NCBI RefSeq assembly: GCF_044324785.1 | Contig: NZ_CP172127.1 | Reading direction: 5' to 3' (one strand) | DNA from: Escherichia coli | GTDB taxonomy: Bacteria; Pseudomonadota; Gammaproteobacteria; Enterobacterales; Enterobacteriaceae | Length of the DNA: 64,000 nt | In this document: positions 1 through 64,000 of the stretch, in pieces | How positions within the stretch are numbered: the stretch's first letter is position 1 | Layout: each line of letters begins with the position of its first letter | Position numbers and translations under genes: made by a program | The notes under the pieces: generated by a model | Seen by the model: the letters and a program-made list of their open reading frames with translations, nothing else | Told to the model about the DNA's origin: nothing | Databases searched by the model: none

Positions 1-626
1 TGACGGCAGGCTTGATCCGGCGTCATTGTTGCCAAATCGCGCAATGGCGTCTCACGGAAAGGGCCACCAGACCCGGTAAGTAAAATGGACACCACGCCAT
101 TTTGCTCAAGGTCAGCGTATCCCAGATTATGCTGGATAGGTTGCGGTAAACTCTGAAAAATGGCGTTATGTTCGCTATCGACCGGTAACAATTGCGCTTT
201 GCTCTGCTTTACGGCGTCCATAAACAGACGTCCGCAAGTAACCAGTGATTCTTTATTGGCCAGCAAAATGGTTTTACCCGCGCGGATCGCAGCAAGCGTA
301 GGTAACAGCCCAGCAGCACCAACAATGGCTGCCATCACCTGATCAACCTCCTCAAGCGCTGCCATATCGCAAGCGGCTTGTTGCCCACTTAAGACTTCGG
401 TGCAGCTCCCCTGTTGCTGTAGCATCGTTTTAAGAAGTTTCGCACTCGCTTCATCGTCCATTACGGCATAGCGGGGAGAGAATTCCAGGCACTGTTCTAC
501 CATGCGAGTGACATTTTTGCCTGCCACCAGCGCAACTACGCGGAAGTGTTCGGGATTATGGCGCACCACGTCCAGCGTGCTGCAACCAATCGAGCCGGTC
601 GAGCCCAGAATGGTGAGTTGCTTCAT
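1..626 (-). CDS. dxr: 1-deoxy-D-xylulose 5-phosphate reductoisomerase, N-terminal part (3' end lies outside the window)
   Basis: Reverse complement of 601-626 reads ATG AAG CAA CTC ACC ATT CTG GGC (MKQLTILG), the Dxr N-terminus; no complete ORF in track because the gene runs off the window; position downstream of frr as in K-12. Confidence 0.85.
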
Positions 627-654
627 GAAACATCCAGAGTTGAGACAGAATAAA

Positions 655-705
655 AAGCAAAACGCCGCCAGCCGATCCGCAAGGATCTACTGAGCGGCGT
701 TTTTG
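655..705 (-). terminator. Hairpin terminator between frr and dxr
   Basis: Long stem acgccgc (662-668) / gcggcgt (694-700) with an inner gatcc/ggatc stem; on the minus strand it is followed by ttgctttttatt. Confidence 0.5.
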
Positions 706-717
706 TCGTTCAAGAAA

Positions 718-1275
718 TCAGAACTGCATCAGTTCTGCTTCTTTGTCTGCCAGCGCCGCTTCAATTTTCTTGATTGCAGCATCAGTCAGTTTCTGTACAT
801 CGTCCTGAGAACGGCGATCGTCGTCTTCGCTGATCTCTTTATCTTTCAACAGTGCTTTCACTTTGTCGTTCGCGTCACGACGCACGTTACGTACTGCAAC
901 ACGCGCTTGTTCTGCTTCACCACGAACGATTTTGGTCAGATCTTTACGACGTTCTTCCGTCAGCGGCGGCAGCGGAACACGGATGTCGCTACCCGCAGAG
1001 TTCGGGTTCAGGCCAAGATCGGACGCCATAATCGCTTTTTCAACGGCCGGAGACATTGAACGATCAAACACGTTGATTTTCAGAGTACGGGAATCTTCTA
1101 CCGTTACGCTTGCCAGCTGACGCAGCGGCGTCGGCGTGCCGTAATATTCCACGACAATGCCATCCAGCAGGCTGGGAGAAGCACGACCCGTGCGTATTTT
1201 GCTGATTTGGGTTTTGAACGCTTCTACGCATTTGTCCATGCGTACTTCAGCATCTTTTCTGATATCGCTAATCAC
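718..1275 (-). CDS. frr: ribosome recycling factor
   Basis: 185-aa [43 protein letters not shown]...; length and synteny match Frr. Confidence 0.97.
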
Positions 1276-1566
1276 GTTACGAATCCTTGAAAACTTGTCT
1301 CAGTCAGACCAGACAGTCACACACAGTGGAAGTGTGCTAAGTATAGCCCTGATTAAACATATTACGGGTAATCGTCTGGATTATTAGGCTATTTTATTTG
1401 CCATTTTGGCCCTGGGCAGTGCTCGCCATCCTCACGCACTTGTGTACGCTCCGGTTGCTGCGCGCTGGCCGTGACCAAACTGCCTGCAACAATAACGCCT
1501 TATAACCAGACTTACGCCCCCGCGATACTTACGCGGAATCTTACCCTTATTTATCCATCACGGGAA

Positions 1567-2292
1567 TTATTCCGTGATTAAAGTCCCTTCTTTTTCACCC
1601 ATTACCACACGGCGCAGCGCACCCGGTTTGTTCATGTTGAAAACACGAATCGGTAATTTATGGTCACGAGCCAGCGTGAAGGCCGCCAGGTCCATGACTT
1701 TCAGCTCTTTTTCGAGCACTTCGCTGTAAGTCAGTTGCTCGTACATGGTTGCGGTTGGATCTTTCGCCGGATCAGCGGTAAACACGCCGTCAACTTTGGT
1801 TGCTTTCAGCACCACATCGGCTTCAATTTCGATACCACGCAGGCAAGCTGCTGAGTCGGTGGTAAAGAACGGGTTACCTGTACCGGCGGAGAGGATCACC
1901 ACACGGTTGTTGCGCAACAGGCTGATAGCTTCTGCCCAGCTGTAGCTGTCGCACACGCCATTCAATGGAATAGCGGACATCAGACGAGCGTTCACATAGG
2001 CGCGGTGCAGTGCATCACGCATTGCCAGGCCGTTCATTACGGTCGCCAGCATCCCCATGTGGTCGCCCACAACGCGGTTCATACCCGCTTTCGCCAGACC
2101 AGCGCCACGGAACAGGTTACCCCCACCAATCACCACACCAACCTGAATACCCAGTTCAACCAGTTCTTTGATTTCCTGAGCCATGCGATCCAGTATGCTT
2201 GCATCAATACCGAAGCCTTCAGTGCCCTGCAGAGCTTCGCCACTCAACTTAAGCAGAATGCGTTTATAGACGGGTTTTGCATTGGTAGCCAT
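1567..2292 (-). CDS. pyrH: UMP kinase
   Basis: 241-aa [26 protein letters not shown]...; amino-acid kinase fold; synteny frr-pyrH-tsf. Confidence 0.97.
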
Positions 2293-2399
2293 GTTTCTTT
2301 CCTGAGACTGTCAACGATTGAAATGAATTAATACTAGCGACATTGTACGTCGCTTTTCAGCGCAGCCCCACAAGGGTTAGCTGAATTTACAAGATGGGC

Positions 2400-2428
2400 A
2401 CAAAAAGAAGCCGCCCTCAGGCGGCTCC
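2400..2428 (-). terminator. Rho-independent terminator after tsf
   Basis: agccgcc-ctca-ggcggct at 2409-2426; on the minus strand it is followed by ttcttttt. Confidence 0.7.
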
Positions 2429-2438
2429 TTTTCGATAA

Positions 2439-3290
2439 TTAAGACTGCTTGGACATCGCAGCAACTTCTGCTGCAAAGTCAGTCTCAACTTTCTCGATGC
2501 CTTCACCCACTTCGAAGCGGATGAAGCCAGTCACTTCAGCGTTATGCTCTTTCAGCAGCTGACCAACAGTTTTGCTTGGTTCCATAACGAACGGCTGACC
2601 GGTCAGAGAAACTTCGCCGGTGAATTTCTTCATGCGGCCTTCAACCATTTTCTCTGCGATTTCTTTCGGCTTACCAGACTGCATCGCGATATCCAGCTGT
2701 ACCTGGTATTCTTTTTCTACCACTTCAGCGGATACGTCTTCCGGTTTGATGAATTCTGGCTTGCTTGCAGCAACGTGCATAGCGATGTGTTTAACCAGCT
2801 CTTCGTCAGCGCCTTTAGCAGCAACCAGAACGCCGATACGCGCACCGTGCTGATAAGAACCCAGAACGTCGCCTTCCAGCGCAGCAACGCGGCGAATGTT
2901 GATGTTTTCACCAATTTTCGCTACCAGCGCAACACGTTCTTCTTCGAACTGTGCTTTCAGAACTTCAACGTCAGTGATTTTGCCAGCAACAGCTGCGTCC
3001 AGAACTTTGTCTGCGAACGCCTGGAAACCAGCGTCTTTTGCAACGAAGTCAGTCTGGCAGTTAACTTCCAGAATGATGCCGTAGTTGCCGTCGATTTTGG
3101 TTTTGATCACGCCGTCAGCAGCAACGTTGCCTGCTTTTTTCGCTGCTTTAATAGCACCGGACTTACGCATGTTTTCGATTGCCAGCTCGATGTCGCCGTT
3201 AGCTTCAGTCAGTGCTTTTTTGCAATCCATCATGCCTGCGCCAGTACGCTCACGCAGCTCTTTTACCAGGGATGCGGTAATTTCAGCCAT
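2439..3290 (-). CDS. tsf: elongation factor Ts
   Basis: 283-aa [48 protein letters not shown]... Confidence 0.97.
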
Positions 3291-3340
3291 TCTAAAATCC
3301 TCGGAGATGTGATCTGCCCGGCATTAAACCGCACAGATAT

Positions 3341-3374
3341 AAAAGTGAAAAAGGGGGCCATATGCAGGCCCCCT
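3341..3374 (-). terminator. Intergenic rpsB-tsf hairpin (attenuator-type partial terminator)
   Basis: gggggcc-atatgca-ggccccc at 3353-3373; on the minus strand it is followed by tttttcactttt; sits about 60 nt upstream of the tsf start. Confidence 0.6.
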
Positions 3375-3547
3375 AACCAAACGTGTACTACCTGGTCTAT
3401 AAGGGCTCTCCCCCTTCATATTTCGCGCCGCAGATGCGTTATCTTCGCTCGCTCATCCCGGTCACTTACTGATGTAAGCTCCCGGGAATTCTCGAGCTTG
3501 CCGCCTTTCTGCAACTCGAACTATTTTGGGGGAGTTATCAAGCCTTA

Positions 3548-4495
<948 letters not shown>

Positions 4496-4640
4496 TCAGA
4501 CGTTGAATTTTCTATTATAGAAAACCTTCAGTGGCACGTTTGGCGAAATTCAGAATGATTCTCAATTTGCCCGGGTGTGATACCATTGACGGCACTTACA
4601 TATATATTGTCGGTATCACCGACGCTGATGGACAGAATTA

Positions 4641-5435
4641 ATGGCTATCTCAATCAAGACCCCAGAAGATATCGAAAAAATGCGCGTCGCTGGCCGACTG
4701 GCTGCCGAAGTGCTGGAGATGATCGAACCGTATGTTAAACCGGGCGTCAGCACCGGCGAGCTGGATCGCATCTGTAATGATTACATTGTTAATGAACAAC
4801 ACGCGGTTTCTGCCTGCCTCGGCTATCACGGTTATCCGAAATCCGTCTGCATCTCTATTAATGAAGTGGTGTGCCACGGTATCCCGGACGACGCCAAGCT
4901 GCTGAAAGATGGCGATATCGTTAACATTGATGTCACCGTAATCAAAGATGGTTTCCACGGCGATACCTCGAAAATGTTTATCGTCGGTAAGCCGACCATC
5001 ATGGGCGAACGTCTGTGCCGCATCACGCAAGAAAGCCTGTACCTGGCGCTGCGCATGGTCAAACCTGGCATTAATCTGCGCGAAATCGGTGCGGCGATTC
5101 AGAAATTTGTTGAAGCAGAAGGTTTCTCCGTCGTTCGTGAATATTGTGGACACGGTATTGGTCGTGGCTTCCATGAAGAACCGCAGGTACTGCACTATGA
5201 CTCCCCTGAAACCAACGTCGTGCTGAAACCGGGGATGACCTTCACCATCGAGCCAATGGTCAACGCGGGTAAAAAAGAGATCCGCACCATGAAAGATGGC
5301 TGGACGGTAAAAACCAAAGATCGCAGCTTGTCTGCACAATATGAGCATACTATTGTGGTGACTGATAACGGCTGCGAAATTCTGACGCTACGCAAGGATG
5401 ACACCATCCCGGCGATAATCTCGCACGACGAATAA
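4641..5435 (+). CDS. map: methionine aminopeptidase
   Basis: 264-aa ORF MAISIKTPEDIEKMRVAGRLAAEVLEMIEPYVKPGV... Confidence 0.97.
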   Translation: MAISIKTPEDIEKMRVAGRLAAEVLEMIEPYVKPGVSTGELDRICNDYIVNEQHAVSACLGYHGYPKSVCISINEVVCHGIPDDAKLLKDGDIVNIDVTVIKDGFHGDTSKMFIVGKPTIMGERLCRITQESLYLALRMVKPGINLREIGAAIQKFVEAEGFSVVREYCGHGIGRGFHEEPQVLHYDSPETNVVLKPGMTFTIEPMVNAGKKEIRTMKDGWTVKTKDRSLSAQYEHTIVVTDNGCEILTLRKDDTIPAIISHDE

Positions 5436-5439
5436 GATG

Positions 5440-5465
5440 AAGCCGGCGAATGCCGGCTTTTTTAA
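5440..5465 (+). terminator. Rho-independent terminator after map
   Basis: Hairpin agccggc-gaa-tgccggct at 5441-5458 followed by a T run (cttttttaa). Confidence 0.75.
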
Positions 5466-5478
5466 TGCGATAATTTAA

Positions 5479-8169
<2,691 letters not shown>

Positions 8170-8199
8170 TGTGTTTACTGATATGAAAAGAGTTTAACA

Positions 8200-9024
8200 A
8201 TGCAGCAGTTACAGAACATTATTGAAACCGCTTTTGAACGCCGTGCCGAGATCACGCCAGCCAATGCAGACACCGTTACCCGCGAAGCGGTAAATCAGGT
8301 GATCGCCCTGCTGGATTCCGGCGCACTGCGTGTGGCGGAAAAAATTGACGGTCAGTGGGTGACGCATCAGTGGTTGAAAAAGGCGGTGCTGCTCTCTTTC
8401 CGTATTAATGATAATCAGGTGATCGAAGGGGCAGAAAGCCGCTACTTCGATAAAGTGCCGATGAAATTCGCCAACTACGATGAAGCGCGTTTCCAGAAAG
8501 AAGGCTTCCGCGTTGTACCACCAGCGGCGGTACGTCAGGGTGCGTTCATTGCCCGTAACACCGTGCTGATGCCGTCTTACGTCAACATCGGCGCATATGT
8601 TGATGAAGGCACCATGGTTGATACCTGGGCGACCGTCGGTTCCTGTGCGCAGATTGGTAAAAACGTCCATCTTTCCGGTGGCGTAGGTATCGGCGGCGTG
8701 CTGGAGCCATTACAGGCGAACCCGACCATTATTGAAGATAACTGCTTCATTGGCGCGCGTTCTGAAGTGGTTGAAGGCGTAATTGTCGAAGAAGGTTCCG
8801 TCATTTCCATGGGCGTATACATCGGTCAGAGCACCCGTATTTACGACCGTGAAACCGGCGAAATCCACTACGGTCGCGTTCCGGCGGGGTCTGTGGTTGT
8901 TTCAGGTAATCTGCCGTCGAAAGATGGCAAATACAGTCTTTACTGTGCGGTTATCGTTAAGAAAGTTGACGCGAAAACTCGCGGCAAAGTCGGCATTAAC
9001 GAACTGCTGCGTACCATCGACTAA
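8200..9024 (+). CDS. dapD: 2,3,4,5-tetrahydropyridine-2,6-dicarboxylate N-succinyltransferase
   Basis: 274-aa [51 protein letters not shown]... Confidence 0.97.
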
Positions 9025-9034
9025 AAATCAGTAC

Positions 9035-9064
9035 ACGGGCAGCATGACGCTGCCCGATTTTTTG
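9035..9064 (+). terminator. Rho-independent terminator after dapD
   Basis: Hairpin gggcagc-atgac-gctgccc at 9037-9055 followed by gattttttg. Confidence 0.7.
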
Positions 9065-9076
9065 CAGGGATGGATG

Positions 9077-9889
9077 ATGATCACACGCAGGCGTTTTTTA
9101 CAGGCAGCCGCCGCGACGTTAGCTGCCGGATCAAGCCTCAGCTATATGCATTATTGGGAACCTGGCTGGCTTGAAATAACCCATCACAGCATCAGCTTTT
9201 TTAAAGACAAAGCCCTACCTTTTAAAATTCTTTTTCTGGCAGATCTCCATTACTCCCGCTTTGTTCCGCTTACCTTGTTTTCAGACGCCATTAATCATGG
9301 AGTGGCACAAAAGCCCGATTTGATTCTGCTAGGCGGCGATTACGTATTGTTTGATATGCCGCTGAATTTTTCAGCCTTCAGTGACGTACTCTCTCCCCTT
9401 GCCAAATGTGCGCCGACATTTGCCTGTTACGGCAACCACGATCGCCCCGTGAGAACGGAGAAAAATCACTTAATTGGCGAGGCGTTAAAGACGGCGGGGA
9501 TCACGGTGTTATTTAACGAAGCCACGCTTATCTCCACTCAGAAGCAGCAATTTGAACTGGTTGGCGCAGGTGATTTATGGGCCGGGCAATGTAATCCACC
9601 CGGCGTAAATGACGCGAGTCTGCCACGGCTGATGCTGGCGCATAATCCCGACAGTAAAGAACGCCTGCGCGAAGAAAAATGGGATCTAATGCTTTGCGGT
9701 CATACTCACGGCGGGCAGCTCCACGTGCCGTTAATAGGCGAACCTTTTGCGCCTGTTGCCGATAAACGCTACGTCGCCGGGTTAAATGCCTTTGGCGAGC
9801 GGCAAATTTACACCACCCGCGGCGTGGGAAATTTGCATGGCTTGCGTCTGAACTGCCGCCCGGAAGTGACGATGCTGGAACTGATTTAA
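9077..9889 (+). CDS. yaeI: metallophosphoesterase (phosphodiesterase YaeI) with twin-arginine signal
   Basis: ORF track shows a 368-aa ORF starting at 8783 that overlaps dapD; the plausible start is ATG at 9077 (MITRRRFLQAAAATLAAGSS, a Tat-type RRxFLQ motif), giving 270 aa as in K-12; has GNHD and GHTHGG phosphoesterase motifs. Confidence 0.9.
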   Translation: MITRRRFLQAAAATLAAGSSLSYMHYWEPGWLEITHHSISFFKDKALPFKILFLADLHYSRFVPLTLFSDAINHGVAQKPDLILLGGDYVLFDMPLNFSAFSDVLSPLAKCAPTFACYGNHDRPVRTEKNHLIGEALKTAGITVLFNEATLISTQKQQFELVGAGDLWAGQCNPPGVNDASLPRLMLAHNPDSKERLREEKWDLMLCGHTHGGQLHVPLIGEPFAPVADKRYVAGLNAFGERQIYTTRGVGNLHGLRLNCRPEVTMLELI

Positions 9890-9903
9890 CTGGAGATTCA
9901 ATA

Positions 9904-10614
9904 ATGGATTATTTTCTCGGCGGCTATATGTTGCTACATTGCCTGCCCGTTGAGGGGCTTCATCCGCAACTTAAAGGTAAACCACTGCTAACGTGCAGTA
10001 CCTGTTTTAATGAAAGTCTGCTTTGTGCCTGGTCTTACGCGTGGTTAGGTTCCGATAAAGACTCTCCTTATGATGGCAATATGTCACTTTACGAACATCT
10101 GGAAGCCACTTTTTTGCTTACAGACGAAGACAGGGAACAGATCCGCATCCGGGCAAATGATTGGTTCAATGAGGATAAAGTTGGCTGGGAAAGTATATTC
10201 ATGGATAAATCGACCGCTATTGAATATAAACAAAGTTTCTTTCCCCATATCGAGAATTGCTACCTTCTTGCAATCTATATCAGAGAACCGAATGTACAAG
10301 AGTTCTCCCTTTATCCATCCCATGATGGTATTGCTGCAAGGCTTCTTCGCAGGCAGCCTGAACGAAATGAAATGGATGAAAAGTTATTAGGTTACGATAT
10401 TCTGGGTCTGGAAATCGGCGGGCAGTTCCATACATCTCACTGCCATCCATTGTATAACGAACTCCACCAGCGCTTCGGTCTCACCCTCAATCAACACGGA
10501 CTTTATAACGAAATCCCGGACTGGCAACCGGTCGTGGACTATATGAACGACGACGCCACGGGATGCGAACCCGTCCCCTGGGGTATCGCCACAATAAAGC
10601 AGGTAATTTTTTGA
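9904..10614 (+). CDS. hypothetical 236-aa acidic protein of unknown function, with an N-terminal Cys cluster; not part of the K-12 gene order as I recall it
   Basis: Intact 236-aa ORF MDYFLGGYMLLHCLPVEGLHPQLKGKPLLTCSTCFNESLLCAWSYAW...; ATG 15 nt after yaeI stop with a GGAG 8 nt upstream; occupies an 844-bp yaeI-yaeH spacer that I recall as about 160 bp in K-12; appears more AT-rich than its neighbours. Confidence 0.6.
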   Translation: MDYFLGGYMLLHCLPVEGLHPQLKGKPLLTCSTCFNESLLCAWSYAWLGSDKDSPYDGNMSLYEHLEATFLLTDEDREQIRIRANDWFNEDKVGWESIFMDKSTAIEYKQSFFPHIENCYLLAIYIREPNVQEFSLYPSHDGIAARLLRRQPERNEMDEKLLGYDILGLEIGGQFHTSHCHPLYNELHQRFGLTLNQHGLYNEIPDWQPVVDYMNDDATGCEPVPWGIATIKQVIF

Positions 10615-10733
10615 TTTTTACGCCATGATAGAAGTCTGGAAGAAAAAGGCTTTCTGCGATCACAGTCGAGCCGAGCGGGCCAGGCCAAATGCTAAAATAA
10701 GCACAATTTACTGACTCATTTTGAGGTAACGCT

Positions 10734-11120
10734 ATGTACGACAATCTGAAAAGTCTGGGTATTACCAATCCTGAAGAAATTGATCGTTACAGCCTCCGGC
10801 AGGAAGCCAACAACGATATTCTGAAAATCTATTTCCAGAAAGACAAAGGCGAGTTTTTTGCCAAGAGCGTGAAATTTAAATATCCGCGTCAGCGTAAAAC
10901 GGTCGTCGCCGATGGTGTGGGTCAGGGTTATAAAGAAGTGCAGGAGATTAGCCCTAATCTTCGCTATATCATTGATGAGTTAGATCAAATCTGCCAGCGT
11001 GACCGCAGCGAAGTTGATCTTAAGCGTAAGATCCTCGACGACTTACGTCACCTGGAGTCAGTAGTAACCAATAAGATCAGCGAGATTGAAGCCGATCTGG
11101 AAAAACTGACGCGTAAATAA
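10734..11120 (+). CDS. yaeH: UPF0325 family protein YaeH
   Basis: 128-aa [45 protein letters not shown]...; GAGG upstream of the ATG. Confidence 0.93.
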
Positions 11121-11131
11121 TGCCATTCTGT

Positions 11132-11166
11132 GGGCCGGGTAAAGTCTCACCCGGCTGTAATTTTGT
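11132..11166 (+). terminator. Hairpin terminator between convergent yaeH and cdaR
   Basis: Stem gccgggt (11134-11140) / acccggc (11149-11155), then ctgtaattttgt. Confidence 0.5.
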
Positions 11167-11173
11167 CATCGAC

Positions 11174-12331
11174 CTACCGCTCTTCATCCAGTTGTAACGC
11201 CACATACAGCAGCAATCTGTCATCAAAATTGCCCAAATCAAGCCCGGTCAGTTCCGATATACGATTAAGCCGATACTCCAGAGTATTACGATGAATAAAC
11301 AACGCCTTTGACGTTGCCAGCGGTTGCACATTGTGGCGAAACCACGCCGCCAGCGTTCGCCGCAGCAAGCCGTTATTGTCCATCGCTTTCAGCCGCGCCA
11401 GCGGTCGCGCCAGTTCGTTGGCCTGCCAGTCGCCACGCAAACTGTCGAGTAACACAGGCAACATCAGATCCTGATAAAAATAGCAGCGACTTTCAGGCAT
11501 TCGCTGTTTACCCACCACCATCGTCGTTTTCGCCGTACGATAGGATCGGGCAATACTGCCCGGTCCGGTAAAATAGTTGCCCAGCGAAACGCGAAAACGC
11601 AGCTGGCCGTACTCTTTCATGCGGGTAATGAGTTGTTCAACTCGCTTACGATGATCTTCTGCATCCCAGCGCCCAAAAGAGTTCAACGCCGGTTTCAACA
11701 CCACCATTTCGGTCAGCGAGACAATCGCCACCAGATTATTACGCTCAGGCGTAGTCAGCGCGTTTTGCAGTTGCTGTAACTCCGCCATTGCGCTGTCCAC
11801 GCCAAGCTGACCGCTGTCGACCTCAACAATAGCCACCACTCGCGGTTGATTGAGATCGATCCCCAGCCGTTGCGCCCATTCAGTAAGTGCGGGGGTATTC
11901 TCCTCAGCCTGAATCAGGTTCATCACCAGTTCTTCCCGCAAACGGCTATCCTGCGCCAACAGGTGCATCAACCGCGACTGTTCCAGCATCATTTCAGCCG
12001 TCATGCAGACCAGTTCGCCATATTTACGCAGGTTCTCTGGTTCACCAGTCAGGCCAATTACGCCGACAATTTCACCTTCCAGCCGTAACGGTAGATTAAT
12101 CCCTTGCCGCACACCGTGCAGATGACGTGCCACCGCGTCATCGATATCCACTACTCGTCCCTGTGAAAGTACCAGCAATGCACCTTCGTGCAATTCACCA
12201 ATACGCTCACGATCGCCGCTGCCGATAATTCGCCCGCGGGCATCCATTACGTTGATATTGGTATCGATGATGCGCATGGTACGTGCCACGATATCCTGCG
12301 CCATTTTGGTATCAAGATGCCAGCCAGCCAT
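11174..12331 (-). CDS. cdaR: carbohydrate diacid regulator (SdaR/CdaR family transcriptional activator)
   Basis: ORF track 391 aa; start placed at the internal Met (MAGWHLDTKMAQDIVARTMRIID...) giving 385 aa; C-terminal helix-turn-helix. Confidence 0.93.
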   Translation of the reverse strand: MAGWHLDTKMAQDIVARTMRIIDTNINVMDARGRIIGSGDRERIGELHEGALLVLSQGRVVDIDDAVARHLHGVRQGINLPLRLEGEIVGVIGLTGEPENLRKYGELVCMTAEMMLEQSRLMHLLAQDSRLREELVMNLIQAEENTPALTEWAQRLGIDLNQPRVVAIVEVDSGQLGVDSAMAELQQLQNALTTPERNNLVAIVSLTEMVVLKPALNSFGRWDAEDHRKRVEQLITRMKEYGQLRFRVSLGNYFTGPGSIARSYRTAKTTMVVGKQRMPESRCYFYQDLMLPVLLDSLRGDWQANELARPLARLKAMDNNGLLRRTLAAWFRHNVQPLATSKALFIHRNTLEYRLNRISELTGLDLGNFDDRLLLYVALQLDEER

Positions 12332-12449
12332 AAGTCCTCCGTTATGCACGGCTTAGCATAAGGAAGTACGTAACGTACGGCATTGTGCAAATGCCCAAAG
12401 GATGATGAAGATGTATGGAGTTGTGGCGAAGTTCACAGATTGTAAGGAG

Positions 12450-12478
12450 AACCCCTTCCCGTATTCAGGAAGGGGTTG
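12450..12478 (-). terminator. Hairpin terminator downstream of degP
   Basis: Stem ccccttcc (12453-12460) / ggaagggg (12468-12475); on the minus strand it is followed by a weak U-rich tract. Confidence 0.45.
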
Positions 12479-12485
12479 AGGGAGA

Positions 12486-13910
12486 TTACTGCATTAACAG
12501 GTAGATGGTGCTGTCGCCGCGCTGAATGTTCAGTGCCAGCACAGACGGTTTGCTGTCGAGAACTTTACGCAGTTCAGCGATATTTTTCACTGCCTGCTGG
12601 TTCGCGCCAATAATCACATCACCTTTTTTCAGGCCGATCTGCGCAGCCGGAGTGCCCGTTTTCACGTTGTTCACTACCACGCCCTGATCTTTGCCTTTGT
12701 TGCTCATCTCAGCGCCTTCAATGCCGTTGAAGATGGAGCTGGAATCAACCTGATTCTGGCTGCTCTGCTGCAGTTCCAGGTTCACGTTAACCTGCTTACC
12801 GTCGCGCAGTAAGCCCAGGGTCAGTTTGCTACCCACCGGCATAGTACCCACCTGAGCACGCAGCGCGGCAAAGCTGCTGATTGGCTTACCGTTCAGTGAG
12901 GTGATCACATCACCCGCTTTAATGCCCGCTTTTGCAGCGGAGGAGTTAGGCAGAACCTGGCTTACGAAAGCACCGCGCTGGGCGTCAACTTTCATCGCTT
13001 TCGCCAGTTCGGAGTTCAGCTCAGTCCCCATAATACCCAGCTCACCGCGTTTCACCTGGCCGTATTCCACCATCTGAGAGGTCAGGTTTTTCACCATGTT
13101 ACTCGGGATAGCAAAACCGATACCGATGTTGCCGCCGTCCGGTGCGAGGATCGCGGTGTTGATACCGATCAGTTCGCCGTTCAGGTTAACCAACGCACCA
13201 CCGGAGTTACCACGGTTGATCGCTGCATCGGTCTGGATGAAGTTTTCGTAGTTTTCAGCATTCAGGCCGCTACGCCCCAGCGCAGAGACAATCCCGGAAG
13301 TTACCGTCTCACCCAGACCAAACGGGTTACCAATTGCTACGGTGTAATCACCCACGCGCAGTGCATCAGAATCCGCCATCTTAATTGCGGTCAGATTTTT
13401 CGGGTTCTGGATCTGGATCAGCGCGATATCAGAGCGCGGATCTTTGCCAACCATCTTCGCGTCGAACTTACGACCATCGCTCAGCTGGACTTTAATCACC
13501 GTCGCGTTATCAACAACGTGGTTGTTGGTGACGACATAGCCTTTATCGGCATCAATGATGACGCCGGAACCCAGCGCCATGAATTTCTGTTGCTGGCCGC
13601 CGCCATTACCGCCCTGGCCCCCCTGGCAGAACGGAGAGCTCTGGAACGGAGAACCTTCCTGGCAGAACGGAGAATCATCACCGAAGAACTGCTGGAAATT
13701 ACGCGGCATACGCGGCGTATTAACGGTTGTGCTACCTTCTACGTTAATGCTGACCACTGAAGGCATCACCTTTTCGAGCATCGGTGCAAGGCTTGGCATC
13801 TGCTGGGCTGTCGTTGCTGAAGAAGTCTCAGCCGCCGTTGCAGAGAGCGGAGATAACGCCAAACCTAAACTCAGAGCCAGTGCACTCAGTGCTAATGTGG
13901 TTTTTTTCAT
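12486..13910 (-). CDS. degP: periplasmic serine endoprotease / chaperone DegP (HtrA)
   Basis: 474-aa ORF MKKTTLALSALALSLGLALSPLSATAAE...; signal peptide, trypsin-like GNSGGAL motif, two PDZ-like C-terminal regions. Confidence 0.97.
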   Translation of the reverse strand: MKKTTLALSALALSLGLALSPLSATAAETSSATTAQQMPSLAPMLEKVMPSVVSINVEGSTTVNTPRMPRNFQQFFGDDSPFCQEGSPFQSSPFCQGGQGGNGGGQQQKFMALGSGVIIDADKGYVVTNNHVVDNATVIKVQLSDGRKFDAKMVGKDPRSDIALIQIQNPKNLTAIKMADSDALRVGDYTVAIGNPFGLGETVTSGIVSALGRSGLNAENYENFIQTDAAINRGNSGGALVNLNGELIGINTAILAPDGGNIGIGFAIPSNMVKNLTSQMVEYGQVKRGELGIMGTELNSELAKAMKVDAQRGAFVSQVLPNSSAAKAGIKAGDVITSLNGKPISSFAALRAQVGTMPVGSKLTLGLLRDGKQVNVNLELQQSSQNQVDSSSIFNGIEGAEMSNKGKDQGVVVNNVKTGTPAAQIGLKKGDVIIGANQQAVKNIAELRKVLDSKPSVLALNIQRGDSTIYLLMQ

Positions 13911-13949
13911 GTATTTCAGTCTCGATTAACAGATAACGCAAAATTGCTG

Positions 13950-13990
13950 TGTTCTTCAGATTCGTTTTATAGCGCGAAGTTCCGAACTAA
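13950..13990 (-). promoter_or_regulatory. sigma-E type promoter of degP
   Basis: Minus-strand read gives GGAACTT-16 nt-TCTGA (plus-strand aagttcc at 13977-13983 and tcaga at 13956-13960), which fits the sigma-E consensus, about 40 nt upstream of the degP ATG. Confidence 0.65.
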
Positions 13991-14039
13991 AGTTTCTGCA
14001 AAAGGTAAAAATTTATTGTTCGTCTTTACAAAAGCCTGG

Positions 14040-15557
14040 TTATTGTTCTACGGCCATCAGACGTCGGTATTCATCCCAGGCATAGAGGTCGGTCATACCG
14101 CTGATATAATCCTGCAGCAGGCGGCAACGGTAATAATATTCCCATAGCGGAAACTCAGGAGAATCTGACGGTAATTTACTGACAGCCTCGACATAGGCCA
14201 GCCGATGGCGCGTCGAGAGTTTGTGGAATAAGCGCGATTCAATAGGGAAACGTTTCACCCGTTCTTTTTCTACCAGTTCAGTAAAGTCTGATAACGACAG
14301 GCTTAATAAAGGACGATAAATCTCTAATAATCCGCTAATGACCCGATAGCCCTGCAATTCAAGCTGCTCGACATCTGGATGGCTAAATACATGTTTTACA
14401 GCGACATTTTTATATAGCTTTAGAAGATCGCTGCATTCGCTGGCATCTTCCAATAATGCATGATTAAACGTTCCGGCGAAAATCGCAGGCAGATTATCAA
14501 TAAATCGTTGTGCCGCGTAGGGTACCAGTTTATTTAGGGTGTTTACCCGTAAATACATAAAAAACTGATCTTCCGTACTGCGGCTTAAAGTATTTGAGCG
14601 TGATTTTTCCCAGGCATTTTCAACCACCAGCGAAAAGAGCGAACCTTTCTCATGCTTGCCCCACGCTTCGTGCAAATGATGATAAAGCTGCTCAACGCTA
14701 AATATTCTTTTCTCTACCGCATCTTCAAGATCTGCCACACAATAGGAGATGTCGTCGGCAGCTTCCATAATCCACGTTAATGGAAAACGACTGTAAAGCG
14801 CCAAATTAAGTTCTTTACGCAACCGGGCAATATAGGCTTCTTCAGAAAGATAATAACCCGGCTTTTTCATTAAATAGTGATGTGTCTCAGGCGTTTCGCC
14901 ACGCCACCACGCCGGACGGGTATATTTTAAAATAACGCCAACCTGTGCCCAGGTGAGATTCATCCGCATCAATGTATGCACCAGACGAATGCCTTGTGCA
15001 TTCCCCTCAAAATGACATAAGTCCTGACGAATCTTGCGCCGCAGCTCGTTAAGCGGTTCTTCCCCGTCCCGTAAACGTAGTGCCGCCACGCTGCAGCGAT
15101 CGTCAGTCAGAGGCTGGCTTTCGGCATCTTCCGGGTGCAAACGTTGGCGAAACCAGTCATTTATCGCTGCTTCGCCAAAATGACCAAACGGCGGATTGCC
15201 GATATCGTGCATCAGGCATGACATCTCAACAATGCTTTCAAAAGGTCCGGTCAGTTCATCCAGGCCGTATGCTTCCAGCAATTTAAGCTCTTTCAGACGG
15301 CTTAAAATTTCTTTGGCGATGTAGCGCCCCACCTGCTGGACTTCCATTGAGTGGGTAAGACGCGTGCGCACGGCAGCATTGCGCTCCAGTGGAAAAACCT
15401 GGGTCTTTTGTTGCAGACGACGAATTGCCGGAGAGTTGATGATACGCCCGCGATCGCTCTCGAAGATCCGCAGAATCTCATGTTCGGTTTTAACGCCCTG
15501 CGGTGAACGGTAACGACGATGCCAGTTTATTTTTTTTCGGAAATCAATCTGTGCCAT
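14040..15557 (-). CDS. dgt: dGTP triphosphohydrolase
   Basis: 505-aa [60 protein letters not shown]...; HD-domain motif. Confidence 0.97.
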
Positions 15558-15640
15558 GTCCTCTCCCGCGTGAGAAATACGCTTCCCCGTAAGCGCATGG
15601 TAAACTATGCCTTCAAATCGGGCTTATCGCGAGTAAATCT

Positions 15641-16339
15641 ATGAAAATCGGCATCATTGGTGCAATGGAAGAAGAAGTTACGCTGCTGCGTGACAAAATC
15701 GAAAACCGTCAAACTATCAGTCTGGGCGGTTGCGAAATCTATACCGGCCAACTGAATGGAACCGAGGTTGCGCTTCTGAAATCGGGCATCGGTAAAGTCG
15801 CTGCGGCGCTGGGTGCCACTCTGCTGTTGGAACACTGCAAGCCAGATGTGATTATTAACACCGGTTCTGCCGGTGGCCTGGCACCAACGCTGAAAGTGGG
15901 CGATATCGTTGTCTCGGACGAAGCACGTTATCACGACGCGGATGTCACGGCATTTGGTTATGAATACGGTCAGTTACCAGGCTGCCCGGCTGGCTTCAAA
16001 GCTGACGATAAACTGATCGCTGCCGCTGAGGCCTGCATTGCCGAACTGAATCTTAACGCTGTACGTGGCCTGATTGTCAGCGGCGACGCTTTCATCAACG
16101 GTTCTGTTGGTCTGGCGAAAATCCGCCACAACTTCCCACAGGCCATTGCTGTAGAGATGGAAGCGACGGCAATCGCCCATGTCTGCCACAATTTCAACGT
16201 CCCGTTTGTTGTCGTACGCGCCATCTCCGACGTGGCCGATCAACAGTCTCATCTTAGCTTCGATGAGTTCCTGGCTGTTGCCGCTAAACAGTCCAGCCTG
16301 ATGGTTGAGTCACTGGTGCAGAAACTGGCACATGGCTAA
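15641..16339 (+). CDS. mtnN: 5'-methylthioadenosine/S-adenosylhomocysteine nucleosidase
   Basis: 232-aa [56 protein letters not shown]... Confidence 0.97.
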
Positions 16340-17132
16340 GTCACTGTTCAGGGCGCTGGTCGCCCTGTCTTTTCTTGCGCCACTGTGGCTCAACGCCGCG
16401 CCGCGCGTCATCACGCTTTCTCCCGCCAACACTGAACTTGCCTTTGCCGCCGGGATCACGCCGGTTGGGGTCAGCAGCTATTCCGACTATCCTCCACAAG
16501 CGCAAAAGATTGAGCAGGTTTCCACCTGGCAGGGGATGAATCTGGAACGCATTGTCGCGCTGAAACCCGATCTGGTGATTGCCTGGCGTGGAGGTAATGC
16601 CGAGCGGCAGGTTGACCAGCTGGCTTCTCTGGGAATAAAAGTGATGTGGGTCGATGCGACAAGCATTGAACAAATTGCCAATGCGTTACGTCAACTGGCC
16701 CCCTGGAGTCCGCAACCAGACAAGGCCGAACAAGCCGCGCAATCCCTGCTGGACCAGTACGCGCAATTGAAAGCGCAATATGCTGATAAACCTAAAAAAC
16801 GTGTTTTTCTGCAATTCGGCATTAATCCGCCATTTACCAGTGGAAAAGAGTCGATTCAAAACCAGGTACTCGAAGTTTGTGGCGGAGAAAACATCTTTAA
16901 AGACAGCCGGGTTCCCTGGCCGCAAGTTAGCCGCGAACAGGTGTTAGCACGCTCGCCACAGGCGATTGTCATTACAGGCGGACCGGACCAAATTCCTAAA
17001 ATCAAACAATACTGGGGTGAACAGCTCAAAATTCCCGTTATTCCTCTCACGAGTGACTGGTTTGAACGTGCAAGCCCACGTATTATCCTCGCTGCACAAC
17101 AGCTCTGTAATGCGCTTTCACAGGTAGATTAG
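16332..17132 (+). CDS. btuF: vitamin B12 periplasmic binding protein
   Basis: ORF track 275 aa; start at ATG 16332 ([38 protein letters not shown]...) gives 266 aa and overlaps the mtnN 3' end by 8 bp. Confidence 0.93.
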
Positions 17133-17169
17133 CGCCTGACCTTTTCAGGTGCTCAGTGGGGATTGAACA

Positions 17170-17793
17170 ATGCTCGTCTATTGGCTGGATATAGTCGGCA
17201 CAGCGGTATTTGCCATCTCCGGCGTTTTGTTAGCCGGAAAATTGCGTATGGACCCTTTTGGTGTTCTGGTATTGGGCGTAGTTACCGCAGTAGGCGGCGG
17301 AACAATTCGCGACATGGCGCTGGATCACGGCCCGGTATTTTGGGTGAAAGATCCCACCGATCTGGTCGTTGCAATGGTCACCAGCATGCTGACCATCGTG
17401 CTGGTGCGCCAGCCAAGACGCTTACCAAAATGGATGTTGCCGGTGCTGGACGCCGTTGGTCTGGCGGTGTTTGTCGGCATTGGCGTGAATAAAGCCTTTA
17501 ATGCGGAAGCCGGTCCGTTAATCGCGGTTTGTATGGGCGTCATTACTGGCGTTGGCGGCGGGATCATTCGTGATGTACTGGCCCGCGAGATCCCCATGAT
17601 TTTACGTACAGAAATCTACGCAACAGCCTGTATTATCGGCGGTATTGTCCACGCTACGGCTTATTACACATTTTCCGTACCACTGGAAACAGCCAGTATG
17701 ATGGGCATGGTCGTGACGCTATTGATTCGACTGGCGGCTATTCGTTGGCATCTTAAGCTACCGACGTTTGCGCTGGATGAGAATGGGCGTTGA
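17170..17793 (+). CDS. yadS: UPF0126 family inner membrane protein
   Basis: 207-aa hydrophobic ORF with two GGGxIRD repeats (MLVYWLDIVGTAVFAISGVLLAGK...). Confidence 0.93.
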   Translation: MLVYWLDIVGTAVFAISGVLLAGKLRMDPFGVLVLGVVTAVGGGTIRDMALDHGPVFWVKDPTDLVVAMVTSMLTIVLVRQPRRLPKWMLPVLDAVGLAVFVGIGVNKAFNAEAGPLIAVCMGVITGVGGGIIRDVLAREIPMILRTEIYATACIIGGIVHATAYYTFSVPLETASMMGMVVTLLIRLAAIRWHLKLPTFALDENGR

Positions 17794-17802
17794 AGAGAGA
17801 AG

Positions 17803-17829
17803 ATGTGCCGGATAGTTTATCCGGCACAT
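17803..17829. terminator. Perfect 12-bp stem hairpin between convergent yadS and erpA
   Basis: atgtgccggata (17803-17814) - gtt - tatccggcacat (17818-17829); no strong U tract on either strand. Confidence 0.45.
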
Positions 17830-17839
17830 GAACAACAGA

Positions 17840-18184
17840 TTAGATACTAAAGGAAGAACCGCAACCGCAGGTGCTTTTCGCGTTCGGGTTGGTCACGATG
17901 AAACGAGAACCTTCCAGACCTTCGGTATAGTCAACGGAACCGCCGACCAGATATTGCAGGCTCATCGGGTCAACCACCAGGCCAACGCCCTGTTTTTCGA
18001 TGGTCATATCGCCTTCGTTCACCTGATCATCAAAGGTGAAACCATACTGGAAGCCGCTGCAACCGCCACCGGTGATATACACGCGTAATTTCAGATTCGG
18101 GTTATCTTCGTCAGCGATCAGGCTTTTAACTTTGTTGGCTGCTGCGTCGGTAAACTCCAGCGGCAGTGCTACGTCATCACTCAT
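17840..18184 (-). CDS. erpA: iron-sulfur cluster insertion protein (A-type carrier)
   Basis: ORF track 125 aa; start at internal Met ([28 protein letters not shown]...) gives 114 aa; C-terminal CGCGSSF motif. Confidence 0.93.
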
Positions 18185-18265
18185 ATTTTGCTCCAAACGA
18201 CATCGGCAATTGGGCAAATTCTAACCCAATAATAATCGCCATTATCTAATACCCTGGTATTTCGT

Positions 18266-19705
<1,440 letters not shown>

Positions 19706-19911
19706 TCATACAAATAAGATGACGGCATTTTACTCGCACGTTCCATGAAAATCCTTTGCAAAGCGTAATGTTTCAAATGCACAAAACTTTTATACTCTAA
19801 GAAATCAGGATTGCACCAGTACAAGCAGCCTGATGTTTGACGAGTATTTAACTTGTTATGAATAACATAGAATAGCAGCCATTCACTTTTTCTACGAATC
19901 AGGAACCCTCC

Positions 19912-21192
19912 ATGAGTAAGTCTGAAAATCTTTACAGCGCAGCGCGCGAGCTGATCCCTGGCGGTGTGAACTCCCCTGTTCGCGCCTTTACTGGCGTGGG
20001 CGGCACTCCACTGTTTATCGAAAAAGCGGACGGCGCTTATCTGTACGATGTTGATGGCAAAGCCTATATCGATTATGTCGGTTCCTGGGGGCCGATGGTG
20101 CTGGGCCATAACCATCCGGCGATCCGCAATGCCGTGATTGAAGCCGCCGAGCGTGGTTTAAGCTTTGGTGCACCGACCGAAATGGAAGTGAAAATGGCGC
20201 AACTGGTGACCGAACTGGTCCCGACCATGGATATGGTGCGCATGGTGAACTCCGGCACTGAAGCGACCATGAGCGCCATCCGCCTGGCCCGTGGTTTTAC
20301 CGATCGCGACAAAATCATTAAATTTGAAGGTTGTTACCACGGTCACGCTGACTGCCTGCTGGTGAAAGCCGGTTCTGGCGCACTCACGTTAGGCCAGCCA
20401 AACTCGCCGGGCGTTCCGGCAGATTTCGCCAAACATACCTTAACCTGTACTTATAACGATCTGGCCTCTGTACGCGCCGCTTTCGAACAGTACCCGCAAG
20501 AGATTGCCTGTATTATCGTCGAGCCGGTGGCAGGCAATATGAACTGCGTTCCACCGCTGCCAGAGTTCCTGCCAGGTCTGCGTGCGCTGTGTGACGAATT
20601 TGGCGCGTTGCTGATCATCGATGAAGTGATGACCGGTTTCCGCGTAGCGCTAGCTGGCGCACAGGATTATTACGGCGTAGTACCAGATTTAACCTGCCTC
20701 GGCAAAATCATCGGCGGTGGAATGCCGGTAGGCGCATTCGGTGGTCGTCGTGATGTAATGGATGCGCTGGCCCCGACCGGTCCGGTCTATCAGGCGGGTA
20801 CGCTTTCCGGTAACCCGATTGCGATGGCAGCCGGTTTCGCCTGTCTGAATGAAGTCGCACAGCCGGGCGTTCACGAGACGCTGGATGAGCTGACAACACG
20901 TCTGGCAGAAGGTCTGCGGGAAGCGGCAGAAGAAGCCGGAATTCCGCTGGTGGTAAACCACGTTGGCGGCATGTTCGGTATTTTCTTTACCGACGCCGGG
21001 TCCGTGACGTGCTATCAGGATGTGATGGCCTGTGACGTGGAACGCTTTAAGCGTTTCTTCCATATGATGCTGGACGAAGGTGTTTACCTGGCACCGTCAG
21101 CGTTTGAAGCGGGCTTTATGTCTGTGGCGCACAGCATGGAAAATATCAATAACACCATCGATGCTGCACGTCGGGTGTTTGCGAAGTTGTGA
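19912..21192 (+). CDS. hemL: glutamate-1-semialdehyde 2,1-aminomutase
   Basis: 426-aa [53 protein letters not shown]... Confidence 0.97.
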
Positions 21193-21198
21193 TGATTT

Positions 21199-21221
21199 TG
21201 CCTCGCCCACCGGGCGAGGCA
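21199..21221. terminator. Hairpin between convergent hemL and fhuB
   Basis: gcctcgccc-accg-ggcgaggc at 21200-21220 with weak flanking T/A tracts; the spacer is only 34 bp. Confidence 0.5.
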
Positions 21222-21226
21222 TTCGA

Positions 21227-23209
21227 TTAACGGCTCTGCTTTCTCAACAAATAGATAAAATACGGCGCGCCGATAAAGGTCGACAGCAGCCCCGCTGGGA
21301 TCTGGAATGGAAACAGCACCATCCGCCCACACCAGTCAGCGAACACCAGCAGTAAACCACCCACCAGCGCCGAAATTACGATGTGCGGCATCGTCCGTCG
21401 AAAGCCCATCATCCGCGCAATATGCGGTGCCATTAAACCAACAAAACTCAACGGTCCAATGGTCATTGTCGCGGTCGCCGTCAGGCAAGCCGCTAACAGC
21501 AGCAGCGCAATTCGCGTCGGCGTCAGCGCCATTCCCACGGCTCGTGCGGTATCACCTCCCAGCGGTAAAATGGTCAGCCAGCGGCGGCACAGCGGGGTAA
21601 TCGCCAGCAAAATCACCATCACAATTCCCGTGCGCCAGACCTGCGCATCGGTCGCGTTGTAGGTCGAACCGGAAATCCAGGTCAGAACTTGCGCCATTCG
21701 CGGGTCACCACTTGCCTGCAACATCATCAAAAGCATGGTGAACGCGGTACTTAACGCCATCCCCGCCAGTAACATGCGGTGTGGGGAAAATCCACCGCGT
21801 CCGGCGGCGATCATAATGATCAACAGCGTCACTGCCGCCCCGAGACTTCCCGCGGGTAACAGCCAGCCAAAGGCATTACCCGGCACCAGAAACAGCATTA
21901 ATACCACGCCAAACGCCGCGCCGGAGCTAATCCCCAGCACTTCCGGGCTTGCCATCGGGTTGCCGGTCAGCCGCTGAATAATACAGCCCGCCACCGCCAG
22001 CATGACGCCCGCAAACAGCGCCGCCATAATTCGCGGCCAGCGCCAGGGCATCAAATCCTCGAGCAACGCCCCGCTCGCCCACGTCCAGCCGTGCGCATCA
22101 CGACCAAACGACAGCGCCACCACCACAGCCATCAACAGCAGCACGCCGCCCGCGAGGGCAAACGCCAGCACATGTTGGCGTTCAGCAGCGACACGATCGT
22201 TCACCTTCATATCCGGCGCGCTAATGCTGCGTAAACGCGGCAGCAGCCACAGCAGCAGCGGCGCACCGAGGAGCGCAGTGACCGAACCGGTAGAAACTTC
22301 CATCCACACGCGAGTCAGCCAGAGGATGATTTGATCAGAAAGCCACAGAATTAACGCCCCAATCAGCGACGCCAGCATCAATCGTGGCAACAAACGCCGC
22401 GCCCCCAGCATTTTTGCCAGCAGCGGCGCGAACAACCCGATAAAGCCGATAATCCCCACTGCATTCACCAGCAGCGCACTGATGACTATCGCCAGCGACA
22501 GCGCCGCCAGACGCGCCAGCGACAAGGCCAGACCGAGATTGCGCGCCACGCCATCATCAAGCCCCATCAGGGTTAACGGGCGAAGTAGCAATAATGTCAG
22601 CATCACGCCGCCCAGCAGCTGCGGCCATAAACGCTCAACGCCGCCCCAGTCGGTTTGCGTCAGCGTTCCGGTGCTCCACAGGAACATGCTTTGTAGCTGG
22701 TCGTGATGGAAGATAACCAGTAACTGATTGATTGCTCCGCAATAAAGGCTCACCACCAGCCCCGCGAGGATCAGCGTTACCGGCGACAGCCGTTTCCCCC
22801 ACGCGACGCCAAAGACAATTAAGCCAACAACGCAAGCCCCTGCCAGCGCAGCAAACTGGCTCGCCATAGCACCTGGGATCGCCCAGAGCGTAGTGACGGT
22901 AATCCCCAGTTGCGCGCCTGTTGCAACGCCCAACGTCGTCGGTTCCGCCAGCGGGTTACGCAGCACTTGCTGAAACAGCACACCCACCAGCCCCAGGCCC
23001 GCGCCCACCAGCAGCGAAATCGCCAGACGCGGCAACAAGCTGTAGTGAAAAATCATCTGCTCGATGACATCGATATCCGGCGACCAGGCAGCCTGCGCCC
23101 ACTGGCTACGCGGCAGCGCTTGCGAAAAGTTCATCCAGGTGAGCGCCGCTGCGACAATCACCAGCAGCGCCAGCAATAACGCCGGGAAAAGCGCAATTCG
23201 TTTACTCAC
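21227..23209 (-). CDS. fhuB: ferric hydroxamate ABC transporter permease
   Basis: 660-aa ORF MSKRIALFPALLLALLVIVAAALTWMNFSQALPRSQWAQ...; duplicated FecCD-type permease halves. Confidence 0.97.
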   Translation of the reverse strand: MSKRIALFPALLLALLVIVAAALTWMNFSQALPRSQWAQAAWSPDIDVIEQMIFHYSLLPRLAISLLVGAGLGLVGVLFQQVLRNPLAEPTTLGVATGAQLGITVTTLWAIPGAMASQFAALAGACVVGLIVFGVAWGKRLSPVTLILAGLVVSLYCGAINQLLVIFHHDQLQSMFLWSTGTLTQTDWGGVERLWPQLLGGVMLTLLLLRPLTLMGLDDGVARNLGLALSLARLAALSLAIVISALLVNAVGIIGFIGLFAPLLAKMLGARRLLPRLMLASLIGALILWLSDQIILWLTRVWMEVSTGSVTALLGAPLLLWLLPRLRSISAPDMKVNDRVAAERQHVLAFALAGGVLLLMAVVVALSFGRDAHGWTWASGALLEDLMPWRWPRIMAALFAGVMLAVAGCIIQRLTGNPMASPEVLGISSGAAFGVVLMLFLVPGNAFGWLLPAGSLGAAVTLLIIMIAAGRGGFSPHRMLLAGMALSTAFTMLLMMLQASGDPRMAQVLTWISGSTYNATDAQVWRTGIVMVILLAITPLCRRWLTILPLGGDTARAVGMALTPTRIALLLLAACLTATATMTIGPLSFVGLMAPHIARMMGFRRTMPHIVISALVGGLLLVFADWCGRMVLFPFQIPAGLLSTFIGAPYFIYLLRKQSR

Positions 23210-24096
23210 GCTTTACCTCCGATGGCGTTATCCAGAATACGCACAAAGTGCATTGCCGAAAGCGTCGCGCCATAGAACCAGACCGCCGGAACGCGCTGAA
23301 AACGTCCTGCACGGACAAACGGCATGGCCTGCCACAGCGGGGTTGCCATTAGCGCATCCATGTCTTTGCTGTTGTCGTGATCAAAACAGAGCACATCAAC
23401 GTCTTTATACGCCGCCAGACGATCGATACTGACGGCGGTACTGCCCCAGAAGTTGGTTTCCCCTTGCCAGGCATTTGGGATGCCGTACTCATCAAGAATT
23501 TCCTGGAACAAGCTGTTTGGACCGAAGACCAGCATATGGCGCGGATCGATAAGCGTCGTCAGCAATAACGGGCGTGCACCACGCTTCACAAAGCGGGGTT
23601 TCATGCTGCGGATAAAGTCTTCATATTGCGCTAAATGCGTTTCTGCTGCGCTTTGCAGGTTAAGTAAATCTGCCATTTCCGTCAGTGATTTACGCGCCAT
23701 CACCAGCGGCTGTTTGCCGTCGCTGAAGTTAAATCCGCGCCCCGGCGCAATGCGTGCCAGCATTTCTGGTGAAGGGCCATATCCTGCCGACCAGACCATA
23801 AACGACGGTTTCATTTCGGTCAGCAGTTCAAGGTTAGGTTCTGTACGCAAACCAACGTCAATCACTGAGTCCGGCAATGGCGGTTCGCTGACCCACAGGC
23901 GATAGTTGATGGTATCCGCCACGCCGTAAGGCACGATGCCGAGCGCCAGCAGTAATTCCACCGGCAACCACTCCAGCGCCACAATACGATTGGGATCAAT
24001 AGCCGCCGCGTGGGCGGTATTCATCTGCCATAACAACGGAGAAAGCGCCATCGCCGTTAACAGTCGGCGGCGCGAAATAAGAGGTAAGCCGCTCAT
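23206..24096 (-). CDS. fhuD: ferric hydroxamate periplasmic binding protein
   Basis: ORF track 297 aa beginning MMSGLPLISRRRLLTAMALSPLLWQ...; second Met taken as start (296 aa); overlaps fhuB by 4 bp. Confidence 0.95.
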   Translation of the reverse strand: MSGLPLISRRRLLTAMALSPLLWQMNTAHAAAIDPNRIVALEWLPVELLLALGIVPYGVADTINYRLWVSEPPLPDSVIDVGLRTEPNLELLTEMKPSFMVWSAGYGPSPEMLARIAPGRGFNFSDGKQPLVMARKSLTEMADLLNLQSAAETHLAQYEDFIRSMKPRFVKRGARPLLLTTLIDPRHMLVFGPNSLFQEILDEYGIPNAWQGETNFWGSTAVSIDRLAAYKDVDVLCFDHDNSKDMDALMATPLWQAMPFVRAGRFQRVPAVWFYGATLSAMHFVRILDNAIGGKA

Positions 24097-24893
24097 CAAT
24101 AAACAAAACTCACAGGTGCAGCACCCGCCGGATGCGGCAGAATACCCATCGGGATGCCATAAATCATTTCGAGGGTTTCGCCGCGCATAATTTCCGCAGG
24201 CGTTCCCTGAGCAATCATTTCACCGCCGCGCAGGGCGACCAGATAATCACAGTAACGCGCAGCCATATTGATATCGTGCAGCACGGCAATGACCGTCAGG
24301 CCACGCTCCTGACTTAAACGATGCACCAGCGCCAGCACATCAACCTGGTGGGCGATATCCAGCGCCGAGGTCGGTTCGTCGAGCAACAGACAACGGCTAT
24401 CCTGCGCCACCAGCATGGCGATCCACGCCCGCTGACGTTCGCCGCCAGAGAGACTATCGACCAGCCGATGCGCCAGCGGTTTTAAGCCAACCAGCGAGAT
24501 AGCTTCCTCGACCTTTTCGCGATCTGCCGCACCAAAGCGCCCCAGCGCGCCATGCCACGGGTAACGACCAATCGCCACCAGTTCACGCACCGTCATCCCT
24601 TCTGCCGGAGGAAGCTGCTGCGGCAAATAAGCCACTTTGCGGGCAAACGCTTTGCTGCTCCAGCTTTCCAGCGGTTGGGCATCAAGAAGAATCTCCCCTT
24701 CCGACGGCGGCTGGTGACGACCAAGCATTTTGAGCAGAGTGGATTTACCAGAACCGTTGTGACCAATCAAACCAGTCACTTTCCCGGCAGGAAAGGTTAA
24801 CGACAGCGGATGCAAAAGCGTGCGCCCTGGCACACGAAAGGAGATATTACGCAGTGCAAAAGTGGTATCGGAATGATTCGTGTATTCCTGCAT
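24096..24893 (-). CDS. fhuC: ferric hydroxamate ABC transporter ATP-binding protein
   Basis: ORF track 306 aa; start at internal ATG (MQEYTNHSDTTFALRNISFRVPGRTLLHPLSLTFPAGKVTGLIGHNGSGKST...) gives 265 aa; Walker A and LSGGERQR signature. Confidence 0.95.
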   Translation of the reverse strand: MQEYTNHSDTTFALRNISFRVPGRTLLHPLSLTFPAGKVTGLIGHNGSGKSTLLKMLGRHQPPSEGEILLDAQPLESWSSKAFARKVAYLPQQLPPAEGMTVRELVAIGRYPWHGALGRFGAADREKVEEAISLVGLKPLAHRLVDSLSGGERQRAWIAMLVAQDSRCLLLDEPTSALDIAHQVDVLALVHRLSQERGLTVIAVLHDINMAARYCDYLVALRGGEMIAQGTPAEIMRGETLEMIYGIPMGILPHPAGAAPVSFVY

Positions 24894-24943
24894 AACAGCC
24901 AACTTGTGAAGCGGGCACGGAAATCCGTGCCCCAAAGGAAAAA

Positions 24944-27133
24944 TTAGAAACGGAAGGTTGCGGTTGCAACGACCTGACGTTCTGCGCCCCAGAAGCAGCC
25001 ATAGGTCTGGAAGCAACTGGCAACATACTCACGATCGAGCAAATTGTTGACGTTCACAGCAAGGCTGGATCCCGCCATACCAAAGCGTGCCAGATCATAT
25101 TTTACAACAGCATCCATTACAGCTGCGCTACCCACTTTAAAAGTGTTCGCCGGATCACCATAGCTGGAACCAATAAAACGACCACCTGTTCCCAATGTTA
25201 AACCAGAAAGCGGCCCTTCATTGAAGGTATAATCCCCCCAGAGAGATGCCATATGCTCCGGTACTTGTTCTGGAGTTTTACCTTTGAGATTGGTGTCTTT
25301 GGTGTATTCCGCATCGGTGTAGGTATAAGAAGCCGTCAAGTTAATATTGGCATTTAACGCCGCTTTTGCTTCAAGTTCCACACCACGAGCGCGAATCTCA
25401 CCTGCCGGGACTTGCGCTAATGGGTTTGTTGGGTCTGCTGTCAGGTTATTTGTTTTCGTCAATTGATAGACTGCGCCCGTAACAACGACCGGCATATCAT
25501 TCGGAACATATTTTACGCCAGCTTCATACTGTTCACCTTTCGATGGCTTATAGGAAACGCGCGGGTTGCTCCACAGATCGAAAGCACTCGGTTCAAAGGA
25601 CTGGCTATAGCTAAAGTAAGGTGAAATACCATTATCGAATAAGTAATTTACACCACCGCGCCAGGTGAACTGATGATCATTGCGCTCAATATAACCTTCA
25701 GTCGGCGTATAAGAGTTTTCACGAACAGTGGTCGCTTGCTTAGACCAATCGTAGCGTCCCCCCAGAGTGAATACCCATTTATTCCATTCCGCCTGATCCT
25801 GAACATAAATACCTGTTTGTTTGCTTTCATTCATCTGGTATGGCTCTGCGCTACCAAATGCAAAGTATTCAGGATGGTATTTGTTATAAAGATCGATGGA
25901 TGGTGCAGATCCAAAGCTGGCATTGATATCATTGCGCATACGCATGAAGTCTACCCCTGTCAGCAAAGTATGCCCGACGTCACCTGTAGCAAACTTACTT
26001 TCAAGCTGGGTATCAACGCTAAAGTTTTGTAGACGCTCATTATCCACCACTGTCCCGCGGTTTAGGGTATGACCATCGCTGGCAATCCCTGTGCCATAAA
26101 CACTTTTCTGTGAGGTTTTCATTTCACTGAAACGCAGATTCTGACGCACGGTGAAGGTGTCATTAAAACCATGTTCAAAACTATATCCCACCATTTTCTG
26201 GTTACGGGAGTATGTATTATTCGATGCACCTTCATTGAAGTCAGTCGGTAGACGCTTACCATTAGGCAATGGCTCAACGGTCCCCTCTTTCGGCAACCAA
26301 CCGTAATAACCCGTTTCTGGTTCGTTCTGAAAATAGGACAGGAAAGTAAAATTGGTTTTGTCGTCTGGACGCCATGAGAATGATGGAGCAATGGTATAAC
26401 GCTGAGATTCAGAGTTTTTCTGCTGTTCGTTTGTTGAGCGTGCGAGGCCAGTCAAACGGTAGGAGAACTCACCGTTATCATCCAGCGCATCACTGAAATC
26501 GAATCCGGTCTGAAACAGATTATCCGTCCCCATTTTAAACTGAATTTCTTTCAGGGGTTCAGTTGTCGGACGCTTACTCACCATAGAAATAATCCCACCA
26601 GGATTACTTTTCCCATAGAGAACAGACGTCGGCCCGCGCATCAGTTCAACCCTCTCGAGCATGTAAGGATCAATCACAGCATCGTTATAAAAGTTGCCCT
26701 GAAGTTTTAGTCCATCAAGGTAATTATTTTGATTCAGACCAACAGATGAGAAACCACGAATGATAACAAAATCATATGTATTAGAAGCACCACGACTGCT
26801 AACCGTAACGCCAGGTGTATAACCTAATGCTTCTTTTACAGACTGAAATTGATGCATCTGCATCTCTTCATTTGTCACAACCGAAATAGACTGCGGCGTT
26901 TTTTCAATTGGTGTATCCGTTTTAGTCGCAGTAGCAGAGTGCTTCGCCGCAATAGTTGCAGCCGGTCCCCATGCGCTTTCTTGCGGCGCAGGTGCAGCGG
27001 TAACGGTGATAGTGTCTTCTTTCGGTTCAACCGCTGCCTGTGCATAAACAGACATGCCGCTAACCGCTGTGGCTACTACAACTGCGATTTTACGCAGTGA
27101 GTGTTTTGGCTGAGCAGTTTTGGAACGCGCCAT
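24944..27133 (-). CDS. fhuA: TonB-dependent ferrichrome outer-membrane receptor; allele 18 aa shorter than K-12 FhuA
   Basis: 729-aa ORF MARSKTAQPKHSLRKIAVVVATAVSGMSVYAQAAVEPKEDTITVTAAPAPQESAWGPAATIAA...; TonB-box-like DTITVTA, C-terminal VATATFRF; K-12 FhuA is 747 aa. Confidence 0.93.
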   Translation of the reverse strand: MARSKTAQPKHSLRKIAVVVATAVSGMSVYAQAAVEPKEDTITVTAAPAPQESAWGPAATIAAKHSATATKTDTPIEKTPQSISVVTNEEMQMHQFQSVKEALGYTPGVTVSSRGASNTYDFVIIRGFSSVGLNQNNYLDGLKLQGNFYNDAVIDPYMLERVELMRGPTSVLYGKSNPGGIISMVSKRPTTEPLKEIQFKMGTDNLFQTGFDFSDALDDNGEFSYRLTGLARSTNEQQKNSESQRYTIAPSFSWRPDDKTNFTFLSYFQNEPETGYYGWLPKEGTVEPLPNGKRLPTDFNEGASNNTYSRNQKMVGYSFEHGFNDTFTVRQNLRFSEMKTSQKSVYGTGIASDGHTLNRGTVVDNERLQNFSVDTQLESKFATGDVGHTLLTGVDFMRMRNDINASFGSAPSIDLYNKYHPEYFAFGSAEPYQMNESKQTGIYVQDQAEWNKWVFTLGGRYDWSKQATTVRENSYTPTEGYIERNDHQFTWRGGVNYLFDNGISPYFSYSQSFEPSAFDLWSNPRVSYKPSKGEQYEAGVKYVPNDMPVVVTGAVYQLTKTNNLTADPTNPLAQVPAGEIRARGVELEAKAALNANINLTASYTYTDAEYTKDTNLKGKTPEQVPEHMASLWGDYTFNEGPLSGLTLGTGGRFIGSSYGDPANTFKVGSAAVMDAVVKYDLARFGMAGSSLAVNVNNLLDREYVASCFQTYGCFWGAERQVVATATFRF

Positions 27134-27167
27134 TGGTATATCTCTGATGTAAAGTGAATGATAACGT

Positions 27168-27205
27168 AAACGAGAATGATTATTATAAAGATAAGATAAT
27201 ATTCG
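27168..27205 (-). promoter_or_regulatory. Putative Fur box in the fhuA promoter region
   Basis: Minus-strand sequence cttatctttataataatcattctc resembles the Fur consensus GATAATGATAATCATTATC; lies 35-70 nt upstream of the fhuA ATG. Confidence 0.55.
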
Positions 27206-27352
27206 AAACGCTGGCGGGTTCGCAAGCGGTACGCAATCTGAGCGTTCCTGAAGGGTTAATAAACAACCAGATGAAAAGAAAGGGTTAATACTTTGGGTGG
27301 GATGTTATTTTACCGGATGGCTACTCGCCATCCGGTATGTCACGCTTAGACG

Positions 27353-29878
27353 TTAATTACTACCAAACATATCCTTGATCCAACCAGCTACACCGTCGCT
27401 GTCTTTCTGCTCTTGCTGAGCAGGTTGCTGTTGCTGCGGCTGAGAAGACTGATCAAACGGATTGCCTGACGGTTGCTGCTGCATCTCACTCTGCTGGCAC
27501 AGCGATTGCGGATCGCTGGTCCAGACCGGCAAGACACGCATACCACCGCTGCAAACAAAGTTGCCGTCGTAGTCCACGCCCATATCTGCAATATCTTCTG
27601 GCGGAACAAGATTTAGCGGCGTTGGCGTCTGGTTAGCCAGATAACGCTGATAAATCGACATTGCCCCGCTGGCTCCATACAGTTTGGTCGGCTGGTTGTT
27701 ATCACGGCCGACCCAGGTGATGGTCACCGTGCTGCCGTCAATGCCCGCAAACCAGGTATCTACGTTGTTGTTGGTAGTCCCGGTTTTTCCCGCCAGATGC
27801 AGATTTGGATATTTCGCCCCAAGCTGACGCCCCGTACCACGTTGTACCACCTGCTGCATGGTCCATAGTGTCAGATACGCCGCCTGCGCCGGAACAGCGC
27901 GTTCTGCCTGCGGGAAGCTCTGATACAGCACCTTGCCATCTTCCGCGATTACCGAACGCAGCGCAGAAAGCGGAGCACGGTTACCGCCGCTGGCGATGGT
28001 CTGGAATGCCTGCGCCACTTCGATTGGCGTTAAGTTCAACGCCCCCAGCAGCATCGCCGGAACCGGATGCAGCTGATCTTTCGGTACGCCCAGTTTAATC
28101 CAGGTCTCCGTAACCGCAGGCAGCCCCAGCGCCATCCCCAGATTTACCGTCGGCACGTTCATCGAACGGGTCAACGCATCCACCAGCATCACTCTGCCGC
28201 TTTCGCTATAACGACGGTCATCGTTCTGCGGTGACCAGACCTGGCCATTTGGCTGACGCAGCGCGATTGGCGCATCCGCAATCCACGTATTCAGACGATA
28301 GATTTTCGGCTGGCTTAAAGCCGTCAGATAAGTCGCTGGTTTTGCAAGGGAACCAATCGAACGACGCGCCTGCATCGCACGGTTGTAGCCCGCAAACTGC
28401 GGCTCAGAACCACCGACCATCGCACGAACTTCACCGCTAAAGCGGTCAACAACCACAATCGCGGTTTCAAGATCGCTCAACTTACGCTGTTTCTTCAGTG
28501 CCGGAATGCCTTCCACGGCGGCTTTTTCTGCCGCGTCCTGGGCCACCGAGTCAAAGGTAGTGAAGATCTTCACGCCGGAGAGATCTTTTACCTTATCGCC
28601 TAATTTCGCCTGCAGCTCCTGACGCACCAGTTGCATAAAGGCTGGCTGAGGAGAGATCACCCCACCGCGCGGCTGAACACCCAGCGGACGTGCACTCAAC
28701 ATATCATAGAGTTCTTGATCAATAATCTGTTGCTGTTGCAGCAAACGTAGCACCAGGTTACGTCGCTCCAGCGCCAGTTTCGGGTTACGCCACGGGTTGT
28801 AGATGGACGCCCCTTTAACCATACCCACCAACAGCGCCTGCTGATCGAGGCTCAATTCTTCTACCGGACGACCAAAGTAATACAAGCTCGCCAGCGGGAA
28901 GCCGCGGATTTCGTTGTCGCCGCTCTGACCGAGATACACCTCGTTCATATACAGCTCAAGAATACGGTCTTTGCTGTAACGCGCGTCCATGATCAGCGCC
29001 ATGTAAGCTTCGTTCGCTTTACGCCAGTAAGAGCGCTCGCTGGAGAGGAACAGGTTTTTCACCAGCTGTTGCGTCAGCGTACTCGCACCCTGCACCGTGC
29101 GTCCGGCGGTCAGGTTTGCCAGCACCGCACGCCCAATTGAGTAGAGGCTGATCCCATCATGTTCGTAGAAATGACGGTCTTCTGTCGCCAGCAAAGTATC
29201 CACCAGCAAATCCGGGAAACCACTGCGCGGCACAAACAGACGCTGCTCACCGTTTGGCGAAGAGATCATGGTGATCAGACGCGGATCAAGACGGAAGAAA
29301 CCGAACTGACGGTTGTTCTCCATATTGACGATCGTCGCCAGATGATCGCCATCAAAGGTCAGACGTGCACGCACCTGCCCTTCTTTACTGTCCGGGAAAT
29401 CAAACGGACGGCGGATCATCTCAATGCTGTTGGCCTGCACGGTAAATTCGCCGGGACGGGTCATTTTCGACACCTGACGATACTGGGTCGCCTCCAGCAG
29501 CTTCACCATCTCGTTCTTGCTGATGGTCATGTCTGGCTCAAGGTTGACCATCCGGCCATAAACTGCCGCGGGCAGTTGCCAGACCTTACCATCAATACGG
29601 CTGCGAATTTTTTGATCGAGATAAACGCCGTAAATGGCGATCAGCACGGCAAAAACGATAGCCAGTTTTAGCAGCAGCCATAGCCAGCCGCGTTTGCCAC
29701 GAGGCTTACGCCCTTTGCCTTTGCCCTTACCTTTGCGCGGCATCGGTTCTTCATCCTCATAGTCATCATAATCGTCGTAATCATCGTCATCTTCGTAACG
29801 ACGACGGCTTACCTTTTGTTTGACCGGACGCGTCGGTTTCCCTTTGCGTCCAATTGGCTCGCGGTCATTCCCGGCCAT
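27353..29878 (-). CDS. mrcB: penicillin-binding protein 1B (bifunctional glycosyltransferase/transpeptidase)
   Basis: ORF track 846 aa; start at [20 protein letters not shown]... gives 844 aa; acidic [15 protein letters not shown] and basic [17 protein letters not shown]-terminal tracts. Confidence 0.96.
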
Positions 29879-29971
29879 GCTTTTTCTCCGCAATATTCAG
29901 GCGCAAAAGCCCGATTTTCTGTTCTTCTGTTGCAAGACAGAAGAAGATATCTCTCAAATTTACTTTGATCT

Positions 29972-32401
29972 TCACGAATACTTTTTCGTTCGTCGCGTTG
30001 GTGCTGTGTTTGCCGGGTCGTCCGGCCAGACATGTTTGGGATAACGCCCTTTCATCTCTTTTTGCACCTCACGGTACGCTCCTTTCCAGAAGGCGCTCAA
30101 ATCACGCGTGATTTGCAGCGGCCTTTGGGCAGGGGAAAGCAACTCCAGCACCAGCGGCACGCGCCCCTGAGCGATCGTCGGATTGGTGGCCTCACCAAAC
30201 ATCTCCTGCATTCTCACCGCCAGCGCGGGCGGGTTATCTTCATGATAACGAATGGCGATCCGGCTTCCCGTCGGCACAGTGTAATGCGCAGGCAATTCAC
30301 TATCCAGACGTTGCTGCATTCCCCAATCAAGTAATCCGCGTAGTGCCTGATAAATGTCGAGTGATTTCAGGCCGCGTAGTGAATGCACGCCGCTCATATG
30401 CGGCAGTAGCCACGTTTCCAGCGTCGCCAACAAACTCTCATCATCAACCGCTGGCCAGTCATATTCCGGCAACCACTTTGCGGCGCATAACAAACGCAAG
30501 CGTAGCTGTTCCGCTTCCGCCGTCCAGTTGAGCACGCTTAAACCTTTATCACGAATGCCGTTAAGCATCGCCTGATGCAACTCGTCTTCCGAGGGTTTCG
30601 CCAGCGGCTGCACTTTCACCGTCAACTGACCGATTTGCAGCCGACGCCAGGCTTTCAGCGTACCTTGCGCGTCATCCCACTCCACAGTGTCAGACTGCTG
30701 TACCAGCTGCGGACAGCGTTGTACTAACTCATCAATATCGACCGGCAGCGCCAGTAAAATCCGTGCATCCGGCGAGGCGCTGCCCTGCAATAATAACGGT
30801 GCGATCAACCATTCGTGGCGGCTTAGCGCATCGTCGGCATCGAGCATCGCCCCCATGCCGTTTGCCAGTTGATAGCGTCCATCTTGCCCACGGCGACGAG
30901 CAATGCGATCGGCATACGCCCCGGCAAGTAGCGGCGCGATAAGCGAACTGTCTGCCTCACCGCCGCGTACGTTTAAACGTTTTAACAGTTGCTGACTACG
31001 TTGCTGCCAGGCGGGTTGATTGCGCGAAAATGCCACGCCCAGGTCACAATTGCCCATCCGTGGCGGCTCTTCGAGAATAGCGGCAATTTTTGCCGCGGTA
31101 GCAGCTTCGTCGTCGCTCTTCGCGCTCACCAGCATTGCCGCTAAACGCGGATCGTTACCCAGCGCCGCCATTTTTTGCCCTTGCGCGCTTAGCCGTTCGC
31201 CATCCAGCGCTCCCAGCATCCGTAACAGGCGTTTCGCGGCCTGTAAATTCACTGCTGGCGGTTGATCCAGCCAGCTCATCTGCGCCGGATCGCTGCATCC
31301 CCATTGCAGTAATTCCATCAGCAAACCGGAAAGATCGCTTTGTAAGATCTCCGGTTCACTTTGCGCGGCAGCGCGTTCTGCTTGTTCTTTGGCGATTAAA
31401 TGCAGGCAGATACCCGGCTCCAGACGCCCGGCGCGCCCGGCACGCTGCGTCATGGATGCCTGACTAACGCGTTGAGTAATCAACCGCGTAAGCCCCGTGC
31501 GCGGATCAAAACGCGCCACACGCTCCTGGGCACAATCCACCACCAGACGAATACCTTCGATGGTTAAACTTGTTTCAGCAATATTGGTCGCCAGCACCAC
31601 TTTGCGCATTCCTTGCGGTGCCGGAAGGATCGCTTTTCGCTGATCGTTCAGCGACAACGCGCCATACAGCGGGCAGAGCAACACATCACTGCCGATGCGC
31701 GAAGCCAGTTGTTCCTGCACGCGCTGAATTTCTCCGACGCCAGGTAAAAATAACAGTAATGATCCGCTTTCCTGACGCAGCATTTCGGCGGTGGCTACCG
31801 CAACGGCTTCGTCAAAACGCTGATGCGCGGGCAGCGGTAAATAACGGCGTTCAACCGGAAACGAGCGCCCTTCTGAGATGACGACGGGCGCTTCTGGCAG
31901 CATTTGCTGCAAGCTGTCGTTGTCCAGCGTAGCCGACATAATCAGCAGTTTAAGGTCATCACGCAGACCTTGTTGCACATCGAGTAACAGCGCCAACGCC
32001 AAATCCGCCTGCAAGCTGCGCTCATGAAATTCATCAAGGATCACCAATCCAACACCGCTCAGTTCCGGGTCACGCTGGATCATGCGCGTCAGCACGCCTT
32101 CGGTAACCACTTCCAGGCGGGTATTCGGCCCGACGCAGTTTTGCGCACGCATCCGGTAGCCAACGGTATCGCCTGGCTTTTCGTTAAGCAGCTCCGCCAG
32201 TCGTTGCGCAACGTTACGCGCCGCCAAACGACGCGGCTCCAACAGGATAATTTTCCCGTTAATGCCGGGATGCGCCAGCAGTTGCAGCGGCAGCCAGGTT
32301 GATTTCCCGGCCCCGGTCGGCGCACTTAATAACACCTGCGATGCACAATCGAGAGCGGTAAGTAATTCAGGTAAGACGGCAGCAACGGGCAACGACGACA
32401 C
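29972..32401 (-). CDS. hrpB: ATP-dependent RNA helicase HrpB (DEAH box)
   Basis: ORF track 824 aa from ATG at 32446; K-12 length (809 aa) and a 73-bp spacer to thpR correspond to the GTG at 32399-32401; Walker A SAPTGAGKST and DEFHER motifs. Confidence 0.9.
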   Translation of the reverse strand: MSSLPVAAVLPELLTALDCASQVLLSAPTGAGKSTWLPLQLLAHPGINGKIILLEPRRLAARNVAQRLAELLNEKPGDTVGYRMRAQNCVGPNTRLEVVTEGVLTRMIQRDPELSGVGLVILDEFHERSLQADLALALLLDVQQGLRDDLKLLIMSATLDNDSLQQMLPEAPVVISEGRSFPVERRYLPLPAHQRFDEAVAVATAEMLRQESGSLLLFLPGVGEIQRVQEQLASRIGSDVLLCPLYGALSLNDQRKAILPAPQGMRKVVLATNIAETSLTIEGIRLVVDCAQERVARFDPRTGLTRLITQRVSQASMTQRAGRAGRLEPGICLHLIAKEQAERAAAQSEPEILQSDLSGLLMELLQWGCSDPAQMSWLDQPPAVNLQAAKRLLRMLGALDGERLSAQGQKMAALGNDPRLAAMLVSAKSDDEAATAAKIAAILEEPPRMGNCDLGVAFSRNQPAWQQRSQQLLKRLNVRGGEADSSLIAPLLAGAYADRIARRRGQDGRYQLANGMGAMLDADDALSRHEWLIAPLLLQGSASPDARILLALPVDIDELVQRCPQLVQQSDTVEWDDAQGTLKAWRRLQIGQLTVKVQPLAKPSEDELHQAMLNGIRDKGLSVLNWTAEAEQLRLRLLCAAKWLPEYDWPAVDDESLLATLETWLLPHMSGVHSLRGLKSLDIYQALRGLLDWGMQQRLDSELPAHYTVPTGSRIAIRYHEDNPPALAVRMQEMFGEATNPTIAQGRVPLVLELLSPAQRPLQITRDLSAFWKGAYREVQKEMKGRYPKHVWPDDPANTAPTRRTKKYS

Positions 32402-32474
32402 AAAACGCTCCAGAGGGTTAACATTCTTCGCGGCACATTGTAGCATCGCGGTAATTCATAACCGAGTGCCTCAC

Positions 32475-33724
<1,250 letters not shown>

Positions 33725-33901
33725 TAGAGTAAGTAACTGGTTAATTTACATTCTGGTCGCGTGCGCAAATACGCTTTTCCTCACACAGTTGTCAAGTGTT
33801 ACGTTTAGATAATTGCTATCCGGAAAAGCATCTGCTATTTATAGCGGCCTCATTTTTCCCCCGAACATGGGGATCGATAGTGCGTGTTAAGGAGAAGCAA
33901 C

Positions 33902-34357
33902 ATGCAAGAAGGGCAAAACCGTAAAACATCGTCCCTGAGTATTCTCGCCATCGCTGGGGTGGAACCATATCAGGAGAAGCCGGGCGAAGAGTATATGAAT
34001 GAAGCCCAGCTGGCGCACTTCCGTCGTATTCTGGAAGCATGGCGTAATCAACTCAGGGATGAAGTCGATCGCACCGTTACACATATGCAGGATGAAGCAG
34101 CCAACTTCCCGGACCCGGTAGACCGTGCAGCCCAGGAAGAAGAGTTCAGCCTCGAACTGCGTAACCGCGATCGCGAGCGTAAGCTGATCAAAAAGATCGA
34201 GAAGACGCTGAAAAAAGTGGAAGACGAAGATTTCGGCTACTGCGAGTCCTGCGGTGTTGAAATTGGTATTCGCCGTCTGGAAGCGCGCCCGACAGCCGAT
34301 CTGTGCATCGACTGCAAAACGCTGGCTGAAATTCGCGAAAAACAAATGGCTGGCTAA
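33902..34357 (+). CDS. dksA: RNA polymerase-binding transcription factor DksA
   Basis: ORF track 157 aa; start at [51 protein letters not shown] gives 151 aa; C4 zinc finger [25 protein letters not shown]. Confidence 0.96.
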
Positions 34358-34393
34358 TTACAGCCGTTCCATCACGTTTACCACAGGCGGGAA

Positions 34394-35320
34394 ATGCTCC
34401 CGCCTTATTTTTTGTTCAACGAGATGACAGACACACACTATATTGGCCGCTTTGCCCCCTCTCCTTCCGGCGAGCTTCATTTTGGTTCTCTGATTGCCGC
34501 GCTTGGCAGCTATTTACAGGCTCGCGCCCGGCAAGGTCGCTGGCTGGTACGCATTGAAGATATCGACCCGCCTCGTGAAGTTCCCGGTGCCGCAGAGACT
34601 ATCCTGCGCCAGCTGGAACATTACGGTCTGCACTGGGACGGCGACGTTCTCTGGCAATCGCAACGTCACGACGCCTATCGCGAAGCACTCGCCTGGTTAC
34701 ATGAGCAAGGACTAAGTTATTACTGCACCTGCACGCGCGCGCGTATTCAAAGCATTGGCGGTATTTACGACGGCCATTGCCGGGAATTGCATCATGGACC
34801 AGACAACGCCGCAGTACGTATCCGCCAGCAGCATCCGGTCACTCAATTTACTGACCAGCTGCGCGGCATTATTCACGCCGACGAAAAACTGGCGCGGGAA
34901 GATTTTATTATTCATCGCCGTGATGGTTTGTTTGCCTATAACCTGGCGGTGGTGGTGGATGATCACTTCCAGGGCGTGAGCGAAATTGTCCGCGGGGCAG
35001 ATTTGATCGAACCAACTGTGCGGCAAATCTCGCTGTACCAGCTTTTTGGCTGGCAAGTGCCAGATTACATTCATCTTCCGCTGGCGCTTAATCCACAAGG
35101 CGCTAAACTTTCCAAGCAGAATCATGCGCCTGCGTTGCCGAAAGGCGATCCGCGCCCGGTACTAATCGCGGCACTTCAATTTCTGGGTCAGCAGGCAGAA
35201 GCACACTGGCAGGATTTCAGCGTCGAGCAAATCCTTCAGTTAGCCGTCAAAAACTGGCGGCTTACCGCCGTGCCTGAGTCGGCAATTGTAAATTCAACAT
35301 TCTCAAATGCGTCATGCTGA
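34394..35320 (+). CDS. gluQ: glutamyl-Q tRNA(Asp) synthetase
   Basis: 308-aa ORF; class I aaRS HIGH-like motif in [15 protein letters not shown]; an alternative start at MTDTHY (34424) is possible. Confidence 0.9.
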
Positions 35321-35379
35321 GCTATGATTAGCCGCTATTTTTTTGTCCTGAATGATGTTTGACACTACCGAGGTGTACT

Positions 35380-36777
35380 ATTTTTACCCGAGTCGCTAAT
35401 TTTTGCCGCAAGGTGCTAAGCCGCGAGGAAAGCGAGGCTGAACAGGCAGTCGCCCGTCCACAGGTGACGGTGATCCCGCGTGAGCAGCATGCTATTTCCC
35501 GCAAAGATATCAGTGAAAATGCCCTGAAGGTAATGTACAGGCTCAATAAAGCGGGATACGAAGCCTGGCTGGTTGGCGGCGGCGTGCGCGACCTGTTACT
35601 TGGCAAAAAGCCAAAAGATTTTGACGTAACCACTAACGCCACGCCTGAGCAGGTACGTAAACTGTTCCGTAACTGCCGCCTGGTGGGTCGCCGTTTCCGT
35701 CTGGCTCATGTGATGTTTGGCCCGGAGATTATCGAAGTTGCGACCTTCCGTGGACACCACGAAGGTAACATCAGCGACCGCACGACCTCCCAACGCGGGC
35801 AAAACGGCATGTTGCTGCGCGACAACATTTTCGGCTCCATCGAAGAAGACGCCCAGCGCCGCGATTTCACTATCAACAGCCTGTATTACAGCGTGGCAGA
35901 TTTTACCGTCCGTGATTACGTTGGCGGCATGAAGGATCTGAAAGACGGCGTTATCCGTCTGATTGGTAACCCGGAAACGCGCTACCGTGAAGATCCGGTA
36001 CGGATGCTGCGCGCGGTACGTTTTGCCGCCAAATTGGGTATGCGTATCAGTCCTGAAACCGCAGAACCGATCCCTCGCCTGGCTACCCTGCTGAACGATA
36101 TCCCACCGGCACGCCTGTTTGAAGAATCTTTGAAACTGCTGCAAGCGGGCTACGGTTACGAAACCTATAAGCTGCTGTGTGAATATCATCTGTTCCAGCC
36201 GCTGTTCCCGACCATTACCCGCTACTTCACGGAAAATGGCGACAGCCCGATGGAGCGGATCATTGAACAGGTGCTGAAGAATACCGATACGCGTATCCAT
36301 AACGATATGCGCGTGAACCCGGCATTCCTGTTTGCCGCCATGTTCTGGTACCCACTGCTGGAGACGGCACAGAAGATCGCCCAGGAAAGCGGCCTGACCT
36401 ATCACGACGCTTTCGCGCTGGCGATGAACGACGTGCTGGACGAAGCCTGCCGTTCACTGGCAATCCCGAAACGTCTGACGACGTTAACCCGCGATATCTG
36501 GCAGTTGCAGTTGCGTATGTCCCGTCGTCAGGGTAAACGCGCATGGAAACTGCTGGAGCATCCTAAGTTCCGTGCGGCTTATGACCTGTTGGCCTTGCGA
36601 GCTGAAGTTGAACGTAACGCTGAATTGCAGCGTCTGGTGAAATGGTGGGGTGAGTTTCAGGTTTCCGCGCCACCAGATCAAAAAGGGATGCTTAACGAGT
36701 TGGATGAAGAGCCGTCACCGCGTCGCCGTACTCGTCGTCCACGCAAACGCGCACCGCGTCGTGAGGGTACCGCATGA
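35380..36777 (+). CDS. pcnB: poly(A) polymerase I, initiating at a non-canonical AUU codon
   Basis: ORF track opens at TTG 35359 ([15 protein letters not shown]...); the K-12 protein (465 aa) begins at the ATT at 35380-35382 ([13 protein letters not shown]...), the known non-canonical pcnB start; this position gives exactly 465 aa. Confidence 0.9.
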
Positions 36778-37253
36778 CAGTGGCGTATATTGCCATAGGC
36801 AGCAATCTGGCCTCTCCGCTGGAGCAGGTCAATGCTGCCCTGAAAGCATTAGGCGATATCCCTGAAAGCCACATTCTTGCCGTTTCTTCGTTTTACCGCA
36901 CTCCACCGCTGGGGCCGCAAGATCAACCTGACTACCTCAACGCCGCCGTGGCGCTTGAAACCTCCCTCGCCCCGGAAGAGTTACTCAACCATACACAGCG
37001 CATAGAGCTGCAACAGGGTCGTGTTCGTAAAGCGGAACGCTGGGGACCGCGTACGCTGGATCTCGACATCATGCTGTTTGGTAATGAAGTGATAAATACC
37101 GAACGTCTGACCGTTCCGCACTACGATATGAAAAATCGTGGCTTTATGTTGTGGCCGCTGTTTGAGATTGCGCCGGGACTGGTGTTTCCTGATGGAACAG
37201 TATTAGGAAATTTATTAAAAATAAATAAATTTCATGAATTAAACAAATGGTGA
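36774..37253 (+). CDS. folK: 2-amino-4-hydroxy-6-hydroxymethyldihydropteridine pyrophosphokinase (HPPK); C-terminus differs from the K-12 sequence as I recall it
   Basis: 159-aa [52 protein letters not shown]...; ATG overlaps the pcnB stop (ATGA); last 20 codons are very AT-rich. Confidence 0.93.
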
Positions 37254-37600
37254 TTTAATGATTTCATGAATATAAATAAATTCCGAAAAATAACCTTACC
37301 CATTGCAATTAATATATTCCCTAAGCTACAACCATAATTAATATTATATACCCCGCTAACACCTTCTACCTCACATACAATATTTCTTCCGCTTTGTACA
37401 TTAAGCTTTACTTAAAGATGAATTAAGTGGATATATAAATTTAAATATGCACAATATCCCACTTGGTGATGAACAGATGTTACATTCAGTAAATCTTCAC
37501 ATTCATCATTAACAAACCAATCTATTTTTCTCTATCGGGGTTCTTTGTCTGAAAGTACCCGATCGTAGTTAAACTCATGGAATATGATTCAAGGATTATT
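37254..37600 (+). promoter_or_regulatory. AT-rich upstream regulatory region of the fimbrial operon
   Basis: About 350 bp of strongly AT-rich sequence with direct repeats (ataaataaat and ttcatgaat each occur twice, 37221-37282), typical of H-NS-silenced chaperone-usher promoters; no specific promoter elements assigned. Confidence 0.4.
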
Positions 37601-38173
37601 ATGTCTAAAAAATTAGGTTTTGCCCTGTCTGGTCTAATGCTGGCAATGGTTGCAGGTACTGCTTCTGCTGATATGGACGGTGGTCAGATTAACATCAGTG
37701 GCTTGGTTAGCGATAACACCTGTGAAACAAAAGTTGATGGCGGCAAGCAAGATGGCCTGGTTCTTCTGCAAACTGCAACGGTTGCTGAAATTACCGCTGG
37801 TGTATCTGAAACTGCTGTCGGCGCCAAAGCGAAACCGTTTAGCATTACTGTAGACTGCAGCAAAGCGACTCCGGGAGGCCAACCGACTCTGACATTCGGT
37901 TCAGTCTTCTTTGGTAACAGTCGTGGCACTTTGAATAACGATATGTCCATCACCACCCCGTCATCTGGTGTGAATATCGCCCTGCACAACATTGACGGCA
38001 CCACGGTTAAACAAGTCAAAATTAATAATGCATCTGATGCTTACACTAAAGCATTAACCAATAATGTTGCAGTCTTTGACTTCAAAGCCTCCTATGTTCG
38101 TGAAGACAACTCAACACCAGCAACGGCTGGTTATGTAAGAACCAACACAGCTTACACCATCACCTACAATTAA
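37601..38173 (+). CDS. yadN: fimbrial major subunit (YadN-type pilin)
   Basis: ORF track 198 aa; start at ATG 37601 ([23 protein letters not shown], signal peptide) preceded by AAGGA; C-terminal beta-strand motif TAYTITYN. Confidence 0.85.
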
Positions 38174-38265
38174 GTTATTCGTTGGTGATTTAAATTACTA
38201 CAAGGGTGCGACACCTATTGTCGCCCCCTTGTCTTGAAAACAATTCATGTCATGGATGGTATATT

Positions 38266-38997
38266 TTGTTAAATAAAAAGAATATTGTCGCATTATGTGT
38301 TGTCAGTAGTATGGCATTTAGTATGCCTGTTATGGCCGATATTGTTATTTCCGGTACACGCGTCATTTATAAAAGTGATCAAAAAAGCGTTAGCGTACGC
38401 CTGGAGAATAAAGGCAATAGCCACCTGTTAGTACAAAGCTGGCTGGATACCGGTGACGATAACGCTGAGCCAGGAAGCATTAATGTACCATTTACGGCAA
38501 CACCTCCCGTTTCACGTATTGATGCTAAACGCGGTCAAACCATCAAATTGATGTATACCGGCAGTACCGTACTCCCCAGCGATAAAGAAAGCGTATTCTG
38601 GTTTAACGTGCTGGAAGTGCCCCCAAAACCAGATGCTACAAAAGTGGAGAATCAGAGCCTGTTACAACTGGCTTTCCGTACCCGTATCAAGCTGTTCTAT
38701 CGTCCGGCAGGATTAAACGGTAACCCGTCTGAAGCACCATTAGCCCTGAAATGGAAATGGGCTGAAGGGAAGTCTGGCCTGAGTGTATATAACCCAACAC
38801 CTTATTACGTCTCTTTCAACAGCGCAGAGTTAATCGCTGGCGGTAAGTCGAACCCGCTCAACGTAAAAATGATTGCACCGAAAAGCGAAGAGATTTTCAC
38901 CATAAGCGGTTCAGGCGGGAAAGCAACGTCAGGAAAGGTACATTTCTCAGCGATCAATGATTTTGGCGGCGCAATTGAAGGCGATGTCAATTTGTAA
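38266..38997 (+). CDS. yadV: periplasmic fimbrial chaperone (PapD-like, EcpD/YadV-type)
   Basis: ORF track starts at GTG 38206; a TTG at 38266 gives LLNKKNIVALCVVSSMAFSMPVMA signal followed by DIVISGTRVIYKSDQKSVSVRLENKG (PapD-like pilus chaperone N-domain); exact start uncertain. Confidence 0.8.
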   Translation: MLNKKNIVALCVVSSMAFSMPVMADIVISGTRVIYKSDQKSVSVRLENKGNSHLLVQSWLDTGDDNAEPGSINVPFTATPPVSRIDAKRGQTIKLMYTGSTVLPSDKESVFWFNVLEVPPKPDATKVENQSLLQLAFRTRIKLFYRPAGLNGNPSEAPLALKWKWAEGKSGLSVYNPTPYYVSFNSAELIAGGKSNPLNVKMIAPKSEEIFTISGSGGKATSGKVHFSAINDFGGAIEGDVNL

Positions 38998-39031
38998 GAC
39001 CAGGGACCTTATGCAGCAGGAAGCCAATGTA

Positions 39032-41632
39032 ATGAAAACAACGACATCGACTAAACGCCATAATCTTACGCGTATCGCAATGTATTGCTCAATTATGTAT
39101 AGCGGCGCTACCATCGGAGCCGAAAGCGTTGAGTATGACCCTACCTTTTTAATGGGTGGCAACGCTTCCAGTATTGATGTTAGCCGCTATAGCGATGGCA
39201 ACCCGACTTTGCCTGGTGTTTACGATGTTAGCATCTATGTTAACGAGCAACCTGTTGCTAACCTGGAGATCCCCTTTATCGCGATCCCCGAAAAAAAGAA
39301 TGCTCAAGCCTGTATTACCCTGAAAAATCTACTACAACTTCATATCAAGCCCCCCCCGGCAGACGAGGAAAATACTATCCTTCTTCCACGGGATGAAACG
39401 CTTGGCAACTGTCTTGACCTGTCGTTAGCCATACCTAAATCCTCAGTGAGCTATGACCCCTCTGAACAACGTCTGGATATCAATGTTCCCCAGGCGTGGG
39501 TGATGAAGAATTATCAAAACTATGTGGACCCATCACTTTGGGAAAATGGCATTAACGCGGCTACGCTGTCTTATAACATCAACGCTTATCGCAGTGAAAA
39601 TTCAAATTATACAAATGATAGCGTTTATACATCGTTCAATGGTGGCGTCAATTTAGGTGCCTGGCGTCTGCGTAGCAGCGGTAACTATAGCTGGAGAAAC
39701 GACGCGGGAAGCAATGTTGAGTTTATGAATCGCTACGTCCAGCGCGACATTACCGCTATTCGCTCGCAGCTCATTATGGGGGAATCCTACACCACAGGTG
39801 AAACGTTCGATTCCGTTAGTATCCGCGGCATTCGCTTATACAGCGATAGCCGAATGCTGCCGCCAGTATTGGCAAACTTCGCCCCAACAATTCGTGGTGT
39901 AGCGAATACCAACGCCAAAGTCAGCATTACCCAGGGTGGATACAAAATTTATGAAACCACTGTTCCACCGGGACCTTTTGTCATTGATGATCTCAGTCCG
40001 TCAGGGTATGGCAGCGATCTTATCGTAACCATTGAAGAAGCTGATGGCAGCAAGCGTACATTTTCTCAGCCATTTTCTTCAGTAATTCAAATGCTGCGCC
40101 CGGGTGTTTCTCGCTGGGATATCAGCGGCGGGCAAATTAATAAAGACGACTTGCATCATGAACCAAACTTACTACAAGCGACCTATTACCGTGGTTTAAG
40201 TAACCTGTTCACTGGCTATACTGGTTTTCAGGTCACAGATAATCATTATGCTGCAGGCTTACTTGGCATTGGGATGAATACTTCTGTCGGCGCAATTTCC
40301 TTCGATGTCACCCACTCCAGTGTCGATATACCGGATGATAAAAGGTACCAGGGGCAAAGCTATCGCATCTCCTGGAACAAATTTTTTGACCTGACAGATA
40401 CATCATTAAACATCGCGGCTTACCGCTACTCCACGCAGGACTATCTGGGCCTGAATGATGCATTAACACTTATTGATGAAGTTGAACATCCCACTCAGGA
40501 TCTTGATCCCAAAACTATGCGCAACTACGGGCGCATGAAAAACCAGTTCACCGTAAGCATTAACCAACCGCTACGCTTTGGGAAGGATGATTATGGCTCG
40601 TTCTATACCTCTGGAAGCTGGTCTGATTACTGGGGGGGCGGTAAGAGCCGTAGCAACTATTCGGTCGGCTACAGTAACAGCGCTTCATGGGGAAGCTACA
40701 GTATCAGCGCTCAACGATCCTGGGATGAGTACAGCCAAACAGAAAACAGTATTTACCTCAGCTTTTCGATACCTATCGAAAAACTGATGGGTACGGAGCA
40801 CCGTGATTCCGGTTTCCAAAGTATTGATACACAACTTAGTACCAATATGGATGGTAATAATCAGTTCAACATGAGCAGTAGCGGTTATAGCAACGATAAT
40901 CGCGTGAGCTATAGCGTGAACGCGGGTTATGGGATGAATAAAACCGGCAAAGATCTCAGCAACATCGGGGGTTATGCCAGCTATGAATCGCCATGGGGAA
41001 CGCTAGCTGGGTCAGTCTCTGCTACCAGCGATAATAACCGCCAGTACTCCGTTAATACAGATGGTGGATTTGTGTTGCACAGCGGAGGACTTACGTTCAG
41101 CAACGACAGTTTCAGTGATAATGACACCATTGCTCTGGTTAAAGCACCGGGTGCAAAAGGGGCGCGTATTAACTACGGCAACAATACCGTTGACCGTTGG
41201 GGATATGGCGTAACCAGTGCTCTTTCACCATACCAGGAAAACAAAATTGCTCTGGACACTGAAAACCTGGAAAACGACATCGAAATGAAGAGCACCAGTA
41301 CAGTTGCCGTACCACGCCAGGGCTCGGTTATCTTTGCTGGTTTTGAAACCAATCAGGGACAATCTGCGATTATGAATATCAAACGCAGTGACGGAAAAGG
41401 TATCCCCTTCGCCGCCGATATTCATGATGAAACAAATGCAATCATTGGCAACGTTGGGCAGGGCGGGCAGGCATTTGTTCGCGGTATTCAGCAGCAGGGC
41501 ACGATAAAAATCACCTGGCTGGAAGCCAGCATGCCCAAAACCTGTATTGCGCAGTACCAGCAACCCAATGTGACATCGGAGAAAATCCAGCAAACGATTA
41601 TTCTCAATAATATTCTTTGCCAGCTCCAATAA
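39032..41632 (+). CDS. htrE: outer-membrane fimbrial usher (HtrE/YadU-type)
   Basis: ORF track 891 aa from 38957; start at ATG 39032 (MKTTTSTKRHNLTRIAMYCSIMYSGATIGAESVEYDPTFLMG) follows the chaperone stop and has AGGAAG upstream; 866 aa. Confidence 0.88.
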   Translation: MKTTTSTKRHNLTRIAMYCSIMYSGATIGAESVEYDPTFLMGGNASSIDVSRYSDGNPTLPGVYDVSIYVNEQPVANLEIPFIAIPEKKNAQACITLKNLLQLHIKPPPADEENTILLPRDETLGNCLDLSLAIPKSSVSYDPSEQRLDINVPQAWVMKNYQNYVDPSLWENGINAATLSYNINAYRSENSNYTNDSVYTSFNGGVNLGAWRLRSSGNYSWRNDAGSNVEFMNRYVQRDITAIRSQLIMGESYTTGETFDSVSIRGIRLYSDSRMLPPVLANFAPTIRGVANTNAKVSITQGGYKIYETTVPPGPFVIDDLSPSGYGSDLIVTIEEADGSKRTFSQPFSSVIQMLRPGVSRWDISGGQINKDDLHHEPNLLQATYYRGLSNLFTGYTGFQVTDNHYAAGLLGIGMNTSVGAISFDVTHSSVDIPDDKRYQGQSYRISWNKFFDLTDTSLNIAAYRYSTQDYLGLNDALTLIDEVEHPTQDLDPKTMRNYGRMKNQFTVSINQPLRFGKDDYGSFYTSGSWSDYWGGGKSRSNYSVGYSNSASWGSYSISAQRSWDEYSQTENSIYLSFSIPIEKLMGTEHRDSGFQSIDTQLSTNMDGNNQFNMSSSGYSNDNRVSYSVNAGYGMNKTGKDLSNIGGYASYESPWGTLAGSVSATSDNNRQYSVNTDGGFVLHSGGLTFSNDSFSDNDTIALVKAPGAKGARINYGNNTVDRWGYGVTSALSPYQENKIALDTENLENDIEMKSTSTVAVPRQGSVIFAGFETNQGQSAIMNIKRSDGKGIPFAADIHDETNAIIGNVGQGGQAFVRGIQQQGTIKITWLEASMPKTCIAQYQQPNVTSEKIQQTIILNNILCQLQ

Positions 41633-41644
41633 TACGAAAGAGAG

Positions 41645-42211
41645 ATGACAATGATAAAAAACTCACGGTATAAAATAGTACTCCTGACAGGCATTTTTTT
41701 ACTGCCCGGCGCACTGGCACAAGATATTAATGTTGATTTTGTTGCCACAATCAAAGGCACGACATGTAATATCACTCTGGAAGGGACACGCGTCACCGCT
41801 GATGGAAATAATCAGTACACGCTACGGATATTAAATGTTGCTCTGGATAAAATCATAAACAAGATGCCAGAAGCACAAGCCGACTTTAAACTGGTCGCTA
41901 ATTGTGATGGTAACATAGGCAAGATTACGACATCGCTGGCAGGGAATCCTTCAGGAGAGTTACCCTATTTAATTTCTCCATTAACTTCAGATAATTCATC
42001 CACCACAGAATATATTGCTATGGGGATTAAACTTCGAAATACCTCTGACACTGAATTTATTCCCCCAGATGGTTCTAAAAAGATTTCCTGGGGAGAGGGA
42101 TTAACAAAACCGGAACTTGAGATGACGGTAGCACTTCGCGAAACCCGACCAGGTTCAGGAAGAGCAGGTAGTTTTAAAGCACTTGCGACATTCAATTTCA
42201 CCTATGAATAA
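41645..42211 (+). CDS. fimbrial minor subunit (YadM-like)
   Basis: 188-aa ORF MTMIKNSRYKIVLLTGIFLLPGALAQD...; signal peptide and pilin C-terminus ATFNFTYE; the start may instead be ATG 41651. Confidence 0.8.
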   Translation: MTMIKNSRYKIVLLTGIFLLPGALAQDINVDFVATIKGTTCNITLEGTRVTADGNNQYTLRILNVALDKIINKMPEAQADFKLVANCDGNIGKITTSLAGNPSGELPYLISPLTSDNSSTTEYIAMGIKLRNTSDTEFIPPDGSKKISWGEGLTKPELEMTVALRETRPGSGRAGSFKALATFNFTYE

Positions 42212-42224
42212 AAGGATAATAATA

Positions 42225-42824
42225 ATGCAGATGAAATCATTACATTATGGGATATTTGCAAGCATTACTCTGAGCTTATTATTATTCAGCACGTTTTCTA
42301 TAGCCATCACTGATAACATTGGCCTAAACGTTATGACCATTGTTGAAAACAGAACTTGTCAAAGCGAAATCAACAACCAGGGGTTGGTTAATCTTGGCAC
42401 TGTTGGAGTGGGATATTTTGCCAGTAATGTTAGTGCGGAAGATAATTATCCAGGCGGAAAAACCTTTACTGTGACAGTAAAAGATTGCCCCTCCGCTGGC
42501 ACAACATCAAGTCAGTTGCATATAGAATTTAAACCTGTCAGTGGTGTAATGGCCACTGGTAGCCAACAGATATTCGCCAATAATCATGTCGGCGGCGCAC
42601 AAAATGTAGGAATCGTTATTTTTAGCCAAAATAATCAGTCATCGGATACAGTGAATGTGCTGTCACCAACAGGGCAGTTTCGCACGGTCTGGCCTGTTGT
42701 CTCTGCGAATATGAATAATTCATCGTGGCAATTTTATACACGAATGCAGAAAATAGATCCGTTACTCCCGGTTGGTGCAGGATTTGTTACCAGTAACGTA
42801 TTAGTTGATATTTATTATCAATAA
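42225..42824 (+). CDS. fimbrial minor subunit (YadL/YadK-like)
   Basis: ORF track from 42183; start at ATG 42225 (MQMKSLHYGIFASITLSLLLFSTFSIA) preceded by AAAGGA; 199 aa. Confidence 0.78.
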   Translation: MQMKSLHYGIFASITLSLLLFSTFSIAITDNIGLNVMTIVENRTCQSEINNQGLVNLGTVGVGYFASNVSAEDNYPGGKTFTVTVKDCPSAGTTSSQLHIEFKPVSGVMATGSQQIFANNHVGGAQNVGIVIFSQNNQSSDTVNVLSPTGQFRTVWPVVSANMNNSSWQFYTRMQKIDPLLPVGAGFVTSNVLVDIYYQ

Positions 42825-42877
42825 TTATGCTAAGCATAATGCTTCTACAAATATTATTTTTTCAAAGGAGTGATAAG

Positions 42878-44128
42878 ATGAAGTCAGCGTTCCGATACTT
42901 TATTTTTTTATGGATTATCACAGCCAGCATTAATAATGTAAATGCTGGAAGTCTTACTTTTATGGTCGGTAACGATGCTGGCATAGGAAACACGCACGGC
43001 CCAACAGGCGATAAACTAATATCATTTGCCTATCCGGTTGGTGGAGTAAACAATATTGTATTTTATGATCCAACATCAGACACACCGACCGATGCAAAAA
43101 TAAAATTATATTGGAGTGAACTGGACACATCAAGTAGCGGTGGGACTGTATATTGTACTTCAAAAGATAATTCCAGCGGTGTGCCAATTACTGTCCGGCA
43201 TCAGATGGTTTACTCAGGAAAAATGGCAGATGGGCACAAATTATATGAAACCAATGTTACCGGTCTATATTATACGTTAATGCTCAATAAATTCTGGTCG
43301 TATGAACTTCTCTCAAGCTCTCCAGATATGTACGTTGGAGACGACGGCTGGCACACTGTACAATTTTATATTACGGGTAATTATATGCGAGGTCAATGTA
43401 ATACTAAAAATATACAAGCCGTCGGGGGCCTTGCTCACGATGCTACAGTGAAATTCTATACCGACAGAACTTTTAACCCTGCTCCAAATACTAACGTGCA
43501 ATTAAAACACACTGGTGATTATTTGTATTCATTCGAAAATGAAGGACCAGGGAATCCAAATGTAAAGTATTCTAAGAAACTATTCGTAGATTTTAAATTA
43601 ACAGACATCAAAATCCAACTGCCAACATGCTTTACGTCTATCCTTTTGGGTGAGAGCGTAACGCGATCAACCGTAAATCTCGGGGAATATACTGTTGGAC
43701 AGATCACCTCAGATTCTGCAACACCTGTTAATTTTCAGATTTCGCTACAAAATTGTGTTCGAATAAGTAGTATTAAAACAAAACTAAAATCTAATGTAGT
43801 AGGAGTGAATAATCCTCTGTTGCTTGGTAATACTTTGACAGGAACCGATGATGCAAAAGGTGCCGGAGTACTTATTGAAGGGTTACCCAATAGCAAAAAT
43901 TCACAAAATTTCACGCTTAAGCCAAATGATGAGACGTCAAGCTATAACGATGCTGAAGATGATCCTGGAGAAAACAATGGAATTTATAACCCAGATTATC
44001 CTAATGCCAACGGTCGTACTACAACCCAGGACCTGAAATTTCAGGCAACATTAAAACGCGATGGTAATGCAACTGTGAAACCCGGCGGATTTAAGGCTAC
44101 CAGTACATTCCAGGTCACCTACGAGTAA
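42878..44128 (+). CDS. yadC: fimbrial tip adhesin-like subunit (YadC-like)
   Basis: ORF track 433 aa from 42827; start at ATG 42878 (MKSAFRYFIFLWIITASINNVNA) preceded by AAGGAG; 416 aa with pilin-like C-terminus STFQVTYE. Confidence 0.8.
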   Translation: MKSAFRYFIFLWIITASINNVNAGSLTFMVGNDAGIGNTHGPTGDKLISFAYPVGGVNNIVFYDPTSDTPTDAKIKLYWSELDTSSSGGTVYCTSKDNSSGVPITVRHQMVYSGKMADGHKLYETNVTGLYYTLMLNKFWSYELLSSSPDMYVGDDGWHTVQFYITGNYMRGQCNTKNIQAVGGLAHDATVKFYTDRTFNPAPNTNVQLKHTGDYLYSFENEGPGNPNVKYSKKLFVDFKLTDIKIQLPTCFTSILLGESVTRSTVNLGEYTVGQITSDSATPVNFQISLQNCVRISSIKTKLKSNVVGVNNPLLLGNTLTGTDDAKGAGVLIEGLPNSKNSQNFTLKPNDETSSYNDAEDDPGENNGIYNPDYPNANGRTTTQDLKFQATLKRDGNATVKPGGFKATSTFQVTYE

Positions 44129-44140
44129 CAGGTTTAACCG

Positions 44141-44170
44141 CACCGCCATCATCTGGCGGTGCTGTAATTG
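44141..44170 (+). terminator. Hairpin terminator after the fimbrial operon
   Basis: caccgcc (44141-44147) / ggcggtg (44155-44161), then ctgtaattgat. Confidence 0.4.
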
Positions 44171-44241
44171 ATAAATCATTGCCCCCACCAATGTGACTGA
44201 TAAAATGCCAGACAGCACGACATTACTTATCAGGATACGTT

Positions 44242-45036
44242 ATGAAACCAACCACTATTGCTTCATTGCAGAAATGCAAGCAGGACAAAAAACGTTTCGC
44301 GACAATAACCGCTTACGACTATAGCTTCGCAAAACTGTTTGCCGATGAAGGGCTTAACGTGATGCTGGTCGGCGATTCACTGGGCATGACGGTTCAGGGG
44401 CATGACTCCACGCTACCGGTTACCGTTGCTGATATCGCCTACCACACTGCCGCCGTACGTCGCGGTGCGCCAAACTGCCTGCTGCTGGCTGACCTGCCGT
44501 TTATGGCGTATGCCACACCAGAACAAGCCTTTGAAAACGCCGCAACGGTTATGCGTGCCGGGGCCAACATGGTCAAAATTGAAGGCGGTGAGTGGCTGGT
44601 AGAAACCGTACAAATGCTGACCGAACGTGCCGTTCCTGTTTGTGGTCACTTAGGTTTAACCCCACAGTCAGTGAATATTTTCGGCGGCTACAAAGTCCAG
44701 GGGCGCGGCGATGAAGCGGGCGATCAACTGCTCAGCGATGCATTAGCATTAGAAGCGGCAGGCGCACAACTTCTGGTGCTGGAATGCGTACCGGTTGAAC
44801 TGGCAAAACGTATTACCGAAGCGCTGGCGATCCCGGTTATCGGTATTGGCGCAGGCAACGTTACCGATGGACAGATCCTCGTGATGCACGATGCGTTCGG
44901 CATTACTGGCGGTCATATCCCTAAATTTGCCAAAAATTTCCTCGCTGAAACGGGCGACATCCGCGCGGCTGTGCGGCAGTATATGGCTGAAGTGGAGTCC
45001 GGCGTTTATCCGGGCGAAGAACACAGTTTCCATTAA
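44242..45036 (+). CDS. panB: 3-methyl-2-oxobutanoate hydroxymethyltransferase
   Basis: 264-aa [63 protein letters not shown]... Confidence 0.97.
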
Positions 45037-45047
45037 GGAGTCACGTT

Positions 45048-45899
45048 GTGTTAATTATCGAAACCCTGCCGCTGCTGCGTCAGCAAATTCGCCGCCTGCG
45101 TATGGAAGGTAAGCGCGTGGCGCTGGTGCCAACCATGGGTAATCTGCACGATGGCCATATGAAGCTGGTTGACGAAGCCAAAGCCCGCGCCGATGTGGTC
45201 GTCGTCAGTATTTTCGTTAACCCAATGCAGTTTGACCGCCCGGAAGATCTGGCACGTTATCCACGGACCTTGCAGGAAGACTGCGAGAAGCTAAACAAAC
45301 GTAAAGTGGATTTGATTTTCGCGCCTTCGGTAAAAGAGATCTATCCGAACGGTACTGAAACCCACACCTATGTTGATGTTCCCGGTCTTTCTACCATGCT
45401 GGAAGGTGCCAGCCGTCCGGGACATTTTCGCGGCGTTTCGACTATCGTCAGCAAGCTGTTCAATCTGGTCCAGCCGGACATCGCCTGCTTCGGTGAAAAA
45501 GATTTTCAGCAACTGGCGCTAATCCGCAAAATGGTTGCTGATATGGGCTTTGATATTGAGATTGTCGGTGTGCCAATTATGCGCGCCAAAGATGGTCTGG
45601 CGCTGAGTTCCCGTAACGGTTATCTGACGGCGGAACAACGCAAAATTGCGCCTGGTCTGTACAAGGTTTTAAGTTCGATTGCCGACAAATTGCAGGCTGG
45701 CGAACGGGATCTTGATGAAATTATTACTATTGCCGGGCAAGAACTGAATGAAAAAGGCTTCCGCGCCGATGATATTCAGATTCGTGATGCCGACACATTG
45801 CTGGAAGTCTCTGAAAACAGCAAACGTGCCGTGATTCTGGTAGCCGCCTGGCTTGGCGATGCCCGCCTGATCGACAACAAAATGGTCGAACTGGCGTAG
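45048..45899 (+). CDS. panC: pantoate--beta-alanine ligase
   Basis: 283-aa ORF (GTG start, AAGGAG upstream) [41 protein letters not shown]... Confidence 0.97.
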
Positions 45900-45980
45900 T
45901 ACTTAACTGGCGCTACGGCTGATGGCGCCAGTTATTCATTGCCACGTCATCTGTAAGCAATTATTCATATCGTAGACAAC

Positions 45981-46250
45981 TTAGTTAGAGTTAATTAGCT
46001 TATCAATCTCTGCAAGAGATAAAGCTGTCACCTCTGCAACGTCTTCCCGAGACATCCCTTTATTCAGAAAACGTTGGGCGAATTCCTGTCTTACTTCCTG
46101 TCTTACTTCCTGTCTTACTTCCTGTCTTACTTCCTGTCTTACTTCCTGTCTTACTTCTTGATACGCTTCTTGATACGCCTTCTGAAATCCCTTCTCTTCA
46201 AACCACTGCGCTAACGTCTGCCTGGTTTCTCTCCGTGTCTTTATTTCCAT
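45981..46250 (-). CDS. standalone small protein homologous to the C-terminal tail of RpnC (RpnS / YpaA-like), with an (EVRQ)6 repeat
   Basis: 89-aa ORF MEIKTRRETRQTLAQWFEEKGFQKAYQEAYQEVRQEVRQEVRQEVRQEVRQEVRQEFAQRFLNKGMSREDVAEVTALSLAEIDKLINSN; AAGGGA 4 nt upstream of the ATG; nucleotide segment about 85% identical to the rpnC 3' end. Confidence 0.7.
   Translation of the reverse strand: MEIKTRRETRQTLAQWFEEKGFQKAYQEAYQEVRQEVRQEVRQEVRQEVRQEVRQEFAQRFLNKGMSREDVAEVTALSLAEIDKLINSN
46085..46180 (-). repeat. In-frame 12-bp tandem repeat array inside the small Rpn-tail gene
   Basis: 6 perfect copies of cctgtcttactt (46085-46156) plus 2 copies of cttgatacgcyt (46157-46180); encodes (EVRQ)6 and (EAYQ)2 on the minus strand. 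Confidence 0.95.
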
Positions 46251-46318
46251 ATGTTCCCTTAATTATCTGGTCAGTTAACAATAACAATTATCTGGCTATA
46301 ACTGATAATACAGACAAC

Positions 46319-46558
46319 TTAGTTAATCAGTTTATCAATCTCAGCAAGAGGTAAATTTGCCATCTCTGCAACGTCTTCCCGAGACATTCCTTTACTCAGA
46401 AGACGCTGGGCGAATTCCTGACTTACTTCCTGTGTTACTTCCTGTATTACCTCTTGTCTTACCTCTTGTCTTACCTCCTGTCTTCCTTCCTGTCTTCCTT
46501 CCTGTCTTCCTTCCTGTCTTCCCCTCTCTTCAAACCACTGCGCCAGCGTCATCATAGA
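46319..46558 (-). CDS. putative intragenic small ORF in frame with the rpnC C-terminus (RpnS-type candidate antitoxin)
   Basis: In-frame ATG-ATG at 46553-46558 (MMTLAQWFEERGRQEG...KLIN, 79 aa) preceded on the minus strand by acGGGAGGGGAGtct, a strong Shine-Dalgarno 3 nt upstream, inside the rpnC coding sequence. Confidence 0.45.
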   Translation of the reverse strand, partial: SMMTLAQWFEERGRQEGRQEGRQEGRQEVRQEVRQEVIQEVTQEVSQEFAQRLLSKGMSREDVAEMANLPLAEIDKLIN

Positions 46559-57518: not shown

Positions 57519-57623
57519 TCCCTGATACCTTTTTGTAGAAATATTGACCGTGCATCCGCGGTCAATGTTAGCTATTATGTTGCGCCCTTTTTTTACGGGT
57601 GTTAACAAAGGAGGTATCAACCC

Positions 57624-58490
57624 ATGGCCGAAAAAAAACAGTGGCATGAAACGCTACACGACCAGTTTGGGCAGTACTTTGCGGTAGATAACGTTCTGTA
57701 TCATGAAAAGACCGATCACCAGGATCTGATCATTTTTGAGAACGCCGCATTTGGCCGCGTAATGGCGCTGGATGGCGTAGTACAAACCACCGAGCGCGAC
57801 GAGTTTATCTATCATGAGATGATGACCCATGTTCCGCTACTGGCCCACGGTCACGCGAAACATGTGCTGATTATCGGCGGCGGCGACGGTGCCATGCTGC
57901 GTGAAGTAACCCGACATAAAAACGTTGAGTCAATCACGATGGTGGAAATCGATGCGGGTGTCGTGTCGTTCTGCCGTCAGTATCTACCCAACCATAACGC
58001 CGGTAGCTACGACGATCCGCGCTTTAAACTGGTGATCGACGATGGCGTCAATTTCGTTAATCAAACCAGCCAGACCTTTGATGTCATTATCTCCGACTGC
58101 ACCGATCCTATCGGTCCCGGCGAAAGTCTGTTCACCTCAGCATTTTATGAAGGATGCAAACGTTGCCTGAATCCTGGCGGTATCTTCGTCGCACAAAACG
58201 GCGTCTGCTTTTTACAGCAGGAAGAGGCTATCGACAGTCATCGCAAACTCAGCCATTACTTCAGCGATGTTGGCTTTTATCAGGCGGCGATCCCGACCTA
58301 TTACGGCGGCATCATGACCTTTGCATGGGCGACAGATAACGACGCCTTACGCCATCTCTCAACCGAAATTATTCAGGCGCGTTTTCTCGCCTCTGGCCTG
58401 AAATGCCGTTATTACAATCCGGCAGTCCATACGGCAGCTTTTGCCTTACCCCAGTATCTGCAAGACGCACTGGCTTCACAGCCGTCCTAA
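57624..58490 (+). CDS. speE: spermidine synthase
   Basis: 288-aa [64 protein letters not shown]... Confidence 0.97.
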
Positions 58491-58505
58491 GGAGAAGATA
58501 AGAAA

Positions 58506-59300
58506 TTGAAAAAACTGAAACTGCATGGCTTTAATAATCTGACCAAAAGTCTGAGTTTTTGTATTTACGATATCTGCTACGCCAAAACTGCCGAAGAACG
58601 CGATGGTTATATTGCTTATATCGATGAACTCTATAATGCCAACCGTCTGACCGAAATCCTGTCAGAAACCTGTTCCATTATCGGGGCCAATATTCTTAAC
58701 ATCGCCCGCCAGGATTACGAACCACAGGGTGCCAGCGTCACTATTCTGGTGAGTGAAGAACCGGTCGATCCGAAACTTATCGACAAAACAGAACACCCCG
58801 GTCCGCTGCCAGAAACGGTCGTTGCCCATCTCGATAAAAGTCATATTTGCGTACATACCTACCCGGAAAGTCATCCTGAAGGTGGTTTATGTACCTTCCG
58901 CGCCGATATTGAAGTCTCTACCTGCGGCGTGATTTCTCCGCTGAAGGCGCTGAATTACCTGATCCACCAGCTTGAGTCCGATATCGTAACCATTGATTAT
59001 CGCGTGCGCGGTTTTACTCGCGACATTAACGGTATGAAGCACTTTATCGACCATGAGATTAATTCGATTCAGAACTTTATGTCTGACGATATGAAGGCGC
59101 TGTATGACATGGTGGATGTGAACGTCTATCAGGAAAATATCTTCCATACCAAGATGTTGCTTAAAGAGTTCGACCTTAAGCACTACATGTTCCACACCAA
59201 ACCGGAAGATTTAACCGACAGCGAGCGCCAGGAAATTACCGCTGCGCTGTGGAAAGAAATGCGCGAGATTTATTACGGGCGCAATATGCCCGCTGTTTAA
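58506..59300 (+). CDS. speD: S-adenosylmethionine decarboxylase proenzyme
   Basis: 264-aa ORF starting at TTG 58506 with AAGGAG upstream: [40 protein letters not shown]... Confidence 0.96.
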
Positions 59301-59304
59301 CGGC

Positions 59305-59340
59305 TCTGGCGGAGCTCCCAGGCTCCGCCAGATTTATTTA
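59305..59340. terminator. Bidirectional terminator between convergent speD and yacL
   Basis: ctggcggagc (59306-59315) - tcccag - gctccgccag (59322-59331), followed by atttattta. Confidence 0.65.
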
Positions 59341-59700
59341 CTTCTGCTGCACGAAATTACGGTAAGCCGCCACCACCTGCAGAAAATCCTCAACGCCACA
59401 TAGCGACAGGCTTTCTTCATCGTAGTAGTTCATCCCCTCTTCCATTTCATCGCCAGCGAATTCCAGTTGATTGGCGCGAACCATCACTTCTTCGCCGTCC
59501 ATCCATAGCGTGTACTCATGCCCTGCCCGCTGCCAGGAACGTTCGCTACCTTTGAGCGTGCGCGCGGCGTCTTCCACTTCATCAAGCAAGGCCAGGTTTT
59601 CTTTCACCTCTTCGTTAAACCAGTGCCCGACCACTTCATGCCCCATGGACATACGCACCTTTACCACTCCGGTAATATCACGCAGAAATTCGTAATCCAT
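59338..59700 (-). CDS. yacL: UPF0231 family protein YacL
   Basis: ORF track 136 aa; start at [32 protein letters not shown] gives 120 aa. Confidence 0.9.
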
Positions 59701-59802
59701 AGTGTGTTCCTCTGCTCCCGGCAATGCGCCGAAATCGCATTGCGCCATTGATGTAATTATCGCAGCCTTAACGGAGAAAAACAGCGGAACGGCGATGGTT
59801 TA

Positions 59803-59841
59803 GAAATAAAAAATGCCCGGGAATCTCATTCACCGGGCATT
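59803..59841 (-). terminator. Rho-independent terminator after acnB
   Basis: atgcccgg (59813-59820) / ccgggcat (59833-59840); on the minus strand the hairpin is followed by attttttatttc. Confidence 0.7.
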
Positions 59842-59874
59842 GTGTCGTTTATGCGCAGCGCGTGCGCTTACTTA

Positions 59875-62472
59875 TTACACCGCAGTCTGGAAAATCACCC
59901 CATCGGCTTTTTCGGTGTACTGAGAAAGCTGGTTGAAGTTCAGATAACGATAAGTATCAACGGCAGTTTTATCTACTTGCGCAACGTAGGTCTGGTACTC
60001 TTCCGGCGTCGGTAGTTTGCCAATCAGCGCCGCAACAGCAGCCAGTTCCGCAGAAGCCAGGAAGACATTCGCGCCAGTACCCAGACGGTTCGGGAAGTTA
60101 CGGGTAGAGGTGGAAACCACCGTCGCACTGTCTGCTACACGCGCCTGGTTACCCATACACAGGGAACAGCCAGGGATCTCGATACGCGCACCACTCTTAC
60201 CGAAGACGCTGTAGTAGCCTTCTTCGGTCAACTGCGCGGCGTCCATACGGGTTGGCGGTGCCACCCACAGGCGGGTCGGCAACTGACCTTTGTGCGCATC
60301 CAGCAGTTTACCAGCGGCACGGAAGTGACCGATGTTAGTCATGCAAGAACCGATAAACACTTCGTCGATCTTCTCGCCCTGTACCGCAGACAGCGGACGA
60401 GCGTCGTCCGGGTCGTTCGGTGCACAGAGGATTGGCTCTTTAATATCCGCCAGATCGATGTCAATCACTGCCGCGTATTCCGCATCTGCATCGGCTTCCA
60501 GCAGCTCAGGATTCGCCAGCCATTTTTCCATGCCCTGAATACGGCGTTCCAGGGTACGACGATCGCCGTAACCTTCCGCGATCATCCACTTCAGCAGGAC
60601 GATGTTGGAGTTCAGGTATTCAATGATCGGTTCTTTGTTCAGCTTGATGGTACAACCGGCAGCAGAACGCTCGGCAGACGCATCGGTCAGCTCAAATGCC
60701 TGCTCAACTTTCAGATCCGGCAGACCTTCAATTTCCAGAATGCGGCCAGAGAAGATGTTTTTCTTACCTTTCTTCTCAACGGTCAGCAGACCTTGTTTGA
60801 TCGCATACAGCGGAATGGCGTGTACCAGATCGCGCAGGGTGATGCCCGGCTGCATTTTGCCTTTGAAGCGCACCAGAACGGATTCCGGCATATCCAGCGG
60901 CATTACGCCTGTTGCGGCTGCAAATGCCACCAGACCAGAACCCGCCGGGAAAGAGATACCGATCGGGAAACGGGTATGGGAGTCACCACCGGTACCGACG
61001 GTATCCGGCAGCAGCATACGGTTCAGCCAGGAGTGGATTACGCCGTCACCCGGACGCAGCGACACACCGCCACGGTTCATAATGAAGTCCGGCAGCGTGT
61101 GGTGTGTGTTTACGTCAACTGGCTTCGGATACGCCGCGGTGTGGCAGAAAGACTGCATCACCAGGTCAGCCGAGAAGCCCAGGCACGCCAGGTCTTTCAG
61201 TTCATCACGGGTCATCGGGCCAGTGGTGTCCTGAGAACCAACAGAAGTCATTTTCGGTTCGCAGTACGCGCCCGGACGAATGCCTTTCACACCGCAGGCA
61301 CGACCTACCATTTTCTGCGCCAGCGAGAAGCCGCGATCGCTCTCAGCGACATCTTTCGCCTGACGGAACACATCGCTGTGCGGCAGGCCAAGTGCTTCAC
61401 GCGCTTTGGTGGTCAGGCCACGCCCGATAATCAGCGGAATACGGCCGCCAGCACGCACTTCATCAATCAGCACGTCGGTTTTCAGTTCGAAGGTCGCCAG
61501 CAGTTCGCCGGTTTCGTGGTTACGCACTTCACCTTTGTACGGGTAAACGTCAATTACGTCGCCCATGTTCAGGTTAGAGACGTCCACTTCAATTGGCAGT
61601 GCACCCGCATCTTCCATCGTGTTAAAGAAGATGGGTGCAATTTTACCGCCGAGGCACAAACCACCGCCGCGTTTGTTCGGCACATGTGGAATATCATCAC
61701 CCATAAACCACAGTACGGAGTTCGTGGCGGATTTACGCGAAGACCCCGTACCCACAACGTCACCGACGTACGCCAGCGGGAAACCTTTCTGTTGCAGAGC
61801 TTCGATTTGCTTGATCGGACCAACAACGCCTGGCTGGTCTGGCTCAATACCTTCACGGGCGTTTTTCAGCATCGCCAGCGCGTGCAGTGGGATATCCGGG
61901 CGAGACCACGCATCCGGTGCCGGAGAAAGGTCATCGGTGTTGGTTTCGCCTGTGACTTTGAAGACGGTAACGGTCAGTTTTTCAGCCAGCGCCGGGCGAT
62001 TCAGGAACCATTCGGCATCCGCCCAGGACTGCATTACCTGCTTCGCATATTCGTTGCCTGCTTTGGCTTTCTCTTCTACGTCATAGAAGTTATCGAACAT
62101 CAGCAGCGTGTGAGAAAGTGCTTTGGCAGCAATCGGTGCCAGTTTGGCATCATCCAGCGCGTCGATCAGCGGATGAATGTTGTAACCACCCTGCATGGTA
62201 CCCAGCAGTTCGATGGCTTTTTCCGGAGTCAGCAGAGGGGATTTGGCTTCGCCTTTAGCGATAGCAGCCAGGAAGCCTGCTTTGACATAGGCGGCTTCAT
62301 CGACGCCAGGGGGAACACGGTTGGTTAATAGATCTAACAGGAATTCTTCTTCGCCCGCGGGCGGGTTTTTCAGCAGCTCTACAAGTGCGGCCATTTGGTT
62401 TGCATCCAGGGGTTTGGGCGCAATCCCCTCAGCGGCACGCTCAGCTACGTGCTTACGGTATTCTTCTAGCAC
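59875..62472 (-). CDS. acnB: aconitate hydratase B (bifunctional aconitase / 2-methylisocitrate dehydratase)
   Basis: ORF track 916 aa; K-12 length of 865 aa corresponds to the GTG at 62470-62472 ([30 protein letters not shown]...) with GAGGAG upstream. Confidence 0.96.
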
Positions 62473-62826
62473 GACGGTTCTCCTCGCTCTCATTGTCATA
62501 GTGCGGCAGGCGATTCTCTTCACGCTCCTGTGAGACAGCAGTTTGTAGGGTAAATGCCCAGTACCGCAACGGGCAGAATAGCAGGATTTTGACGATGTGT
62601 TAATCCGTTTACAAAAAAGCAACATAAAAAAGTGGCTGAATCGTTAAGGATGGTCTAGAGATTGTTTCCCTCCGTAAAAACTTCGTTAATTCGCATGGTG
62701 ATAATCACCTTTCTCAACGAATCCCAAGATTAGTCAAAATTTAAACTACCGCCTCTTTATACTCGGATTCTCAGCACCTGCGGGTGGCAGTTCGCCGACC
62801 ATTGCGATTTCCTTGAGATCCGAATT

Positions 62827-64000
62827 ATGAAAATGACTTTGCCGTTTAAACCCCATGTGCTGGCGCTAATTTGCAGTGCCGGGCTTTGTGCCGCCTCTGC
62901 CGGGCTATATATAAAAAGCCGCACAGTGGAAGCGCCTGTGGAAGCGCAATCGACACAACTGACTGTGTCTGACGCTGCCGCGGTTACGCTTCCTGCAACG
63001 GTTTCCGCGCCTCCCGTAACACCCGCCGTCGTCAAATCCGCATTCAGCACTGCGCAAATAGATCAATGGGTTGCACCTGTCGCGCTGTACCCCGACTCTC
63101 TGCTTTCACAAGTGTTAATGGCATCAACCTATCCGACAAACGTTGCGCAAGCAGTGCAATGGTCGCACGATAATCCACTTAAACAAGGCGATGCTGCTAT
63201 TCAGGCGGTATCTGACCAGCCGTGGGATGCAAGCGTCAAATCACTGGTGGCCTTTCCACAGTTGATGGCGTTGATGGGCGAAAACCCGCAATGGGTGCAA
63301 AACCTGGGCGATGCTTTTCTGGCGCAGCCGCAGGACGTGATGGACTCGGTACAGCGATTGCGGCAACTGGCGCAACAAACCGGCTCGCTGAAGTCATCAA
63401 CCGAACAGAAAGTTATTACCACAACGAAGAAAGCTATACCGGTAAAACAGACAGTCACGGCTCCCGTCATACCATCCAATACCGTTTCAACTGCCAACCC
63501 TGTCATTACAGAGCCTGCAACAACCGTCATTTCCATTGAGCCCGCCAATCCTGATGTGGTCTATATTCCCAACTACAACCCAACCGTGGTTTACGGGAAC
63601 TGGGCCAATACTGCGTATCCGCCGGTTTATCTGCCACCACCAGCCGGAGAACCGTTTGTTGACAGCTTTGTGCGCGGATTCGGCTATAGCATGGGCGTTG
63701 CTACCACGTACGCACTATTTAGCAGCATCGACTGGGACGATGACGATCATGACCATCATCATCATGACGATGATGATTATCATCACCACGATGGCGGTCA
63801 TCGTGACGGTAATGGCTGGCAACACAACGGCGACAACATCAATATCGACGTCAACAATTTCAACCGTATCACCGGTGAGCATCTTACTGATAAGAATATG
63901 GCATGGCGGCACAATCCAAACTACCGTAATGGTGTGCCCTATCATGATCAGGATATGGCAAAGCGGTTTCACCAAACCGATGTTAACGGCGGCATGAGCG
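62827..64000 (+). CDS. yacH: DUF3300 family protein YacH, N-terminal part (3' end outside the window)
   Basis: Own translation from ATG 62827: MKMTLPFKPHVLALICSAGLCAASAGLYIKSRTVEAPVEAQS...SIDWDDDDHDHHHHDDDDYHHHDGGHRDGNGWQHNG...; open to the window end, so absent from the complete-ORF track; signal peptide; divergent from acnB as in K-12. Confidence 0.8.
   Translation, partial: MKMTLPFKPHVLALICSAGLCAASAGLYIKSRTVEAPVEAQSTQLTVSDAAAVTLPATVSAPPVTPAVVKSAFSTAQIDQWVAPVALYPDSLLSQVLMASTYPTNVAQAVQWSHDNPLKQGDAAIQAVSDQPWDASVKSLVAFPQLMALMGENPQWVQNLGDAFLAQPQDVMDSVQRLRQLAQQTGSLKSSTEQKVITTTKKAIPVKQTVTAPVIPSNTVSTANPVITEPATTVISIEPANPDVVYIPNYNPTVVYGNWANTAYPPVYLPPPAGEPFVDSFVRGFGYSMGVATTYALFSSIDWDDDDHDHHHHDDDDYHHHDGGHRDGNGWQHNGDNINIDVNNFNRITGEHLTDKNMAWRHNPNYRNGVPYHDQDMAKRFHQTDVNGGMS

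Follow-up and report, generated by a model that had tools for sequence, protein, structure and literature searches.

The nucleases of the Rpn family are toxic, play an antiphage role and are restrained by antitoxins encoded inside their own genes. The closest described systems come from the work of Zhong, Hickman, Storz, Dyda et al. (Zhong et al. 2023; PNAS 120:e2307382120; PMC10400941, Fig. 2I, SI Figs S3C and S6). These authors demonstrated the intragenic translation of RpnC_S in K-12 and found that RpnC_S neutralises RpnC_L only if both carry the same number of 4-aa repeats. One repeat added to either RpnC_S or RpnC_L abolishes neutralisation, and its addition to both restores it (PMC10400941). 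The solved RpnA_S is described as a dimerisation module that binds RpnA_L directly (PMC10400941). Separately encoded relatives were also described. The gene ypaA is a second copy of RpnE_S, named rpnE_Ss, and expression of its product in K-12 was detected by SPA tagging; in other bacteria, standalone DUF4351 (PF14261) genes lie beside rpn genes (PMC10400941). A further such gene, rpnC_Ss, was described and named in the same work, where it is phylogenetically derived from RpnC and clusters with RpnC_S; the paper gives its existence only, the working strain K-12 being without the gene (PMC10400941). Separately encoded rpn small genes were noted to be losable by deletion or fusion (Zhong et al. 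2023, PMC10400941).

Here we analyze such a locus in a stretch of 64,000 nucleotides from Escherichia coli, referred to as the window. In the window panB and panC both lie on the plus strand, and an intact 89-aa ORF on the minus strand, starting MEIKTRRETRQ, separates panC from rpnC just as the original prediction had described (Table 1). The gap between panC and rpnC measures 419 bp, compared with 73 bp and no ORF inside in K-12, which agrees with the ~420 and ~73 bp given earlier. It is essentially certain that the feature is the published rpnC_Ss (Zhong et al. 2023), that is, the same and already known gene. We found no literature on rpnC_Ss later than this paper and no earlier report that compares the repeat numbers of RpnC_L and RpnC_Ss across strains. 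What is new here is the observation that the repeat numbers of RpnC and RpnC_Ss match at chance level only.

Table 1. Features of the panC-rpnC-panD region in the window.
Feature	Position	Strand	Description	Basis
panC (pantoate--beta-alanine ligase)	45048-45899	plus	convergent neighbour; 283-aa ORF	panC annotation in syntenic RefSeq loci
GC-rich hairpin	45906-45932	.	CTGGCGC-N11-GCGCCAG; between convergent panC and rpnC_Ss	10-bp stem in RNA fold
Duplicated block, downstream copy	45963-46217	minus	TLAQ codon to 18 nt past stop	alignments, left boundary shuffle-tested
rpnC_Ss	45981-46250	minus	89 aa, begins MEIKTRRETRQ; standalone copy of the RpnC C-terminal (Rpn_S) domain	ORF list, RpnC alignment, TIGR01784
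rpnC_Ss repeat tract	46080-46187	minus	nine 12-nt units: FQKA YQEA YQEV RQEVx5 RQEF; helix 1	unit parsing
rpnC to rpnC_Ss spacer	46251-46318	minus	68 nt; Shine-Dalgarno-like AAGGGA at 46255-46260	
Duplicated block, upstream copy	46301-46549	minus	inside and just beyond rpnC	alignments
rpnC (RpnC_L)	46319-47275	minus	318 aa; PD-(D/E)XK recombination-promoting nuclease, toxin	TIGR01784 283 bits, full length; RefSeq rpnC annotation
Predicted intragenic RpnC_S ORF	46319-46555	minus	78 aa, MMTLAQWFEE...; Shine-Dalgarno GGAGGGGAG at 46560-46568	sequence of this allele
RpnC tail repeat tract	46412-46519	minus	nine 12-nt units: RQEGx3 RQEVx3 IQEV TQEV SQEF	unit parsing
panD	47549-47929	plus	other flank of the rpnC insertion site; 126-aa ORF	panD annotation in RefSeq loci

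The alignments show that rpnC_Ss arose from the 3' end of rpnC through a partial tandem duplication. Residues 236-318 of RpnC align to the 89-aa protein without a gap, at 73% identity over 83 residues (E 6e-37), far above what chance would produce. On the nucleotide level, the duplicated block of ~250 nt starts at the ACG codon of TLAQWFEE, comprises the 12-nt repeat tract and the stop, and continues for ~18 nt beyond it; its two copies show a mean column identity of 84%. The duplication proposed in the original prediction therefore stands, but its extent does not: the block is about twice as long as noted there, and the alignment reaches ~18 nt past the stop instead of ending after 8-12 nt. 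Likewise, the similarity between 45969-46096 and 46304-46428 is real, but its identity had been set at ~85% and amounts to 81.7% (107/131 columns).

The 5' end of the gene appears to be of a different origin. The 101 nt upstream of TLAQ, consisting of the 68-nt spacer and 11 codons, have no significant similarity to rpnC, with a local alignment score of 17 against a shuffle mean of 15.8, a score of 17 being reached by 150 of 500 shuffles. This bears out the notion that the small protein has its own N-terminus. A duplication reaching further upstream of TLAQ, suggested by the resemblance of RDRETGG to TRRETRQ, was rejected, as it falls within the shuffle distribution. A second copy of the novel 82-nt 5' segment was not present in 5426 complete E. 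coli genomes (blastn, word size 11). At the position in rpnC that matches the edge of the duplication lies the internal start of RpnC_S, GGAGGGGAG-N5-ATGATG (46550-46568). In rpnC_Ss this original start is missing and a new ATG is used, preceded by the Shine-Dalgarno-like UAAGGGA, which ends 4-6 nt before it. All alleles seen, those of E. marmotae among them, conserve UAAGGGA, so the ribosome-binding site that had been called from the window is indeed present. The length of the 68-nt spacer is also constant in all fetched loci with both ORFs intact, again including E. marmotae.

Searches at the protein level place RpnC_Ss in the Rpn family. Residues 7-85 match positions 193-273 of the 273 in TIGR01784, the NCBIfam Rpn-family model (E 3.4e-8), which covers the neighbouring RpnC over its full length; together with the alignment above, this confirms the small protein as a homologue of the RpnC C-terminal tail. 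A Pfam-A scan of the 89-aa protein and 26 alleles gave no match at E <= 0.001; PF14261 (DUF4351) in particular did not reach this threshold for the 89-aa protein and came to 1.8e-3 in only two of the 26 alleles. PF27070 (HTH_Rpn_C) was absent from our own Pfam scans. Among precomputed matches it is marked weak for the Ss alleles of 71 and 65 aa and is listed without a strength mark for other short Ss alleles. An AlphaFold2 model built on the 26 alleles (mean pLDDT 80) contains helices at residues 6-63, 68-75 and 79-86, and the modelled combination of one long helix and two short ones would correspond to the architecture reported for RpnA_S. Foldseek returned 7TH0 (E. coli RpnA-S) as the top PDB match with a TM of 0.69 normalised by target length, an E of 3.3 and a probability of 0.44, a match that is not significant alone. 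Neither the single protein nor a profile retrieved 7TH0 in sequence searches of the PDB, and their matches, only designed repeat proteins, helix-turn-helix domains and unrelated coiled coils, were discarded. PADLOC has no model for RpnC and gave only sub-threshold noise for the small protein.

The transcription context was analyzed along the same lines. Between rpnC and rpnC_Ss a terminator scan found neither terminator nor hairpin, and the predicted fold is no more stable than that of shuffled sequences (z +0.27). A consensus promoter and terminator scan of the minus strand detected no promoter for rpnC_Ss; the relaxed scan yielded at best TTGTCT-19-GATAAT, and a convincing sigma-70 promoter is absent, which leaves a dedicated rpnC_Ss promoter unsupported. 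With no terminator between the genes and no convincing promoter, the simplest reading is that rpnC_Ss would be co-transcribed with rpnC and with the internal rpnC_S transcript. The GC-rich hairpin downstream is probably a terminator shared by panC and rpnC_Ss. In K-12 the matching hairpin stands directly after rpnC. The consensus terminator scan missed this element because its loop is longer than 8 nt. An Rfam scan of 45800-47600 gave no match.

The Ss-specific junction (46205-46318) was found in 1555 of 5426 complete E. coli genomes (~29%), always on the chromosome and always at the panC-rpnC locus. Carriers among the matches include Nissle 1917, an O25:H4 strain, JJ2434, CE10, IAI39, SMS-3-5 and PCN033, and rpnC_Ss is absent from K-12, Sanji, ST540 and O157-type strains. 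The gene is thus neither found in K-12 nor shared by most strains. We take the carriers to represent roughly phylogroups B2, D and F and the non-carriers phylogroups A, B1 and E. E. marmotae and unnamed Escherichia species also have homologues, which share this N-terminus and the 68-nt spacer; the species range is taken from protein-database names. The occurrence of these homologues argues for the rpnC/rpnC_Ss arrangement being old and for K-12-type loci being probably secondary. A scan of species-representative genomes for the junction pattern matched a single contig, a fragment resembling E. coli that had been binned into an Oscillospiraceae MAG.

Annotation of the gene is inconsistent. RefSeq labels for rpnC_Ss vary from hypothetical protein and transposase to pseudogene 'missing N-terminus' and 'RpnC/YadD family protein'. 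Older PGAP runs called it a pseudogene in CE10, Nissle 1917, IAI39 and KE48 ('incomplete; missing N-terminus'), and recent runs give a complete CDS named 'RpnC/YadD family protein'. All sampled loci without a disruption, the window included, have an open reading frame, and a pseudogene status in the sense of a broken frame or no usable start was ruled out, with ATG and Shine-Dalgarno sequence conserved and the frame intact. An open frame is weak evidence of selection since slippage by 12 nt preserves it; the better argument for a functional gene would be the conservation of start codon, Shine-Dalgarno sequence and N-terminus across species. The pooled pN/pS for non-repeat codons is ~0.5, compared with 0.31 in the corresponding part of the RpnC tail; the estimate is based on a small sample and raised by conversion tracts. 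It suggests that the constraint on rpnC_Ss is only moderate.

The first helix carries hypervariable 4-aa repeats. Tandem Repeats Finder reports 6.2 copies of period 12 at 100% match in rpnC_Ss (46083-46157, the identical RQEV run) and 8.8 copies of period 12 in the RpnC tail (46415-46520), and the two arrays have an identical consensus unit. The nine units of RpnC_Ss occupy residues 22-57, in a family whose alleles range from one to nine units. The start at residue 22 lies just outside the range of 8-20 quoted for Rpn_S, because the N-terminus of RpnC_Ss is longer. The RpnC and Ss alleles in the window are the longest seen, and the exact sequences of both are absent from a collection of ~15 billion proteins. 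The nearest Ss allele has six units compared with nine here; together with the 6.2-copy array at 100% match, this points to recent slippage behind the nine-unit tract. Within the window pair the first three repeats differ in composition, with FQKA/YQEA/YQEV in Ss and three copies of RQEG in RpnC.

To compare the two tracts we measured helix length from the W of WFEE to the R of REDV in the RpnC tail and in Ss within each locus, which reduced ~55 loci to 23 distinct allele pairs, tallied without phylogenetic weighting. The lengths are unequal in 21 of these 23 pairs. Equal lengths occur in the window (52/52 residues, nine units each) and in one further lineage (40/40). A permutation gives 1.8 matches expected by chance against the two observed (P = 0.58), and the Spearman correlation of RpnC-tail and Ss lengths is 0.29 (p = 0.19). 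Co-variation of the repeat numbers is therefore unsupported, and there is no sign of selection for cognate length matching. One Ss allele adjoins rpnC alleles of 306, 310 and 314 aa in different loci, and the 'RLAQRLL' Ss alleles, which are common, do not even keep the 4-residue register (34 or 30 residues as opposed to 40-48). Since the lengths are mostly unequal, the separately encoded Ss copy is decoupled from the neighbouring RpnC and, by the published rule, would usually not be its cognate antitoxin. Throughout Escherichia both tracts vary independently, and cognate pairing is the exception and not the rule. By the same repeat rule, the Ss protein of the window would be cognate to its RpnC_L.

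Both copies also exchange sequence. At seven sites that are diagnostic for typical RpnC tails versus Ss, contiguous stretches of the opposite type are seen in several alleles, and in both directions, as in the mosaic Ss alleles LLsssss, LLLLsss and LLLLLLL and, for instance, the mosaic L allele ssLLLLL. Two fusion alleles (P0001 and P0002) start with MMTLAQ but have Ss-type repeats and end in INSN. A third one (L059) belongs to a single-copy rpnC with an Ss end of the type L041, an Ss-type flank and, before panC, the gap of 81 nt that is specific to Ss. At least three forms of single-copy locus exist, namely the K-12 type, the L059 type and the O157 type, and this implies several independent resolutions of the duplication. 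On repeated occasions rpnC_Ss was lost, whether through deletion, fusion or an IS insertion. These fusion alleles and the several single-copy forms agree with, and extend, the remark on loss by fusion in PMC10400941.

How RpnC_Ss could act in the strain analyzed here is best described stepwise. The last ~250 nt of rpnC, from TLAQWFEE to 18 nt past the stop, were duplicated in tandem, and the copy then gained the new 11-codon N-terminus and its own Shine-Dalgarno sequence. It lies 68 nt downstream of rpnC on the same strand, behind a terminator-free interval, and may be transcribed together with rpnC and the internal rpnC_S transcript. In the translated protein, a long helix would precede a small helix-turn-helix-like pair. 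This first helix, with its hypervariable 4-aa repeats, could pair with the RpnC_L tail of identical length in the way the intragenic RpnC_S does, and such pairing would hold the nuclease toxin RpnC_L inactive. With nine repeats, or 52 residues, in both tails, RpnC_Ss could thus serve as a second, independently dosed antitoxin for the antiphage RpnC_L. The arrangement fits the scheme of an Rpn_L toxin and an Rpn_S antitoxin that the original prediction had invoked. We lean towards this reading for the window, with reserve, because both tails carry nine repeats and the repeat-number rule of Zhong et al. 2023 would make them partners. In its favour we counted the homology, the equal lengths, the conserved junction, ATG, Shine-Dalgarno sequence, N-terminus and spacer, and the RpnA_S-like modelled fold, as well as the lack of a terminator between the genes, the SPA-detected YpaA and the match to the C-terminal part of TIGR01784. 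Counted against it were the length mismatches in 21 of 23 pairs, the moderate pN/pS, the lack of a dedicated promoter and of a Pfam-A match, the differing first three repeats and the E of 3.3 for 7TH0.

The same mismatches are the starting point of another explanation, in which RpnC_Ss is generally not the antitoxin of its neighbour but a paralogue with decoupled specificity, or a recombination cassette, whose tail has been freed from the co-evolution of L and S. It might act in one or more ways: as a donor and recipient in gene conversion and tail swaps that change the toxin-antitoxin specificity of rpnC, as a neutraliser of non-self RpnC, or as a titrator of RpnC_S. Besides the unequal pairs and the Ss allele found beside rpnC alleles of different repeat number, this would accommodate the mosaic tracts in both directions, the fusion alleles, the at least three kinds of single-copy loci and the loss by fusion noted by Zhong et al. 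(PMC10400941). It would also accommodate K-12 YpaA, which has one repeat (KLEG) more than RpnE_S. The equal lengths in the window speak against it, however, and conversion between 85%-identical adjacent repeats is expected with or without selection; moreover, the diagnostic sites number only seven and the ~55 loci carry no phylogenetic correction. We hold this explanation, the main rival, to be rather doubtful. Its more specific version, that the standalone tail escapes the 'obligatory co-evolution' of Rpn_L and Rpn_S and serves as a cassette for switching RpnC specificity or neutralising non-self RpnC, and not as a spare antitoxin, seems to us unlikely. If it were true, length-matched states such as the 9/9 of the window would be transient.

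Moderate constraint and repeated loss would equally suit a non-functional relic, with the ORF as a decaying fragment of a partial duplication, and the pseudogene annotations in four strains and the lack of its own promoter in the scans point the same way. Yet conservation of the ATG, the Shine-Dalgarno sequence and the 11-residue N-terminus extends from E. coli to E. marmotae, the gene is present in 1555 genomes and unbroken in all sampled loci without a disruption, it figures as a complete CDS in newer PGAP runs, and the analogous YpaA is expressed (PMC10400941), all of which makes a relic distinctly improbable. Finally, RpnC_Ss could be an autonomous small regulator that binds DNA through its two C-terminal helices and controls rpnC or other genes. 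The Pfam tail family is named HTH_Rpn_C (PF27070), and weak sub-threshold similarities connect the protein to HTH_7, HTH_3, DNA invertase, sigma-factor region 4 and TrpR-like folds. All of these similarities remain below significance, though, an operator-like repeat was not identified, and the solved RpnA_S acts as a dimerisation module on RpnA_L itself (PMC10400941), so that we give a DNA-binding role hardly any weight.

A separate copy of the antitoxin domain breaks the built-in coupling of toxin and antitoxin and could change antitoxin dose, specificity or evolvability. As RpnC and RpnC_Ss usually differ in repeat number, the role of RpnC_Ss can be tested with natural allele pairs, and the strain described here offers a naturally matched 9/9 pair. 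There is also a point for annotation: rpnC_Ss often wrongly bears the label of a transposase fragment or pseudogene, as does ypaA.

Among the known systems, the intragenic RpnC_S is the nearest relative, with 73% identity to RpnC_Ss in the window. Both are predicted to have the same domain, a long helix bearing the repeats and two short ones, as in RpnA_S (PDB 7TH0). RpnC_Ss differs in being a separate gene and in its N-terminus, which is nine residues longer (11 residues before TLAQ instead of two); separate encoding frees its repeat number from having to match that of RpnC_L. The standalone DUF4351 genes of other bacteria likewise hold the Rpn_S domain as a separate gene, but RpnC_Ss, unlike them, has no significant PF14261 score. 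The likeness to the rpnE-ypaA pair pointed out in the original prediction is borne out as well. In K-12, ypaA (rpnE_Ss) is a same-strand tandem partial duplicate of an rpn 3' end that forms a standalone Rpn_S-type gene, it is called a pseudogene by PGAP, and its repeat number differs from that of the intragenic copy. Still, the ypaA duplication is clean and retains the original internal ribosome-binding site (AAGGAGAG) and start (MTIAERL) behind a 12-nt gap, whereas in rpnC_Ss the original MM start and Shine-Dalgarno sequence are gone and a new 11-codon N-terminus, a new Shine-Dalgarno sequence and a 68-nt spacer are found. YpaA and RpnC_Ss are only 27% identical, and the two genes hence arose independently. 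Compared with the published rpnC_Ss, the allele of the window, with 89 aa and nine repeats, is longer than the other full-length Ss proteins found (57-77 aa), and it happens to equal its neighbour in repeat number.

The panB–panD locus in the window looks mosaic at the sequence level. Its identity to every complete E. coli genome is at most about 97%, and panB and panC together carry 47 mismatches over 1658 nt relative to the best-scoring genome; the spacers flanking rpnC_Ss, the separately encoded copy of the RpnC C-terminal tail, are identical to that same genome.

Strain 350 (L057, NZ_CP018243.1) has a panC-rpnC gap of 298 bp and no rpnC_Ss in it. The additional DNA, located between panC and the GC-rich hairpin shared among these loci, holds aatccccaggagcttacataagtaagtgactggggttagcg, which we take to be an ERIC/IRU-type repeat. 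A long panC-rpnC spacer therefore does not always signify rpnC_Ss.

The loci also differ in the repeat helix of RpnC itself, which is short (28-32 residues) in all four single-copy loci (L001, L057-L059), compared with mostly 40-52 residues, and 24 in one lineage, where it adjoins an Ss copy (L002-L053). A second repeat tract nearby might promote tract expansion in RpnC, but this sample is too small to establish it. On the opposite strand, the ORF list contains reading frames of 46-66 aa with SYFL/LPV-type repeats; we rejected them as genes, as they are the 12-nt repeat tracts read in reverse.

Features discussed in the text, with coordinates in the window or in the comparison locus
Feature	Sequence	Coordinates	Strand
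panB–panD locus	window	44242-47929	
Region of the convergent 3' ends of panC and rpnC_Ss	window	45880-46000	
Antisense ORF (rejected)	window	46074-46214	+
Antisense ORFs (rejected)	window	46357-46654	+
panC-rpnC gap, strain 350	L057	394-691	
ypaA/rpnE_Ss, RefSeq record	L055 (K-12)	6434-6631	
True start of ypaA	L055 (K-12)	6446	

In two UK bloodstream isolates (L046, NZ_OZ546911.1; L056, NZ_OZ547117.1) the rpnC locus is damaged by insertion sequences. One has an IS3-family element in place of rpnC_Ss; in the other, IS1A copies have split rpnC and duplicated the segment, which gives that genome three Ss-junction copies. An E. coli-like panC, rpnC_Ss and rpnC tail were also found on a 4337-bp contig (L054, CALXDF010000219.1) from a metagenome-assembled genome labelled 'uncultured Oscillospiraceae bacterium', almost certainly misbinned Escherichia.

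ExcludonFinder lists rpnC-panC in MG1655 as a convergent excludon (PMC12288877, Table 1). In carrier strains rpnC_Ss, in place of rpnC, would form the overlapping 3' ends with panC. An annotation problem is common to rpnC_Ss and its K-12 analogue ypaA, the tail copy downstream of rpnE: the K-12 RefSeq record L055 labels ypaA a pseudogene with a 'missing N-terminus' and places its start at the rpnE stop, and the experimentally detected 61-aa ORF has its true start further on, with its own RBS, AAGGAGAG.

Follow-up and report, generated by a model that had tools for sequence, protein, structure and literature searches.

Organisation of the rpnC locus

The window analysed here is a 64-kb stretch of Escherichia coli DNA in which rpnC (yadD) is followed by a second, smaller gene related to its 3′ end. 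The gene order is panD - rpnC - rpnCSs - panC - panB, with the convergent neighbour panC (45048-45899, plus strand) anchoring the locus, and the same synteny is found in K-12 and in all related loci. rpnC itself (46319-47275, minus strand) encodes a protein of 318 amino acids, the RpnC(L) toxin, in which an N-terminal YhgA-like PD-(D/E)XK nuclease domain is followed by a repeat-bearing tail, an assignment drawn from the open reading frame, Pfam, TIGR01784 and identity to K-12. Specifically, residues 7-207 match PF04754 (Transposase_31; E=1.6e-86), the product scores 283 bits against TIGR01784 (cutoff 52), and it shares 90% identity with K-12 RpnC, the gaps all falling in the repeat array and the N-terminal 240 residues being nearly identical. 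The initial annotation had noted that rpnC is 18 residues longer than in K-12, and this is correct (318 versus 300 amino acids), the net figure being made up of five more repeat units (+20 residues) minus two C-terminal residues that are extra in K-12.

The Rpn proteins have been characterised as a toxic nuclease, RpnL, and an antitoxin, RpnS, made from an internal start (Zhong, Jiang, Hickman, Klier, Teodoro, Dyda, Laub and Storz, PNAS 2023; PMC10400941), and translation from the internal start of K-12 rpnC was demonstrated in the same study (Zhong et al., 2023). The window carries the corresponding reading frame, RpnC(S) (46319-46555, minus strand), of 78 amino acids (MMTLAQWFEE...), which shares the frame of rpnC and has its start at ATGATG (46550-46555). 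A Shine-Dalgarno-like sequence, GGGAGGGGA (46560-46568, minus strand), lies 4 nt upstream of this start. The putative in-frame internal ribosome-binding site and start that precede the tail, GGGAGGGGA-N4-ATGATG (46550-46568), are found in every locus, and the start context GGGAGGGNAGTCTATGATG is kept in all the loci examined.

Downstream of rpnC, after a spacer of 68 bp (46251-46318, minus strand) that is kept in all two-gene loci and includes AAGGGA (46255-46260) 4 nt upstream of the next ATG, lies rpnCSs (45981-46250, minus strand). It encodes a free-standing paralogue of the RpnC tail of 89 amino acids (MEIKTRRETRQTLAQWFEEKG...KLINSN), which matches positions 193-273 of TIGR01784 (E=3.4e-8) and is named ‘RpnC/YadD family protein’ in RefSeq. 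The name rpnCSs was given to this downstream gene by Zhong et al. (2023; their Figure 2I), who describe its loss through deletion or through fusion to the N-terminal domain of rpn, and the gene of the window agrees with that definition, as a separate small open reading frame on the same strand that begins 68 bp past the stop codon of rpnC, is a homologue of the RpnC tail and is limited to some strains. A Pfam-A scan of the 89-residue protein gave no significant family, and its relatives carry PF27070 (HTH_Rpn_C) in precomputed annotations; the miss may reflect either an older library or a long array that breaks the PF27070 match. A scan for promoters and terminators found no sigma-70-like minus-strand promoter for rpnCSs, so that the gene would be co-transcribed with rpnC or rpnC(S).

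The relationship between the two genes is visible at the nucleotide level as an ungapped direct repeat of 230 nt, with an upstream copy in rpnC (46321-46550, minus strand) and a downstream copy in rpnCSs (45989-46218, minus strand), recovered by a direct-repeat search and, for the upstream copy, also by alignment. The copies are 82% identical and hold their arrays in register, and their spacing of 332 bp agrees with the 330 bp by which the arrays had initially been said to be separated.

Two further features of the surroundings were observed. Between the convergent stop codons of panC and the small gene there is a perfect 9-bp inverted repeat (aactggcgc ... gcgccagtt, with an 11-nt loop; 45905-45933), kept in all related loci, which may be a shared terminator of the two genes. 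Upstream of panB, the window has an open reading frame of 433 amino acids with a signal-peptide-like start (42827-44128, plus strand), a position occupied in related loci by a Pfam Fimbrial (PF00419) gene.

Structure and sequence of the repeat arrays

Array 1, in rpnCSs (46085-46180, minus strand), consists of six perfect cctgtcttactt units (46085-46156) followed by cttgatacgctt and cttgatacgcct (46157-46180), that is, two cttgatacgcyt units. It encodes six VRQE and two AYQE units and, with the flanking FQKA, makes up nine four-residue units. Array 2, in rpnC (46417-46524, minus strand), has nine degenerate units of the same family, namely cctgacttactt, cctgtgttactt, cctgtattacct, two copies of cttgtcttacct, three of cctgtcttcctt and cctgtcttcccc, which encode three RQEG, three RQEV, and one each of IQEV, TQEV and SQEF, and which are common to RpnC(L) and RpnC(S). 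These coordinates and unit compositions, read directly from the sequence, confirm the initial annotation to the base. In both arrays, each four-residue unit combines one hydrophobic residue with three that are charged or glycine.

Tandem Repeats Finder reports the same arrays at 46083-46157 (period 12, 6.2 copies, 100% match, score 150), 46154-46183 (period 12, 2.4 copies, score 53) and 46415-46520 (period 12, 8.8 copies, 90% match, score 135), and the period-12 arrays of the rpnC locus are the top-scoring tandem repeats across the window. By our own arithmetic, the chance expectation of five further perfect copies of a 12-mer in 64 kb is about 5e-32. Elsewhere in the window there are two other short tandem repeats of in-frame length, one of 2.7 copies of an 18-bp unit (29751-29798) and one of 1.9 copies of a 24-bp unit with the consensus ATGACGATCATGACCATCATCATC (63740-63785).

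The arrays had at first been placed in a linker before a conserved C-terminal segment. An AlphaFold2 model of the 89-residue protein, built on 15 tail sequences (mean pLDDT 77), instead predicts helices at residues 6-63, 68-75 and 79-87, and the entire array 1 falls within the first of them, which argues against a flexible linker; in this model the repeats are predicted to lengthen a helix, and the linker reading is wrong. The predicted arrangement of the paralogous small protein, a long first helix and two short helices, matches the helix-turn-helix-like fold expected of the tail. It also agrees with Zhong et al. (2023), who assign the repeats to the RpnS dimerisation helix and whose crystal structure of RpnA(S) is a dimer of three-helix bundles. 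Searches with phmmer found no solved structure matching full-length RpnC, and with the K-12 tail returned only a designed helix-turn-helix repeat protein, a weak match (E=1e-5), the RpnA(S) crystal structure not being retrieved.

Variation in repeat number between strains

It was reported by Zhong et al. (2023) that the four-residue repeats of the first helix differ in number among strains, and we examined this at the rpnC locus in 18 loci from complete E. coli genomes and about 40 from exact-protein look-ups, counting units between WFEE(K/R)G and A(Q/L)R(L/F)L. Across about 50 related loci, unit counts for the rpnC array are 2, 3, 4, 6, 7, 8, 9 or 10 within E. coli and 8 or 12 within E. marmotae, and the rpnCSs array has 3 to 9 units. 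Array length is in frame in all of them, always a multiple of 6 or 12 nt, and between strains the copy number changes in single 12-bp steps, in keeping with the initial expectation that it would do so without shifting the frame. The nine-unit rpnCSs array of the window stands at the long extreme, since 71 cluster representatives of the small protein in a large protein collection have one to six units; the exact 89-residue protein is recorded in 95 blocks of that collection.

The steps can be followed on otherwise constant backgrounds. The same 65-residue rpnCSs allele is found beside leading IEKG runs of 2, 3, 4 or 5 in rpnC (L045, L044, L043 and L049, respectively), and the same 71-residue allele accompanies RpnC proteins of 306, 310 or 314 amino acids. 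Runs of identical neighbouring units vary the most, and short degenerate arrays the least. Such stepwise, in-frame changes are the pattern expected from slippage or unequal exchange, and we infer that one or the other, acting among adjacent identical units, lies behind the alleles. The longest rpnC array that was observed is in E. marmotae (L057, 540-1532), with 12 units in an RpnC of 330 amino acids, next to the same 69-residue small gene that accompanies an 8-unit rpnC in L056 and L058. A phase-variable on/off contingency locus was considered and rejected, as the unit is 12 bp, all arrays are in frame and the variation is one of length only.

Repeat numbers in the two genes do not go together. 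The window is the only one of 40 two-tail loci, or 19 distinct allele pairs, in which the two arrays are equal (132 and 132 nt, 9 and 9 units), and its nearest relatives, L019 and L020, have the identical 89-residue allele of nine units next to an rpnC with one RQEG unit fewer, that is, eight. One rpnCSs allele was found beside rpnC arrays of 6 to 10 units. Retrieval of loci by exact small-protein sequence is a biased sampling, and no meaning attaches to the number of distinct small-gene alleles, but the mismatch in repeat number between rpnC and rpnCSs within one genome is a robust feature of the loci compared.

Recombination between the two tails

Because the arrays are direct repeats, the initial annotation had proposed that recombination between them would delete about 330 bp and fuse rpnC to the downstream tail, giving back a K-12-like single gene. 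We followed exchange between the tails by means of the diagnostic differences that the copies show on both sides of the arrays and inside them; an end with six extra bases (…INSN) further marks the downstream copy.

Single-gene loci in which the rpnC body is joined to a downstream-type tail do exist in complete genomes. In L013, the body of rpnC and the internal start are followed by a downstream-type array and a downstream-type end, the array being identical to a downstream-type array and the stretch after it identical at 140 of 140 positions to the small gene of L007; the L013 protein is listed in 4,460 blocks. On these diagnostic sites L013 is a fusion with its junction at or before the array. 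In L052 the junction lies after the array, an rpnC-type array being followed by a downstream-type end (…KIITSN), and in L011 and L012 the rpnC-type tail is kept and the switch to the panC-proximal flank comes just past the stop codon. Patches are also found in the reciprocal direction, with rpnC-type ends on the rpnCSs genes of L004, L014 and L055 and rpnC-type array units in the rpnCSs of L008. As judged from these junctions before the array, after it and past the stop codon, together with the reciprocal patches, both tails are therefore mosaics with several junction positions.

What did not stand was the substrate. Among complete genomes there is no junction that falls unambiguously inside an array, and the products of array-internal crossover that came up, P0050 among them, were all proteins encoded on short metagenome contigs. 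A deletion could draw on homology along the whole 230-nt duplicated tail, beyond the arrays alone. Chimeric tails limited to short metagenome contigs (P0002, P0050, P0051 and L059-L061) could be assembly artefacts across the 332-bp repeat.

The origin proposed for K-12-like genes also has to be revised. K-12 rpnC is of the rpnC type through the array and the second helix and is of the downstream type only in its last ~20 nt, so that, if it is a fusion at all, it is not an array-to-array one, and that derivation was rejected. K-12 could alternatively represent an ancestral single-tail form, but the two-gene layout of E. marmotae favours loss in K-12. A second candidate was set aside as well: L059-L061, metagenome contigs from ENA that come from different samples, join the N-terminus of the small gene to a K-12/L016-type tail and flank, and were considered as a two-tail ancestor of K-12-like genes. 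The L059-type arrangement has zero counterparts in 5,426 complete E. coli genomes, two of the contigs are shorter than 1 kb and one of those has ~1.3x coverage; the arrangement may belong to a rare lineage or result from chimeric assembly over the tail repeat.

Distribution and decay of rpnCSs

In a set of 5,426 complete E. coli genomes, coverage of at least 80% was reached by 1,276 for a query that spans both tails and by 1,526 for the small-gene region. By sequence coverage, the second gene is thus present in about 24-28% of complete genomes, most of the others having a single gene of K-12 length; about half of 60 records sampled down the ranking have a span of 450-451 bp, the same as in K-12. 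Repeat number and presence of the second gene, the two quantities singled out for tabulation at the start, therefore both differ across E. coli, the former as array length and the latter as presence in 1,276 to 1,526 of the 5,426 genomes. Neither an invariant copy number nor a lack of recombination products is what these loci present, as copy number varies and fusions exist, and the initial view of a built-in source of variation in length and sequence is borne out in substance by the stepwise arrays and the tail mosaics.

E. marmotae shares the layout panD - rpnC - small gene - panC. The two-gene arrangement is therefore old, and the single-gene lineages of E. coli have more likely lost the second gene. 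Where two tails are present, rpnCSs is intact in 40 of 40 sampled loci, a sample biased by the retrieval of loci by exact small-protein sequence.

Individual loci are in various states of decay. An IS66-family element replaces rpnC in L033 (1-1397), the small gene being intact, and in L054 (534-1231) an IS1A lies between rpnC and panC at the expected site of the small gene. rpnC is interrupted by a stop codon within its array in L037 (I*EV) and is broken into open reading frames of 178 and 123 amino acids in L042. In L010 (O145:H28) RefSeq calls the small gene a pseudogene; as read here its open reading frame is intact.

Discussion

We consider it very probable that the panC-panD rpnC locus is a two-tail locus whose arrays vary by slippage and whose 230-nt tails recombine. 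According to this proposal, rpnC would be translated both as the YhgA-like nuclease toxin RpnC(L) and, for its last 78 codons alone, from the internal start as the antitoxin RpnC(S), and a diverged duplicate of the tail follows as the separate 89-residue gene rpnCSs. The arrays would sit in the long first α-helix of a domain of three helices, the last two forming a helix-turn-helix-like pair, and every added unit would thus make the first helix longer by four residues. Replication slippage or unequal exchange among identical neighbouring units would lead to frequent stepwise changes in copy number, independently in the two genes, and in rpnC, where the same DNA encodes toxin and antitoxin, both proteins would change together. 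Recombination between the 230-nt copies would give rise to gene-conversion patches, to fusions of rpnC with the downstream tail and to loss of the second gene. The present analysis itself shows the anatomy of the locus, its variation and mosaicism and the predicted helix, and the slippage mechanism and the co-transcription of rpnCSs are what we infer; the separate translation of RpnS, neutralisation, its loss at a difference of one repeat and phage defence by plasmid-borne Rpn are taken from Zhong et al. (2023).

A simpler possibility is that the locus is a neutral minisatellite, in which unstable 12-bp repeats encode a helix that tolerates any length, with no role in defence or specificity and with rpnCSs decaying. 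This would fit the concentration of variation among identical adjacent units and its scarcity in short degenerate arrays, the K-12 span of 450-451 bp shared by about half of the 60 sampled records, and the frequent decay of the locus (the IS66-family element in L033, the stop in L037, the split gene in L042 and the pseudogene annotation in L010). However, an RpnC(S) with one extra repeat no longer neutralises RpnC(L), unless the repeat is present in the toxin as well (Zhong et al., 2023), and therefore length matters functionally; all arrays are in frame, rpnCSs is intact in all 40 loci of the biased two-tail sample, and the layout is kept in E. marmotae. We thus regard neutrality as unlikely. 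Somewhat less likely again, in our estimation, is that diversification is directed by RpnC, a speculation raised by Zhong et al. (2023), with the nuclease cutting at or near the arrays and so provoking expansions, duplication of the tail and tail-to-tail recombination. The recombination products at the rpnC locus are unusually diverse, and Rpn proteins promote RecA-independent recombination according to literature that is cited by Zhong et al. (2023); yet the sequences do not require such an activity, as slippage and homologous exchange between the two 230-nt copies (82% identity, 332-bp spacing) suffice, and no cleavage sequence motif was identified in this analysis.

That the differences in copy number and the fusions could be errors of sequencing or assembly in repetitive DNA is a concern for several chimeric proteins, which come from single low-coverage contigs under 1.5 kb, and for the L059-type locus, which is missing from complete genomes. 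As an account of the whole it is scarcely credible, since no array exceeds 168 bp, a length below or close to that of one read, identical alleles turn up in independent assemblies by the hundred or thousand (95 to 16,094 blocks), and the differences are present among finished RefSeq chromosomes.

The independent variation of repeat number in rpnC and rpnCSs raises the question of what rpnCSs does. If a mismatch of one repeat has the effect that was published for RpnC(S), then, with arrays that are uncoupled, rpnCSs would be expected to fail on the resident toxin in most strains, which suggests that it is usually not the cognate inhibitor of that toxin. It could act as a recombination partner or inhibit other variants, or it may be a relic. 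As repeat numbers do not track each other and patches of each tail are present in the other, we suggest, tentatively and with more doubt than confidence, that rpnCSs may be no spare cognate antitoxin but an uncoupled partner, whose main use would be as a recombination substrate through which RpnC tails are re-assorted, or in the inhibition of RpnC variants other than the resident one.

Both the observation and its interpretation are already published, the initial annotation being a correct independent rediscovery, and the locus is no new kind of system. The window and the Rpn/RpnS system of Zhong et al. (2023) have in common the gene (rpnC/yadD), the internal start, the position of the repeats in the first helix, the 12-bp variation and the downstream rpnCSs, and there is no difference in kind between them; particular to the window are the long nine-unit rpnCSs array and, among 19 pairs, arrays of equal length. 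Those authors also flagged the expansion mechanism of ‘these dodecamer repeats’ for study, and a literature search turned up no later work on RpnC or RpnS. What is added here is modest, namely a census (approximately a quarter of complete E. coli genomes), a map of the recombination junctions and the uncoupled repeat numbers of rpnC and rpnCSs. PADLOC v2.0 has no model matching RpnC and gave no meaningful match; plasmid-borne Rpn has been found to defend against phage (Zhong et al., 2023). The rpnC locus would thus be a compact case of rapid diversification in a candidate for phage defence, in which toxin and antitoxin, encoded by the same DNA, can shift their pairing specificity together by in-frame slippage of repeats.

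By analogy only, the silent pilE/pilS cassettes of Neisseria likewise place a non-identical partial copy beside an expressed gene with which it exchanges patches; the rpnC locus differs in having one donor copy, not many, which is itself an intact gene, and no dedicated recombination signal is known for it. The repeats of the HsdS proteins of EcoR124I and EcoR124II (TAEL), in the literature as it is cited by Zhong et al. (2023), are also an in-frame 12-bp unit that encodes four residues of a helical spacer, and a change of one copy alters interaction specificity and leaves the protein intact; the HsdS helix spaces two DNA-recognition domains, whereas the RpnC helix sets the pairing of toxin and antitoxin, and the proteins are not homologous. 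The rpnE-ypaA (rpnESs) pair of E. coli K-12 likewise has a free-standing copy of an Rpn tail directly downstream of its parent rpn gene, and its expression has been shown by tagging (Zhong et al., 2023). rpnESs and rpnCSs have independent origins, as the phylogeny in the same study groups each downstream copy with its own parent.

Follow-up and report, generated by a model that had tools for sequence, protein, structure and literature searches.

A conserved block upstream of speE in Escherichia coli consists of the mapped proximal promoter of the gene together with an RNA hairpin (hairpin 1) of the transcript that arrives from upstream. We tentatively favor, at slightly less than an even chance, a role for hairpin 1 as a boundary that insulates the yacC and speED transcripts from each other, by a mechanism that we infer to combine occlusion of the speE ribosome-binding site with the action of Rho. 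The speED genes make spermidine, and little has been described of how E. coli regulates this operon. The window (the whole stretch of E. coli DNA that was analyzed, 64 kb in length) carries cueO (−), yacC (+), speE (+), and speD (+) in this order, and RefSeq annotation of matching E. coli genomes agrees. The upstream gene yacC (57171-57518, 115 aa) has its own transcription start at 57148-57150, and the downstream gene speE occupies 57624-58490; the features of the spacer between them are given on the + strand.

The first-pass annotation had reported a palindrome between yacC and speE. The palindrome is real, with the correction that its arms are 8 bp long rather than 7 and that it lies 58-81 nt 5' of the speE ATG (57624). 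The perfect inverted repeat, ATTGACCG-N8-CGGTCAAT, spans 57543-57566 without regard to strand, its arms at 57543-57550 (ATTGACCG) and 57559-57566 (CGGTCAAT) being separated by 8 nt, and a repeat search lengthens the arms to 11 nt, with 91% complementarity. In RNA, the sequence from 57540 to 57569 (AATATTGACCGTGCATCCGCGGTCAATGTT) is predicted to fold into hairpin 1, in which a 13-bp stem pairs 57540-57552 with 57557-57569 around a CAUC loop (57553-57556), with a folding energy of −18 kcal/mol and z = −4.9 versus shuffles. The stem starts 22 nt, and the palindrome 25 nt, after the yacC stop codon (TAA, 57516-57518). An 8-bp inverted repeat by itself is at chance level, with about 10 expected per 64 kb; perfect 8-bp inverted repeats with spacers of 3-12 nt are found at 54 positions of the window, compared to 12.4 ± 4.2 in dinucleotide shuffles. 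As the palindrome alone is not above chance, its significance rests on conservation and covariation. No second copy of it was found in the 64-kb window, and a 43-mer from this site occurs, unannotated, at one place per genome in 5286 E. coli genomes, with an identity of at least 99% in 5271 of these. This single-copy state rules out a dispersed repeat, whether REP/BIME or other. A cmscan search of the spacer against Rfam 15 (E ≤ 10) returned only two sub-threshold snoRNA matches, and no match to a SAM-I or spermidine riboswitch. Hairpin 1 is an unannotated example of a familiar type of element.

The conservation of the spacer was analyzed in 80 loci encoding close relatives of SpeE, drawn from Enterobacteriaceae, Erwiniaceae, Yersiniaceae, and Dickeya. 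The conserved blocks follow one another in the order TTGCTGAAAT, hairpin 1, GTTAGC-TAT(G/C/T)AT-GTT, a second hairpin (hairpin 2) with a U-rich loop, TGTTAAC, AAGGAGG, and ATG, and about 50 of the 80 loci have an intact hairpin 1 (−10 kcal/mol or better). For covariation, we used 67 distinct 36-mers from Enterobacteriaceae, Erwiniaceae, and Yersiniaceae, anchored on an invariant CCGTGC. Among these 67 sequences, 78.9% of the cells in the 13-bp stem are paired, compared to 28-44% with the 3' partners slid, and the covariation score is 0.264 as opposed to 0.05-0.10 in the slid controls, a value that none of 500 shuffles reached. Double compensatory changes are present at four pairs, namely AU<->UA (25/24), AU<->CG/UA/UG, GC<->AU, and AU<->GC, and in an RNAalifold consensus of 30 whole spacers the stem of hairpin 1 is the sole helix predicted. 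We take compensatory base pairs in excess of controls as the mark of a conserved structured RNA, and hairpin 1 displays them. The same results bear on the explanation that the palindrome has no function of its own and is a by-product of constrained promoter DNA and chance complementarity. The background frequency of 8-bp inverted repeats would allow this, as would the constraint that the promoter places on much of the region anyway; against it stand the four doubly compensated pairs, the shuffles, and the collapse of pairing in the slid controls, and we consider it extremely improbable.

The non-Watson-Crick cells of the stem show a strong bias between the strands. In the hairpin-bearing sequences they comprise 70 G·U and 9 A·C; leaving out a conserved U·G pair reduces this to 48 against 9, and G·U outnumbers A·C at 10 of 12 positions. 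An A·C mismatch would read as G·U on the other strand, and no bias is expected from a symmetric protein-DNA contact; the asymmetry therefore points to selection on the sense-strand RNA of yacC/speE. The pattern of substitution indicates that hairpin 1 is in all probability an RNA structure selected on the sense strand, and not a DNA operator.

The position of the palindrome relative to transcription starts could be established from published maps, using the conversion K-12 coordinate = 194088 minus window position. The speE start falls at 57584-57588. G57584 corresponds to K-12 136504, the speE start in the table of Kim et al. 2012 (18 reads, 40-nt 5'UTR), and the upstream sequence given there, TGTAGAAATATTGACCGTGCATCCGCGGTCAATGTTAGCTATTATGTTGCG, matches the window exactly; 57588 corresponds to K-12 136500 in SMRT-Cappable-seq, which reported speE|speD operons from 136500 and 136550. 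The −10 hexamer of this proximal promoter, TATTAT (57573-57578), ends 6 nt 5' of the mapped start and takes the form TAT[G/C/T]AT in 71 of 75 loci, its last T being invariant across all 80. Numbered from 57584, the palindrome covers −41 to −18 and overlaps the −35 and spacer region. Since the main start lies 3' of the palindrome, the latter is missing from the main 40-nt speE leader. A scan for consensus sigma-70 promoters between 56900 and 57800 called nothing at the palindrome. The bases at the −35 position (CCGTGCA, −36 to −30) are unlike TTGACA yet invariant, and GTGCAT stands at the 17-bp position. In Klebsiella pneumoniae, two genes lie between yacC and speE, and the speE start is 8 nt further upstream and uses a TATAGT that stands where E. 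coli has the right arm.

The suggestion in the first-pass annotation that TTGACC (57544-57549) could serve as the −35 element did not survive this mapping. The hexamer lies 23 bp from the conserved TATTAT, as opposed to the accepted 16-18 bp, and its counterparts in relatives read ATGACC, TGGCCG, TAGCCG, or TCCACC while the −10 is conserved; with the wrong spacing and no conservation, TTGACC is not the −35. The arrangement of TTGACC followed by a dyad upstream of a −10 is reminiscent of MerR-type promoters such as that of the neighboring CueR-dependent cueO, but these have a 19-20 bp separation, in contrast to the 23 bp at speE, where moreover the hexamer is not conserved. The cueO-yacC interval itself has a dyad, CCTTCCC-N5-GGGAAGG followed by GGTCAA (57059-57081); read on the − strand this gives TTGACC, a 19-bp spacer containing the dyad, and TATGCT, which resembles the known CueR (MerR-type) promoter of cueO, and the cueO start by SMRT-Cappable-seq is at K-12 137042, window 57046. 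A leader peptide or upstream ORF was also considered for the speE spacer, with an ATG at 57577 and a 47-aa ORF at 57544 as candidates, and was rejected: there is no Shine-Dalgarno sequence, and indels in the loop of hairpin 2 break the frame between species.

Hairpin 1 has decayed in most lineages with DNA inserted between yacC and speE, for example in Klebsiella/Raoultella, Atlantibacter, and locus L032; the inserted DNA in the decayed lineages brings its own terminator-like hairpin, and promoter motifs persist there. Exceptions are two insertion lineages (L004 and L054) that retain hairpin 1, and a subset of Kosakonia together with Dickeya, which lost it without an insertion. CCGTGC (57548-57553), which forms the inner left arm and occupies −36 to −31 of the speE promoter, is invariant in 67 of the 67 sequences anchored on it, and it remains in Klebsiella, Raoultella, Atlantibacter, some Kosakonia, Yersinia, and Dickeya, whose right arms have decayed. 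A TTGCTGAAAT-like sequence (57533-57542) also persists without the right arm, and in Klebsiella, where yacC is not adjacent. Because CCGTGC outlives hairpin 1, part of the conservation has another cause, probably at the level of DNA or the promoter. Neither motif resembles a sigma-70 −35, and the two suggest that the speE promoter may be under an additional DNA-level constraint, for example an unusual −35 contact or a factor.

The invariance of CCGTGC is also an argument for an alternative that the first-pass annotation had preferred to a terminator, namely that the palindrome is the binding site of a dimeric regulator. As a putative operator of the proximal speE promoter, centered at about −29.5, it would allow the regulator to repress or remodel the promoter. 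An overlap of −41 to −18 with the core promoter, relative to a start mapped by two methods, is a typical operator position; the inner half-site is retained in spite of a degraded hairpin in Klebsiella, Yersinia, and Dickeya; and the promoter has no recognizable −35, suggesting dependence on a factor. In E. coli, rifampicin or fidaxomicin is reported to cause a specific increase of speE mRNA, a response to RNA polymerase inhibitors for which the authors offer no mechanism (PMC13256715), and a regulator acting at speE could fit here as well. An operator would, however, be expected to show fixed half-sites and strand-symmetric substitutions, and neither is seen. The outer arms differ in sequence (ATTGA, AATGA, CTCTG, CTATA, GTAG) while their complementarity is kept, the mismatches carry the G·U bias described above, and several clades have lost the right half-site and kept the left, leaving a single half-site in many lineages. 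A literature search found no regulator acting at speE and no binding data for the yacC-speE spacer, and references to yacC or speE in the Reg-Seq and FEDS papers are made only in passing. Motifs of the CRP/FNR-like, MerR-like, NtrC, ArcA, PhoP, IHF, and sigma-54, -E, and -32 types were compared by eye, which is weak evidence, and misfit in spacing or core bases. The regulator-site proposal is not supported, and we regard an operator as distinctly improbable.

Not all speE transcripts begin at the proximal promoter. In addition to the speE|speD operons, SMRT-Cappable-seq reported a yacC-only transcript from 136938, marked as shorter than the yacC-speE-speD operon of RegulonDB, and its speE|speD start at 136550 defines a minor speED start at window 57538 that was seen by this method alone and that places hairpin 1 at +3. 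The RNAs predicted to include hairpin 1 are accordingly that of the RegulonDB yacC-speED operon and the 136550 transcript, while the main speE transcript excludes it. This divides the first-pass proposal of an RNA structure in the speED leader. The RNA structure itself is upheld by the compensatory changes and by the preference for G·U over A·C; the main 40-nt leader, starting at 57584 or about 57588, does not include the palindrome, which is carried only by yacC read-through RNA and by the minor transcript from 57538. Two outcomes had been named in advance as jointly refuting the proposal, a dyad without conservation in related genomes and a transcription start that leaves it out: the dyad is conserved in relatives, and the main start does leave it out of the leader.

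The minor start raises the further possibility that hairpin 1 is the 5'-terminal stabilizing stem-loop of an alternative speED mRNA, protecting it in an ompA-like manner from decay that depends on the 5' end. RNA beginning at 57538 is predicted to carry hairpin 1 at +3 to +32 with the Shine-Dalgarno sequence free, and an unusually long-lived speE mRNA could explain the apparent rise after rifampicin or fidaxomicin (PMC13256715). The start itself is absent from the Kim 2012 table, however, and no consensus promoter precedes it; its −10 (TACCTT) and −35 (TTGCCT) are weak and are not conserved, though hairpin 1 is. We consider this explanation very unlikely.

Hairpin 1 stands where an intrinsic terminator of yacC would be expected, as a G+C-rich stem-loop soon after a stop codon. 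The first-pass annotation had judged a terminator the less likely interpretation, and the present data agree: there is no U-tract, the terminator scan was negative, and no 3' end has been mapped. The scan, which required at least 5 T in 8 nt and covered 56900-57800, found no match at hairpin 1, and the 8 nt after the core stem contain 2-4 T in all 67 sequences (3 in E. coli). Term-seq in LB at OD 0.4, LB at OD 2.0, and M63 placed 3' ends at 136766, within yacC, and at 134752, after speD (Adams et al. 2021, PMC7815308); for none of these three conditions is a 3' end listed at hairpin 1 (136510-136530) or within 50 nt 3' of yacC.

These results constrain a broader alternative, in which hairpin 1 is a weak, non-canonical intrinsic terminator or a protector of the yacC 3' end. 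The stem, with its A-rich 5' flank GAAAUAUU and partly U-rich 3' flank AAUGUUAGCUAUUAU, would stop some polymerases or block 3' exonucleases, and would thereby fix where the yacC mRNA ends and shield the speE promoter from occlusion. The stem is stable and begins at the expected distance past the yacC stop; the flanks, which resemble an A-tract and a U-tract, are paired and conserved, and U32 and U33 never vary; yacC-only transcripts exist in the SMRT-Cappable-seq data; hairpin 1 is lost where an inserted gene brings a terminator-like hairpin; and RNA-level selection on the sense strand fits. On the other side, none of the 67 sequences has more than 4 T among the 8 nt that follow the core stem, Term-seq lists no end here yet detects high-scoring ends inside yacC and after speD, and RegulonDB treats yacC-speED as one operon. 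We consider a terminator or protector somewhat unlikely.

The spacer contains a second stem-loop. Hairpin 2 (57578-57607) is composed of UGUUGCGCCC, a U-rich loop, and then GGGUGUUAACA/GGGUG(U)UAACA; 85% of its cells are paired, with almost no double changes, and compensatory variants are visible by eye. The mapped E. coli start (57584) falls within its 5' arm. In Klebsiella the start lies 2 nt upstream of hairpin 2, which would there form a 5'-terminal stem-loop. A third helix, P1, is predicted to join the ends of the E. coli spacer: its 5' strand is the pyrimidine-rich stretch after the yacC stop (57523-57534), and its 3' strand is AAGGAGGUAUCA (57608-57619), which contains the Shine-Dalgarno sequence of speE (GGAGG, 57610-57614) together with flanking bases. 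The whole E. coli spacer folds at −41.5 kcal/mol (z = −5.7) into a three-way junction, in which hairpins 1 and 2 are closed off by P1, a 12-bp helix.

Predicted folds differ among the transcript isoforms. The leader from 57584 is unstructured (z = +0.4), and the RNA from 57538 is predicted to leave the Shine-Dalgarno sequence free beside hairpin 1. The E. coli read-through RNA folds at −46.3 kcal/mol (z = −4.2) with GGAGG held in the 12-bp helix, so that its ribosome-binding site is sequestered in a stable predicted fold. Beyond E. coli the case for P1 is weak. For 44 of 65 species, the minimum free energy fold has the Shine-Dalgarno sequence base-paired to the spacer's first 25 nt, and only 54% of P1 cells are paired across species in a MAFFT alignment. 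Cognate P1 duplexes have an advantage of 1.2 kcal/mol over non-cognate ones (p = 2e-4 before clade collapse), which falls to 0.9 kcal/mol after collapse to 22 clades (permutation p = 0.045, Wilcoxon p = 0.12). With 39% C and 16% G, the spacer has a rut-like composition that resembles a Rho-loading site, and shuffled spacers pair with the Shine-Dalgarno sequence nearly as well (z = −0.45), so the P1 effect is largely one of pyrimidine-rich composition. In four tests, a three-way junction with P1 as a conserved structure had weak support in species other than E. coli. In three loci from Phytobacter and a strain labeled Kosakonia (L018, L021, and L024), the 5' part of the spacer, at about positions 1405-1440 of these loci, has CCAGCG...CGCTGG, which can form an alternative hairpin overlapping the left arm of hairpin 1; the minimum free energy fold favors the alternative in two of the three, and such a choice of pairing is attenuator-like.

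A Rho-dependent step downstream has been reported. DirectRNA-seq with and without bicyclomycin identified a Rho-termination region that peaks at K-12 136337, window 57751, which is 127 nt into the speE ORF, with a Rho score of 3.1 and p = 1e-15 (Adams et al., PMC7815308). This suggests premature termination of some transcripts early in speE; as the region was measured in 800-nt windows, it is coarse and not assignable to read-through transcripts specifically. Taken with the isoform-specific folds around the Shine-Dalgarno sequence, the Rho region suggests a model in which read-through RNA is both untranslated at speE and terminated by Rho, and in which the productive mRNA comes from the proximal promoter.

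A transcript boundary at hairpin 1 would accommodate these observations as follows. Hairpin 1 would be transcribed as part of the yacC 3'UTR and within any RNA that reads through from yacC to speE. Together with the preceding C/U-rich spacer and with hairpin 2, it would keep the read-through RNA from serving as speE mRNA, since in E. coli the spacer of such RNA is predicted to form the three-way junction, with the speE ribosome-binding site buried in its closing helix. The 5' end of speE, untranslated on this RNA, would then be exposed to Rho. Productive speED mRNA would begin at the promoter just 3' of hairpin 1, with a 40-nt leader free of these structures. We infer three of these steps, that hairpin 1 acts on read-through RNA, that the ribosome-binding site is occluded in vivo, and that the occlusion causes Rho termination. 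Xie, Tabor, and Tabor (1989) are said to have placed the main speED promoter upstream of yacC. If that placement is correct, read-through RNA would be productive, at least on plasmids, which argues against a boundary.

The boundary at hairpin 1 may also be only part of a more elaborate device. The spacer could be a riboregulator specific to the promoter isoform, in which the three-way junction would silence speE translation only on read-through RNA and deliver that RNA to Rho, and in which the balance of read-through and proximal transcripts, or the stability of the junction as affected by polyamines or transcription speed, would set the output of spermidine synthase. We regard this more elaborate model as unlikely; if true, it could account for why speE mRNA goes up specifically when RNA polymerase is inhibited (PMC13256715). 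More generally, the combination of promoter and hairpin upstream of speE, three isoforms that differ in the predicted accessibility of the ribosome-binding site, and a Rho region in speE together provide a testable frame for the uncoupling of yacC and speED, and the isoforms combined with Rho-sensitive read-through offer a candidate explanation for speE mRNA as a specific reporter of transcription inhibition (PMC13256715). Should hairpin 1 merely be a boundary or stability element, this would be ordinary biology, and the result would chiefly be an improvement in annotation.

A comparison of hairpin 1 with familiar elements shows partial resemblance to several. In enterobacterial operons, intercistronic and 3'-UTR stem-loops of the malE-malF type delimit transcripts and give rise to differences in mRNA stability. 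Hairpin 1 shares with these its stability, its location right after a stop codon and between differently expressed genes, its conservation as RNA, and its lack of a U-tract; it differs from them in being single-copy rather than a REP/BIME element, in having no mapped 3' end, and in overlapping a promoter. With an intrinsic terminator it has in common a G+C-rich stem, a tetraloop, an A-rich 5' flank paired with a partly U-rich 3' flank, and the position after yacC, but it lacks the U-tract (at most 4 T in 8 nt) and a Term-seq 3' end. The burial of GGAGG in the E. coli read-through fold and the Rho region early in the ORF are like those leaders that sequester the ribosome-binding site and undergo Rho-dependent premature termination (Adams et al. 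2021, PMC7815308). Unlike the riboswitch and translational-repression cases in that study, the spacer has no known ligand or trans factor, and occlusion would depend on the source promoter and not on a signal. Salvail et al. 2023 (PMC10853860) described a spermidine riboswitch, a variant of SAM-I, that lies 5' of speE, speD, and speB; its characterization used a Terrisporobacter ilyis construct in Bacillus subtilis and not an enterobacterium. The yacC-speE spacer is likewise a cis-RNA upstream of spermidine-synthesis genes, but it has no similarity to this riboswitch in sequence or structure by cmscan with Rfam 15.

Two further 3' ends in the neighborhood merit description. The mid-yacC Term-seq end at K-12 136766 (window 57322) is strong and scores about as high as the speD terminator. 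The latter lies at 59305-59340, where TCTGGCGGAGCTCCCAGGCTCCGCCAGA is followed by TTTATTT, and agrees with the Term-seq 3' end at 134752.

Follow-up and report, generated by a model that had tools for sequence, protein, structure and literature searches.

The closest described systems, to which the loop analysed here can be likened by analogy and not by homology, are periplasmic zinc proteins that carry His-rich loops. ZnuA has a flexible His-rich loop, disordered in crystals, which is needed for two extra, low-affinity zinc sites and whose role, as chaperone or sensor, is still debated (PMC8900738). In PA4063 of Pseudomonas aeruginosa, two His-rich loops, disordered in the apo form, supply His and Asp ligands to zinc sites that are exposed and of micromolar affinity (PMC8561739). 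PA4063 was formerly an uncharacterised periplasmic protein whose His-rich stretches were the sole clue in its sequence, and YacH of Escherichia coli resembles it in this respect. In E. coli itself, H/D-rich low-complexity segments that bind Ni, Co or Zn are found in the loop of RcnA, the C-terminal tail of SlyD and HypB; these lie in the cytoplasm or on its side of the membrane, and the metal pathways they serve are defined, whereas YacH comes without such a pathway context. Another low-complexity, metal-ligand-rich segment of a periplasmic protein, the Met/His-rich insert of CueO, is encoded at 55779-55943 on the minus strand of the window, i.e., the whole stretch of E. coli DNA analysed, 64,000 nucleotides in length. 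The CueO insert binds copper; it differs from the YacH tract in being rich in Met instead of Asp and in adjoining a defined catalytic copper site.

The 5′ two-thirds of yacH occupy the final 1.2 kb of the window, on the plus strand (62827-64000, partial). The ATG is at 62827, and translation of 62827-63999 (+) gives an open frame of 391 codons, starting with MKMTLPFKPHVLALICSAGLCAASAGLYIKSR, that runs off the window end; full-length alleles elsewhere have about 617 residues, and residue numbering is identical in the K-12 allele. The order acnB / yacH / lpdA is found in 5,425 of 5,426 complete E. coli genomes, with the product given as “DUF3300 domain-containing protein”; acnB lies on the minus strand, divergent from yacH, and lpdA is the convergent neighbour on the 3′ side, and neither gives a hint of function. 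The DUF3300 (PF11737) domain extends over residues 75-333 (63049-63825, +; hmmscan E=1.5e-78). Its match scores 263.8 bits (cut-off 25), covers model positions 2-227 of 227 in the K-12 allele and spans both sides of the tract, so that, judged by the profile, YacH is a bona fide member of the family. A search of Pfam returned DUF3300 alone, and one of NCBIfam gave no match. The first-pass annotation had named the gene yacH, coding for a DUF3300 protein of unknown function, and both the genome annotation and the Pfam match agree with it. The reading frame is correct as well, because the same frame that gives the DUF3300 match also contains conserved family motifs further along, NINIDVNNFN and WRHNP..R.GVPY, on the 3′ side of the tract; the remaining frames over the tract are I/M/T-rich shadow ORFs. 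With the domain and conserved motifs in frame on either side, a frame artefact as the origin of the tract is ruled out.

The tract, DDDDHDHHHHDDDDYHHHDGGHRDGNGWQHNG, comprises residues 304-335 (63736-63831, +) and constitutes a lineage-specific insertion in a DUF3300 loop, in the context ...SSIDW-DDDDHDHHHHDDDDYHHHDGGHRDGNGWQHNG-DNINIDVNNFNR... The initial placement at 63736-63810 has the right start, D304 being at 63736, and an end that must be moved: the 32-residue peptide quoted with it ends at 63831, and position 63810 closes the first 25 codons. Of the 32 residues of the tract, 10 are His and 11 are Asp, in a window whose long ORFs average 2.7% His and 5.1% Asp. Against this background, the probability of at least 10 His in 32 residues is 8e-9, and that of at least 18 His/Asp in the 19-residue core of the tract is 2e-19; among the 73 long ORF segments of the window, no other 32-residue stretch ranks higher for His. 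The composition is therefore far above chance. At the DNA level, an imperfect 24-nt (8-codon) tandem duplication, coding for DDHDHHHH and then DDDDYHHH, is found at 63740-63785 (+) by Tandem Repeats Finder, with a period of 24, 1.9 copies and 86% matches. It includes, at 63748-63765 (+), a CATGAC unit followed by (CAT)4, where the +6 nt and the -3/+3/+6 nt alleles described below occur. The (CAT)4 run, at 63754-63765, is the longest perfect run in the tract.

YacH has an N-terminal signal-like segment (residues 1-29; 62827-62913, +), in which K2 and K8 precede the hydrophobic stretch HVLALICSAGLCAASAGLYI. The hydrophobic part extends over residues 10-29, there is a candidate signal-peptidase site after A-S-A25, and the 19-residue Kyte-Doolittle mean reaches 2.04, this being the sole strongly hydrophobic segment of the protein. 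When 105 full-length members representing the family were compared, 101 had a hydrophobic N-terminal segment ahead of the domain, and in 12 of these a lipobox-like motif was present. Secretion, as first proposed, is thus plausible, the segment being compatible with either cleavage or membrane anchoring, and such a putative export signal makes a periplasmic, extracytoplasmic location of the DUF3300 domain most likely. The C-terminal half, which lies beyond the window, is strongly basic and made of R/Q-rich repeats. A Pfam scan of K-12 residues 392-617 at E<=10 returned just two matches that miss their cut-offs, RskA_N (E=0.053) and DUF3106 (E=0.72); an identity of this Q/R-rich half (“PLTQQQ”) with the CpxP/Spy/ZraP group (LTXXQ / Metal_resist) is unsupported by the scan.

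No solved structural relative of DUF3300 was found, and an AlphaFold2 (AF2) model of YacH was calculated from a 144-sequence alignment (mean pLDDT 80.7, pTM 0.76). In the predicted fold, residues 75-184 form a helical bundle, accompanied by a small part of mixed beta/alpha structure. Confidence is high (pLDDT >90) at residues 70-200, 230-270 and 335-385, and it stays at 83-97 in the blocks on the two sides of the tract (281-300 and 341-380). In the tract itself, at residues 311-330, it falls to 46-52. The C-terminal boundary of the insertion is formed by NINIDVNNFN (63835-63864, +), as defined by the family alignments; in the model, it contains a strand (338-341) and a helix (342-349), with pLDDT >90. 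A low-confidence segment between such well-modelled elements is what a disordered loop, and not a buried element, would give, and the tract is accordingly predicted by the model to be flexible, disordered and exposed.

DUF3300 is very large; at E<=1e-3, the window protein has matches in 9,687 clusters at 50% identity. To place the insertion, 130 representatives of such clusters were aligned, apart from the 144-sequence alignment. In both alignments, the family consensus at the tract site is short, about five residues (...G(F/W)G.G(V/I)....LWGG.(N/D)W-G-x-x-D-(V/I)NINVNRYNN). E. coli YacH has about 25 additional residues at this point, between the nearly invariant W303 and NINIDVNNFN. Among the 130 representatives, H/D inserts are confined to the closest relatives. 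Distant members of the family (P0270, P0231, P0264) have unrelated inserts at the same site, rich in Y/G/K or in N, which indicates that this loop is a permissive insertion point. In the canonical non-enteric proteins, the domain, the putative N-terminal export signal and the flanking motifs are the same as in YacH; they differ from it in having about five residues at the site and a DUF2950 gene next to them (directly downstream in the three non-enteric loci examined, 3/3), whereas the E. coli locus (acnB / yacH / lpdA) contains no DUF2950 neighbour and YacH ends in a long Q/R-rich repeat tail. YacH is therefore atypical of DUF3300 in three features: it has the H/D loop, its C-terminal region is made of Q/R-rich repeats, and a DUF2950 partner gene is missing.

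The distribution of the loop was followed in a scan with one genome per species, which yielded 37 loci, mostly from Enterobacteriaceae; the exceptions were two fragments, a single distant relative and two records whose organism labels are implausible. Among the genera represented are Escherichia, Citrobacter, Salmonella, Atlantibacter, Kluyvera, Raoultella, Buttiauxella, Franconibacter, Yokenella and Dryocola. Wherever the site was readable, more than 30 species of Enterobacteriaceae showed a D/H/Y/G-rich loop of 16-33 residues, longest in Escherichia, and the cluster members from Scandinavium and Rahnella also have the insert. The order of the elements is kept across genera (an Asp run, a His run, Asp, Tyr/His and a Gly-rich end), with identities of the domain down to 57-69%. 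Length, exact sequence and His count (1-11) differ from species to species; the poorest loops are those of Buttiauxella agrestis, with a single His, and of Yokenella, Enterobacter sp. ENT03 and Buttiauxella sp. A111, with three each. In Salmonella arizonae, where the tract starts at residue 280, the same D/H pattern is written in different synonymous codons. This suggests that more than a DNA repeat has persisted, and argues for a constraint on the loop at the amino-acid level.

The first-pass annotation had also anticipated that slippage would make the tract length vary between strains, and a comparison of alleles bears this out. About 18% of the sampled complete E. coli genomes deviate from the reference length, by -39, -3, +6, +21 or +24 nt, the events lying at the GAY/CAY repeats; the tract is thus far from invariant. 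Sixty evenly spaced genomes were taken from the 5,413 that matched a 161-nt query centred on the tract. The reference length was found in 49/60, +6 nt in 6/60, the -39 nt type in 3/60, and +24 nt and -3 nt in 1/60 each. The strain with the -3 nt allele (L009) is divergent, its tract flanks being 80-92% identical to those of RefSeq E. coli. In a second sample (361-nt query, 60 rows) the picture was the same, with further alleles at +21 nt, with a frameshift of -1 nt and with a disruption by an inversion. The -1 nt frameshift (L007) begins inside the tract, and the allele is annotated as a pseudogene. Out-of-frame alleles amounted to 0/60 and 2/60 in the two samples, and some of them may be sequencing errors. 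The inversion, of 164 bp, was found in one ETEC genome with a breakpoint in the tract, and could be an assembly artefact. Records covering less than 80% of the 161-nt query (218/5,413) bound the -39 nt and disrupted classes at about 4%, a figure that for the -39 nt type rests on these low-coverage records and the 3/60 rows; identity bands misjudge this allele, as its partial alignments score a high identity and split pieces are joined.

The DNA of the alleles reveals how each of them came about. Those at +6 nt are duplications of CATGAC, which add His-Asp; they are seen in O25b:H4/ST131-type strains, and 543 genomes are at least 99% identical to the +6 allele. The -3/+3/+6 nt alleles correspond to CAT units lost or gained, with copy numbers of 3-6, and the +21 and +24 nt alleles to extra duplications in register with the internal 8-codon repeat. 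The -39 nt allele is a deletion between TCATC microhomologies that removes HDDDDYHHHDGGH; these 13 codons make up most of the tract, and the allele is annotated as intact. The natural allelic series spans from 17 to 40 residues (-13 to +8 codons). Among 120 protein clusters, 22 distinct tract sequences occur, with His runs of 3-6, Asp runs of 3-4 and D/N, G/D, H/R and G/S substitutions. An alignment of 86 full-length alleles identified the tract as the chief indel hotspot within residues 1-391; a second hotspot of the protein is found at the C-terminal 96-nt repeats.

In Salmonella, the tract has been a site of gene inactivation. An 8-bp deletion at codon 284 of S. Typhimurium yacH, within “gacgatcatcac” (Asp-Asp-His-His), frameshifts and truncates the protein (PMC10048834). 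In a comparative study, UK-1 differs from LT2 by an 8-bp deletion in yacH, at this same coordinate, that shifts the frame, and yacH is counted as a pseudogene in UK-1, 14028s, D23580 and SL1344 (PMC3391293). Given that the S. arizonae tract begins at residue 280, the deletion at codon 284 lies within the tract.

Taken together, these data describe what is very probably a disordered, exposed, lineage-specific H/D loop in a probably exported DUF3300 protein, that gains and loses codons through its repeats. It very probably entered in the Enterobacterales lineage as an insertion at the permissive DUF3300 loop, between the conserved W303 and NINIDVNNFN. Because it consists of repeated GAY/CAY codons, with a duplication of 8 codons inside it, it is prone to replication slippage and to deletion or duplication between short direct repeats; the resulting length alleles of E. 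coli are for the most part in frame, and a frameshift pseudogene arises now and then. The loop is then most likely retained for a property that depends on its composition, since composition is kept while length, sequence and codons change, and since the E. coli variants are overwhelmingly in frame. Tentatively, and by analogy, the most probable property of this kind is the binding of divalent metals: a weak, multivalent and reversible binding of transition metals (Zn2+, Ni2+, Cu2+) in the envelope, by which the loop might buffer metals locally or serve the DUF3300 domain as a capture arm. We regard this as the best explanation overall, with a probability of about 0.45.

Metal binding is suggested by the composition and by the analogy with ZnuA and PA4063. 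ZnuA, of the cluster A-I solute-binding proteins, has a disordered loop rich in His/Asp/Glu, of about 20 residues, within a folded periplasmic domain, and with composition conserved more than sequence, and the predicted loop of YacH would be comparable in these respects. The segment between W303 and N337 of YacH corresponds to the His/Asp/Glu-rich inserts of about 15-30 residues of the ZnuA/PA4063/ZrgA type, and resembles them in disorder by AF2 prediction (at residues 311-330). The likeness stops short of homology with any known zinc-trafficking protein, and of a shared fold: YacH differs from ZnuA in having no solute-binding-protein fold or homology, no adjacent transporter genes and no Zur-box-like site upstream. 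Its tract has more Asp than the ZnuA loop, plus Tyr and Gly. A scan of the acnB-yacH intergenic region for the Zur-box core TGTTATANTATAACA gave no match with three or fewer mismatches, and YacH shows no homology to a metal protein, its match to Pfam ZrgA, at E=1.3, being compositional and falling far under the cut-off. A literature search found no paper on the YacH tract and no published metal binding for the protein; DUF3300 was named in just three of the searchable papers, and other mentions of yacH shed no light on its function. We have counted against metal binding this lack of metal-protein homology and of a Zur-box-like site, the uninformative neighbours, the His-poor orthologues, the natural deletion and the loss of the gene in S. 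Typhimurium. Any function of the loop is dispensable, as indicated by the His-poor orthologues, the 13-codon deletion in about 4% of E. coli and the S. Typhimurium pseudogenes.

Several of these observations would suit a neutral low-complexity expansion, in which a slippage-prone GAY/CAY repeat grows in a tolerant surface loop that accepts hydrophilic filler of any kind and the H/D content reflects the repeat unit and not selection. The wide variation in length and sequence, both between and within species, is what such filler would produce; the 13-codon deletion allele is common and annotated as intact, unrelated Y/G/K-rich or N-rich inserts occupy the same site in distant family members, and several S. 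Typhimurium strains have lost yacH by frameshift. The second hotspot at the 96-nt C-terminal repeats also suggests that the gene is generally tolerant of repeats. However, neutrality does not readily explain why the succession of D-run, H-run, D-run, Y-H and G-rich end has been kept across genera at domain identities of 57-69% and in different synonymous codons, nor why the length variants of E. coli are nearly all in frame. Moreover, His is a rare and costly residue, seldom kept in neutral filler. We therefore consider neutral expansion a serious competitor that is nonetheless rather unlikely.

A loop with about 11 Asp and 10 His could instead respond to pH or charge. Its net charge would be strongly negative at neutral pH, and zero or positive below about pH 6. 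As the pH of the periplasm tracks that outside, the loop might change its conformation or its partners when the cell meets acid, or it might work as an acidic patch attracting cationic antimicrobial peptides. Its predicted disorder and its confinement to enteric bacteria would fit such a role, as would the response of the gene to cationic peptides: yacH has been reported to be CpxR-regulated, its deletion leads to better survival in protamine, and its transcription falls upon exposure to protamine or cecropin (PMC9600279). The link to envelope stress was also counted in favour of the metal-binding explanation. The protamine phenotype, however, belongs to a deletion of the gene as a whole, and the strongly basic C-terminal half makes arguments from the net charge of the whole protein ambiguous. 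A pH- or charge-responsive loop is thus improbable as the main explanation, and it is compatible with metal binding. Regarding the regulatory sequences, no CpxR site (GTAAA-N5-GTAAA) was found upstream of yacH at one mismatch or fewer; CpxR-like matches across the window are at chance level, and a promoter scan upstream of yacH gave a consensus match solely on the minus strand, on the acnB side.

That the repeats switch yacH on and off by frequent frameshifting, as in a contingency (phase-variation) locus, would agree with the L007 frameshift that starts inside the tract, with the 8-bp S. Typhimurium deletion within it and with two frameshifted database “proteins” (P0122, P0124), but is very improbable because variant units of 3, 6, 21, 24 and 39 nt leave the frame intact and no perfect run exceeds (CAT)4, known phase-variable tracts being far longer; out-of-frame E. 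coli alleles are, in addition, rare, and the Salmonella deletion looks like a fixed lineage marker and not a reversible switch.

His-rich loops that are polymorphic and disordered are familiar, and this one will not surprise a specialist unless it gives DUF3300 a function. YacH is a protein of the E. coli “y-ome”, DUF3300 is a large family without a known function, and nothing in the enteric protein apart from the His/Asp loop points to a testable biochemical property. The natural allelic series, from 17 to 40 residues, and the natural knock-outs could be used directly in assays with metals, acid and cationic peptides. In genomic surveys, the tract and the 96-nt repeats make yacH prone to indels and frameshifts, which inflates pseudogene calls and splits protein clusters, and the instability of these repeats, and not function, can underlie signals in genome-wide association studies (GWAS). 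More speculatively, and with a low probability, the loop might be a periplasmic metal- or pH-sensing arm, acquired by enteric bacteria, that tunes the activity of DUF3300 within the Cpx envelope-stress response, with the allelic lengths, such as the two extra codons of ST131, setting metal or pH thresholds that differ between E. coli lineages. If this were true, the loop would open the family, with its roughly 9,700 clusters at 50% identity, to experiment for the first time.

Besides the His/Asp tract, yacH has a second indel hotspot, the larger of the two, at its C-terminal repeats past the window end. In the K-12 gene (locus L001), 96-nt tandem repeats at L001:4628-4848, each coding for a 32-residue Q/R-rich unit (SASPEQRQAVREKMQTNPQNQQRREAARERIQ), are present in 2.3 copies with 92% identity, and the C-terminal half of K-12 YacH is made up of these units. 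Changes in the repeat copy number account for the many allele lengths of YacH, from 546 to 662 aa, and for the splitting of the E. coli protein into many singleton clusters at 90%. A third, small site lies in the linker following the signal-like segment, at residues 35-41 (EAPVEAQ; 62929-62949), and is repeat-mediated as well: strain N3 (L002), which carries the nearest yacH allele among complete genomes, reads EAPVEAPVEAQ through a 12-nt tandem duplication.

The His/Asp tract is also the point at which two database proteins, P0122 and P0124, are frameshifted into the I/M/T-rich alternative frame (…TIMTIIIMTMMIIITTMAVIVTVMAG…). Such products among database proteins indicate that slippage or sequencing errors in the tract seed spurious protein clusters. 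The yacH allele of strain 23CRST011 (L007) is likewise frameshifted in the tract. A different kind of allele was found in E. coli L3_E36_ETEC, whose yacH (L006:2228-3985) is annotated as “frameshifted” and contains a 164-bp inversion of nucleotides 965-1128, one breakpoint being directly preceded by the CACCACGAT of the His/Asp tract. The inversion could be genuine, having occurred at short ATCATGAT-type palindromes, or it could be an assembly artefact.

Compared with complete E. coli genomes, the 1.4-kb region 62600-64000 gave a best match of 98.7%, with most matches at 94-97%. The top protein match to the window YacH, at 99%, belongs to “Escherichia sp. E1V33”, and the DNA identity of its yacH locus to the window is only 97.0% over 4 kb. 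It seems that either yacH varies more than core genes usually do, or few complete genomes represent the lineage of the window. Enterobacterales-type YacH was also found under the labels Chryseobacterium sp. 18061 and Campylobacter jejuni, in records which are probably mislabelled or contaminated assemblies, and a “Bordetella parapertussis” MAG holds a more remote relative (40% identity); the entries concerned are L040, L043 and cluster member P0280.

Second in the window for His-richness, after the His/Asp tract, is a 52-residue Met/His-rich low-complexity insert (55779-55943, minus strand) of a neighbouring multicopper-oxidase-like ORF (55455-57044, minus strand), which has a Tat-type start, MQRRDFLK, and which we take to be CueO. 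Inserts of this type are known copper-binding segments.

Regulation of yacH by CpxR has been published (PMC9600279). The acnB-yacH intergenic region (62471-62826) contains no clean GTAAA-N5-GTAAA site; by eye, the only CpxR-like candidate there is a degenerate GTAAAAACTTCGTTAA at about 62677-62692. The sole match of a consensus promoter scan of the same region is on the acnB side.

Unlike E. coli yacH, which stands without such a partner, the DUF3300 gene in all three non-enteric loci examined (L047:5001-7405, L048:3816-6336 and L049:5001-7202) has a same-strand DUF2950 gene directly 3′ of it, with a DUF3299 gene ahead of the DUF3300 gene in L047. These three loci suggest that DUF3300 and DUF2950 form a conserved two-gene module.
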